This document shows, piece after piece, positions 1 to 64,000 of a DNA stretch of 64,000 nucleotides; within the stretch, counting starts at the first letter, position 1, and each line of letters opens with the position of its first letter. A program made the translations under genes and the position numbers. The notes under the pieces are model-generated. The model was not told the origin of the DNA. It did not search any database and saw nothing but the letters and a program-made list of their open reading frames with translations. The stretch comes from Amphiscolops sp. MND2022 (Eukaryota): the NCBI GenBank assembly GCA_964187785.1, contig OZ076410.1:37696001-37760000 (forward strand), read 5' to 3'.

Positions 1-953
1 TTAAGGAAAAAAAGCCCGACTCTTACAGTGAGTAGTTTTTTTATTTTTTTCTCAGTTGACAATCTCACTCTGAGTGGTCCACTTTTTTACAATCTTTTGT
101 TCCTTTGTTTTCTGAGAAGCTTAGTTTTTCACGACTAATTTTCTGAGAAGCAGGAGGTCGTGGGTTCGATTCTCGCACTAAACCACAAGTTTTTTATGCT
201 TCCAAAAGTAGAGGCGAGACCAAAAGGTCCCCCCTTTGGTTTTTTTTTCGGCACTATGCGACTTTTTTTCGAAAATTATCGAATTCTATCAAAGGGTACC
301 CCTTGCATTTTTTTGAAGTTTTCGGTTTCTAAAAACGTTTCATGAGCCTAAATGGTCTCCTTTCTAAGTTTTTCGGCATTGTGCGACTTTTTTTTAAAAA
401 AAATATTTTTGAAAAAAAATGTTTCCAAATCTTTCTAATAGTTGTTCCTTGAATATTTTTGAGCCTTAGATATGGCGCCGACTTCGGACGTTCCCGTCTT
501 GTTTTCTTTTTCAGCTAACAACCTCACTCTGAATGGTCCACTTTTTTACAATCTTTTGTTCATTTGTTCAACTAATTTTCTGAGAAGCAGAAGATCGCGG
601 GTTCGAGTGAGTCTCGCACTAAACCACAAATTTTTAAATGTTTCCAAAAGTAGAGGGTAGACCAAAGGGTCCCTTTGGGTTTTTTCCGGCACTATGTGAC
701 TTTTCGAAAATTTTCGAATTCTATCAAAGGGTACCCCTTCATTTTTTTGAAGTTTTTGGTTTGTAAAAACGTTTAATGAGCCTGAATGGCCTCTTTTCGA
801 GTTTTTCGGTATTGTGCGAGTTTATTAAAAAATATTTTTGAAATATTTTTTCCAAAAATACTTTTTGAAAAAATCCACATGTTTCCAATAGTTGTTCCTT
901 GAATATTTTTGAGCCTTAGATATGGCGCCGACTTGGGACGTTCCCGTCTTGTT
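1..953 (-). mobile_element. Two tandem copies of non-autonomous Helentron/HINE-like family A (1-503, 504-953)
   Basis: Both copies end in GCCTTAGATATGGCGCCGACTT(C/G)GGACGTTCCCGTCTTGTT, the reverse complement of the family 5' end. They share internal blocks (GGTCCACTTTTTTAC, AAAGGGTACCCC). Half of the terminal hairpin (GGAAAAAAAGCCCGACT) is at the window start. Confidence 0.6.
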
Positions 954-1767
954 AGTTCACAAATGAGAAAAATACAAATGAGAGTCAATTTTAATGCATT
1001 AGAGTATAAGCCGTTTATAACGTCTTTAAGAGTGCACAGAGTCCTTCAAAAATAATCAGGTTCGGATATAAAAGCATTATTTCTACCCTATCTAGGTCAT
1101 CACTAAGTCCGGATTACGCAATCATGTTTGAATCGAGCCAGGCTAACAACAATGAAATAAGAGGGTTTTACCTTTCTGTGATTTCTCTGTACCCACACTC
1201 TGGGCGTCGAGTCTCTGGGACAGCACGTACAGCATTTCTCCTCCCAGGTTGACAAACAACAGGGGCAGAGTGTGTGCCGCCATATCTGCCTATCTGAAAG
1301 AAAAATCCACACGCTTCTTAGGTGAGAAGCAGGACTACACATGTTCGAGTCTTGGACTAAACCTAATTTTTAGTCGGCGCATTTTCCTTCAAAGGAAAAA
1401 CGCCCGACTCTTACAGTGACCTTTTTTTCTTCAGACCACAGACCTCACACTATAACGTCCACTTTTACAGAAACTACTACAACAACTGAGGCCAAGTCCG
1501 GCTAGCGGAAATTTAGTGCAAAGGATTCTTCCTTTCATGTTTTACATTGAGCCTTTAAGAACATTTAAGACATTGAACTTCGGGTATAAAAATTTCATAT
1601 CCTCACCCAGAGGCTCACGAAAAGCTTGATAAACATTTGAGTTGAAAGCCAGTTGTTCGTGGAATGCAGTCTCTCGGTAGTTGCATTCAATAGAGATAGT
1701 CAACGAAAACATTTTCGCTGAAAACAACGAAGATGAAATTACGGCAAAATGAATACGAAAAAGGTGG

Positions 1768-2362
1768 GAAAGGCCCAAGTTGGCACACACTCACGTTTCA
1801 AAAATGATTTTTATTATGCAAAGGTATACTTTGTGAAAAGTTCATTAAATTTACAGTGCCGAAAAATACCTGAAGGTATACCCATACATAGCCGAAAAAG
1901 GAACTTTAGGCTCGCCAAACGCTTTTTCAGGCCGAAAACATTTATCAAAGTGAAGGACGGTCAACCCTTTGACAGTTGGAAAAGAGAAGTAGGAAAATTC
2001 TCACAATATCGTAAAAAAATCTAAAGAGGGGACCCTTTGGCTTCAAAAGATTTTGTATCAATGCTAAATACCAGAAAAAAGCCAAAGGGGGCCCTTTTGT
2101 AACATTGAAAAACTCGAAGAAACGTTATATCCGGTATGCGTTAAGTCCGGTATGGGTTGTTATTGTCGAAGGGGGCCCTTTAGCACTTAGAAATTTAGCA
2201 TGTTTATAGTTTAAATGTAGCATGTATATAGCCAAAAGAGACTGCCAAAAATGAAAAACTTGAATTATTTTGACCGGTTCAGGTCTATCGAGAAAACCAT
2301 GTGTGCCGAAAAGCCGTGACTATAGTCGGCTCTTTTCCAAAGAAAAGCGCTGACTGAAAATA
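1768..2362 (+). mobile_element. Family A Helentron/HINE-like element, diverged copy
   Basis: Starts AAGGTGGGAAAGGCCCAAGTTGGCAC and ends ACTATAGTCGGCTCTTTTCCAAAGAAAAGCGCTGACTGAAAA (3' stem-loop). Boundaries are approximate. Confidence 0.5.
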
Positions 2363-2799
2363 TTAATAAACAGTAATGGCTTTTTGCATTGGTTCGCTTT
2401 GTGTGAATGAAAGTGTCTCACGGTTGCTGAGTTAGATTAGCTGCTGAGAGAGAACATTTTGTTAGGATAACTTGGTCGAAAAAAAGGTTGGCTGACCGCG
2501 TTGTAACAAAAGTCCAGCTAATGCTGGATCTCTTAAATGGTAAAGGAACACGGAGGCAAGCCCATTGCCTGACTCTTCTAGAAAAACGCTTTTTGCAGAT
2601 GGGATACAAAGCAAGCAGAGACGCTTTGAGAAAAGTCATTAGAAATTAAAAGGGGGTGGCAGCCGGTACTTCTTTATCATGAAACAAATTAAATTATTTA
2701 CAAAGCAAAAAATATTAAAAGACCATACAAGAATATCATTTTCAACTTCATCATCAATCGAATGGACAGTTTGAGAAAATCGAAAAAAGGCCCAAAATG

Positions 2800-3344
2800 G
2801 GCTGTTTTTCAGTCGGTGTTTTCGAAGAAAATGCACGACTCTTAGTGGCTAGTTTTTTTCGTCAGTTCAACGCGATCGGTCCCTTTTTTGTTCAACTTTG
2901 TTTTCAATTTTAGAAGCAGGAGAGCGTGGGTTCGAGTCTCACGCTAAACCACAAGTTTTTTAATGTTTCCAAAAGTAGAGCGTAGACCAAAGGGTCCCTT
3001 TGGGTTTTTTTTCGGCACTAAGCAACTTTTTTCCGAAAACTTTTGAATTTTATCAAAGGGAACCCCTTCATTTTTTTTGAAGTTTTTGGTTTGTAAAAAC
3101 GTTTAATGAGCCTGAAGGGTCTCTTTTTGGGTTCTTCGGAATTATGCGACTTTTTTTACCAAATACTTTGTAATTTTTCAAAGAGGCAGATTAGTTTTTT
3201 CCGGTGTAGAAAAAACTTTTCGATTTTCGGGGAAAAACCTTTCGGAATTTTTCGGTACTGTGTGATAAATGAAAAATAGGCTGTTTTTCGTTGAATATTA
3301 TTGAGCCTAGATATGACGCCGACTTGGGCCGTTCCCGGCTTGTT
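2800..3344 (-). mobile_element. Family A Helentron/HINE-like element
   Basis: Hairpin AGTCGGTGTTTTCGAAGAAAATGCACGACT at ~2810 and GAGCCTAGATATGACGCCGACTTGGGCCGTTCCCGGCTTGTT at 3303-3344. Internal blocks match 130-500. Confidence 0.6.
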
Positions 3345-4157
3345 GGTCATTTTTGGACTAATTTTGGCTATGTTTCTCACATCCCAAGCATACGAATTTG
3401 AAACCATTGTGCACGCAGGAGCACCTTTGGGTGTAGAATGACTGTGCAAAATTTTATGGAAATAGTTTCTGAGAAAGTTGAAATTTTCATTGAAAGCTCG
3501 GGAGAAAAAAAATCGTCACGATTGCATAAGTAGTCGAAAATTTTTTCCGCCTCCTAAAATTAATTGTACTCAGTCTTAAAAAAAATCTCGCTCGAGCAGC
3601 AACGAAAGAAATAGAGAATAAATTAATTGAAGCTTCGTAGAAAACAATGGATCATTTAATGAGATGCATTTAAAGTTCATTACAAACAGAATAATCATGT
3701 TGCATACTAAATTTACTCAGTTAAAAAGCAGAAAGCAGCTCGAAAAACTGAAGCAAATCAATCTTACAACTAAGATTTAAATCATTGATGATTTTTCAGA
3801 AGATTTCAAAAATAAAGCACGCACGTCGTATTTCTTGTTCCAAAAAGCCGCATTTATCCGAGAAATAATCGCATAAGTCGCGGCAGTTTTTGACCACAGC
3901 GTAAATGCATTTTTAATTCGCTGACCTTAAGAATCGAACACCAACTCTGTAAGTGAATTTCGTGATTTTCCCGCTACAAATTCGTGGAACAATTTCGACT
4001 GATACCAAATCAAACAAGAATTCAAAGACAAAATTTTGAGACTGAAGTTATTGACTGCTCCGTCATATTTGAAGTTTTGATGTATAAAATCATTTGTTCG
4101 CCTTTAGAATATCAGTCGATGGTCAAAAGTAATTTTCCAACAAAATCACAGAAACAA

Positions 4158-5038
4158 TCACGACATATTTGAAAGAATACTGCGAGCAATAAGAGCTTCT
4201 TCTAGGCAATCCATCTGTTCGCTGATTGGCTGAACGAGGGCTAAAAAGTCCATGGATTTGTATCTCGGCTGCTCGCTCATCAGAGACGCATTTTTCACGG
4301 CTAAGTCCAAGAGAGATAACATGTCGACTCTTTCTTGAGAGCCGTGGGATAAATTACTCATTGATACCAGAATTACATCCATGATCACCTTCAAGTCATT
4401 GGTATATATCTTCTTAATGGCAGCCCGGTTTGAAAAGATGTCAATCATTAGTTTTAAGACACTGTTAGACTCATTTATCTGAGATTTGTTCATATAAAAC
4501 TGCGATAGAGGATCTACATTGCGGTTGAAGAGGGTTATAATTTCTGTCAAAAACAAGTCTGTGACTGAGTGATTGCTACAGGCTACAAGACATTTGAGAA
4601 AGGTGTTTTGAGAGGGATATATGAAGCCCAGATTTAAGGATAGAACCATGGGTATCACAATATCGATGGCAGCTTCACACGAAGTGATGTCATTCAGCAG
4701 GGTGGAACATTGTTCCTTTGTGACAGTGTTGGCTAGTTGGGCACCACCCTGGACTAACATAAACGTGGCCAGGATACTCCACGACTTGCAGTCCGAGAGC
4801 CGGTTGTGGAAGGCAATTTGGAAAAGGGACACATTGCGCACAAGGTGAGAAGAGGCGTTCTCAGAGCAGAGAATTATGTCAAGGATGAAGCCCAGGATAA
4901 TTTCCACTGTCTCTTCATTCGGGCAAGGCGTGGAGCCTGACATGTGGGATTCGTTGCGCTCTCCGTTCATGGATTCCACTGATGATGTGATATAAAGGGA
5001 CAAGTAATCTATTAGAGGTAGCACCGATGACTGGTTTA
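4158..5038 (-). CDS. NCKIPSD: SPIN90/NCKIPSD (WISH/DIP/SPIN90 family) like protein, last exon (armadillo-like/DUF2013 region)
   Basis: VLSLNLGF...FLTEIITLFNRNVDP...NSVLKLMIDIFSN...IYTNDLKVIMDVILVSMSNLSHGSQERVDMLSLL parallels, from memory, human SPIN90 LLALNLHL...FSEKLLLLLNRGDDP...SVLKFLQDVF...[33 protein letters not shown]. Acceptor TGTTTCAG at 5039 is phase 1. Confidence 0.7.
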
Positions 5039-6076
5039 CTGAAACACACACAAAACGTTGAAACAAAATCATGAAATACCGATTTGGTCATTTCGAAAAA
5101 CGGAAGGCAAGATAGATGCGAACAAAATCTTGCTCGATATCTTAGATTTTGTTAATAAAATGCAATCAATGGATTCAAGATCCATTGGAACTTTGAAATA
5201 ATTCGGCAACTTCACAAAAACCTTCGAGTTTAATATGTTCATTGTCAAATGAAAAACATACTTTTTGAAGGTTTTTTTCTATCTTCACGACAAGCGTTAA
5301 AGATTTTGAACATATGCACCTGGGAGGGAGGGTTTTTGATACCAAGGCTTGCTTAATCTTGACTTGAAAATTCTTGAAATCTCGAACCAAGTGATAATTT
5401 CGAACTACTGTCGAACCAATAGTGAATGCAACATTTTTTCTGTCTTCAATCACAACCGCCAAGCTGAATTTGTAGGAAAAATCTATAGTTAACAGAACAT
5501 ATTTAGAACTTTTTCTTAGATAAAAGCAGACGAAATGATTTCCATTTCAGCGCTTCCAAGCCACGTCACTGATTGATTCCTCGAAACCAATCTTACTTGA
5601 CGTCATTGTTATCTAGACAACATGAGTTACCCATCCCTAATGACGCACTAATGCAGAAGAGAATAATTGAGTAAGAAAACTATCGTTGCAAGGGAATAAT
5701 TAAGACTATCATCGTTGCAAGGAGCACTTAAACCGACACAAATGTCTTATCACCCACAACAAATAGCACTTCAGAAGATCAATAACGCAGGAGAAAGTAA
5801 TCCAATACGTCGAACAGATCATTCAACATGCCTGGAATAAATGAGAGCAAGCTCAAATGCATGATTCTTCCAAAAACAACGTCTACCATTCATTGTTTCA
5901 AATTGACGCACAGAAGAGATGCAACACCATGTACACGGCAAGTCTATGAAATGCTAGAAACGTCATTGCTTACTGTGATACCATTTCACTAAAAAATAGC
6001 GCATGCGAACATGATCATGAAGCGACCCGAATCATAAAGAACTTCGAATTTACATGAAACAAGTATTTGGGCTAAC

Positions 6077-6671
6077 CTGAATTAGAAATATGTGTTAGAA
6101 TATCTTTCCACTGGTTGTTCATTATGGATACAAGTTCCTCGATACTCTTGGCATTATCGAATACATTGCAAGTAGAATTCCTATCCAGGACCATATCGCC
6201 TTCAGCCAAAGAATCCAGCTCCAGATTATTTACATTGCCGCCTGCACATAAAGCCCCCACGTTGTTGTTGCTACATGTAATGGAAGTTAGTGCAAAAGAT
6301 AATGAGTTGAGCAGGTTTCTTTCTGGATCCACTTTCATGTAGAACATTTTCGACAGACATTCTTTCGCGACAGTGTCACTAACTTGGCAGACAATTGTGG
6401 AGTTGATCAATTGGATAATCTCATCGCATGTTTTCTCGGCACAATTGCGATCGCAAGTCGTGTTGTTTTCTATAACTTGCACAATGTCTGCATAGATACT
6501 ACCAATGTTTGGCTTCGCAGAACTATTTCCTCCAGCCTTTTGTGATACTTTGGTTCCATTTTCTTGAATTACGGGTTTCGAGTCCACTGGTTTAGTTGAA
6601 GAACGCACGCCAGCGCTCTTAGCCGTCGGGTTTTGCCCGACAGGCCGAGTAGGAGCAGTCTTCTTATTCAT
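6077..6671 (-). CDS. NCKIPSD: Probable first coding exon of the SPIN90/NCKIPSD-like gene (low-complexity N-terminus, then helical)
   Basis: ATG at 6671 is directly preceded by an in-frame TAA. Donor G|GTTAGC at 6076 is phase 1 and joins the 5038 exon in frame (NS-V-NQ), giving about 491 aa. Confidence 0.55.
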
Positions 6672-7870
6672 TTATATACAACTGACTGACAATAAAATCA
6701 TCTGAAAAGAGAACAAATATGTACATGTATTTTGATGATTATAAAGTAACTGGGCGAAGAATACGAACCAATTTAGGGCAAGCTATCAAACAAATTAAGA
6801 ATACGTCATTAAAATTACCACCAACACTGCCAGTTCGATTAGACAAGAAGTTTGAACAGCAATGAGAAAGATAACAGAATCCAAGTTGTAAATATGTCCC
6901 ATTTTATTACGGGCATTCTATAATTTTGCAATATGATCATCAATTTGCAATACTAAAGATATGCAAACTGCTCAATTCCAAAAGAATCCCTCAAAATGAA
7001 TCAATTTCTGCGGAGCAGTTCTAATTTAGATTGCTCCTAAATTTCTATAGACGATTTCGATTATTCTGAAACTTGGCTAACAATCGTCCTGCATATATTT
7101 TTTCATTTCTCAGCTAATACTGCGTCGATGGTTACCTTGAATTCAAGTGATACCAGAGAGGACAGAAAACACCCATTTATCATTGTTTTAAGAAAACATT
7201 GAGTTTCATTTCAGCTGGAAATATAAAAGGAATTGTAATTCAAGAATTTCGAAATAACTGTTAAAAGGCAGACAATACAGGAACAAAATTTCGGGTCTAA
7301 ACATATCTGCAAAAAAACTACAAAAGTATCAACTAGGGGTTTTAGTCGATACTTCTATGATAATTCAGTGATATCCGATTTCACCTCTAAAATGAAGGTC
7401 TTTTTCTATGAACATTAATTTCTTGACAATGAAAGCAAAACCCTTTTTGGCAATGAAAGCAAAACTTTCAGAAAAACCTTGTTTGAAAGCTATCATTTTT
7501 TTGAAAGAAAAAAGATAAAAACTGGACAATACATTTTCGGTCGTGAAAAATTATTTAATCTTCACCAAAATCTAAAATTTACAGAAAAGAAGTAAGACAT
7601 GATTTCACAAGATCGAATATGGAAGCGAAACCGTTATTGTCAACAAAACTCACATTCCCATTCTTATCGATCCATTCTAACTTTCTGATTTTAACCTACG
7701 AATCTTCAAAGACATCGTCTCGTTTATATCGCTTTCCATTTGTTCATGTCACGCTCGAGTCTCAAACGTGCTTCATCAGTCTTCTACGCCTCTTCATAAA
7801 ACAGCTTGACCCTGTTTAGCTCAACGTTTGCGCACGTCCAACTATCAAAAGTCTCCCAATTTCACGTTGC

Positions 7871-8479
7871 TCATCGCTTTTTATGACTTTTATCCTTCCG
7901 TTTTCGTCCTCGCGATCGAGACCTGGATTTTCGTTTGTGGCCGCGTCGATCATTGCTTTGATGAGGCGATCTGTCCCTACTGGATGAATGTCTCCGATGC
8001 TTTCGTCCGTTCTCTGATTCTCCATTTCTCATTTCATCTCGATCACGTTTGTGACTATTTCGATCAGGCGAGAAGTCTCGTTTCCTATCAGCATCTTTCC
8101 TCGAACAACGATCACTACGATGACCGTCCTCGCGATGACGATGCGGAGAAGCAGGAGACCCACGACGAACACTTACTTTTCCGTCTTTACTATTTTCCCC
8201 ACGTCGTCCCTCGGCTTTGGAATTTTTCACAGAATGGTTAGAAGATTTCATAACAGCTGGGTTCCCATTCGGAGTATCTTCGTTATCGCTCAGAGCACTG
8301 GCAAGTTTCTTGGTTCCTACCGAACTTTGAGATTTGTCTCCGTTTTTGAAGCCCTTCCTCTGCTTAAGAAAAGCTTGCCATCTCATTTTGGATACACTCT
8401 GGCTAAAGTCGACGTGGATTCTTCGATCGTCTATCAAGACGTTGTCCATTTTGAAATACGCCTTTTCACAATCTTCTTT
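7871..8479 (-). CDS. PPIL4: PPIL4 exon 5 (end of RRM plus Arg/Ser/His-rich tail)
   Basis: [31 protein letters not shown] matches the PPIL4 RRM C-terminus. Acceptor TTGTTCCAG at 8480 is phase 0. Confidence 0.95.
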
Positions 8480-8626
8480 CTGGAACAACATAACATTTAT
8501 TTCGAGCAGTCCCTAGACCGCTTTTACCTCTCATACTCAACATGTGATTCCCGGTGTCCCTATTTATTGATGCGTATGGGGGAGGTTGACGTTCGAGAGA
8601 TAGAAAAAAATCGCGAAACTACTCTT

Positions 8627-8980
8627 AAGCCGGGAACGGCCCAAGTCGGCGCCATATCTAAGGCTCAAAAATAGCAAAAGGACTTCAAAGTGTCAAGTAT
8701 TCTCTTCTACAGTACCCGCATGAGGAAAAAATTGGAAAAAAAGTTCAATTTTTTCAAAACTTATTTTTGGTCCCCGGAAGTCGCATAATGCCGAAAAATG
8801 TAAAAGGGTCCTCGAAAAAGCCTAATTAACTTCTATCTCAAGTGCCAGTAGAAGTGTGGCATTTAGTGTTAGTTCAAGTCAGCTTATAAAGCTTATAAAA
8901 TCTGTCACTTCGTTGGTCTTCAAAAAAAAGTCACCACTACAGTCTGCGTTTTTCTACGAAAAGCGCCGACTAAAAACTAG
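8627..8980 (+). mobile_element. Family A Helentron/HINE-like element in PPIL4 intron 4
   Basis: 5' AAGCCGGGAACGGCCCAAGTCGGCGCCATATCTAAGGCTC; 3' stem-loop AGTCTGCGTTTTTCTACGAAAAGCGCCGACT followed by AAAAACTAG. Hairpin plus CTAG is a rolling-circle-type terminus, and AGTCGGCGC/GCGCCGACT forms a subterminal inverted repeat. Confidence 0.65.
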
Positions 8981-9127
8981 AAACTTCAGAAAAATTTAAA
9001 ACTTCATTTCTAAACTAGGAAATTTTTGGAAACCTTCGAGAATAACCGCAAAAAATTGATAAATGAGCAGTATATTTCGATCGGTGCGAGTTCAACAGAC
9101 GGGCCTTGAAAGAAGTGCAAAAGAAGA

Positions 9128-9133
9128 GCTATG
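9128..9133. repeat. Polinton target-site duplication GCTATG (left copy; right copy 22911-22916)
   Basis: Identical 6-mer directly flanks both element termini. A 6-bp TSD is typical of Polintons. Confidence 0.95.
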
Positions 9134-9253
9134 AGTAGTAAGGGAAGGGAGGGTTTACTGCAATTTTTCGATCCCAAACCATCATCTGCAATTTTTCGAT
9201 CCCAAACCACCGAGTGTAAAATTTCGATCCCAAACCGAAATTCTGCTAAGTCA
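9134..9253 (+). repeat. Left TIR of Polinton
   Basis: Reverse complement of 22791-22910, with 9 mismatches in 120 nt by manual alignment. Contains three AATTT(T)TCGATCCCAAACC-type repeats. Confidence 0.95.
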
Positions 9254-9726
9254 TAAAGGTCAAAGTTTGAATTCACTCCAACTGTCATTTTTATTTGCTA
9301 ATTACACCAACTATCATTTCTAGCGAGACAATTACTTATCAAAACGAAGAAACTGAGGAAATCTGAAAAGTCAACGAAACTGACGTTTTACTAACACCAG
9401 CTTAGATTTGCAGAAACTGCAAATTCTTTTTCAAAATTGAATCACTAACCCGTATATCGGCACAGAACAATTCCAGTTGAATAAAATAAATCTCGAGCTT
9501 TTGATAATAGAGGATGTGAAATGACGTACTCCGGTAACTGGAAAACCTGCAAAAACTGAACCAGCAGTATCTTGTTCCTATATTAATGCTGGAATCATGA
9601 TTGAAAATTCCGTGACTAGAGGAAAATTCCGTATCGAGGAGTTAACTAAAAATAAATCAAAACCGACCATTTCTTTGCTGATTAGTCTCAAATTCAGTTG
9701 GTTTTGACTCTATTCAAGTTATTCTG

Positions 9727-10582
9727 ATGGCGACTGTGTTCAGGGAAATTCCATCGAAATACTGGTTGATTTTATTCCACTCTGAAAATAACATCTCAAA
9801 CACTTCTCAGGAAACAGAAACTGAGGCTTCAGGAGCAGCTTGTATTCCAACTAGTTTGTCTAATTTGTTGGAGATCCTCGTTTGCTCGCATGATGCGCAA
9901 TATATCAGACGGCAACACAAGGAAAACGATTGCAACCATGGAGAATCGAGAAGCTTCTGTGAAAATTTCCCTCTTGATCATCATCATGTACTACTCTACA
10001 TTCCCAACTCCACAAATATTCAGGATGTGTTGAAACAGACTGTGACACAAGTTCTATCAACAGCACAGAACGCGTATGCGAAGATTTTCACTGTTTCTTA
10101 CCCCGAGAATTTTATAAAGTCAGAGGCAGCTGTTTCAAAAAAATTCCTTCTGCATTAGAGGGGAAAAAAGTCAATATCTAATGAATCAGAAGACAACTGA
10201 AGATTTGGGATGCACATTCAATTGCGTTTGGGAGTATCAAAAGCACAATTCACTGGGAGCATGCAACGACAACGAAAAAGCTCTGTACGTCTTCCAAAAA
10301 CTATTAGAATTGGAAAAATCGGAATCGCCTTTCAAAGATACCATTGTATCCTACATCGATCTCCTACAGAGAGGAGCAGGCAGACTTTTCTTGTCTGAAC
10401 ACAGTCGCACCCTAGATATCGACTTAGGTTGGACAAATGCTCAGTGTATGTGTTTCGATTGCTTGAATCAACAGCCTATGCAGCAAGAGGGAACAGAAAG
10501 TGAGAGAAACCGAAGTTATACAAATCAACTGTTTTCAGTGTATGATGAAGACACGCTCATTGATACATCATCATTATTGTAA
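9727..10582 (+). pseudogene. Polinton ORF of unknown function, probably one gene split by a 1-nt slip in an A7 run (ORFs 9727-10158 and 10181-10582)
   Basis: Removing one A at 10137-10143 gives AAVSK-NSFCIRGEKSQYL-MNQKTT, open into the second ORF. No recognisable motif. Confidence 0.45.
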
Positions 10583-10629
10583 AATAATTGTTGAAATTCA
10601 GTTGCTTCTCAATTCAGCTTTTACTAACA

Positions 10630-11037
10630 ATGTTTTCATCCGAAGATATTTGTCACAACTTTGTCAAAGTAAAGTATTGGTTTCCGAAAAACTCAACTTC
10701 TAAAAATGCATTTCTCGCAGTATGTTGGTCTTTGGATGAAACAATTGATTTGCACAAGGTCAATTCAAAGGCGCCTTTTGGAGGTAATATTGGTCCAGGT
10801 GACAGTAGCCTCCATGATCTACTAAAATTTTCAAAAATAATCCGAATGCACGCAATTTTCCACGACGCCCATGACTACATGCGAACTGAAAACGGTATTG
10901 GCCCTGGTTATGTCTACACTTTGACTGACAAAAAGTTATTCCGGAATAACATGCTATTGGGACACTTCTCAGGAATTCTCTATTGGACTTTCGTCAAATT
11001 TTTCAACTCTGAGTACTTTGAAAAGTTTCCATTTTGA
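10630..11037 (+). CDS. Phospholipase A2-like small protein (parvovirus VP1u-type motif), 135 aa
   Basis: GGNIGPGD (Ca-loop-like GPG) followed about 17 residues later by HAIFHDAHDY (HD dyad), then GPGYVY and a hydrophobic C-terminal segment. Confidence 0.5.
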   Translation: MFSSEDICHNFVKVKYWFPKNSTSKNAFLAVCWSLDETIDLHKVNSKAPFGGNIGPGDSSLHDLLKFSKIIRMHAIFHDAHDYMRTENGIGPGYVYTLTDKKLFRNNMLLGHFSGILYWTFVKFFNSEYFEKFPF

Positions 11038-11097
11038 TCATTCTTGCTCTGTTAATCGCTTGAAGCAGTCGCCTCCAAAACTGTCAAATCAAAAGTG

Positions 11098-11451
11098 ATG
11101 ACAAATTTTGATACGAATAGTTCTAGTGGATATATCAGTGAACTCTCTCTGCACAATACGCAAGATCAACCGGATACAGCCAACTTTTCGCAGTTAAACA
11201 TTGATAGAATTGTATTCGACGAAAATAACCAGGAAAGACCACCGTTCAATTTCGGTCTCTTCTGTGGTAGTAACTGTAAATTTGACCGATCACTCCTAGT
11301 GATATTGATACACCACTTGATTATTTTTATGCTGGTTGTGTTTTGCATCACTTTCCTAACAGTTTGTGAAACCGAAAACAGATTTGCTTCAGGAATACTT
11401 GCGCTTTTGTCTGCATGCTTTGGCCACATTCTCCCAGCTCCTAAACAATGA
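11098..11451 (+). CDS. Small two-transmembrane protein
   Basis: Hydrophobic stretches SLLVILIHHLIIFMLVVFCITFLTV and FASGILALLSACFGHILP. Its stop overlaps the ATPase ATG (ATGA). Confidence 0.65.
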   Translation: MTNFDTNSSSGYISELSLHNTQDQPDTANFSQLNIDRIVFDENNQERPPFNFGLFCGSNCKFDRSLLVILIHHLIIFMLVVFCITFLTVCETENRFASGILALLSACFGHILPAPKQ

Positions 11452-12149
11452 ACAAGCGAATCAGTACGCAGCCTCATTGCTTCATTTCTATTGTGGGACC
11501 AGCAGGATGCGGGAAAACACAACTGGTTGGGCGTATGATTTCTAATCAGGAAAAAATATTTTCACCGCGCTTCACAAAAATAAGCTACTTCTATAAACAC
11601 TATCAACCGCAACATGGAAAAATTTTAATGGAAAGCGAAGCAAAAAGTATAGATGTGGAGTTTGTTCAAGGATTGGATTGGAATGCTTTGGAAAGAGCGG
11701 AAGCTCTCAAAAAACGAATTCTTTTGGTTTTGGATGATTTGTTTGACGAAGCTGCCCCAAGCAAAGAGTTCCTAGCAATTGTAATTGCAGGTCGCCATCG
11801 AAATGTTCATCTAATGGTTCTGCGGCACAATTTGTATCAGCAATCTAAAAATTCAAAAACAATCGACCTAAATGTGACCCAGATTATTCTATTCAACAGT
11901 CCAAGGGATTCAGAACAGATTGGTATCCAGGGACGACAGCTGGGCGAGAGGCAAACAACTATCGATGCATATAAAAGAGCTACTCGGAAACCTTTTGGTC
12001 ATTTGATGATCGACCTCGACGTGAGAAGTAGCAAACTGTTGAGGTATTCCTCGAATTGTTCTGGCGAGGGACCATCCGTTTTCTATTGTTCCACTGACAA
12101 GCTTAATTTAAACCTTGAGAATGAGTTTACAAAACTATTATACAGTTGA
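11448..12149 (+). CDS. FtsK/HerA (A32-like) genome-packaging ATPase
   Basis: Walker A GPAGCGKT, Walker B LLVLDDL, IAGRHRNVHLMVLRHNLY, NVTQIILFNSPRD. Confidence 0.92.
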   Translation: MNKRISTQPHCFISIVGPAGCGKTQLVGRMISNQEKIFSPRFTKISYFYKHYQPQHGKILMESEAKSIDVEFVQGLDWNALERAEALKKRILLVLDDLFDEAAPSKEFLAIVIAGRHRNVHLMVLRHNLYQQSKNSKTIDLNVTQIILFNSPRDSEQIGIQGRQLGERQTTIDAYKRATRKPFGHLMIDLDVRSSKLLRYSSNCSGEGPSVFYCSTDKLNLNLENEFTKLLYS

Positions 12150-12468
12150 TTTATTCGTTAAATTTCCAACAGTTCTGAAGAAATGCTTCATTCTAAATTG
12201 CTCAGATGATATAATAAAGTTTTTCTGCGATTCAATTTTTAATGTAGTTAAAGGAAACGTAAAGTTAGCGAAAGCGCTACAAAGTAAACTGTCAACCTTA
12301 TCACGTGAGAAGAAAACTATGGAAAACTTATGCTCTAAGCGAAAAGTTTCAGTTAGAAGAAAACGCTACATACTTGCATCTACACGAGGCCTACGTTTGT
12401 TGAAGCTGATTCTCCCTTCAATATCGAATCATTTGAAAATTTGTCATGGTGTCGAACGGCAGCGTTAA
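12115..12468 (+). CDS. Conserved-type small basic Polinton protein
   Basis: CSDDIIKFFCDSIFNVVKGNVKL...KRKVSVRRKRYIL resembles the NVLKGNV-type small ORF I recall next to the ATPase in animal Polintons. Overlaps both neighbours. Confidence 0.55.
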   Translation: MRMSLQNYYTVDLFVKFPTVLKKCFILNCSDDIIKFFCDSIFNVVKGNVKLAKALQSKLSTLSREKKTMENLCSKRKVSVRRKRYILASTRGLRLLKLILPSISNHLKICHGVERQR

Positions 12469-13147
12469 AGAATTCGTCCTAATAACTCAAGACGAATACA
12501 GCTTTTTGAAACATAAGGGACAGAAGGAAGATCAAAACTTGGACAGCCGCGAAAAGCAAAAACGCAACTTTCTCGCTCAGTTTACTCCGAATCCAGAGGA
12601 GCCCCAATTACATTTAGAAGCAGACCCAAATGAGGAAAATCCGACAATTCATCAAGAACAATCATTACTCGCTCAAATCAATTTGAATTCAAGGTTCCAA
12701 GAGAAGAAAAAAACGCTTGACACCAAAACATCAGAAAACTCTAGTACTGATTACCAAGTGAACAATACACCGGACCGTGTTTTATCCAGTTTACTGCAGT
12801 CGGGAATAACGGGGGGAAAAACTGAGCGGTCCCGTCAAATATTGAAAGCAATCCAACAAAGTGAGCGAGTCTGCATCGACGACAACACCCAGAGCATCTT
12901 TTTAGACCAACAGGACACGTGAATTGGTGTAACAGATTTCCTCACAGCTCTTCAAGTCAACACCAAGCAATTGCCAAAGCAACTTTTGAACTTGGTCGAA
13001 GTTCTCCGCCTGCCACAATATCTTTTAGCGAATACGTACGCCAGACAAACAAGTTCTCAAATTCAATCGAGGTTGGGTTCAGGTGAGTCTGTGGCGAAAC
13101 GAATCAAGCTCGATACCGAACCTAACAGCAGTTGGTTGACAATTTGA
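12446..13147 (+). pseudogene. Polinton ORF of unknown function with in-frame premature TGA at 12920-12922
   Basis: The frame stays open after the TGA (IGVTDFLTALQVNTKQLP...SSWLTI*) to 13147, about 233 aa in total. Confidence 0.6.
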
Positions 13148-13158
13148 ACCTTTTCACA

Positions 13159-13332
13159 ATGGGTGCGAGGAAGAAGAAATGGTTTTGTGGATCATGTCAA
13201 AAAAATTTGGGCAAAGGGTCAAAAATCTGCCCCACAGTATGGTGTCATATTTGCGGTTGGGTTCACTTCAAGTGTGCCGGTATCAAAACCATCAGTGAAC
13301 ATAATGACAAATTTATATGTACAAATTGCTAA
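13159..13332 (+). CDS. PHD-finger (C4HC3) domain, in frame with the integrase
   Basis: CGSC...CHIC-GWVHFKC...CTNC spacing. ATG at 13159, TAA at 13330-13332. Confidence 0.75.
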   Translation: MGARKKKWFCGSCQKNLGKGSKICPTVWCHICGWVHFKCAGIKTISEHNDKFICTNC

Positions 13333-14325
13333 AAAAAGAGAATTTTGATTGAGAATGATGACTCGTTCGAGGCAGCATTTAACAAGATTCACGATTCCTA
13401 CACCAATACTCAGAAAGCCACAGCATTCGGGAGCCGGCATAATTTGATAAAAGCTACAAAATGTTCTCCCAAACAAGTGGACAAGTACTTGCATGCAAGC
13501 GAGACCTATCCGAAATTCAAGATGGCTAAGAAACGTTTCATCAGACGTTACAGACTGAATGAAATTTGGTCAATTGATTTGGCTGACATGCAGCAACTTG
13601 CGAGAGACAATCCAGGAATCAAGTACCTTTTCGTAGCTGTAGACACCCTTAGTCGATTTCTCTGGGCATCTGGAATGAAATCAAAAACCTCCAAGGAATG
13701 TGCAGACGTCCTGAAAAAAATCATCGCTTCCAATAGTCGCAGAACAGGTCCAAAAATTTGCACACAAACTTTCTCTCCTGAAAAACTCTGGGCAGATAAA
13801 GGAAGAGAATTTGAAGGAGAGTTTGCAACATTTTGCAGGGAAAAGGGTATCGAAATTTACTCCACACAGAGCGAGACGAAGTCGGCAATGGCCGAACGGT
13901 ATATCCGAACATTGAAGTCTTTGATTTTCAAATATTTGCATGAGCATGACACTAATCGGTATATCGATCAACTCGACAATTTTGTTTCCATCATAAATAG
14001 CCGAGTTAATCGCATCACAAAGTTGGCTCCGCGAACAGTTTCCCAAAAAGACGTTCCTTACCTAGTTTCTCTTTGCAACACGAATCTTCCACAACGACCA
14101 AAATTTAAAATTGGTGATCAAGTTCGAGTTCGCCGAAAAATAGAAACATTTCATCGTGGCTACAAAATACAATTCACTGAAGAGCTCTTTACCATAGTTC
14201 AAATACCGACAAATAACCCGCCAACATACGTGGTAAAAGACACAAAGAACGAAATAATTTTGGGAAAGTTTTATGAACCGGAATTGGTAAAATTCACACC
14301 ATTACATCAGAAAAATGGCAATTGA
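13333..14325 (+). CDS. Retroviral-type (rve/DDE) Polinton integrase
   Basis: WSIDLADM (D1), VAVDTLSRF, LWADKGREF (D2), SAMAERYIRTLK (E), FKIGDQVR...FTEELF, GKFYEPEL. No in-frame ATG until about 13522. Confidence 0.93.
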   Translation, partial: KKRILIENDDSFEAAFNKIHDSYTNTQKATAFGSRHNLIKATKCSPKQVDKYLHASETYPKFKMAKKRFIRRYRLNEIWSIDLADMQQLARDNPGIKYLFVAVDTLSRFLWASGMKSKTSKECADVLKKIIASNSRRTGPKICTQTFSPEKLWADKGREFEGEFATFCREKGIEIYSTQSETKSAMAERYIRTLKSLIFKYLHEHDTNRYIDQLDNFVSIINSRVNRITKLAPRTVSQKDVPYLVSLCNTNLPQRPKFKIGDQVRVRRKIETFHRGYKIQFTEELFTIVQIPTNNPPTYVVKDTKNEIILGKFYEPELVKFTPLHQKNGN

Positions 14326-15310
14326 TACAAAAAGATGCGAATTTACCTTGAACCTGATATCCAACGCATCGATGGAAACCTTCCCGGGAAACAGGTTGTC
14401 CAGTTTCACCACTCTTTTACCAGAGCCTTTCAACTTACCGGGTGAATGGCAAGTAGCTCTCGTGGAACTGTCTTGGCCGGCAATGATACGCAATGTCACT
14501 GAGGGTCAAATAACAGTCTCTAAAAGCCTCGATACTCCTAAAGCATCATCAACTCTACAAAATCCTAGACGATCCACAGGACTCGTATCAATGACTGTTC
14601 CCAAGGCATTCCGCTCGTCAAACGTGCAATTCACTGCTCCAGAAACTAAGCAAATCAAAACGGGTTGCTATTCTTCAATCGATTCAATCTTGAAATCAAT
14701 CTTCAAAACCGCCACTGACGGCAGAGTGAAGCTGGACTCATCAAAGAGTGGAAAAACGAACGAAGTGTCAAAGACTGGACTACCATCTATTTCATGGAAA
14801 GTTGATTGCGCAACAGAGGAGCTACAAGTCAAATTTGTGGGAAACGTGAAGACACACGGGTTGGTAATCAAAGCGAAGTCCCAAGATTTGAAAAACATGT
14901 TGGGAACGACAACACTGATCGATTGCCAAAGCGACGCTTCGGCAAGAGAGCAACCATCAGAGAGGGGTGATGATTGCAGAATTGTCAAACATGAAGGACA
15001 GTGGCCAATTGATCTCAATGGTGGAAGTCATACAATGTTTGTGTATTGTGACTTGGTTCAAAACGAAACTTTGGGTGATGTGCGTACAGCGTTGCTTCGA
15101 TCGGTCCCCCTTGAAAGTTTATCCAACTCTAGTCAAAAGAGGAGGGAAGTTAATCACAGAAGTTTTACAAATTTGCAATGGAAGAGAGTCTACAAATCGC
15201 AGTTTCAGTCAATCACGCTCTCATTGGCAAACGAAATTGATCAAACGATGCCCTTTTTGAGTTGCGGACGAACCAACATTACCCTAGCACTTAGACCCAA
15301 ACCACTCTAG
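14315..15310 (+). CDS. Minor capsid (penton, PX-type) protein
   Basis: Diagnostic N-terminus LISNASMETFPGNRLSSFTTLLPEPFNLPGEWQVALVELSWP and C-terminal YCDLVQNETLGDVRTALLRSVP. Confidence 0.85.
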   Translation: MAIDTKRCEFTLNLISNASMETFPGNRLSSFTTLLPEPFNLPGEWQVALVELSWPAMIRNVTEGQITVSKSLDTPKASSTLQNPRRSTGLVSMTVPKAFRSSNVQFTAPETKQIKTGCYSSIDSILKSIFKTATDGRVKLDSSKSGKTNEVSKTGLPSISWKVDCATEELQVKFVGNVKTHGLVIKAKSQDLKNMLGTTTLIDCQSDASAREQPSERGDDCRIVKHEGQWPIDLNGGSHTMFVYCDLVQNETLGDVRTALLRSVPLESLSNSSQKRREVNHRSFTNLQWKRVYKSQFQSITLSLANEIDQTMPFLSCGRTNITLALRPKPL

Positions 15311-15415
15311 ACAAAATCATTTGCGGAGCATTTATTGAAGCAAACAGTTGCCGTCACTCACTACTTATCCATCATTGTTCTTTCAAAAGATTACCGCAAG
15401 CACTAGTTGAAGATC

Positions 15416-15946
15416 ATGGACGCTCATTACGACGCTCAAATACAGTCTCTAGCCTCGCATCCCTCAACCTTCAGCGGCCCCGCTCGACAAATGGGAGCAG
15501 GTGGTGGTTTGGGTGCCTTTGCAGTAAGAATGGGAAGAGTGGCCATTCCAGTGATTAAAAAGTACATCTTACCGGTCGCCAAACAAGTGGGAAAAAATTT
15601 ACTAGAATCTGCACTGCCTGAAATGAGTAATGTGCTCAGTGGCAAAAAACGAGTTAGCCGGAAAATGCTAAAATCGGTAGTCCAAAACACTGCTGAACGA
15701 ACGCTTGCTAAAAATTCCAAGAAGCTCAAAGCGGCAACACACCCGGAGAGCAGCCAAACGTCCACGGAGCCGCAGTGGGCGGGGCGGAACGGCGGCGGGC
15801 GAGCGGGGAGCGGTCCAACCGCCAATCGAAAAAGGTTTAAAGCAACCTCATCTGATAAAACAACGACTTCGCTCATTTCTGGAAAAAGTCCCGCAAAAAG
15901 AAGTCGGTCCGATATTTTGCCCCAAATTCAATTCTCAGCAGTTTGA
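15416..15946 (+). CDS. Conserved Polinton core/membrane-active-type protein (Gly-rich motif, amphipathic helix, basic tail)
   Basis: HYDAQ...FSGPARQMGAGGGLGAFAVRMGRVAIPVIKKYILPVAKQVGKNLL; K/R-rich C-terminus; lies between the minor and major capsid genes. Confidence 0.65.
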   Translation: MDAHYDAQIQSLASHPSTFSGPARQMGAGGGLGAFAVRMGRVAIPVIKKYILPVAKQVGKNLLESALPEMSNVLSGKKRVSRKMLKSVVQNTAERTLAKNSKKLKAATHPESSQTSTEPQWAGRNGGGRAGSGPTANRKRFKATSSDKTTTSLISGKSPAKRSRSDILPQIQFSAV

Positions 15947-16009
15947 ATCACGCACTGCAAGCTGGCTGCAGCATCAGTATCTTCGAGTGGCAATTTTTTC
16001 GGGAGCGCT

Positions 16010-17323
16010 ATGGAAATTGCTAGCCCAGTTACACATAGTGCTTTGGATTTCTTCGAAAAACCCAATGTTCTAATAAACTACGAAGGCTCATACGACCAAG
16101 ATGTGTTTCCTCACGTTGGATGTCGAGGTCCTCAGCTAGACTTTTTTATTTCTGCAGAATCAAAAAACTTGATTGACTTGAACCGTATTGTATTGAACGT
16201 TAAAGTTGGAATTTATCAAGAAGATGGCAAAGATCGACTCAAAGTGAATGAACAAAACATTGTGTTTGGAAATAACACGTTGCATACTCTCTTTTCTCAT
16301 GCCGAATTATATCTGAATGGCAAACTAATTTCACACAGTAACAATTGCTATTTACATTAGGCTTTTATAGAAACTGAACTCACGACGGATTCCGAAGCAA
16401 AAAATACTTGGGCAAAATGCCAAGGATACAATTATCTCGCAAAGTCTACTAAACGGCTCGACCTTCATAATGCGCTTTATGCTGAATTTGACCAACAAAA
16501 AGAATGTACCATGGAGTTGTGCGGGGCCTTGCACATTGACTTTTTAGATTGTGAAAAACTTCTCGTGCCCGGTGTCACACTTCATTTGCGCCTTTACCGA
16601 TCTCCCACAAATACGCTTCTGTCTTTGAATGGTTCAGACGATGAAGCGAAAGCTTTGGAAGGAAAAGTTCAAGGAGTAATTGAAAAGGCATCTCTGTTTG
16701 TCAGAAAAGTGGTTGTGACAGACAGCGTTAAGTTGTCTATAGAGAAGGCCCTAGTTAAAAGCGCAGCCATTTACCCTTATATTGAAAGTTTGAACAAGAG
16801 TTTCATTATTCAAGCCGGTCAAAACTGCTTTGTCAAGGAGAATGTGTTTGGAACGGAACCAATTCGTAGGTTGACCTTATGCATGGTTAAAAATTCACTT
16901 TTTCGAAGCACTCCCTTGAATCACTCGCTTTTCACCTATCAAAAATTTTCACTAGAACGAGTAGAGCTTCAACGTGGTAATGGCGTCCCACTAGCAGGAA
17001 CACCCCTAAACACCAACAACAACACTCGGCTCTACTATAACACCATAACAGCATTGGGATTTGGCAAAAGTGGAAACGGAATCAAACTTGAAGATTTTGA
17101 AGACAATCACTTTTTTCTAGTGTTCGACTTGACGTCAACGGAAGAAGCGAGCAAGAGCTTGACCTTATTTCCTGAACTCACCGGATTAAGTTTGACATTG
17201 AAACTTTATTTTTCCAAAGCGCTTGAAGACGCTATAGAGCTGTTCCTTATTGGCGAAAGATTCAGTCAGATATTCATTGATTCTTCTCGGAACGTATCCA
17301 AAAACACTTTGATTGATGGATAA
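16010..17323 (+). pseudogene. Double jelly-roll major capsid protein (PY-type) with in-frame TAG at 16358-16360
   Basis: SALDFFEKP, GPQLDFFI, IDLNRIVL, NNTLHTLFSHAELYLNG, LHIDF, LVPGVTLHLRL, YNTITALG, FLVFDLT. The frame is open on both sides of the single stop (NCYLH*AFIETELTT). Confidence 0.88.
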
Positions 17324-17854
17324 TATCAGCCTGCTAGAACTGCTATGCTGTGCGGCTCGACTGAACACACATTTGGTGGTATTTGGTCCTCTGACAACTT
17401 TCCTAAAATAAAGGAGAGGCGCAGCAAGAAGAAAAACACGGTCAAACTATGCAGAGTCGTCAGATTTCAAATCATAAACTCAGAACCTTCAAGTTCAAGT
17501 GGCCGACATTGGCTGCTTTTGATAGTAATCAACATTCGGGACGAAAATATGACTTTTGTGTGGGATTGTCTGGGTCGACCACTTTCATTTTACGAGCACT
17601 TTCATATGAGGCTAATCAAGCTTTATGGTCGAGCCCCTGGTGCTTTCACAACTCTTAATTTACCCTTACAAAAATCTAGTTCAAATCTATGCGGCCTATA
17701 TTGTCTGTATTTGGTACACTACTTGGTAAAATACCCATTCACTGTTCTAGAAATGCATAAAAATTGTAAGCTGTTACAAACAACTGAAATTGATATAGTA
17801 CGATTTTTCAACAAAAAAATTGAAGGCGCTATTTTTAAATACAAAATTTTATAA
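17316..17854 (+). pseudogene. Adenain-like cysteine (maturation) protease, likely N-terminal frameshift near 17345
   Basis: FGGIWSSDNFP, GRHW (His), VWDCLG (Asp), LQKSSSNLCGLYC (Gln/Cys). ATG 17316 (MDNISLLELL) overlaps the capsid stop but is out of frame with the body. Confidence 0.85.
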
Positions 17855-17956
17855 ACGAGGAATTAAAGTTATTAGGCTGTATACACCTGTTTTCTTCGAT
17901 TCGCGGATTTTGTTCACCATTAGAGAGAAAGGAGATCAGTTGAAGCGAAATTTCGT

Positions 17957-18174
17957 TCATTGATTTTCATCGTTTTCGTTGTATGCCCGCGTCTTTTTGA
18001 AGTTGGGCTCACAAACTTCATCTTCCTCCGCTTCCCAGTCTATAAATGCACAAGTTGGTGCTTCAGAGTCACTTGCTCCGTCGTCGGCAAGGTATGAGAG
18101 CCGATCAAAGTCGACAACATCTGATAAGTCATCGTCTAGTACAGGCTGTTGATTGAAACCCGGATCAGGGAATG
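17957..18174 (-). CDS. Putative last exon (acidic) of spliced pPolB C-terminal extension
   Basis: Follows acceptor TTATTTTTTCAG (18175). Open frame FPDPGFNQQPVLDDDLSDVVDFD...EAEEDEVCEPNFKKTRAYNENDENQ*. Confidence 0.6.
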
Positions 18175-18241
18175 CTGAAAAAATAAGACATTGTGGAAAA
18201 GTTCACATTGGAAATGCAAAGACAGGATTATCTAAACATAC
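18175..18241 (-). other. Putative spliceosomal intron (67 nt, phase 1) in Polinton
   Basis: GTATGT...TTATTTTTTCAG. Removing it joins two open frames. Confidence 0.65.
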
Positions 18242-18418
18242 AAAATGAGGGAAGAGAGTTGAAGGCAGATTCGAGGATTCCTTTCGAATGAGGAGAAACT
18301 GGCATGGAGGAGCTAGATTCAAGGTCTGTTGAATCAGGCGTCGAGGGACCAGTCGAAAGATTGGATTCACTAGAGGAGCGCCTATCGCTACTTGAACCAT
18401 TGCTGCTGCTTGAAGACG
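18242..18418 (-). CDS. Putative 177-nt symmetric (phase 1-1) Ser-rich exon
   Basis: Acceptor TTTTTTGTAG, donor GTATGT. Encodes (A)SSSSSNGSSSDRRSSSESNLSTGPSTPDSTDLESSSSMPVSPHSKGILESAFNSLPSF. Confidence 0.6.
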
Positions 18419-18490
18419 CTACAAAAAATGGCTTGTCACAAAAACTAGATGTTAAGTTTTTTTAATAAAACATGGATTCAATGACCTGAC
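18419..18490 (-). other. Putative spliceosomal intron (72 nt, phase 1) at the pPolB C-terminus
   Basis: TCAG|GTCAGG...CTTAAC...TTTTTTGTAG. Removes the unspliced stop and links ...HHRITFES to the Ser-rich exon in frame. The donor is weaker than consensus. Confidence 0.5.
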
Positions 18491-21400
18491 CTGATTCAAA
18501 AGTTATTCGGTGGTGGCCATACGCCAGAGACGATATCCCATTGTCCAGAATGAACCGCTTGTCATCAAAACTACTTACTGCCACTTTATCAATCTCATTG
18601 ACGAGAATCTGATGACAAGATGAACGTAACTGGGTCATCGTTTTGGTCACTGACTTCTTTGTGAAAAGGCACTCCTTAAACAAATCATGGTTCAGCGTTT
18701 TTTTCAGTTTTCTGTACACCTTTGGCACTTTGCTTCTTTCCGCCAATATAATCAATGCTGTATAACTTTGACCGCAGGCAAACCACTTCATGCAATACTT
18801 TACCATTGAGTTCATCAATCATAGTGAGTGGCACTTTTTTGTTGGTAGGGTCATACAGCGGATGTTCTGGCGGATAGTCGGAAAGATCCAATAGATGCTT
18901 AAAGCTTTCCATGTCTTTGTATAGATCAGATGTTTCAACCAGGTACAGTAAGGAGTCGGTATCTTTATAAGCAACTTTCAATCGATCTGAAGAGTAGCGT
19001 GGTACCATCTCTTCATAATGAAATTTGTACAAAGACAGCTTGGACAAATCGAGAATGGAAGCCCCAACAGGAGTAGGCTTGGTCCATAAAACAGATGAAC
19101 TTTTGAATGACACGGACACCAAATTATCATTAATTATTTGGAACGATTTAAAAGTTGCGCGCTGTGCTAAGGTTTCAGCTTGCTGGGGGTTGGTAACAAA
19201 CTTGATTTGAGAACGCTTTCGCAAGTTTTCCATAGTTTTCCCGAAGCAAGCATTGCTCATTAACTTGTAGAAATTCTTCTCGAAGTCATTGGTAGCTTGC
19301 TTTCGCATAACGGTGTTCTTCTCTATGTACACCCCCAACCATGTGCTTTGCTGGAACTCGCAAACACGATGTAACTTTGAAACTTGGAGCCCATGTTTTA
19401 CATAAAACTTCAAATTCTGATAGTGGCAAACGTATTTTTTTTATCGTATAAAGTTTCGACAAGTTTCGGCGTTTTGCTGGCCTTGATACCAAAAGAATTC
19501 GCATAAGGAGAAAGCCAAGAAGGTCGAATGCACACTTTCTCTGGGGCTAGTGGCAGGCCATTGTGACTATCGTGCAAATGAGACGGATACTTTAAATCAA
19601 CCTCAACAAAGTAACCAACATTGGAATCTTCTGGGGTCTGTAGAATTTCTGCAAGCGTGATACAAGTATTCCATTTATAATTTCCTAAAGGCATCATTTT
19701 TTGCATTGTCCCAGTGTACAAAGAAGTCACATCAAAAAAAGCGCCAAACGTAGTTGTTTCATTGCCATCAAAACTTTCGAAATAGGGGTTGTTTGCTTTG
19801 AAGTGTCTCAATTCGCCAACTCCATTGATACCTCCACGGATAGCCCGTTCGAAAAAAAGAAGCATGTCAATATCCTCTAATAACCCTAGTTTAACATTAG
19901 TTGAGATAAGCATCGCTTCCCAGCTTAAATTTGGAGCTGAATAAAAATGTGTAGGATCAAGTTTGTATACACTGAGACATACACTTCTAAACTTTTCAAA
20001 GATATCAGCGAGGATAAGCACATCTGTTTTCAAGTATATGTCATGGTAGTCTCCAAGGTTGTTACAACTGAACTCTCTGTAAACGTCTACTGCGTGTTGG
20101 TAATCAGCAAAGGTTATGTCAATTTTACCAGAGAGACTGTTTCTCCATGGTTCACCATATTCTGGTAAAGGCTTTTGAAACTTCGTGAAGCTATCTAAAT
20201 AGCTATAGGGAAAGAAACATTTGCGTGTAATCTTGCCAAATAAATTATCGGGAATACCCAAAAAACCATCTTTCAGATGCTTGAAGTCTGTTTGGGACAG
20301 TGTTCTTGCTAAACTTTCAAGACTCTGAGAAACAAATTGATAACTGTCCAAAAAACGGAGGGAATGAACCAACTTTACAATTTTCCAGATTTCTCTTTAT
20401 ATGTACCCACGGGAACATTGATACTGAAAGAAATGAAAGTTTCGTCGGTTTTTTATATAGCTGTCAAGTCTTCGGATGGCTTCAGTTTCAAATTTTTGAT
20501 AATGTGATGAGCATCATATCTGGACAAATTGTGAAAAAAAATAGGGAGAAAATTTGGCGTTCGGGCTCTGAGATTACATCTTGAATGTGCAATTCCGAAT
20601 ACGGCTCCAGTTAGGTGGCAGTGATGTATAACACGGTCTGATCTCTCAACGTCTTTTCCACAAATAAAGCAAGTTTTCGGAGATTTAAGCATTTGCTTTC
20701 TTTGCTGCTTCGGAATATTCAGAAATCTGTAGTTTTGTTTTTCTCTATAACACCAGGAAAGCCAATTCCTCAGAGTATCTAACAACTTAGAGATAGGATC
20801 TTCGCCTCTATAGAATGATTGCTTTGTAATTTTATTGCCTGAAACAGTAGCGCTAGTTTACGAAGCTTACACTTTCTTCACCAATTGAAAGCACACGGTA
20901 TGAAGTTAGAAAAAAAGATAACTTACTTCTGGAATCAACTAACACAGCACCATAACTTGCTGGGTACTGCCTCTCCACTTCCCGCGTTCGACTATGGGTT
21001 GCAGTTTGCAGAACTGTTGAGGCTACATTAATCGCTTCGAGGTCAGCATATACCACAAACGGACACTTTTGAGTCTTCTCCCAATGAAAAAACTCAATGC
21101 TTGTTGACTCGTCAGGCATTCGTATTTCCAGCGGTGCATTCGTCTCGCAAAACATAAAGTGCTTCTTGAAGTTTTGTTTGACAATGGGTTGAAAGCAGTT
21201 CCGGCAAAATCGGGATTTGGGACCCTTCCCTTGCTTAAGTTTTGATCGAGTCAGGAAATGAATCAAATTGGAAAAGTTTTTGATCAAACAGTAGTGATTG
21301 TTTTTGTTGTCAACCAACCGCAAAAGATCAATTTTATTCCTCGCCTTCCGATTTTTGGTGTGATATACAGACACTAGCTTACTCTCCTCCAATTGGTAAA

Positions 21401-22348
21401 CATTGATGGAACAGTCATTTTTTCTTTCGAAGCAAGGGATTGACGTTAGAGGCATTGGCATAAGTTTCGAATTGAAATGTAGTCGCTGGATGTTTTTCCT
21501 GTGTGACTTGGGACTTGTGGCTCTTCCAACAAACGAAAACAATGCTGCCGCTATACAGTACAAAAAGCAGAAATTGTCCTGTTTGTTAACAATATTTAAA
21601 ATGGTTCGGGTCAATGGCTTTAGGAGCGCAGGTGTTTCAATGTAAGAAGCACCAGTTACGTTACTGCAGGACACTGTTTTGATTTCCAATCGCTTCAAGG
21701 ACTGTACCACCCAACCGGAGCCTCCAGTAGCAAAGACATTCAACTGACTCATCAACGCATCAACATGTTCATAGTATTCATCATCCGTGAATGCACATGC
21801 GATTCTGGACATTGGTGAATTGAAAAAAGCCTCAGTAACTTCGCTCTCAAAAGGTTTCTCCAATTTGACACTGATCGTTATCCCCAGCTTAACATTTGGT
21901 GTTTCTTTCAAAAGATTGTTCACGAATCCAATAACTCCATCTTTTTGAGAAACCAAATAGTTGAATGGCTCCAATGCTCTATCACTCTCCAACTTGACGC
22001 GATGAATAAGGAATTTGGAACTTATTGCTTTGGTCGTGAATTCAAGCAAGCTAGAGACATCAATCGTATTCGAGTGAGGGGTTTTTGTTTCACCATGGAA
22101 AACTTCGTTGTGATCTACGAGTGCAGCTTCGTTCCCAAAATATGTGGGACAGGAGAAGCAACGTACACTGTTATTTGAATTGTGTTGTTTCCTGATGTGT
22201 CTCAATAAATTGTAAAGCTCGCATCACATTCACCACATCGGAATAACTTCGCATTGGAATTGCTTTGACTATCGTGTTTTTTTCGCATGTGATCTTTCAA
22301 AGCCCGTTCCGAGCCAAAAAGTTTAGCACATTGGGTACAAGAAAACAT
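18462..22348 (-). pseudogene. Protein-primed family B DNA polymerase (pPolB) with N-terminal C2H2 fingers, terminal-protein region, exonuclease and EndoVII/HNH-like insertion; several frameshifts and a stop
   Basis: VVYADLE (ExoI), HNLSRYDAH (ExoII), FLDSY, YLKTDVLILADIFE, FFDVTSLY, KLMSNACFGK, YKDTDS, SFDDKR, AYGH; CFIC...HCHLTG...AHSRCNL insert. ATG at 22348 begins MFSCTQCAKLF. Breaks near 22220, 20455, 20375, 19435 and 18700. Confidence 0.95.
20839..20926 (-). other. Spliceosomal intron (88 nt, phase 1) inside pPolB
   Basis: AGAA|GTAAGT...CTGTTTCAG|GC. Excision gives VDSR-S-NKITKQSFYRGEDPISKLLDTLR and joins ORFs 20853-22205 and 20453-20785 exactly in frame. The intron contains an in-frame stop. 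Confidence 0.8.
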
Positions 22349-22790
22349 GGTGAAATTCGTTCTTTTAGTTCATAAACAGGTAAAAAGTCGTGGTCCGTTT
22401 ATTTCACTACAAAAAAATCAGCACGGAAAAAAACAGCACTTTGTATTTTGGGACCACGGCTTTTTACGGTGCTGGTTCACGTTTTCCGATATTATAGAAT
22501 TCAAATTAAAATATAACAGAGCGTCGCAATAGTACTATGGAAAGTGAATTTGAATTGAGGCTCAGTTCATTAGGTGAGAAAGTCGAATTATCGGATTGAG
22601 AATTATCGGATTGACCAAGTCAGAATTTGATAGCCTACTTTCACTTTTGTTAGTTTTGTTCATTTTCCGATTTCGGTACCGAAACTGTCGTTAAAAGTTT
22701 GCACAACAAAGTAATTGTGACTACGGATGACAGTTGGTTTGCATAGGATTTGATAATCTATATTTGGTTCAAATTGTACTTCGAACTCTC

Positions 22791-22910
22791 TGACTTAGAT
22801 GAATTTCGGTTTGGGATCGAAAAATTACACTTAGTGGTTTGGGATCGAAAAATTGCAGATGGTGGTTTGGGATCGAAAAATTGCAGTAAACCCCCCTTTC
22901 CCTTACTACT
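22791..22910 (-). repeat. Right TIR of Polinton
   Basis: Ends ...CCCTTACTACT, followed by the TSD GCTATG. Three GGTTTGGGATCGAAAAATT repeats. Confidence 0.95.
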
Positions 22911-23044
22911 GCTATGATATTCACTCGGTCACAATGATACACGCTAACTACACTTACACATCTAAAGCAAAATCATTTGTGATTAGAGTTTTAGTCAAAA
23001 CTGAGTAATCAACAAAGTGGCATAAAGTAAACGACATTACTAAC

Positions 23045-23248
23045 CTGGTCGAATTCAATAAATGCATATTGCAACGAGTTTCCAGTCTTCCAATCGCGGA
23101 TAACTTCGCAGCTGAGAATTTCACCAAAGCGGCTGAAAATGATGTGCAAGTCTTCTGAGCAGGTGGCGGGATTCAGTTTGCACACAAAAAGCACGTTCTC
23201 AGGGGGTTTGACGTCTACACTCGGCAAATCCCCAATCATTTCCAACAC
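23045..23248 (-). CDS. PPIL4: PPIL4 exon 4 (RRM)
   Basis: [27 protein letters not shown]...YAFIEFDQ. Acceptor CATTAG, donor GTTAGT, 204 nt. Confidence 0.96.
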
Positions 23249-23587
23249 CTAATGCATACAGAAATTAAGAAACAATGCATCTATGCTCATCACTGCAACA
23301 TGGGCTTTTTTCGTCGACAGTTCAAAAATATTGAAAGGTTTTCTATATGCAGCCTTTCTTTTTTCAAGAAAAAGATTTTATTGCATAGTTTTCGGAATAC
23401 TGTTACAAGAGAGTAGATTAGACTATGTTATTACCAAGAAATGCAAGACAATGAAATGAATATTCCACTTATCATCACCGGTAAATCAGAAATTTCAAAT
23501 TACATTTTATATGTCTATGAATTTTATATTTCTTTATTACTTTTAAATACATTAACGACAAAGCTACTACCCGAAGTAGAAAAAAAA

Positions 23588-24262
23588 ACAAGTCGGCAAC
23601 GGCCCAAGTCGGCGCTTCGCTCAGGGTTCAAAGTTAAGACAAATATGCAAACATAAAAAAAACAATTTAGGAAAAATCAGCGTCGAAAAAGCCAAAAGGA
23701 GACCATTTAACTTTGCGAAAGACTTTTTCTAAGCCGAAACCCTTCGACCTAATGAATTTTCCGAAAAGTCGCACAGTACCGAAAAAAGTATATCTTTTTT
23801 CATCAGCCCTACGTGACCAAAAAATAACCAAAGAGGTTACCGTTGAGACTCGGAAAACGGGTTTTCTCAACAGAAAACTACAAAAAATAGTGAATAAAAA
23901 TGTCGAAATTCAACAATTGCTTGAAAATTCTTCGATAACTCGCATAGTTAAAGAACCCGAAGAGGTCCTCTATGCTCGCAAAACGCTTTGTTTCTGATAA
24001 AAATCAAGGGGGTTCAAAAGCTTCAGAAAAGTCACATAGTGACGAAAAAAAACAGAACGGAGACCTTTCGGTCTCCATCTACTTTGGCAATCATAAAAAA
24101 TTTCGTACAGCGCAGGGTAAGAACCCATTTAACCTCATTCCCAGCTACTGTCAAACCCGCGGTAACCACTAGGACAAGTGACGGGAGCAGTTAGAAGTTA
24201 ATAAGGTACAACTTATAGAAATGCTTAGAAATGTAGGCTTTCTATCGAAAGCGCCGACTAAT
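23588..24262 (+). mobile_element. Family A Helentron/HINE-like element in PPIL4 intron 3, diverged
   Basis: 5' AACAAGTCGGCAACGGCCCAAGTCGGCGC; 3' GGCTTTCTATCGAAAGCGCCGACTAA. Boundaries are approximate. Confidence 0.5.
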
Positions 24263-24390
24263 AAACAAAAGGTTTAATCGAAACTTTGATCTCGTTAAAC
24301 GATCGTAGAGCGATCGATACGCAGTATATTGAATTGCAACAACTTGACAACGGTTGAATAAAGCGACCACAAAATAAACTTCCTGCTTAC

Positions 24391-24600
24391 AGTGGCTTGT
24401 GCCCTGGCTTCCTTTTCTTTGAACTCTTCGTCGATTGCTTCCACAGTCAAGGCTTTTTCGTCGGCCAGTTCCTCGTCTAAGCACATGCGGTCACTTTCCA
24501 ATACATCTCTGTTGGGACTTGGAGACCTAGAGGGAACACACAGTCCATCTGGGTCTTCAAAGGGATCCTCCAAAACGATAGTATGACAAATACGAATATC
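24391..24600 (-). CDS. PPIL4: PPIL4 exon 3
   Basis: DIRICHTIVLEDPFEDP...KEKEARAQAT. Acceptor GTTTAG, donor GTAAGC, 210 nt. Confidence 0.95.
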
Positions 24601-24848
24601 CTAAACACACCTCGTGGAAGAAAAACAGCGTGATAATTGAACAGCGTGACACTAAACTAATTTTTTTAGTACTATTTGAAAATTCGGTAGCTAGCAATCA
24701 GCAGCTAAATTCTCTGTGCTACTAGAGTCCCAACTTCGATATTCCTGATAATTCTAGAAATTTAAATGTATTTGTTGATACATTGATTCGTGACATTCGT
24801 AGAAAACAAGGTGCAGCGATCATGAGAAATCTAACTTGAAATGCTTAC

Positions 24849-25076
24849 TTGATAAGGGCGACTGTCACCATCTACCAGAGCATCGTTGAGTTTTTCCACC
24901 AGTTCAAAACCTTCAACTACTTGTCCAAAAACTGTATGATCATCGTCCAGGTAAGTCAAGTCACTTCCCAATGTTATGAAAAACTGAGAAGCGACGTTAC
25001 TCTGATTAACCATGGAAACAGTCCCTGGCCGAACATGTTTCAATCTTGGCTTCTTTTCACCTTCAAAATAAGTCGC
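24849..25076 (-). CDS. PPIL4: PPIL4 exon 2 (cyclophilin domain)
   Basis: ATYFEGEKKPRLKH...GTVSMVN...SQFFIT...HTVFGQVVEG...RPYQ. Acceptor TTTCAG, donor GTAAGC, 228 nt. Confidence 0.95.
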
Positions 25077-25520
25077 CTGAAATGAATTTACTTGCAAGAC
25101 CAGTATGCAACCAAATGTCTCCTCGAAAACTGGATAGTGCTAGTACATGTATCACGCTCTTGAAACACTCTCAACCTTTCATGCTTAGATTTTTTTGGAA
25201 AAAATGAATTATTATGAATTGAGAACCGGTATAAAAATACACGCTGCTGGAAGGAATGGAATTCCAAAAAAAAACATTTCTCAAGAAGAACGCAGGTGCT
25301 GACGTGATGTTTTTCTGTAAATTTCATAAAACATGGAATGTTAGTTTCAGGTGTTGCGGCATTTAGGCATTCTTTGCATTAGGCAAGAATGGCCCTGTAA
25401 CTAGCAATTATATCATCTGATGATGCTATACATCGCTGCTCCCTAAACGAAACATTTGATACTTAGCTGGTTCATAACTGACGTGCACACATGTAAGATC
25501 GAGTCCAAAAGATGAAAAAC

Positions 25521-25742
25521 CTGAGTTCCATAAAGTGAAGCGAAAATGGATTCTCCTCCAGTGCCTCGGCCAGTCGGATCTCCAGTTTGAGCTATGAAAT
25601 TTCTTTTGATGTAGTGGAAGGTGCAAAAATTGTAGTACTTAATTTTGCACAACTTCAAAAAATTTTTACAAGTGCGCTCCCTTTCGTCAGTAAAAAGATC
25701 GATGACAATATCACCGAGGGTCGTTTCAACTAACACACTCAT
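25521..25742 (-). CDS. PPIL4: PPIL4 exon 1 (cyclophilin domain N-terminus)
   Basis: [21 protein letters not shown]...[13 protein letters not shown]...[19 protein letters not shown]. Donor CAG|GT at 25520, 222 nt. Confidence 0.96.
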
Positions 25743-25817
25743 CTAAAATTCAATAAGGTGATTTCTTATGCAGATCGGACGTATCTTTCCAATGACAAAA
25801 CGAAGTTATTTTTGGTA

Positions 25818-26393
25818 CTTTCCTAATAGACCGGACAATTATTTGCTAGCCGGACGCGCTATAAAACCAATCCTAATAGACCGGACGCCCCTAAGCTAAG
25901 TTTTTATTTACATAGAATAGACCGGACACCCCTAAGCTAAGTTTTTATTCAAATAGATGTGGGTTGTTAGCTAAGTAGGCTGTTAAGCCTGAAAACTGTC
26001 AGCTTATTATAACATGTCATATCAAGTACCCCCTCGGATATGTCCCCATTTCCTCTAGTGCCCTGCGGCCCCTTGGGGCCGCCTATATTCCCATCTTGCT
26101 AAGCGAGGTCGAACAGGAGCAAAGACCTAGCGGGAACGGAGATCGCGAAGCGATCGTAGTGGGAGCTGATCTTTGCGACGGTGAGGGCGAGCGTGCATGC
26201 ACCGCATATGCCCCACATTATGATATTTCCGCACTTTAATAATATTTTATTACATGTATCTAATTGCTATGTTGTAAATTGAGTCAATATAATGTTGGCA
26301 AACCTTTAAGTCAATAAACTGACTGTCCGGTCTCTATATAGTGCGTCCGGTCTATTAGGAATGTTTTTTCAATTGTCCGGTCTATTAGGAAAG
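25818..26393. mobile_element. TA-flanked MITE (Tc1/mariner-type) immediately upstream of the PPIL4 ATG, with a nested family B element
   Basis: Perfect inverted repeat GTACTTTCCTAATAGACCGGACAATT at 25815-25840 and 26371-26396 (includes the TA). Internal CTAATAGACCGGAC sub-repeats. Confidence 0.75.
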
Positions 26394-26769
26394 TACTTTA
26401 TTTTTTTCACATGAAAAGTTCAGAAATTAAAATTTACTGAATTGGCTATTCTAAGACCCACTGCGATACTTTAGGTCTACTGTTACAACAGAAAATATCA
26501 ACGAGGGGACCTGTCAGGGTAACAAAACTTTTCTTGACTAAAAATATCACGGAAAATTTTGTTCAAAAAAGTCGGGTAGTGCCGAATTTACCCAATAATA
26601 ACAATAAGAAATTCTAAAAACACCAAATTGCGGCAGGATTTGTGTCAGCGAATTCCCAGAGGTGTGCACTTTTGGGGCCAGAAAACTCTATTTCAAATTG
26701 AAACATTGTAATATAGGAATGAGACAAAATGAGATTGAACTATAACTAAAATCAAAGAAACAATCACAT

Positions 26770-29700
26770 AGACGGCATTTTCACTTCCAAAAACAGATCT
26801 TTTGCATACCTTGCATACGCGATGCACGCTCGCACTCACCGATTCGCGACCTCCGTTCCCGCTAGGTCTTTGCTCCTGTTTAACCTCGCTATGCAAGATG
26901 GGAACATAAGCAGCCCCAAGGGACCGCGGAGTACCAGAGGAATGAGGAAGAAGTTAATTTTACTTTGGTGTACTGTATATATAACCCCTCAGCCTGCAAA
27001 CTCCTAACCTTATGAGGACCGAAGACTGCACTTCCTTCAAAACTTTCATTACAAATTGTTTGACTCAACATTCGCCCGCAAATAGGGGCTTAATATAGAC
27101 GTGTATATATAGGTTTGCAGGCTATAGGGTCTGTGGTTGTCATGCAGGGTACAACTGAAGAAAGTGGTGAGCATTTTCTTCGGCTTCGGACATTAAGTTC
27201 GATTTACTAAGTTCGAATTTGAACAAGTGCAAAAAGTTCGAATGGAATAGTTTCGAGACACCAAGTTCGAATTTTCATTTCGGGCACATTCGGTGTAAAC
27301 TGGACATCCTTCACACAAGATCCTGAGAGCTCCACCGCCCAGGATCTTAAGGAATCTAAAAACTGAAATGTGGGGCATATCCGGTGTATGCACGCTCACC
27401 ATCACCGTTGCAAAGACCAGCTCCCACTACGAACGCTTCGCGATCTCCGTTCCCGCTAGGTCTTTGCTCCTATTCGACCTCGCTTGGCAAGATGGGAACA
27501 TAAGCGGTACCAAGGGGCCGCGGGGCACTAGATGAAATGGGGAAAGATCAGAGGCACGTTTTATACCTAGTTCAAAATTCGAACAGTGATTCGAACTTGT
27601 TTCGGTTTTTGGAAAAGTCGAACTTAGTCCATTCGAAATTAAAAATCGAACTCATGCGTTCGAACTTAGGGGTGGACGGAAATAGGTCGAAGGAACGGGA
27701 TCGAAAATCAGAGTTAGTCCTCAGGTCGACATACCAAATTTTTGAATGGGATCGAAACAACTCGGATCGAAATTTTTATAACGTAGTCAGATAAGTTCAC
27801 ATACCCCTAGTGCCCTGAATGCAGGAGCGAAGCGAAGCGGAGCGACGTGCCATATGGCCATGCTTCAATGTTGCTACTTGGCGAAGGGAGCGAAGCGACC
27901 CAGCCATACAACAAATACAATAAAATTCGACCGCATTCCATTCGATCCCTGCAATTCGATCAAAAGGTTCGACCATTGTCCTTTCGACCAGAAAAATTCG
28001 ACCTATTTACAGCCACGCCGAACTTTTTACCGTGTCCCATTTTCTTCAGATAATCCACAGGAGCACATAGGTTATGCTCGTTTATACATTTTCCACGAAA
28101 GTTTATTATATCTTGGAGAATTGCCGAATATAAGTTGGCATATCTTATTTGCTTCCCAGGGGTGGCCGTTCACCAAGGGACTGAATGTAGCCAGAGGGTT
28201 GTACGAGAAAATGTTTCAAGTAGCAGGTATTCGTAGGACAACGCCAACGTTGATTCCAGATTCTGTTTATAAATTCAGCTACCATTTCAATATTGTAAAA
28301 ACAAGCATCAATATTAATATTAAAGTGTTTAGGATCTCTGTTGAGTGAGCATTGAAGGTTATGCGCTGTGCTTTTAACTCGGAGTGCTTCAGCATGAGCT
28401 GTTGAGACAAGGTCAGATTGGAAGGTAACTTTAATCAGAAATTTGATGTCGAGCGAGTCAGTTACGTGGAATCAGGTCTAATGAAATAGATCTAAGAGAG
28501 GGCGCAAAATAAATTGATCTGAATAATCAGGTCTAAAAATCTCTTCTAATTTGATCTAATTTGAGAAAAAAATAATGTCAATTAGGATCTAAAACTAAAT
28601 AGTGATATTAAGTATAAAACGTGCCTCGGATATGTCCCCATTTCTTCTACTGCCCCGCGGCCCCTTGGGGCCGCTTATATTCCCATCTTGCTAAGCGAGC
28701 GTGCATACATCGCATACGTTGCATACCTTGCATACGCGATGCACGCTCGCACTCACCGATTCGCGACCTCCGTTCCCGCTAGGTCTTTGCTCCTGTTTAA
28801 CCTCGCTATGCAATGGGAACATAAGCAGCCCCAAGGGAGCGAGTTTTCTTAGGATCTAAAACTAAATAGTGATATTAAGTATAAAACGTGCCTCGGATAT
28901 GTCCCCATTTCTTCTACTGCCCCGCGGCCCCTTGGGGCCGCTTATATTCCCATCTTGCTAAGCGAGCGTGCATACATCGCATACGTTGCATACCTTGCAT
29001 ACGCGATGCACGCTCGCACTCACCGATTCGCGACCTCCGTTCCCGCTAGGTCTTTGCTCCTGTTTAACCTCGCTATGCAAGATGGGAACATAAGCAGCCC
29101 CAAGGGACCGCGGAGTACCAAAGGAAAGAGGAAGAAGTTAATTTTACTTTGGTGTACTGTATATATAACCCCTCAGCCTGCAAACTCCTAACCTTATGAG
29201 GACCGAAGACTGCACTTCCTTCAAAACTTTCATTACAAATTGTTTGACTCAACATTCGCCCGCAAATAGGGGCTTAATATAGACGTGTATATATAGGTTT
29301 GCAGGCTATAGGGTCTGTGGTTGTCATGCAGGGTACAACTGAAGAAAGTGGTGAGCATTTTTTTCGGCTTCGGACATTAAGTTCGATTTACTATATTCGA
29401 ATTTGAACTAGTGCAATAAGTTCGAATGGAATAGTTTCGAGACACCAAGTTCGAATTTTCATTTCAGGCACATTCGGTGTAAACTGGACATCCTTCACAC
29501 AAGATCCTGAGAGCTCCACCGCCCAGGATCTTAAGGAATCTAAAAATTGAAATGTGGGGCATTTCCTGTGTATGCACGCTCACCCTCAATGTTGCAAAGA
29601 CCAGCTCCCACTACGAACGCTTCGCGATCTCCGTTCCCGCTAGGTCTTTGCTCCTATTCGACCTCGCTTAGCAAGATGGGAACATAAGCGGTACCAAGGG

Positions 29701-30910
29701 GCCGCGGGGCACTAGATGAAATGGGGAAAAATCAGAGGCACGTTTTATACCTAGTTCAAATTTCGAACAGTGATTCGAACTTGTTTCGGTTTTTGGAAAA
29801 GTCGAACTTAGTCCATTCGAAATTAAAAATCGAACTCATGCGTTCGAACTTAGGGGTGAACGGAAATAGGTCGAAGGAACGGGATCGAAAATCAGAGTTA
29901 GTTCTCAGGTCGACATACCAAATTTTTGAATGTGATCGAAACAACTCGGATCGAAATTTTTATAACGTAGTCAGATAAGTTCACATACCCCTAGTGCCCT
30001 GAATGCAGGAGCGAAGCGAAGCGGAGCGACGTGCCATATGGCCATGTTTCAATGTTGCTACTTGGCGAAGGGAGCGAAGCGACCCAGCCATACAACAAAT
30101 ACAATAAAATTCGACCGCATTCCATTCGATCCCTGCAATTCGATCAAAAGGTTCGACCATTGTCCTTTCGACCAGAAAAATTCGACCTATTTACAGCCAC
30201 CCCGAACTTATTACCGTACCCCATTTTCTTCAGATAATCCACAGGAGCACATAGGTTATGCTCGTTTATACATTTTCCACGAAAGTTTATTATATCTTGG
30301 AGAATTGCCGAATATAAGTTGGCATATCTTATTTGCTTCCCAGGGGTGGCCGTTCACCAAGGGACTGAATGTAGAACCAGAGGGTTGTACAAGAAAATGT
30401 TTCAAGTACTAGGTATTCGTAGGACAACGCCAACGTTGATTCCAGATTCTGTTTATAAATTCAGCTACCATTTCAATATTGTAAAAACAAGCATCATTAT
30501 TAAAATTAAAGTATTTAAGATATCTGTTGAGTGAGCATTGAAGGTTATGCGCTGTGCTTTTAACACGGAGTGCTTCAGCGTGAGCTGTTGAGACAAGGTC
30601 AGATTGGAAGGTAACTTTAATCAGAAATTTGATGTCGAGCGAGTCAGTTACGTGGAATCAGGTCTAAAGAAATAGATCTAAGAGAGGGGGCAAAATAAAT
30701 TGATCTGAAAAATCATGTCTAAAAATCTCTTCTAATTTGATCTAATTTGAGAAAAAAAATGTCAATTAGGATATAAAACCAAAAAGTGATATAAAGTATA
30801 AAACGTGCCTCGGATATGTCCCAATTTCTTCTAGTGCCCCGCGGCCCCTTGGGGCCGCTTATATTCCCATCTTGCTAAGCGAGCGTGCATAAATGGCAAA
30901 CGCCCCACAT
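26770..30910. repeat. Tandem duplication with ~2184-bp offset of a composite of family B Helitron-like modules, TTCGAA-rich tracts and GCGAAGCG motifs
   Basis: Near-identical spurious ORF pairs offset by 2184 (27537/29721, 27847/30031). Module GCGG(CC/TA)CCAAGGGGCCGCGGGGCACTAG is a GC hairpin plus CTAG. Confidence 0.8.
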
Positions 30911-31189
30911 TATATTTTCACTTTCAGAACACATATCAGATCATAAAGGGGTTAGACCTTAGTATTTTAGATAAAATTAGAACTGAAAGTCAGACCTAAC
31001 AGTTAGATCATATTCCATTAGACCCAAGCAATTAGATCAAAGGCGTACACTCCGAGCGAGTCGCCGCACAAGTCCAGAGGTAATACACAGGTAATTGTAA
31101 ACACAGGTTACCGATTTTTTTCCATTGATAATTATCCACACCAAAGGGGATCCTCCAAAGTAGAAATACTAAGACGGGGAGGAACTTCC

Positions 31190-34100
31190 TTACACAGGCC
31201 ATCGCATAAAAACTATATCAGCCAGACACTCACTCTTCATTCTGTTTTGGATGTTTTGGAGACTTGTACTAAACTCTCGACCTTCGCATATCTCGAGATC
31301 AGGAGGCAAAAGTTTTTTCCCTAGAAGGTGATTCAGTAGTAACGTTCCACGATACTTCCGAGACTTTCGATGAACTTCCAAACCAAGCCGCGGTACATGA
31401 AACATATTCGTGCTAACACTTCGTGTGAAAATTGATGAGCTCATATCAGTGAAAAAACTTTCTGCATTTTTATCAATTTCGACTCTCATTGAATGAATCG
31501 CATATTTCAAAAGTTCACGAACATAGAGATTATGAACATTCAATATACGGCTTTGTTCGAACAGCTCATCGGACGGATATCTTCGGATTTTGAAAAAGAT
31601 AATTGGCAGCACTTTCTTTTGCAGAAGTATGTCTTTCAATTTACTTTTCCTCGTGCAATCGTATACTAATAGACCGTATTGGATGATAGGTTTCATGTAA
31701 ATGTTATAATATCTGACCACTATTGAACTTTTACAAAAATGGCTCAGCCGCATTACCACTGATACATGTTTAGCCAATTTACCAAATAAACTTTGAACAA
31801 GGGCTTCGAAGGTCAAGTTTTTATCCAGGTGAACGCCCAGATAATTCACAGATTTGGTTGGAGATATGGTAGTATTTCTCACACTTTCATGCTGACAGCT
31901 CAAGAAGTGCACAAGCTCAGTCTTTCCTATATGAAGGCTCAATTTATTATTTGCCATCCACGACGTTGCTCAACTTTATCTTGAAGCGTCGAAGTAGCAT
32001 TTTCAGTCGAATATACACACAGTTAGAGTCATCTGCGTACAAGAATGGAACAATATCATCACAAGAGCTTGTAAATGTAATATCATTGACCTATATTAGG
32101 AACAATAGCCGTCCTTGAATCGATCCTTTTGGTACACCACACTCAACAACTAGGGTATTTGAATACTGATGATTGATAGCAACGCATTGGGTACGATCAT
32201 TGAGGTACAACCTGAACCATTCTAAGCTAATACCTTTCACACCACAGCTCTCTAATTTGAATAATGTGACTTCATGATTTATTGTATCAAAAGCTTTTCT
32301 TAGGTGTAATAGCGTACAAGGTACATCAAGGTGGGTATTATTCCGGATGAGTTCCGTTATGTCCGTTAGTGCTTGCAATGTACTCATTTTTGATCTGAAT
32401 CCGAATTGACGACATTAGAAAAGATTGTTTACTTGCACGAATTTATACAGTCTTTCGAAAATTACCCGCTCAAAGACTTTGCTCAGAACCGATAAAATTT
32501 GAATGGGTCTATATTTCTCACAATTGCTCTTTTCCCCATATTTGAAGATTGGAACCACTTTCGCAGCTTTCAAAATCGTCGGGAAAAAACCACTTGATAA
32601 CGATTCGTTTACAAGGTAGGTTAGTCTATCACAGATCACGACAAAGCTAACCTTTGAAATTTCAGCAGTTAGCCCATCTAATACGGCCGCTTTATGGTTC
32701 CTAAGGTTCGCTACATTTTTAGAGATTTCCAGGGAATCAGTTGGATAGAAAAAGAGAGACTTCCCATTATTAGTTAATCCTTCAGTAGTGAATGGAACAG
32801 TGGGAATTGAAGCAGCTAAAGTTTTGCTTACCGAAACGAACTTCTCATTGAACAAGTCGGTACGGCAAAATCATTCGTGTTCAATTTGTTTTCATTGCCG
32901 CGAATATGAAGTTTGCCGTTTTTCTTCTGACTATCAGTATGTCGAATCAATTCATTGGAAAAACGTATTGGAGAATTCAAAAACCGGGTACGTCGATCAT
33001 TAAAGTATTCTCGTTTATTCGACCGCAGGAGTTCGCCGACGCGATTTCTCATTTTTGTGTATTTGGTTTTGTTAGGCGGAGTGCAGTATCGGTTGTATCT
33101 GTTAAACGCGAAGTTTCGTCGGATTATCCCCTTTTTTACATCTTTGTCGATCCAAGTTTTACCTTTATGCAAGCTTTTTTTTAATCTTCGAAAATGAAAA
33201 CGTTGACAGCTGTTGTGAGTGCATCAGCCAGACTTTCTGTTAACCTATCGACGTCCTGTTCAAAATTTGACAGTTCCAGAGAATGCCCCAAGTAGTTTAA
33301 GTATTTCTCTTTTTGATACCCATTTTGAAGGAATGGCCTCGTTGCCCTGGTTTGTTGAAAACGAATGCATTGAGATCTTGTTATATCCAAATGGACAGAA
33401 GTTTTATAATGATCTGTAATGTTGGTTTGGATGACACCCATCTTAAGATTGCTTAGGCAGTCATTAAGTACTATGTGATCAAGAAGTGACTTTGGGCTAG
33501 GAGTAGCATGCGTAGGTTCTTTTATACCTTGATTACACCTATTCAATTTCAAAGAGTTTAAATACTTTTTACCAATCGCTGATGTTTCAAGTAGATAGAT
33601 TTCATGTCACCAACAAGATAACAGTTGCTTATCTGACATCAAATTTTAAGAAAAACTTCGAAGTGCTCCAAGAAGTACTGTTTATTGACCGAGGGGGAAT
33701 TTGATAAACAAACTACATTAAAAAACTTCCTTGGTGCATTACTATCTAAGACATAAAGGTTTTTTAGCTTATAATTCAACCATCCTCGTTTCGGAGCAGC
33801 AAACTAGAGATGGTTCATTCACTCCAAAAGATTCGTTCAATGTTTCAGTTTTCTCAAATTGGAGGTCGATTGATCTCATATTTAGGTGCAGATTCCATTC
33901 GTTTTCAACATTATCAGAGGTAACATTTTTGCAAAGTTCGTCACGTTTACGCTGCAATTTTTATGTTTTAAAGTATAAGTGAGAGGGCCCCCTAACAAAA
34001 ATGTAAGCTCGTCTTGCTAACAGGATATATGGAATCTGGATCCCATTCATTTAGCTTGAACAGATCCTCAAAAGTAATTTTAAAGTCATCAGTTTTATAA

Positions 34101-35300
34101 ATGACCACTTTCTCATTTCACATGACCACAGATTTGATATCGGCTCGCAATCTTAACGCTTTGCCTAATCGCGCCCGCAACCAAATGATGTCGTCGTTGA
34201 TGAAGATTTTGTCTTCACGGCTTCGGCCAATAAGTTCGATTTACTAAGTTCGAATTTCAACTAGTGCAGTAAGTTCGAATGGAATAGTTTCGAGACAACA
34301 AGTTCGAGTTTTCATTTCGGGCATATTCGGTGTAAACTGGACATCCTTCACACAAGATCCTGAGAGCTCCACCACCCAGGATCTTAAGAAATCTAAAAAC
34401 TGAAATGTGGGGCATATCCGGTGTATGCACGCTCACCCTCACCGTTGCAAAGACCAGCTCCCACTACGAACGCTTCGCGATCTCCGTTCCCGCTAGGTCT
34501 TTGCTCCTATTCAACCTCGCTTAGCAAGATGGGATCATAAGCGGCACCAAGGGGCCGCGGGGCACTAGATGAAATGGGGAAGCATCAGAGGCACGTTTTA
34601 TACTTACAGCGGTTAGTTCAAAATTCGAACACAATGATTCGAACTTGTTCCGGTTTTTGAAATATTCGAACTTAGTCCATTCGAAATTAAAATTCGAACT
34701 CATGCGTTCGAACTTATTACCCTTCCCCGTCTTCACAACCTTTCAGTAATTTTTTGTTCGCCATCAGCCCACATTTTGTTTGTCTGCGTACAAATTTCAC
34801 AATGATTGGGCGCCCATCGTCCTTTTTTCGAATTTCTGCTAGGTAGCCGATGACATATGCTGATGTTTGCTTTTGAAGGTTAGTGGCCCACTTTCATAGC
34901 AACAACAACAACTTTTTGGTAGACATCCTCGTCGACTTCTTTTGTCACTCCGAATAATCTAACATTGTTTCGCCTTGCATACTGCTCGTTAGAATCAGCG
35001 TTCATTAGGCTGGAAAGTTCACCAGTAATATGGGATTCCTCAGGGTCGTCGGACTGCTTCTCACAAAGCTCCGAAACCTCAGAAGCTGCACAGAAGCCAC
35101 ACAAAAAAGGACGATTCATGAATCCTTTGGGTATTTTTTAGGAAGCCACGAAGGGATCCACGCCACACAGCCCTTTCCGTTCTGCCCTATTTCTGTGCAT
35201 TCAATCAGGTGTGACGAGCCCTCATCTTCATCTTGACTGGATGATGCAATTCTAGCAGAAGGCATGTTTCCCTATTTAATAAGTTTATCACAACAATTAG
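31190..35300 (-). mobile_element. Degenerate APE-RT non-LTR retrotransposon (CR1/L2-like), LINE A, interrupted by a family B insertion at ~34230-34730
   Basis: ORF1-like EQYARRNNVRLFGV (34880-35119); endonuclease SLLDHI; RT KAAKVVPIFK, YRPIQILSVLSKVFER, KAFDTINH, GVPKGSIQG, LYADDS (~32030); C-terminal YLGVHLDKNLTF. Confidence 0.88.
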
Positions 35301-35779
35301 GCAGGGCATATACGAGGCATGTTTTATATTCATTTAAATTTACGTCATGAAAGCAAATCAAAATGCCGACTACAATTTTTGATATTTTGATGTTCGTCAA
35401 GGTGCATGTTCAATTCGTCGACCATTCAAAGCGTCAAAAAGGCTTTTCAATGTGTCAAAAGAATTCCATATCAGCGATTATTTTCATTCGGTTGAATTTT
35501 GTGGTGATTAGCATATTTGTTGTATGGCTCGTTTGCATCGCTCCCTCCGCCAAGTAGCAATATTGAGGCATGGCCATATTGCACGTCGCTCCGCTTAGCT
35601 TCGCTCCTGTATTTAGGGCACTAGGAGCTTGTGAACATAGCTGACTAAGTTATCGTAAATTTGAATGCTCGAGTTTGATCGGCCGAAATCAATTCATTCC
35701 ATTAGTAGTGATAGAAGTAGTAGTAAAAGACTTTATTCCATAATAAGAGGAAATTTGGATACTGACTTTTTTTGGATAA

Positions 35780-38700
35780 AATGGAAACTGATTCTTGCGC
35801 GACAGACAGAGCAGAAACACTTTATGAAAAATGAACAGCTATGCAGTAAATTCAAAGATAGCATCTTTTTTGGAGGAACGAGTTAATAGATTTCTTGAAA
35901 GCTGGGAGGGGTGATCAAAATGTAAGAAGTTCATCATAATCATCTCGTCTGCAATTCTAATTGATCTTGGGAAAAACTTGTTATCCGATTTAAATATTCT
36001 GGTTTTGGGCATCTGGAAACAAGAATTTGAACAGCGAGGTTTTGGCGGCATTGAATCTTTCATCAGTGTAAACTCAACATCAACTGTTTCGTACCAAACT
36101 TTCCAGAAGTAAACCATGTTGGCTTTAGCCAGTTTATTGCACAGCGGCAGGATGTTCAGACGACAGAGTGCTTCGTTTTACTCACCGCCTGAAACAATCC
36201 ACTTGAGGACTTTTTTCTGAAAACGTTCCGTATTTTTCAAATCAGTTATGGAGGAATGCCGTACAGGGGAGCAGTACAGTAATATAGGTAAAATCAAGGA
36301 TTTTAAGAGATGCTTTCTCCTTTCTATTGTGGTGTTGAAGGGCACATTTCGACACAGCAAATTGAAGACATTGTTGCATTTTGCTAACTTGACTCCAACA
36401 TGAGAAGATCAATTTAGTTTGGAAGAAATTACAACTCCAAGGTCGACCTGTTCTTTGACAGGTTTTATCAAGGTGCCATTGATAGTAGGAGGTTCATACC
36501 AGTTGAAATTTAAACGTTTGCATTTATTTAGGTAAAACTGTCAACTTTTTTCAAATACCCGGAGAGTTAGCCAATCAATTTCAGTTTGGATCAAAGTAGC
36601 AACTTTCGATGAATGGATTTTCTAATCATCACAAAACACAAAATAGTCTAAGCTTTGAAGATACTTGGTTATGTCGTTGAAGAACAAGATAAATAAAATT
36701 AGTCCCAAGACACTACCCTGTAGAACACCAGACGTGACATCTTTTTGATTCGAGATGGCGGAGTTGATTCCCACGCTTTGTGTACGTCCGGACAGGAATG
36801 AATTAAAAAGATAGAAACTTTTTACGAAAACAAGGAGGAAAGTTTTCTCATACGCCCATCATGGGGAACAGAGTCAAAGGCTTTCAATATGTCAAAAAAT
36901 ATTGCTAGACATGCGGTGTTTGTATCCTGCAAGCCGTAAAGGAGGTTTACATAATGTAGAAGCTGCGATGTGGTGCTCCGTTTTTTCCATAGAACCATGC
37001 TGTCGCGGGGAGTTTTTTTGGATTTTGGATAGAGAAAATTAAACAGAAAACGTTCCAATAAGAGGGTCAATTTGCTCCGAATACTAATTGGTCGATAGTT
37101 CTTTACGTCGCTAGTTGATCCAGATTTATGTAAGGCTGTCACATAACAATGTTTCCACTCGGTGGGCCAAACGGAACTACTTTTAATGCTATGGAAGAGA
37201 GCATAAACAGCTGGAGCTAAAACATGTGAACAAGATTTCAAAACAAACGAAGGGATTGTCTCTGGTACTGTAGCCAATGAATCATCGCAATCATTCAGAA
37301 GAAGTTCAAAATCCGTGACCAAAATGTCAAAATCATCAAGAAAGTTGTCGCAATTTGGAGATTTTTCGAGAGATACAGGTCGTTTAGGGTTGGAAAATGA
37401 ACTAAAATAAATATTCAAAGCTTCAGCTTCAGAAAGATCATCCACTAACAAACGTGTTTCCGTAGTACATTACTGGAGGGAACACTTTAGACTTTCTGAG
37501 GTAGTTATTCAGTCTAAAACATTCTTCTGGATTTTGTAGGTTGCATTTTTTATCGAGTAAAAATTTATCCAATTCAATTGATTCCTCCAAAGATTGTAAC
37601 ACATCTTTGATTATCAGTGAGACCGAAAGTGACCAACTTTTGGGCAGCTTTTGAAGTAAAGTTCCCCTTTGGTTGATTGAATGCAAACTATGGGATGAAT
37701 AAGAAAAGGGAACAAATGTACGTTTCGACCGTTTGAGCGAACAGGACAGTGACAAGGCATGCTGAAAATGATCATACCATAGACCGAAAACTCAATGAGT
37801 GGCAGATTTGCTGATAGCATATCATACAAAAAAGTTAGGTTTTCGTTGACAATAGCAGGTTTGAAAGAGGATTTGGAGTAGTTTTTTTGCACATGATATA
37901 GGCTCTTCGGATATTGAAACTTGTGTATGAAAAACCACAGGAAAATGATCGGAAAAAAGACTTTGGGATACTTTGAAGGATAGATTTTCCCAATTCAGGA
38001 AAATGAGATCTAAGTTATTTCCGTCATTGTGGGTTGCAACGTCAATAACTTGATTCAATCCCAAGTCGGCGAGATGAGTTAGAGCTTCGTTGTCACGACT
38101 GTTTGGAGACAAAAGGGTAGTCCAATGAATTTATATCGGGCATGTTGAAATCGCCAATTACATATAGGTCGAAGTTAGTACTTAAGTCATGTTTCACACA
38201 GAAAGAAACGAACGCAGAGTGATAAACCTTAAGGTTTTCAATAAGCACATCTATTGGAATATGATCATCATATTCCAATAGATGTGCTTATTGAAAACCT
38301 TAAGGTTTATCACTCTGCGTTCGTTTCTTTCTGTGTGAAACATGACTTAAGTACTAACTTCGACCTATATGTAATTGGCGATTTCAACATGCCCGATATA
38401 AATTCATTGGACTACCCTTTTGTCTCCAAACAGTCGTGACAACGAAGCTCTAACTCATCTCGCCGACTTGGGATTGAATCAAGTTATCTATTGAACATTA
38501 TCTTTTTACTGTAGCTTGAGCTGTAGTCTCATTTGATTATGTGGCCTTTCAAGTTGTCGTGTATCAACCTCAGAGCACTATGATAGTGCTCTGAGGTTGA
38601 TACACGACAACTTGAAAGGCCACATAATCAAATGAGACTACAGCTCAAGCTACAGTAAAAAGATAATGTTCAATAGATAAATCAATTATTGGAGGTAAAT

Positions 38701-40500
38701 TATTATGAGCAGCAATCAGCAATCCACCATGTTGGCCCACATTTCTATCCGATTCCGAGATGACTCTAATGGAAGACCCATAAAACAGCTCAGATTCATT
38801 TTTTTATAACCACATTTCAGTTAGGAAGAGCAGGTTGATATTCAAACAATTCACTAGATTTGGTAGTTTGTGATGTTTATGTTGACCCCGCAGCGATTGA
38901 TAGAAGATTGTTTATAGGAGTTAGTCACTGAGTTTCCTCACTGAGATCAACCACTTCGCCTTTGTAAAATAATTGTAGCTTTTTGATACGAAAATTAGCT
39001 CAATTTTCCCCTCGTTGATCATATTGTATCGTTTAGTCAGTAGCTTTTTTCTAACTCACGTTCCGCTCTGGTCAGGAATTTTTTGATATAAGTTTAGACG
39101 GAAGTCTTTCAAATAACGACAGGACAGTGACAAGGCATGCTGAAAATGATCATACCATAGACCGAAAACTCAATGAGTGGCAGATTTGCTGATAGCATAT
39201 CATACAAAAAAGTTAGGTTTTCGTTGACAATAGCAGGTTTGAAAGAGGATTTGGAGTAGTTTTTTTGCACATGATATAGGCTCTTCGGATATTGAAACTT
39301 GTGTATGAAAAACCACAGGAAAATGATCGGAAAAAAGACTTTGGGATACTTTGAAGGATAGATTTTCCCAATTCAGGAAAATGAGATCTAAGTTATTTCC
39401 GTCATTGTGGGTTGCAACGTCAATAACTTGATTCAATCCCAAGTCGGCGAGATGAGTTAGAGCTTCGTTGTCACGACTGTTTGGAGACAAAAGGGTAGTC
39501 CAATGAATTTATATCGGGCATGTTGAAATCGCCAATTACATATAGGTCGAAGTTAGTACTTAAGTCATGTTTCACACAGAAAGAAACGAACGCAGAGTGA
39601 TAAACCTTAAGGTTTTCAATAAGCACATCTATTGGAATATGATGATCATATTCCAATAGATGTGCTTATTGAAAACCTTAAGGTTTATCACTCTGCGTTC
39701 GTTTCTTTCTGTGTGAAACATGACTTAAGTACTAACTTCGACCTATATGTAATTGGCGATTTCAACATGCCCGATATAAATTCATTGGACTACCCTTTTG
39801 TCTCCAAACAGTCGTGACAACGAAGCTCTAACTCATCTCGCCGACTTGGGATTGAATCAAGTTATCTATTGAACATTATCTTTTTACTGTAGCTTGAGCT
39901 GTAGTCTCATTTGATTATGTGGCCTTTCAAGTTGTCGTGTATCAACCTCAGAGCACTATGATAGTGCTCTGAGGTTGATACACGACAACTTGAAAGGCCA
40001 CATAATCAAATGAGACTACAGCTCAAGCTACAGTAAAAAGATAATGTTCAATAGATAAATCAATTATTGGAGGTAAATTATTATGAGCAGCAATCAGCAA
40101 TCCACCATGTTGGCCCACATTTCTATCCGATTCCGAGATGACTCTAATGGAAGACCCATAAAACAGCTCAGATTCATTTTTTTATAACCACATTTCAGTT
40201 AGGAAGAGCAGGTTGATATTCAAACAATTCACTAGATTTGGTAGTTTGTGATGTTTATGTTGACCCCGCAGCGATTGATAGAAGATTGTTTATAGGAGTT
40301 AGTCACTGAGTTTCCTCACTGAGATCAACCACTTCGCCTTTGTAAAATAATTGTAGCTTTTTGATACGAAAATTAGCTCAATTTTCCCCTCGTTGATCAT
40401 ATTGTATCGTTTAGTCAGTAGCTTTTTTCTAACTCACGTTCCGCTCTGGTCAGGAATTTTTTGATATAAGTTTAGACGGAAGTCTTTCAAATAACGACTT
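35780..40500 (-). mobile_element. Degenerate APE-RT non-LTR retrotransposon (CR1/L2-like), LINE B, internally rearranged
   Basis: GDFNMPDI, GNNLDL, SDHFPV (APE); WKHCYVTALHKSG, NYRPIS, FDILKAFDSVPH (RT); LKSLILPILLYCSP and ERFQKK in the C-terminus. Confidence 0.88.
37740..40500. repeat. Fold-back palindromes (centres ~38266, ~38582, ~39644, ~39960) inside a 1378-bp direct duplication
   Basis: Mirror ORFs 38093-38278(-)/38254-38439(+) and 39471-39656/39632-39817; palindrome CTCAGAGCACTATGATAGTGCTCTGAG; ORFs 37822 and 39200 are identical. Confidence 0.85.
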
Positions 40501-40747
40501 CTAGCAAACATTTCTCCATTAAATAGGGGTTTTCGAGATCAGTAATGGACGACACTGTCGACGTTCATATGTATCGGGATTTTTATACTTCCCCGAGACG
40601 ACGTGCTTCTTTTATTTTACCTTCAGCTTTCTTATCTGTGATGAGTGAGGATATCACACACCCTTTCGAGTCCACGTCAGCTGGAGGCGCGACTTTTATC
40701 CTCAGGTGGACCAGTTGGTTTCAGCGTTGGTCGAGGTTTCTAAGTTG

Positions 40748-43700
40748 AACTTTCAGCAGTTAGCCCATCTAATACGGCCGCTTTATGGTTCCTAAGGTTC
40801 GCTACATTTTTAGAGATTTCCAGGGAATCAGTTGGATAGAAAAAGAGAGACTTCCCATTATTAGTTAATCCTTCAGTAGTGAATGGAACAGTGGGAATTG
40901 AAGCAGCTAAAGTTTTGCTTACCGAAACGAACTTCTCATTGAACAAGTCGGTACGGCAAAATCATTCGTGTTCAATTTGTTTTCATTGCCGCGAATATGA
41001 AGTTTGCCGTTTTTCTTCTGACTATCAGTATGTCGAATCAATTCATTGGAAAAACGTATTGGAGAATTCAAAAACCGGGTACGTCGATCATTAAAGTATT
41101 CTCGTTTATTCGACCGCAGGAGTTCGCCGACGCGATTTCTCATTTTTGTGTATTTGGTTTTGTTAGGCGGAGTGCAGTATCGGTTGTATCTGTTAAACGC
41201 GAAGTTTCGTCGGATTATCCCCTTTTTTACATCTTTGTCGATCCAAGTTTTACCTTTATGCAAGCTTTTTTTTAATCTTCGAAAATGAAAACGTTGACAG
41301 CTGTTGTGAGTGCATCAGCCAGACTTTCTGTTAACCTATCGACGTCCTGTTCAAAATTTGACAGTTCCAGAGAATGCCCCAAGTAGTTTAAGTATTTCTC
41401 TTTTTGATACCCATTTTGAAGGAATGGCCTCGTTGCCCTGGTTTGTTGAAAACGAATGCATTGAGATCTTGTTATATCCAAATGGACAGAAGTTTTATAA
41501 TGATCTGTAATGTTGGTTTGGATGACACCCAACTTAAGATTGCTTAGGCAGTCATTAAGTACTATGTGATCAAGAAGTGACTTTGGGCTAGGAGTAGCAT
41601 GCGTAGGTTCTTTTATACCTTGATTACACCTATTCAATTTCAAAGAGTTTAAATACTTTTTACCAATCGCTGATGTTTCAAGTAGATAGATTTCATGTCA
41701 CCAACAAGATAACAGTTGCTTATCTGACATCAAATTTTAAGAAAAACTTCGAAGTGCTCCAAGAAGTACTGTTTATTGACCGAGGGGGAATTTGATAAAC
41801 AAACTACATTAAAAAACTTCCTTGGTGCATTACTATCTAAGACATAAAGGTTTTTTAGCTTATAATTCAACCATCCTCGTTTCGGAGCAGCAAACTAGAG
41901 ATGGTTCATTCACTCCAAAAGATTCGTTCAATGTTTCAGTTTTCTCAAATTGGAGGTCGATTGATCTCATATTTAGGTGCAGATTCCATTCGTTTTCAAC
42001 ATTATCAGAGGTAACATTTTTGCAAAGTTCGTCACGTTTACGCTGCAATTTTTATGTTTTAAAGTATAAGTGAGAGGGCCCCCTAACAAAAATGTAAGCT
42101 CGTCTTGCTAACAGGATATATGGAATCTGGATCCCATTCATTTAGCTTGAACAGATCCTCAAAAGTAATTTTAAAGTCATCAGTTTTATAAATGACCACT
42201 TTCTCATTTCACATGACCACAGATTTGATATCGGCTCGCAATCTTAACGCTTTGCCTAATCGCGCCCGCAACCAAATGATGTCGTCGTTGATGAAGATTT
42301 TGTCTTCACGGCTTCGGCCAATAAGTTCGATTTACTAAGTTCGAATTTCAACTAGTGCAGTAAGTTCGAATGGAATAGTTTCGAGACAACAAGTTCGAGT
42401 TTTCATTTCGGGCATATTCGGTGTAAACTGGACATCCTTCACACAAGATCCTGAGAGCTCCACCACCCAGGATCTTAAGGAATCTAAAAACTGAAATGTG
42501 GGGCATATCCGGTGTATGCACGCTCACCCTCACCGTTGCAAAGACCAGCTCCCACTACGAACGCTTCGCGATCTCCGTTCCCGCTAGGTCTTTGCTCCTA
42601 TTCAACCTCGCTTAGCAAGATGGGATCATAAGCGGCACCAAGGGGCCGCGGGGCACTAGATGAAATGGGGAAGCATCAGAGGCACGTTTTATACTTACAG
42701 CGGTTAGTTCAAAATTCGAACACAATGATTCGAACTTGTTCCGGTTTTTGAAATATTCGAACTTAGTCCATTCGAAATTAAAATTCGAACTCATGCGTTC
42801 GAACTTATTACCGTGCCCCGTCTTCACAACCTTTCAGTAATTTTTTGTTCGCCATCAGCCCACATTTTGTTTTTCTGCGTACAAATTTCACAATGATTGG
42901 GCGCCCATCGTCCTTTTTTCGAATTTCTGCTAGGTAGCCGATGACATATGCTGATGTTTGCTTTTGAAGGTTAGTGGCCCACTTTCATAGCAACAACAAC
43001 AACTTTTTGGTAGACATCCTCGTCGACTTCTTTTGTCACTCCGAATAATCTAACATTGTTTCGCCTTGCATACTGCTCGTTAGAATCAGCGTTCATTAGG
43101 CTGGAAAGTTCACCAGTAATAGGGGATTCCTCAGGGTCGTCGGACTGCTTCTCACAAAGCTCCGAAACCTCAGAAGCTGCACAGAAGCCACACAAAAAAG
43201 GACGATTCATGAATCCTTTGGGTATTTTTTAGGAAGCCACGAAGGGATCCACGCCACACAGCCCTTTCCGTTCTGCCCTATTCCTGTGCATTCAATCAGG
43301 TTTGATGAGCCCTCATCTTCATCTTGACTGGATGATGCAATTCTAGCAGAAGGCATGTTTCCCTATTTAATAAGTTTATCACAACAATTAGGCAGGGCAT
43401 ATACGAGGCATGTTTTATATTCATTTAAATTTACGTCATGAAAGCAAATCAAAATGCCGACTACAATTTTTGATATTTTGATGTTCGTCAAGGTGCATGT
43501 TCAATTCGTCGACCATTCAAAGCGTCAAAAAAGCTTTTCAATGTGTCAAAAGAATTCCATATCAGCGATTATTTTCATTTGGTTGAATTTTGTGGTGATT
43601 AGCATATTTGTTGTATGGCTCGTTTGCATCGCTCCCTCCGCCAAGTAGCAATATTGAGGCATGGCCATATTGCACGTCGCTCCGCTTAGCTTCGCTCCTG

Positions 43701-46700
43701 TATTTAGGGCACTAGGAGCTTGTGAACATAGCTGACTAAGTTATCGTAAATTTGAATGCTCGAGTTTGATCGGCCGAAATCAATTCATTCCATTAGTAGT
43801 GATAGAAGTAGTAGTAAACGACTTTATTCCATAATAAGAGGAAATTTGGAAACTGACTTCTTTTTTGGATAAAATGGAAACTGATTCTTGCGCGACAGAC
43901 AGAGCAGAAACACTTTATGAAAAATGAACAGCTATGCAGTAAATTCAAAGATAGCATCTTTTTTGGAGGAACGAGTTAATAGATTTCTTGAAAGCTGGGA
44001 GGGGTGATCAAAATGTAAGAAGTTCATCATAATCATCTCGTCTGCAATTCTAATTGATCTTGGGAAAAACTTGTTATCCGATTTAAATATTCTGGTATTG
44101 GGCATCTGGAAACAAGAATTTGAACAGCGAGGTTTTGGCGGCATTGAATCTTTCATCAGTGTAAACTCAACATCAACTGTTTCGTACCAAACTTTCCAGA
44201 AGTAAACCATGTTGGCTTTAGCCAGTTTATAGCACAGCGGCAGGATGTTCAGACGACAGAGTGCTTCGTTTTACTCACCGCCTGAAACAATCCACTTTAG
44301 GACTTTTTTCTGAAAACGTTCCGTATTTTTCAAATCAGTTATGGAGGAATGCCGTACAGGGGAGCAGTACAGTAATATAGGTAAAATCAAGGATTTTAAG
44401 AGATGCTTTCTCCTTTCTATTGAGGTGTTGAAGGGCACATTTCGACACAGCAAATTGAAGACATTGTTGCATTTTGCTAACTTGACTCCAACATGAGAAG
44501 ATCAATTTAGTTTGGAAGAAATTACAACTCCAAGGTCGACCTGTTCTTTGACAGGATTTATCAAGGTGCCATTGATAGTAGGAGGTTCATACCAGTTGAA
44601 ATTTAAACGTTTGCATTTATTTAGGTGAAACTGTCAACTTTTTTCAATTACCCGGAGAGTTAGCCAATCAATTTCAGTTTGGATCAAAGTAGCAACTTTC
44701 GATGAATGGATTTTCTAATCATCACAAAACACAAAATAGTCTAAGCTTTGAAGATACTTGGTTATGTCGTTGAAGAACAAGATAAATAAAATTAGTCCCA
44801 AGACACTACCCTGTAGAACACCAGACGTGACATCTTTTTGATTCGAGATGGCGGAGTTGATTCCCACGCTTTGTGTACGTCCGGACAGGAATGAATTAAA
44901 AAGATAGAAACTTTTTACGAAAACAAGGCGGAAAGTTTTCTCATACGCCCATCATGGGGAACAGAGTCAAAGGCTTTCAATATGTCAAAAAATATTGCTA
45001 GACATGCGGTGTTTGTATCCTGCAAGCCGTAAAGGAGGCTTACATAATGTAGAAGCTGCGATGTGGTGCTCCGTTTTTTCCATAGAACCATGCTGTCGCC
45101 GGGAGTTTTTTTGGATTTTGGATAGAGAAAATTAAACAGAAGACGTTCCAATAAGAGGGTCAATTTGCTCCGAATACTAATTGGTCGATAGTTCTTTACG
45201 TCGCTAGTTGATCCAGATTTATGTAAGGCTGTCACATAACAATGTTTCCACTCGGTGGGCCAAACGGAACTACTTTTAATGCTATGGAAGAGAGCATAAA
45301 CAGCTGGAGCTAAAACATGTGAACAAGATTTCAAAACAAACGAAGGGATTGTCTCTCGTACTGTAGCCAATGAATCATCGCAATCATTTAGAAGAAGTTC
45401 AAAATCCGTGACCAAAAAGTCAAAATCATCAAGAAAGTTGTCGCAATTTGGAGATTGTTCGAGAGATACAGGTCGTTTAGGGTTGGAAAATGAACTAAAA
45501 TAAATATTCAAAGCTTCAGCTTCAGAAAGATCATCCACTAACAAACGTGTTTCCGTAGTACATTACTGGAGGGAACACTTTAGACTTTCTGAGGGAGTTA
45601 TTCAGTCTAAAACATTCTTCTGAATTTTGTAGGTTGCATTTTTTATCGAGTAAAAATTTATCCAATTCAATTGATTCCTTCAAAGATTGTAACACATCTT
45701 TGATTATCAGTGAGACCGAAAGTGACCAACTTTTGGGCAGCTTTTGAAGTAAAGTTCCCCTTTGGTTGATTGAATGCATACTATGGGATGAATAAGAAAA
45801 GGGAACAAATGTACGTTTCGACCGTTTGAGCGAACAGGACAGTGACAAGGCATGCTGAAAATGATCATACCATAGAACGAAAACTCAATGAGTGGCAGAT
45901 TTGCTGATAACATATCATACAAAAAAGTTAGGATTTCGTTGACAATAGCAGGTTTGAAAGAGGATTTGGAGTAGTTTTTTGCACATGATATAGGCTCTTT
46001 GGATATTGAAACTTGTGTATGAAAAACCACAGGCAAATGATCGGAAAAAAGACTTTGGGATACTTTGAAGGATAGATTTTCCCAATTCAGGAAAACGAGA
46101 TCTAAGTTATTCCCTTCCCTGTGGGTTGCAACGTCAATAACTTGATTCAATCCCAAGTCGGCGAGATGAGTTAGAGCTTCGTTGTCACGACTGTTTGGAG
46201 ACAAAAGGGTAGTCCAATCAATTTATATCGGGCATGTTGAAATCGCCAATTACATATAGGTCGAAGTTAGTACTTAAGTCATGTTTCACACAGAAAGAAA
46301 CGAACGCAGAGTGATAAACCTTAAGGTTTTCAGTAAGCACATTTATTGGAATATGATAGTGCTCTGAGGTTGATACACGACAACTTGAAAGGCCACATAA
46401 TCAAATGAGACTACAGATCAAGCTACAGTAAAAAGATAATGTTCAATAGATAAATCAATTATTGGAGGTAAATTATTATGAGCAGCAATCAGCAATCCAC
46501 CATGTTGGCCCACATTTCTATCCGATTCCGAGATGACTCTAATGGAAGACCCATAAAACAGCTCAGATTCATTCTTTTATAACCACATTTCAGTTAGGAA
46601 GAGCAGGTTGATATTCAAACAATTCACTAGATTTGGTAGTTTGTGATGTTTATGTTGACCCCGCAGCGATTGATAGAAGATTGTTTATAGGAGTTAGTCA

Positions 46701-47130
46701 CTGAGTTTCTTCACTGAGATCAACCACTTCGCCTTTGTAAAATAATTGTAGCTTTTTGATACGAAAATTAGCTCAATTTTCCCCTCGTTGATCATATTGT
46801 ATCGTTTAGTCAGTAGCTTTTTTCTAACTCACGTTCCGCTCTGGTCAGGAATTTTTTGATATAAGTTTAGACGGAAGTCTTTCAAATAACGACTTCTAGC
46901 AAACATTTCTCCATTAAATAGGGGTTTTCGAGATCAGTAATGGACGACACTGTCGACGTTCATATGTATCGGGATTTTTATACTTCCCCGAGACGACGTG
47001 CTTCTTTTATTTTACCTTCAGCTTTCTTATCTGTGATGAGTGAGGATATCACACACCCTTTCGAGTCCACGTCAGCTGGAGGCGCGACTTTTATCCTCAG
47101 GTGGACCAGTTGGTTTCAGCGTTGGTCGAG
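40748..47130. repeat. Second copy of the ~32660-40747 segment (LINE A part, family B element, LINE B) without the fold-backs
   Basis: ORF pairs offset by 8091-8093 (32828/40919, 34257/42348, 36822/44915). Junction TTCTAAGTT|GAACTTTCAGCAG at ~40747. Confidence 0.9.
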
Positions 47131-47559
47131 GTTTCTAAGTTACTCGCAGGAAAATCACGAAAAACTATTTGATTCCACGGAAACCCAAAAACACACCCAA
47201 TGCTAATCTCGAACTTGTTTCTAGTACAAGTATACCATCGTCCAACCCAGCTTGGAGAAAGTTGTCAAAAAAAACTACCGAAGGTAATTATGACAAAGAA
47301 GCTGAAAAGACCTGCATGATATCAAGGCATATTATTAATGCATTCAAATCAGCACAGATGATGAGAACTTTTGAAGATGTTTCGTTCACAAAAGCAATAT
47401 TGAGAAGCAACGGACTCTGATCAATGAACAGAAAAAACCTCTCGATTGACCCCAGAAAAATTTGACGCAATCTGTCTACGTCAAACCGCCCAAGAAAGAA
47501 TTCATAGAATGGATGACAAATGTTCGAAAGTTTTCAAAGCTAATCGAGGCTAATTAGGG

Positions 47560-47765
47560 TCTCACTAGCAGATCGTTGTTCCTTGCAAGAACCTAGGCCT
47601 GAAACTGGATGATCAGCAGCTTCGGAATTCGATTGGTTTACGTCTCGAAGCAAACACATGTTGCGCATATGTGCCACTGTGATGAACGAATTGAATAGGA
47701 CGGTTTACATCTTTCCAGCACCAGGAGTCTCGGTTGCATCTCACGTCATGCTGTTCTCAACTATG
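47560..47765 (+). pseudogene. Fragment of a CRE-like (restriction-endonuclease-type) non-LTR retrotransposon C-terminus
   Basis: Frameshift-corrected reading VVPCKNLGLKLDDQQLRIAIGLRL...C..C.C...DGLH...RHAVLN resembles the LRIAVALRLG / Cys-His / RH..LN motif set. Confidence 0.55.
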
Positions 47766-49889
47766 TCCCCTTGCAGGGCTGTAGGATTGCCGCTATAAAT
47801 CGCAGGCCGCTTTTCAACTGTTTTTAATTATATAGCGCCTTTAGACTATTTTCTATACCTTCGTGCTTGTTGCTGTCAATTCGTATATAAGTAGGTACTC
47901 GTTACCTAGCTATTAATATCAAGTACTAATATTAATGTTTTCGCTCAGTTGTTTCAAGGTTGATAGTTGATGGATTAGTTGTTACTTTTTCGAATGTTGT
48001 TTCCTTCTTTCCATTCTTTCTTGCTATTTCCCTTCTCCTTCTTCGTAGACTAAGATCGTTTTGTGACAAAAGTCACAACTCAGCTGAAGCCGTGACAATG
48101 AGGAGGTTGCTGGTTGTCTTTATGTTGCTACTCCGATAGTGGCTCGTATAGACTTTCCTCCTTTCATTGCAGGCCACGAGTGTGTGTCCTTTCCCGCCAA
48201 GATGATGACACATGGCATTTGAGTGATGACGGATTTCCAAAATTTCTATTAGTGGAAGAAGAGGATGGTATCTTTGGAATAACGAAAGCGTTGAACAATT
48301 TCATTGTTAGGCCAACCGCATAGGCAAAAACTGGAAACTAATGGAGCCACAAAATTGCTCGTAGGAAATTTTTGAGGTTAAAAAACGAAGTTTGACATGG
48401 GCTGTGCTTGGTTACAAATCACCTGACTTAAAATCATTTGGTATGATGTTCTCCTCGAATCATTTGGTTTAAATTTTCTGGGCCAAATGACCACATAATT
48501 GATCCAAGTCTGTTCTAACTTGAGCAATGGTTGAAAAAACGCATTGTAGTCTAAACTTGAATGGAAGTTTCAACGATATGTTGGAGGAACAAAAAATGTT
48601 ACGAAATGATTGGCATTATTGTTGTATTGCTCGCTCGCTTCGCTTCCTTCGCCACAAAGCAACTTTGAGGCATGGCTGGTTGCATTGCACGTCGCTCCGC
48701 TCCTGTATTTAGGGCATCAGTGGTATGGGAACAAAGCCCACCACGCTATAATGTTTTCAACGACATCAGTAACGCATCTTCAACTTGGAAATTTTCAGCC
48801 ATTTGGTATTAAGCCAAGAGACCGTTTTCCAAGACGTTAGGTTCCAAAACTTATGTCAAGTGACCAAAAGCATTAGACCTAATGACTTCCGGCTAAGTGA
48901 CCGTTTACCCCGTGATTTGGCAAAAGTATAGTTATACGAAATGACGACTTTCTTCCTTAAACTTAGGCTTTGCTGGAAAGATAGCCAAATCAAGAAGTTA
49001 CTATTTGGTCTGCCTTAAAACTTCCTTGAAAAGGGCTTTATTTCAACAGAGTTTATATTTTGCGTATGATATCGTTGGATCCAAAAAAAATGATAAGGCC
49101 GCATTCACCCAATAATAACTAACAATTTCTGAAAACGCCAATTTGCATCAGGATTTTAGTCAGCAGGTTTGACGCTTTGTGGCCCTTTTGGGGTAGAAAA
49201 CGCCTTTTGAAATTGAGACGTTCCTGTAATATAGAAACGAAACAATTGAAGTGTAAACAGAATCCAAAGAAACAATCAGTTACAAGGAACAGACTAGGCA
49301 GGCGAGGTAGACAGTCTTCTCGTCAAGGGCGGAAATAAATCATGGAGTGAAATAGCGTGAACTTGAATGAAATTCGAACAGTCAAATCACGCCGTGATAT
49401 AGCATGAAATTACAGCTCAACAAGAAAAATAGCGTGGGAAATAAAACAATTACCGCCATCGTATCACCCTTTTTGTCTTTATTACCTACTAAATTATTAA
49501 CTTATTGACTAATTTATTTCTTCTTCCCTCTCTTCTGCGTTGGTAGATCGAACACTCTCGTATTTGAATACATGACTGAGAGAAGAAAGGGAAAAAGGTA
49601 TGAAACTACCATGAAGCACGTTTGATTTCTATATGTCACTGAAAAGTTTTTCGAATAAATATGTGTTGATTGATGGTTTTTTGCCGAGAGACTTGTTTTT
49701 CATACATTTTCCGTGTAATTTGGTGAAATCTATCGTGATATCTTCCGTGATTTTTTTCAGTTGTCATGTTCAAGTAAAATTGCCGCACCTGCTTCTCACT
49801 TCCAAAACTGATATTTTGCATACCTTGAAAACCTTGCATACGCGGTGTGTGCACGCTCGCCCTGATTGCGTTACGATATCAGTTCCCAC

Positions 49890-50400
49890 TAGGGTTGTGA
49901 AAAATTGGATTATTTTGAGAAAAAAATCAAAATATCCCATTCTTTTGACTTAAACCCGATATAAATAAAAATGACAATTTTTCAATTTTTTTGAAAAACT
50001 GCGATGTTTGCAAGATTGAAATGCAAGGAAAGGTACAATTTCAAAACCTTAAAACAGAAAACGAGTCTTCCGGACTTTTCGACGACCAGTCGATTTCTCA
50101 CATTTGTATGGACCATGCCGAAACTTGAAAAAAGACGCTCTGGAGCGCTGTTGATGGGGAACATGTAATAATCCTTCCGATAATTTCACTCAGATCTGGA
50201 TCAATTGGTATCAGCTTCCACCAAGCTGCTGGCAAAATCAAAGATGCTTCAAAATATTGGGTGTTGAATGGTCCCTCTCCAACCTCGAATTGCATTATCG
50301 CCGCGAGCATATCGGGATGCAATTCTCGGGCGAGCTCAATTGTCATATATTTCTCGTCTTGCATCAGAATATCCATACTGACAAGTGCTCAGTGAAGGTG
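49890..50400 (-). mobile_element. Partial duplicate of the hAT element end with a transposase C-terminal dimerisation-domain remnant
   Basis: TAGGGTTG terminus. Minus strand encodes WWKLIP...LSEIIGRIITCSPSTA / ERLFSSFGMVHTNVRNRLVVEKSGRLVF. Confidence 0.7.
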
Positions 50401-50574
50401 TTGGAGTTTCTTCTATAATTGAATTCCAACACATAATGGAATTTTCTTGGAATTTCAAGTATACTTACCGCTCCTGCTTCTCACTTTTAAAACTGATATT
50501 TTGCATAGTTTGCAAACCGTGCATATGCAGTGTATGCACACTCGCCCTAATCGCGTTACGATATCAGTTCCCGC

Positions 50575-51588
50575 TAGGGTTGTGAAAATTCGGATTTTTT
50601 TATTTAATTACGATTTAAACCAAAAATGACGATATTTTCGATTTTTTTTTGAAAAAAGTACGATGTTTGCAAGAGTGAAATGCAAGGAAAGGTACAAACT
50701 CAATATTTTGAAACGAAAAACGAGTCTTCCGGCCTTTTTGACGACCAGTCGATTTCTCACATTTGTATGGATCATGCCGAAACTTGAAAAAAGACGCTCT
50801 GGTGGCGCTGTTGATGGGGAACATGTAATAATCTTCAGATAATTTCACTCAGATGTGGATCAATTAGTATCAGCTTCCACCAAGCTGCTGGAGATATCGA
50901 AGATGCTGCTTCAAAATAATGGGTGCTGAAGGGTCCCTCTCTAACCTCGAATTGCATTATCGCCGCGAGCATATCGGAATGCAATTCTCGAGCGAGCCCA
51001 ATTGCCATATATTATTCACCTTGCATCAGAATATCCATGCTAACAAATGCTCAGTGAAGGTGTTGGAAATTCTTCGACACAATCATCTTCTTTTGCATGG
51101 CATATGTCAAAATGTGCCTTCAATCGCTGAGGACTTCCCGGTATTTCGTGGCGGCAGTGTTTACAAATAACCGAAAGATCTTTATTGTTCTCCTTAAAGG
51201 CAGACTCCTAAAATATTTAGTGAATTTGTTTTCAGTTTATTCAAATTCAATTGAAATGCTGCTCAAAAAATCGAATATACCTTTTATCGACCTTCGAGAT
51301 GTTTTCTTGTTTTCGTACTGACATTTCAATCTTAAATGATACGTATGATACATAAGGTAAAATATATGCTCACAGTATAAACATAACATACGAATGATAA
51401 CAATTATCAACTTCCCTCTTTCAAGTAAAGTTGTCATATTTTTGATTGAAACAAGGAAGTTTAGCAATGTTGTGTGAAATGATGCATGTGATATTTGCTG
51501 TCTTTCTATTGGTCAATTAAAACGTTTGATTTAAATCGGAATTCTTCACAGAGCTGATTTATACCATGACTTAAATCTAACAACCCTT
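50575..51588 (-). mobile_element. hAT-superfamily deletion derivative (~1 kb) inserted in a family B element
   Basis: Termini TAGGGTTG...CAACCCTT. 8-bp flanks GTTCCCGC (GTTCCCAC in the duplicate) and GTTTCCAC. hAT dimerisation-domain remnant. Family B sequence resumes on both sides. Confidence 0.7.
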
Positions 51589-52352
51589 GTTTCCACTAGC
51601 AGGATGGAAACATAAGCAACCCAAGCGACCGCGGAGTACTAGAGGAAACGAAGACAGAAACGAGGCACGTTTTATACTTCAAAACATGTTCTTCCACCAG
51701 CAAATCGATCAAGTTCTAATTTTGAAAAAAACCGACCTGAGTCCATATGCATAAAGTTACCAGCAACCAACCCAGCTTGGCGGTGGTTGTCAAAAAAACT
51801 TACGAAGAACGGAATCATGACAAAGTAGCTGGAAAGACCTGCATCATATCAAAGCATGATACCAATGCATTCAAATCAGCGGATAATTTCTTCAAAAAAG
51901 GAACGTACCGAACCATTTCTTTGTTCGGTTAACCGCAAAGGGAAATTTGAAGTCAAAAAACGTGCTCGTATGAGACCTATTGAAGTTAAATTACGAGTTG
52001 GATTTGACAGGCCGATGTCTGTAGCAAACGTAGAGTTATTCGGCGAAAGAACGATGTTCTTCGTTAAACCGAGGAGATATTTGTTTTTCTTACAAAAACA
52101 TTGTCAAACAATAAACAAAAAGAAAATCGATTGTTGCACATTAGGGAGGGAAGGCACTAATATGCTCAAGAGGAACTTTACGAAAGAATTTGAATCGACA
52201 TTCTTGAGAAGAGAACATCCGAAAAACATCCGTTCAAACTGACCACTACAAAGGAAAATAGAGCACGTATCATGTGTGGCCAAGGTTGTGAAAAATCGGA
52301 TTTTTTTATTTAATTACGATTTAAATCAAAAATGACGATATTTTCGATTTTT

Positions 52353-52552
52353 NNNNNNNNNNNNNNNNNNNNNNNNNNNNNNNNNNNNNNNNNNNNNNNN
52401 NNNNNNNNNNNNNNNNNNNNNNNNNNNNNNNNNNNNNNNNNNNNNNNNNNNNNNNNNNNNNNNNNNNNNNNNNNNNNNNNNNNNNNNNNNNNNNNNNNNN
52501 NNNNNNNNNNNNNNNNNNNNNNNNNNNNNNNNNNNNNNNNNNNNNNNNNNNN
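52353..52552. other. Assembly gap (200 N)
   Basis: Run of exactly 200 N. Sequence on the two sides need not be contiguous. Confidence 0.99.
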
Positions 52553-55500
52553 ACCAGTTGTGAATATTTGCCCAGTTCCTCTCCTTGTAATGATCCGGGT
52601 CTCGCTTCTTCGGTCTTGGAACAGATCCGATTTCTGATCGTCCACTTCCCTAATGTTAGAAGAACCAGTCGATCTCCAATAGACCCCTTCGAGCTAAATG
52701 TTGTTCTGTTGTCCATCTGGCTCGTTTTGTCACACATATTTCCGTTTTCTTCGAGTATTGATGTCACGTCGTTGATTGAATTTTCCACTTCAGTTATGCT
52801 GTCTTCCATAACACAGCGAGGTTATTGGACAATGGTCATTTTTGAGCGCTCAGTGATTCCCTTTCTTTAGTCGTTTTCTTCATACAGTTAGACTTGCCTG
52901 ATGAACACGTTTTTGTTTCAGTATTCTTGTGCGAAGACATCTCATAGCTGCGTCTGTGGACGTTCCATTTTCCGTCAATTTGATCAGTTTTAACACCTTT
53001 GTCCCGTCATTGGGGCACTTTAACATTTACTTCACATCCAGTATTCCCTATTCAATTCTAGTTTCCCAAAGCATTGTTCCTATTCAGTCACACTTCGACT
53101 GAACTGTTTTCGGGTTTTTTCAGTTGTAAGACTCAACATCGATTCTAAACAAAACAGCAACGCTTGTCTTCTCTCGCGGTATTCAATGACCTGATCAACC
53201 AAGTTTTCAATAGTTTTAGTTTTTTTTGAAGGAACTTGTCGCTTTCAAAGTGCGTGCCAAACGTATAGTTGCCCGGGGTTCGAAAAACTTCAACTTGGTT
53301 TATCGAATAACGAACTAGGGTTTTTAATTGCGGTTTATTTGCGAGCTCAATCGTACTTGTTTCATTTTCTATTTCGGTCGAGCTCATCTTGTCTGTTGTA
53401 CCGTCGCTGTCGTTCTCGTTAATTGAAGAAGCAATTATGCTCTTTCATGTTTGTTTAGTCTGTTTGCTCTCTTCTTTCACACTTGCCGCTTTACTTCGTT
53501 TTCGTGCGCTCGTTTTTTTCCTGCCACCTCGTTTGTGATTGGTTGCTTCCTTTCTCCAATCGATTTCTGCTCATCTGAAACAGGCTCTTTACATCTTACA
53601 GCGTTAACTTTGAACCAGTCGTTCCATGATTGTTCTGCTTTTCTTTGGTTCTTTACGTTGCTGGGCGACGGATGCCTCGAAAGGTAATACGCTATCCCTA
53701 ATGTTCGTCCTGGTTCATGTATTACTATGAAGTGAAATTGTGAAAGCCTATCTACCCACCTGGCAAATCTACTTGAAAATGTTTTGTTTGCTCCATTTCC
53801 TTTCAAAATTGATGTTAATGCCTTGTGATCTGATACTACTTCCAATTCGGCTCCATATACGTAATTTCTAAAGTTTTCTACTGCCCATACGACGGCTAGT
53901 AGTTCGAATTCATTTATTGAGTACTTTTGTTCAAAGGTGGTCAAAACTCGTGATGGAAAATTGTTTGCCTTCCCACCTTTTTCTCTTTTCTGCTGTAGCA
54001 CGGCATTAAGACCTTTTCTACTGGCATCGCAGACAGTTCTCATTGGTTGGTTTTGTTTGAAACATTGAATTTCTGTTACTGCTTGTTTTGCCTTCTTTAT
54101 TTGTTCAATTGCTGAGTCATGGGTCTTCGTCCAATTCCATTCTTTTTCTTTGCTCCGGAGTGGGCGTATTAGTGCACATAACTGTCCCATGTTTGGGATA
54201 AACCTATTCTTTTGAATAATTGCCTTCATGAAAGAGCGAAGTTCTTTTAAACTTTTGTGTTTTATTCTGTCAGTTTTTGCTCGGATTTTTTGATCAATTG
54301 GTTTGATTCCTTTCTGTGACAATGTGAATTCCAGCGATCCCGTCTGTTCTTGCGCAAATTTACACGTTTCTAATTTCAGCCGAATTCCTGCTTAATCGAA
54401 TGTCTTCATCACTTCCTCCACCTTCTTTTTCCATGCGCTGTTCTTCAATGCCTTTCATTACGATCAGGAAGTCATATATAAACGCAGAAGTATTCGGAAT
54501 GTTGTACAATAGTTTATCCATTTTCTTTTGGAACTCGGGTGACTTGGTTGGCATTATCGCCAATCCATTTTAGCCTGTGTTGAACGCATATGTTCTCGTC
54601 AGCCGCCCGTCAAATATTTAGAAAATGCAGTGCTTTGCTATTTCTGGGTGCAGCTCTGTTTGCCCGTATGCGTACAACATGTCCAGCGATTTGAAACCTA
54701 CTGTTCCTTCTTCATTGGCGTTGATGATATCTGCCACTTGTTCCTTTAGATTGTCCAGAGTGGGCATTTGGTACTTTTCTTTCTGGATGGCATTATTTAA
54801 TGATCTGAAACCTAGTGCTACTTTGACACTTTTGTCTTTCTTGACAGTAATTAGAACCGGTTGAATAAAAACTTCATCACTCGCCCTTTCGACTCATGGT
54901 AAGTCCCGTTCTGCAAAGAGTTTATCAAAGTTCTTTTCTACTGCCTCCTGTAGGTGCAGTGGCACTCTTTTTCCCTTCTTTGTGTTATCGTTCTTGAACT
55001 CAATGTAACAGTTTTGAACATTTATGTTAAAGGTGTTATTATACTCACTGTTCTTGGCTGCTTCTCCCACTTCAACGTTCAATTTTGCTAGCTATTCTTT
55101 CACGATTAGTGATCTTTTTCCATCCCGTGTTATGAGTGTTCGTGCGTTTTTGATCTTCTTTTGCTCCAGTTGTACATCGGCTCTGATGAATCCCTTTAAA
55201 TTAAGCGGTTGGTTGTTGTAATCGACATATTTTTCATTGCTCGATATTGAACGTGCAGGAATGACGTCTACTATGAGTATTTTCGGTAGATCTGCTTGCG
55301 TGAAAATTGTAATTGGAGAGGCTGAATCGATCATAGCGGTAAGTGACTCTTTGTCTTTTTGCCTTTCATTACGATAGGTTGGTTACCACTTCCGTTAACG
55401 TGTGATACCATTTTGTCTTCGTCGTTCTCGCTGCCAGTTTCTGATTGGCCGTCGGCTTGTCCGATTAATTTGACCCGTCTCATTCCTGCAGGTGTTGTTT

Positions 55501-56420
55501 TTCTTCCTTTTCCTCTCAAGTTGCCAGATGTTATTATCCTGCACATTCGTGCGAAATATCCAGTCATGCCGGAACTTCGACAATGTTCATTTTTCGCTTT
55601 GCAGCTGTCTAAGTGGCCCTTTTTGAAAATGAATCTACATCTGGTGCATGGGTTTCGTTTCTCATTTACCATGAATATTGGTTCTTCCTTCATTTTGTAC
55701 TTTCCGGTGTTTTCCCTTCGTGCGTCGTTTGTTGTTGAATTTCTTCCTCGTACGCTATTGCGAATCTGAAGGCTTCTTGTGGATGTCCTTTTGGTTCCGT
55801 AGAGAGTCTTTTTTGTACTGATTTGTTGTTCATATTTTGTTTGAACGCGTCCATTATGAGGCTCTCCGTTTGATCCCCCAGTTCACCTTAGGCTGCCATT
55901 CCCGTTAATGCGTGCCAAAATTGTCGCAAAGTTTCTTTTCCTTCTGTTTCCCTACTGTTTCCGTGCGAAAAATTTGTACCATTCCAATGTTATGTTGCGA
56001 GGTTTAAGAGAATGCTTGTTCGCAGTTTTCTTTCATCTCTCTCTTTGATATTTTTGCTGTTATCATGTACGGAAATTTCTCTCTCAGGCCTTTTACACGT
56101 TTCTTGCCGGCGTTCCCAGTGATTAAAAAATATGCTGACTAACTTCTGTCAGATGCCTGCTCGTTAAGGTTACTAATCAATGCCGCATTTCGTGTTCTTT
56201 GCAAATCCCAGTATGCTGGTAATGCCGCTACTGCTGATGCTCCAGCTACTTTGGCCATCTCCCCGCTGTCCGACGAATAGTCTCGCAGCGCCATGTTAAA
56301 ACTGTCTCGTTTCTCAGATGAAACTAATAGAATTCGGAGTAACTGAATGTTAAATTTAGGCCATGTGGCAATGCTTCTTTTCAAATCTTTTTCGAGTACG
56401 GTTGTTATTACACAACTTGT
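52553..56420 (-). mobile_element. Decayed Ty3/Gypsy LTR retrotransposon (gag Zn-knuckle, protease, RT, RNase H; integrase core largely deleted; 3' end lost in the gap)
   Basis: CTRC...H...C knuckles (55331-55693); MIDSASPITI protease; RT remnants at 54360-54900; RNase H VCDASRKGL...YSINEFELLAVVWAVENFRNY...SDHKAL. Confidence 0.88.
56282..56293 (-). promoter_or_regulatory. Putative primer-binding site TGGCGCTGCGAG directly after the LTR end (...TTAACA at 56294)
   Basis: Begins with TGG, abuts a CA LTR end and lies just upstream of the gag-like start MAKVAG. It resembles the complement of tRNA-Ser 3' ends (from memory). Confidence 0.55.
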
Positions 56421-58739
56421 TAATTCTTGAGTTGCTTTTCAAGGGGTTACGTAATACTGGCGGTTTTTGCTCTGCCACAATTTGTCTATTTTTAGTTTTC
56501 GGACTAACATACTGAAAACTTTGCGGAATTTCACAATGACAATGTCTTTTTTAGAATCACCTGTGATACATCGTATTTCAAAGCCTTTTGTCAAGTGTTT
56601 ACTTGAAAATCGTCCTTTGCAGATACCGGGATGTCAGCAGTTTTGACAAGTTGCTGACCTCGAGAATTATTAGTTTATCACTCTGTTTTTAGAGCACCAA
56701 TCACACAAAACGCCGTTCAGCAACTGTTTTATTGAACTCCTGTGAAGACGAGAAGGCTTAGTACGAAGATTTTCTCTCCAGGTTTCCTCCTGGATCTCCA
56801 GATCGCCAGTCGATCTCAGCTCTCAATTCGTTTCGCAGTGGTAGTTTCTGTTGAAAATATTTTCCATGAATGTTAAGTTTTGAACTTGTTACAATATCAG
56901 TGAAGTGATATTATCCTTTATTCTTTTGTGTACAAAACACTTTGTCACAGTCCGCTCCCGGACTGGAATGTGGATGCAGACGAATTGGTTATGGTAGAGG
57001 TCATGGGTGCACAGCGAAACTTTCACAACGGTAATTTGGATGTTGAACTCTTACAAAAATGAATAAACTGTGACTAAAAATACAAAACTTACGACGATCT
57101 TACGCAAATATCAATTGGAAATGAAAATAGGAAACTAATTAGGCCAAAAATGATTTCACGTTTTTCCGGCAGGACGAGTTTGTCACGTTAAAATAGAAAC
57201 ATCCGCCATCTGAAAACAAAATTAAAGTTAGATCATAAAATAATCTAAATAAAAACACATCCAAAATCATCCTTAAGGAAAGACATCAATCAGATCCAAA
57301 ACAGAAAATACCTTGAGATGACACACCAAGTGACGTCACTGCTTCGTCAATGCACACCAGGAAATCATTCCGATTATCCGCCTGTACTAATAGTCTTATT
57401 AGAAATCATTTCAATTTTCCGCCAGTGTGACGTCATACCCCTGACAGCTAGCTAGAAAGTGTTCTAAATACTCGACAGTATTACGTCAAACTAGTCACAC
57501 TGGCAAGTTTGCCAATAAAACTTGTCAACGCTACGTTGCAAATCCATCAAAATAACTAATTTACTCCATCAAAAAAGACGTTTTAATCCATCCAGAATTG
57601 CAAAAGGAACGCTATTTTTAACGGAAATAATGTAGAGGAAATCATTAAATTGAACCAAATGTAGCTAGGATCAAAGTAAAATTTAGCGAAGTTGCGTCTA
57701 TCCTTCGTCGACTAAAATATTATTTGTTTAAAATTACACTAAAAAACAGTCTAAGTGAGATTTTTCCGCATTTTGTGAACAAAGTCACAGTTTATACTTA
57801 AGTACTGAACAAACAACTGTATTTTGTTAGGTGAGAATACTTTTCTATATCACCAATTTTATGCGTGTAAGCCTGTTGCTTGATAACAGTTTGTATTCTC
57901 AACTCGTCAGCTTCTTTTTGTATGACGTTGTCACCTCGCTGACATATATCGGAGAATTTCATAGACTTGTTAACTTTGGTAGAAAACCCCGCTCAGTTGA
58001 ATGTTACTTCCAAATGAGCTACCAATACTAATGTGCTTTTACTTTTGGGTATTATTAAAATCACTACTTTAAGGTTTCTGCTGTGTTTAGTTCTGGCTTG
58101 GAAACTTGACGTGCTTGTCTTGTCAGACTAAAATTATTGCCAATGTAATAATTTATGTATTAATAATTGTAAAAAAATTGTAAATGTTAATTTTATTCCT
58201 AGTGTACAATAATTGTGTTCCAGTTTACCGAAATTCTTCCCTAGCATCGTTCAAATAACCACAACTTGGAAACTAGTCAAAGCATGTTCTTTGAGTAAAA
58301 ATTCAAAATCAGGTATAAGTTGTTCACGTCAGCGTCGTCTCCGCATCAATTTTCCTACGAACCAAAGCAGCAAAACAGGGAAATATTTCCGGTTTGACAT
58401 ACTGAAGTAATAACTACTTCCTGCTTGGGAGGAAGCAAAAGGACGGCGGAATGAAACGATATGATCATGTTGGATGACTAATGCTAAATTAGAATTGCCG
58501 TGTCGGGATCGTAATGATTTTTTCACCGAAAAAACAGGAAATGACCAATTGTTCGAGGAAAATTAGGATTATAGTCGTGATCAAATGACGCTAGGAGGGT
58601 ATAAATACGATGCATTTTGTGGGTTAAGGGACTCAGTCTTTTCATCTGTGAAAATCAGCTGTACTACGATAATTCAATTTCTCAGCTCAATTATCAACTT
58701 TGTTGAAAATACAGTTCAAAATAAAAATTCAAACTCAAT

Positions 58740-61700
58740 CTCTTCACCCACAATGTTGACAACAAGAAGCCAAAATAGAAGAAACAACCAACAAGAAAAC
58801 TGTGAAAATGTAAGTGAAAGTCTAGTTTCGCCAATAGTTGTAGAAAATCACTGCTCCGCGGGTCCGCCAAGACCAAAATCCCCTAGAGTTGAACAAAAAT
58901 GATCTCTTGGAAAGTTTGAGAGCTTCTTTTAAAGAAGAGATAAGGAGTTTGGGAATTTTCGCGTAGAGTTCCAGAAAAGATGTTGAAATTGTTGAAACCT
59001 AAAACAAGAGCGAATATAAGGGAGAACGTCGGAGAAGAATCTGAACGTGAAATTAGGAGCATTTACATTCCTACAAAATCCGTTAGGATCAACTCAACCC
59101 AAAATTGACACGACCGTCAGTCGTAACATGGTGACAGGAGTCCTAACCGACTCCACCAACCAGCCAAAAAGACCAAAAATAAGGTCTCAAAGCCAACCGG
59201 CGACACAAGAGCGTCCTGCAGTTGCCAGAACAGTTTTTGGAGCGGAAAAGAACGACAACACCACACTACTTATGCCAAAAGCCCTATTGGCATCACACCC
59301 AACGTTCGATGGGAAATCTGAAAAATTTGAGTTTTTCGAAGACCTTTACCGCAACAATATTAAAATGTATCTACACCTCACGGAAATCCAAAAAATCAAC
59401 TATTTTCACTCCCTATTTCGTGGAGACGCATTACAAGCGTTTTGCAACATTGAAGATTCGAAAAAAGACTCATTTGAAGAAATAATGAGGATTTTCAAAA
59501 CGTCGTTTCGGCGACTACCTATCAATGGCAAAAACCAGATGCGAATGGGATGCACTCAGATTCGACCCCTCAACGCAAAACTCCACGAATTTTTAGATGT
59601 ACTTCAAAAAACCGGAAAAAAAGCCCATGGATCAGAAGCCCAACAATTCATAGACAAAGCCATATATGCCAAAATGCCCGACCATGTCAAGAAAATACTC
59701 AATTGGGCATATCTTGAAGACAAACCGTACAATGACCTTGTGGTTCACCTGGAAATAGGAATGAGACTCAACGGACTTGGAGAACCAGATGAGGTAACCC
59801 TCGTTCCACTTAACAAAACAGAACCGGCCCAACTAATATCTGAAGCCAAACCAGTAGAAAACATCACCCAGAATGCAAAAAAGGATATTGCTTTTATTGG
59901 AACAAGTTTGGTCATTTCAAAGAAGAATGCCGAAAAATGAAAAGAGATAAATGGCAGCAGCCACGGAGAAATGACGGCCAAACCAAAAGTAGTGCAGGCA
60001 ACACGCTTAAATGCGATACTTGCGGCAAACCTCATAAAGATTGTTGGAATGGAGCCAACTCTGCCAACGATCAGCGACCTAAGCGTCACTTCCAACAAGA
60101 AAAAAAGACGGATACCTCTGTCCAGCAAACGACAACCACATTAATCGAAGACTCAAAAATACTAATTACGCCGTGTCTGCGCTTCGGGGAACCAGTAGAC
60201 GCGAGGGCGTACTCAATAGAAGATCCCCCACCAAACACACAACAACGGAATGCAATGCACAGAAGATTGTCTAAGACGGCAAGCCATCGCCACTATAAAA
60301 AGACACAACGCCAAACATGAAAAACAAAGAGAATAACCAAGACTGGATCAATGACTCAGAAGATCAATATATGACGACAAAGAGACCACTACCAGCATCA
60401 GATCAAGAAAGAATCTATCTATTCGACAAAGTCTACCGATGTGACCCCTGGGACAAGCCCGATCTCTACAACTAATCATCCCTCACCTTCAAGGAACAAT
60501 CCATTGCGCCAGTAGCAGACCAAAATACAAACATCTCCGATGAGCAATCACCACCACCACTACCAAAGGAAGACATCAACGGCTCCACCACGAAATCTAT
60601 CTTCCCGGATGACTTCCCCGTCTCGCTGAACTATATCAAAGAATACATAACTGAAAAAGACTGAGACACTTATATACCACTACACTCGACAATACCGCTG
60701 AATAAACGACGACGGATGCTCTACTTACCACTCGAGTTCGGCGAAATAACAATGGACCGAATCGTTGACTCAGGAGCGTTCATCAACGCGATGTCGTGGT
60801 CAGACTACAATCTAATCAAGATGAACAGCAACAACTGCGTCATCAAGAAATATCAGCAACCACCTTTCAAAATTCAGTGTGGCCAAAGCTCACCTAGAAC
60901 AACCAATAGCCACAGCGGATATACAATTCAACATCGGAACCTACACGTTCACGGACACCTTCGCCATCCTCTCAAAGACGTCTTTCCCCATAATAGGGTT
61001 GAATTACATGCGAAATCATCAAGCGGTGCTAGACACAGCGAACGGAAACATCAACTTCCCGCACGCCGAAATAACGCTAGCCATGACAGATGAAATGAAA
61101 GAAAAACTGCAATCCAAAACCGCTTCAAATAATGGCAGAAGGAATCAAAACGCTATTGCCACAACAAACAACAACAGTAAAAGCAATAGTAATCACCATG
61201 AATACAAATGACGTCACTGGGACGGTACAGCCATTACCACAATTCGATAAGACAGCCACCATCGTCGTCACACCAGCGACGGCTCACAACAAAAGAATCA
61301 ACATCAGAATAACCAACCTAACGGATTTCCCACATACAATAAAAAATCACACCAAACTGGCGGCGCTACATTACGATACATGAGCCGCATCGAACTAGAA
61401 AGATCTTGCTAGTTCGATTAATAGCCAATAGCAACGCGTTGTAGTTTTAAATACACATTACGTTTCAATACTCCTTACACTAATTGATTTATCGTTTCAC
61501 TGAGTGACTAAAACTCGTGGTTTGACTCCTTTACACAGTATTCAATTACGCACTTTGACTAATTTCCACTTCGAACATCAATACGGAATTTAATTAAAAT
61601 TCACTTTAGTCTGGTACACCTTTTGACAAGAATACACTAATTGATGGATTTACATAGTGTAATATAATCAATGTGTGTAATATGGGGTAACTTTGATGAC

Positions 61701-64000
61701 ATCATTGTAATACACGTTACCTTAATAATACGTTAATTAGGTTAATTAGGTTGATTGCTTTTCACATCCCATTGATTTCACACATTTCTCTCTATTGGTC
61801 GGACAGTTCCTCTTTACAAGCTCACAATCAGTTGCATTGATGATGTTTTAATCATTAAAAACGTTGAAAGTTTGCAAAACGTATAGTTGATGTATACTAT
61901 ATTCAGAACAGTTTTAAAAATTCAACTTGTAAATTATAATTCCCGTTTGAACAAGATACAATATTATAAAAAGGCCCCTATTTCACGCAAATTTTCTCCG
62001 TGACAAATCTAATGAGCCGTGCCTGATGATTATGTCGACAACAAGGGATCAGAAAAAACTATGGGAGTTCACGCATCAAACATTGAAAATTCAGACTCAA
62101 AATCTGAAGATTATCCTCTTACACCTTCAGAAATGAAAGATTTAGCACATCGTGATAAGCCTCTGTACGGAAATGAAATAGACTTAGACGCAACTATAGT
62201 ATCAAATGATCACTCTGAGTCATGTATTTTAGGTCTAATGGTATACAATTAAGCTCATGGTATCAATCAACTCTAGTGTAACTTTAGTGTAACTCAATCC
62301 ACTTAAACAGCGTGAAACTGTGTAAAACAATCAAACTATAGTGTAAATCAATCAAGTTAAGCAGCGTAAAACAATCAAAGTTGTTACTGAGTGAATTCAA
62401 ATTTAAAGCGTCAGCAAGAAATTGTCTAGTCTTAATGAATTAGTGTAAAGTAGTCAAACTTTGACTACTATCCACTTTTTGAGGAGATTAGTTTCTGAAT
62501 TCGTCAAAAAGTGGATTCTAGTTAAAGTTTGACTGATTTACACTTGACACAATTTCTTGACTGGAATACACTTTTTACGAATTACACTTAATGACTAAAA
62601 TTCGTGAATCTGCGTTACACTGCTTGACTGAAATACGCAATAAAATAGCTGATACACGTTACACCCCTTGACTAAAATACGGTTGGAGACTATTTTACAC
62701 TGAAAACATACTACACTTGATGATAAAAATTCACTTTTGGGGCTCATGTTTCGTAATGTACAAATCCTTAAACCTGAAAAACGAAACAAATACAACCCAT
62801 TGACGCTGCCACACTCAAACTATTGCAACACCCTGATGATACTAACATGTATGTGAATGAACTCATAAAATCCAATGAAAATGAACAAATTGATGAAAAT
62901 TTTTGGTTCCCTACACCTGAGAATCCAGGGAACGAAGAAGATCATATGCCAATCCAACGACGAATATTGAAGAAATCCGTGAACTCATTAAAAAAGAACA
63001 ATTAGATCCAACCAAAGACCAAGAATCAAGAAAACAATTCCTAGAAATGTTTCAATGGAAGGCTCTCAGATTGAAGCAAATGACAGGAAACAACTAGAGC
63101 AAACGATAGTCGAATACAATGATAGTTTCGGCCGTTTACCGACTTGACATTGGCATAAACAACACCTTTAAGGTAAAACTAACTCCGAAGGATGAACGTC
63201 CAATCTACACACCAAGCCTACCGGTACAATTCGCTATTGCCCCAACAAACAACAACAGTAAAAGCAATAGTAATCACCATGAATACAAATGACGTCACTG
63301 GGACGGTAAGATGCTGAGAGGGATTAAGCAGAGCCCATCAGCATTTTCAAGTTTCATGCGGGAGTACTTAGACAAAGTGATCAAAGCCGACCGGTGTGCG
63401 CAATACGTGGACGACATTGGAATAGCCGCCAATTCTGAGACGCAACTAATACGCAACCTTCGAGCCGTTTTTGAATGCATTAGACAAGCAGGACTCAAAC
63501 TATCGATCGACAAATGCCACTTCGGAAAAACTAAGGTTGAATTTCTGGGAAGGACCATAACACCACAAGAAATCGCCCCCAAGACCACAAAATCCAAAAA
63601 TCTTTATCAAACGTGCGATTACTGAAATAAAAGAATTAGGTACAAAGATACATAGGCTTTGTCAACTATTATTGCAACATCCAGCGACTGTCAGAAAAAG
63701 TACTTGGATTTTACGAATTTTTGAAAGCAGATGATCAAATCAAGGTGACAGAAGACTTACTAGACAACTACAAAGCGATCAACGCAGCACTAGTGGAAGC
63801 ATGTGGATTGGGCCTCAAACAACCAATCACAGGACGTCAATACGTCCTGATGACGGACGCCAGCTTCCGCGCCTCAGGATATGCGCTAATGATTGAAGAA
63901 GGAAACAATAAAAAATTCAATTCCAAAAAGAAAACGTTTGTCTCTGTAGCATTCGGATCAAAGGTGTTTTCACCAGCACAACTGACAATGTCATTTTATT
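58740..64000 (+). mobile_element. Decayed Ty3/Gypsy retrotransposon (gag, knuckle, protease, RT, RNase H; continues past the window)
   Basis: PTFDGKSEKFEFFEDLY gag; CDTCGKPHKDCW; IVDSGAFIN protease; YVDDIG RT with KCHFGKTKVEFLG; LMTDASFRASGYAL RNase H. Many frameshifts. Confidence 0.88.
61369..62758. mobile_element. TA-flanked MITE/non-autonomous DNA transposon (1390 bp) inserted in the Gypsy pol
   Basis: TIR CATTACGATACATGAGC / GCTCATGTTTCGTAATG, with TA on both sides. Excision restores the frame KLAAL-QILKPE. Confidence 0.8.

Follow-up and report, generated by a model that had tools for sequence, protein, structure and literature searches.

The Polinton found in the window (the whole stretch of 64,000 nucleotides that was analysed) belongs to a family in which a PHD finger and the integrase are almost certainly made as one protein, and the stop codon that separates them here is confined to this copy. 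The reading that we prefer, to which we grant an even chance as a whole, is that the family gene encodes a PHD-integrase without a chromodomain, that the window copy is broken, and that the finger likely tethers the protein to nucleosomes through the H3 tail without giving it a promoter address.

The element is 13.8 kb long (9134-22910), is bordered by a 6-bp target duplication and sits in an intron of a host cyclophilin-RRM gene, which we take to be PPIL4-like, about 2.8 kb from its start codon. Polinton/Maverick hallmarks are present: AGT/ACT ends, the 6-bp duplication, a protein-primed family B DNA polymerase (pPolB), a DDE integrase and a packaging ATPase. The adenain-like protease scored under the Pfam cut-off, and the capsid genes, which gave no Pfam match, were placed by gene order, the minor capsid protein being named from the order given in PMC8097293. 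The features are as follows.

7871..25742, minus strand: host cyclophilin-RRM gene whose intron holds the Polinton (exon-bearing frames 25443-25742, 24831-25139, 24295-24600, 23009-23248 and 7871-8512)
9128..9133, plus strand: left target-site duplication, 6 bp, identical to the six bases at 22911-22916
9134..9317, plus strand: left terminal inverted repeat, starting AGTAGT; 184 nt, 80% complementary to 22727-22910
11445..12149, plus strand: packaging ATPase, A32-like (PF04665, E 1.3e-6, over cut-off)
12437..13147, plus strand: gene before the integrase, function unassigned; stop at 12920-12922, first piece without Pfam match
13159..13329, plus strand: PHD finger, N-terminus of the integrase gene (C4HC3 pattern, model of a sibling finger, profile matches to PHF23 and Pygo2)
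13330..13332, plus strand: premature stop TAA, in the window copy only
13333..14325, plus strand: rve integrase with helical N-terminal part, DDE core and SH3-like C-terminal part, no chromodomain (PF00665, E 1e-10, over cut-off)
14291..15310, plus strand: probable minor capsid protein, by gene order only; 339-aa frame, no Pfam match
15947..17323, plus strand: probable major capsid protein, by gene order only; broken at 16358-16360, second piece without Pfam match
17324..17854, plus strand: candidate adenovirus-type cysteine protease (PF00770, E 0.002, under cut-off)
18462..22223, minus strand: pPolB, in several pieces (PF03175, E 1.2e-7 for 19413-20396)
22727..22910, minus strand: right terminal inverted repeat, ending ACTACT
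22911..22916, plus strand: right target-site duplication, matching 9128..9133

The window Polinton is a decayed copy, with isolated stops, a deletion (12 bases, in frame, near 13546 in the integrase) and a broken polymerase. The premature stops that an earlier reading of this DNA, made from the sequence only, had reported in two other genes were located at 12920-12922 and 16358-16360. Sibling L183, 98.8% identical, is open at both places; its pre-integrase gene is a single 236-aa frame, and the major capsid frame is open both there and in another subfamily. The major capsid and protease frames of this sibling are joined (L183:6893-8788, 632 aa), a separate protease-like frame was seen in 4 of 5 other subfamily copies, and the joining probably reflects a stop that was lost in this copy only. 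Elsewhere in the window, another host gene lies downstream of the cyclophilin-RRM gene (4158-6671, minus strand), the region 26000-47000 contains recent duplications with periods of 2184, 1378 and 8091 bases, and two palindromes, each perfect over 443 bases, occupy 38045-38487 and 39423-39865.

The sequence-only reading had proposed an ancestral continuous PHD-integrase, and the siblings bear this out. In the window, the ATG at 13159 opens a C4HC3 finger (C-x2-C ... C-x2-C-x3-H-x2-C ... C-x2-C) ending at 13329, a single TAA occupies 13330-13332, and beyond it the frame stays open as far as the final stop at 14323-14325; the next in-frame ATG is at 13522. Searching the genome at the DNA level returned 29 other loci, 17 alignable as DNA and 12 representing subfamilies at about 67% identity. 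The codon at 13330 is sense in all 17 alignable siblings; TAA is not fixed and occurs in the window copy only. All 12 more distant loci continue past the finger, and the frame is open from the finger through the integrase to its normal end in 12 of the 29. At the protein level, 103 PHD-integrase places were scored in the genome, and every match starts in the finger region. Counted from the table, 89 of these matches are free of stops; their frames, of 389-437 residues, represent at least six subfamilies. Among public sequences, 266 proteins yielded 167 near-complete integrases, and the finger was recognised in 35 of these by pattern and in a few more by profile. It was also found in 5 of 80 metagenome loci, one contig sharing the Polinton gene order, and the 28 pattern matches in IMG/VR included no relative. 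Because the PHD-integrase frame recurs at about 100 places in the genome and in public relatives with as little as 41% identity, it is not a product of chance. In moderately diverged copies dN/dS was 0.12-0.26 for the finger versus 0.06-0.09 for the core, distant pairs being saturated; such ratios indicate that the finger is under purifying selection. A finger hidden in another frame of the PHD-less relatives was also considered and rejected, none being seen in 75 of the 80 metagenome loci or in the PHD-less loci of the genome itself.

The stop could in principle be genuine, with separate finger and integrase products, or with an integrase translated from a spliced message or from a start further downstream. 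We regard this as scarcely credible, and it is largely refuted by the sense codons and continuous frames of the siblings. Moreover, 24 of 33 relatives have no methionine in the stretch that separates the finger from the first catalytic Asp, so that a separate AUG start for the integrase is not available, and the linker joining finger and integrase is constant at 85-88 residues.

The identification of the finger as a PHD stood as regards its C4HC3 pattern, its profile and its modelled fold, but not as regards the Pfam threshold. The window finger alone reached 15.1 bits against PF00628, under the cut-off of 24 (E 0.024); weak matches were obtained in 11 of 36 relatives and none passed, the best scoring 21.5. 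The Cys4-His-Cys3 pattern was found in 36 of 38 aligned relatives, and a Cys4-to-His spacing one residue shorter than usual is a trait of the family. A profile of 14 natural fingers matched PHF23 (E 4e-4), Pygo2 (E 6.5e-4), KDM7, PHF13, EBS and TAF3, and the first Atlas match of the finger was PHD/Pygopus (0.92). A natural sibling finger was modelled with a pLDDT of 79. All the Foldseek matches listed contain a PHD, with AL3 as the best (E 0.006). In VIA the top seven rows were PHD fingers, led by BPTF (Z 5.2, rmsd 2.4 over 53 residues) and Pygo (Z 5.1), and FYVE domains reached Z 4.1 in the same comparison. The structural neighbours returned by Foldseek and VIA are mostly H3K4me readers. With only 60 residues, modest scores such as those obtained with the model are to be expected; they agree with one another, and we consider a PHD fold very likely.

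The residues of the putative binding pocket were compared with those of Pygo, for which PMC2726290 describes W366 and Y341 as pocket residues and E360 as needed. The tryptophan two residues before the zinc-binding histidine, at the place of W366, is kept in 36 of 37 fingers. The second aromatic wall, a Trp or Tyr two residues before Cys1 at the place of Y341, is present in 22 of 37 and is Trp in the window copy; in 15 of 37 the first cage aromatic is replaced by Leu or another residue. The place of A356 holds a small residue or leucine, that of D352 is basic (lysine in the alignment), and an acidic residue directly after Cys3, at the place of E360, occurs in none of the 37. The net charge of the finger ranges from +1 to +9, with a mean of +5.5, and is positive in 36 of 36 relatives. 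By its sequence, the finger thus looks half like a methyl-lysine reader and half like a basic surface.

The DDE codons of the integrase lie at about 13576, 13795 and 13894 (motif positions), and the model of a natural relative's integrase matched retroviral intasomes with Z 17-18. In the full-protein model no confident packing of the finger on the core was obtained (pTM 0.52), the linker being of low confidence (63-66). A chromodomain was detected in none of the 36 PHD-bearing relatives versus 47 of 54 long-tailed relatives (54 of the 60 were scanned for chromodomain and PHD), and a PHD was absent from all these 54. The C-terminal tails of the PHD-bearing integrases are at most 14 residues long. 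In a 122-row tree restricted to the integrase part, one branch (SH-aLRT 96) united the 36 PHD rows with a single PHD-less row. It was nested in a 61-row chromodomain-less branch (SH-aLRT 99), and this outer branch was repeated in a 61-row mixture-model tree (SH-aLRT 99). Both trees are quick and midpoint-rooted; for this reason we only infer the order of events, in which loss of the chromodomain likely preceded gain of the finger. A direct swap of chromodomain for PHD was rejected, since integrases without either domain lie between the two groups. The fusion may have a single origin, the branch support being 21 in the 122-row tree and the placement of P0102 unsettled.

The source of the finger was approached with the deepest-branching finger as query, which scored 149 places in the genome with up to 55% identity. 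Four of the 8 nearest non-Polinton fingers pass the Pfam PHD cut-off and three of the 8 adjoin reverse transcriptase (RT) or GIY-YIG genes, which makes a retroelement donor likely; the finger would probably have been taken from a retroelement. Retroelements L209:2865-5606, L349, L350 and L356 have a related PHD that either follows the RT domain or precedes a GIY-YIG domain. Other N-terminal additions were noted on the chromodomain integrases P0235 and P0244, one phospholipase A2-like (E 5e-8) and one weakly adenain-like (E 0.014), which may represent true fusions or separate genes joined during gene calling. A second, distant Polinton family of the genome (L160, L162, L164-L167, L169-L172) has integrase frames of 283-300 aa without PHD, chromodomain or N-terminal helical part, and its ATPase lies on the opposite strand. 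When a chromodomain-bearing query was run against the genome, a lower-bound search, none of the 115 scored matches reached into the chromodomain; the genome may hold no chromodomain Polintons.

In order to examine insertion sites, 5-kb left flanks were collected from 61 of 65 PHD elements, 45 of 53 distant PHD-less elements and 9 of 10 close PHD-less elements, together with 40 random stretches. Their frames were scanned against Pfam (593 of at least 102 residues and 450 of 454 shorter non-repeat frames); two matches (L190 and L279) were dropped as low-complexity artefacts. The assay is crude, because Pfam detects only some exons, family ages differ and selection removes genic insertions. In the discovery set, host-gene domains lay within 5 kb of 8 of 37 PHD elements, 3 of 30 PHD-less elements and 1 of 40 random stretches (PHD versus random, p 0.012). 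The planned replication failed, with a host gene in 2 of 24 PHD and 2 of 24 PHD-less flanks. The final counts were 13/61 for PHD, 3/45 for distant PHD-less and 4/9 for close PHD-less elements, and 2/40 for random stretches, giving p 0.042 for PHD versus random, 0.053 for PHD versus distant PHD-less, 0.007 for close PHD-less versus random, and 0.33 for PHD versus pooled PHD-less (7/54). No 5' bias was observed: of the 13 PHD flanks with a detected exon, 8 had the insertion on its 5' side (binomial p 0.58), as had 2 of 7 PHD-less flanks; an apparent bias (8 of 10) vanished after three further matches, all 3'. Flank GC, CpG ratio and shared-repeat cover were similar for PHD, PHD-less and random stretches (first 107 flanks), and other mobile elements flank 11 of the 61 PHD insertions. 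Ten elements with the window copy's own termini were scanned on both flanks under a different cut-off and kept out of the pool; host genes lay near 3 of them and retroelement genes near 6. Insertions are thus mildly tilted towards genes, in a way that is neither specific to the finger nor focused on promoters.

Several observations on the same flanks concern the genome and the integrase core. A short high-copy repeat lies within and around host introns (window 1-3600, 8600-9120 and 23550-24150). It occurs in 11 of 16 gene-bearing versus 13 of 38 mobile-element-bearing flanks (p 0.035) and may mark a gene-rich compartment. A pyrimidine-purine step occupies the centre of the 6-base target in 48/61 PHD, 5/9 close PHD-less, 20/45 distant PHD-less and 8/40 random cases (left ends of 115 elements, L169-L347), and places 2 and 5 favour A and T in the PHD group; this preference is likely a property of the integrase core. 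One of the 40 random 5-kb stretches (L276:627-5000) fell in a Polinton-type polymerase gene, which indicates that such elements are abundant in the genome.

These results bear on the proposal that the finger, by reading H3K4me2/3, directs most insertions to promoters and 5' ends of active genes, which we now judge improbable. The discovery counts spoke for it, as did single cases: one PHD insertion 0.66 kb before a fructosamine kinase exon, a MOV10-like helicase gene with a single frame of at least 1,493 residues (L139:3-4481), preceded at about 0.5 kb by a sibling element, and the window copy itself, 2.8 kb into a gene. When the repeat was used post hoc as a marker of gene-bearing flanks, it was present in 40/61 PHD, 27/54 PHD-less and 15/40 random flanks (PHD versus random p 0.008, versus PHD-less p 0.13), and selection would purge promoter insertions and so mask a signal. 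Against it stand the failed replication, the lack of 5' bias, flank GC and CpG no different from random, and a close PHD-less family equally near genes. Steering by histone marks, as the sequence-only reading had it, is hence unsupported so far: the tilt is modest, unreplicated, common to the close PHD-less family and without 5' bias. Insertion into a housekeeping gene, which had been taken to fit such targeting, is an anecdote from a single case.

The same lack of a PHD-specific insertion pattern would be expected of a finger that does not read histones but takes DNA, a viral partner or another integrase subunit as its ligand, replacing a missing zinc-binding N-terminal domain. The uniformly positive charge and the missing acidic residues of the Pygo pocket agree with such a role, and the PHD finger of BAZ1A reportedly binds DNA. 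PMC5636791 ascribes an unusual binding function to the BAZ1A finger, and PMC2836005 describes Polinton integrases as devoid of the N-terminal zinc finger of retroelement integrases. However, the pocket tryptophan is kept in nearly all fingers and the structural neighbours are H3K4me readers. As for assembly, many close relatives work without any finger, so that it is not needed for that step. We hold a non-reader role to be possible though rather unlikely. A histone-binding finger could also act at another step, by switching on the integrase at chromatin, as the RAG2 PHD does for RAG1, or by holding element DNA on host chromosomes. Such a role would be consistent with a finger that is strongly conserved yet hardly affects where insertions lie, and the PHD of RAG2 not only places RAG but also stimulates cleavage allosterically (PMC10629977); the lack of confident packing of the finger on the core in the model speaks against it, and we consider it very improbable.

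On this basis, we retain nucleosome tethering through the H3 tail. A lineage would first have lost its chromodomain and later acquired a finger from a retroelement; the conserved tryptophan pocket would bind methylated H3K4 with low affinity, assisted by a basic loop touching DNA, and the resulting tether would help integration without imposing a promoter address. Binding of the finger to the H3 tail is predicted with slightly better than even confidence. We hypothesise that histones may guide site choice; a measurable shift of site choice by the finger seems rather doubtful to us, and we would propose only tentatively that chromodomain loss and capture of a retroelement PHD moved the elements from repressive to active chromatin. 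A role of the chromodomain in Polinton site choice is itself only proposed (PMC8502044), and a clade that lacks it and bears another reader-type domain makes the question testable. About 100 copies in at least six subfamilies, beside PHD-less relatives in one genome, constitute a natural experiment on site choice, and the family is a likely further example of retroelements and virus-like elements exchanging domains. Should the finger indeed bind methylated H3K4, this would be the first virus-like DNA element with its own H3K4-methyl reader on the integrase, one protein doing what RAG does with two subunits; if it does not bind histone, a conserved basic PHD with another job in an integrase would be a smaller but real novelty.

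The closest known systems compare as follows. The element shares with Polinton/Maverick elements (adintoviruses; PMC8502044, PMC8097293) the AGT-type ends, 6-bp duplication, pPolB, A32-like ATPase, a candidate adenain-like protease and an rve integrase followed by the probable capsid module. The adintovirus integrase is described with a predicted chromodomain (PMC8502044), whereas here the chromodomain is absent and a PHD stands at the N-terminus; the word PHD is absent from both papers. In the full-text literature, searched by titles and the starts of abstracts and with Repbase and subscription papers outside the scope, no description of a PHD on a Polinton integrase was found. The Ginger1-9_HM transposase (PMC2836005) likewise combines a PHD and a Gypsy-like integrase in one DNA-element protein, but there the PHD is C-terminal, accompanied by Ulp1, and occurs in 1 of 16 listed families of a cut-and-paste transposon, whereas here it is N-terminal, sits in a virus-like 13.8-kb element and marks a whole clade. 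PHD fingers also serve as accessory domains in CR1, Penelope-like and Rehavkus elements (PMC8557442), where the proteins that carry them are of the reverse transcriptase, endonuclease or Mutator type and none is a Polinton integrase. The Pygo PHD (PMC2726290) is of the same subtype by profile and Atlas, with the places of W366, Y341, V350 and A356 kept or similar; the family finger differs by a basic D352 place, a non-acidic E360 place and its net positive charge. The PHD of RAG2 and RAG2L (PMC10629977) likewise partners a transposon-derived DDE enzyme; there it resides on its own subunit and has been shown to bind H3K4me, whereas here the finger is fused and its binding only predicted. PHD fingers on mobile elements were already known; what is new is this domain arrangement, with the fusion established at the DNA level across the clade.
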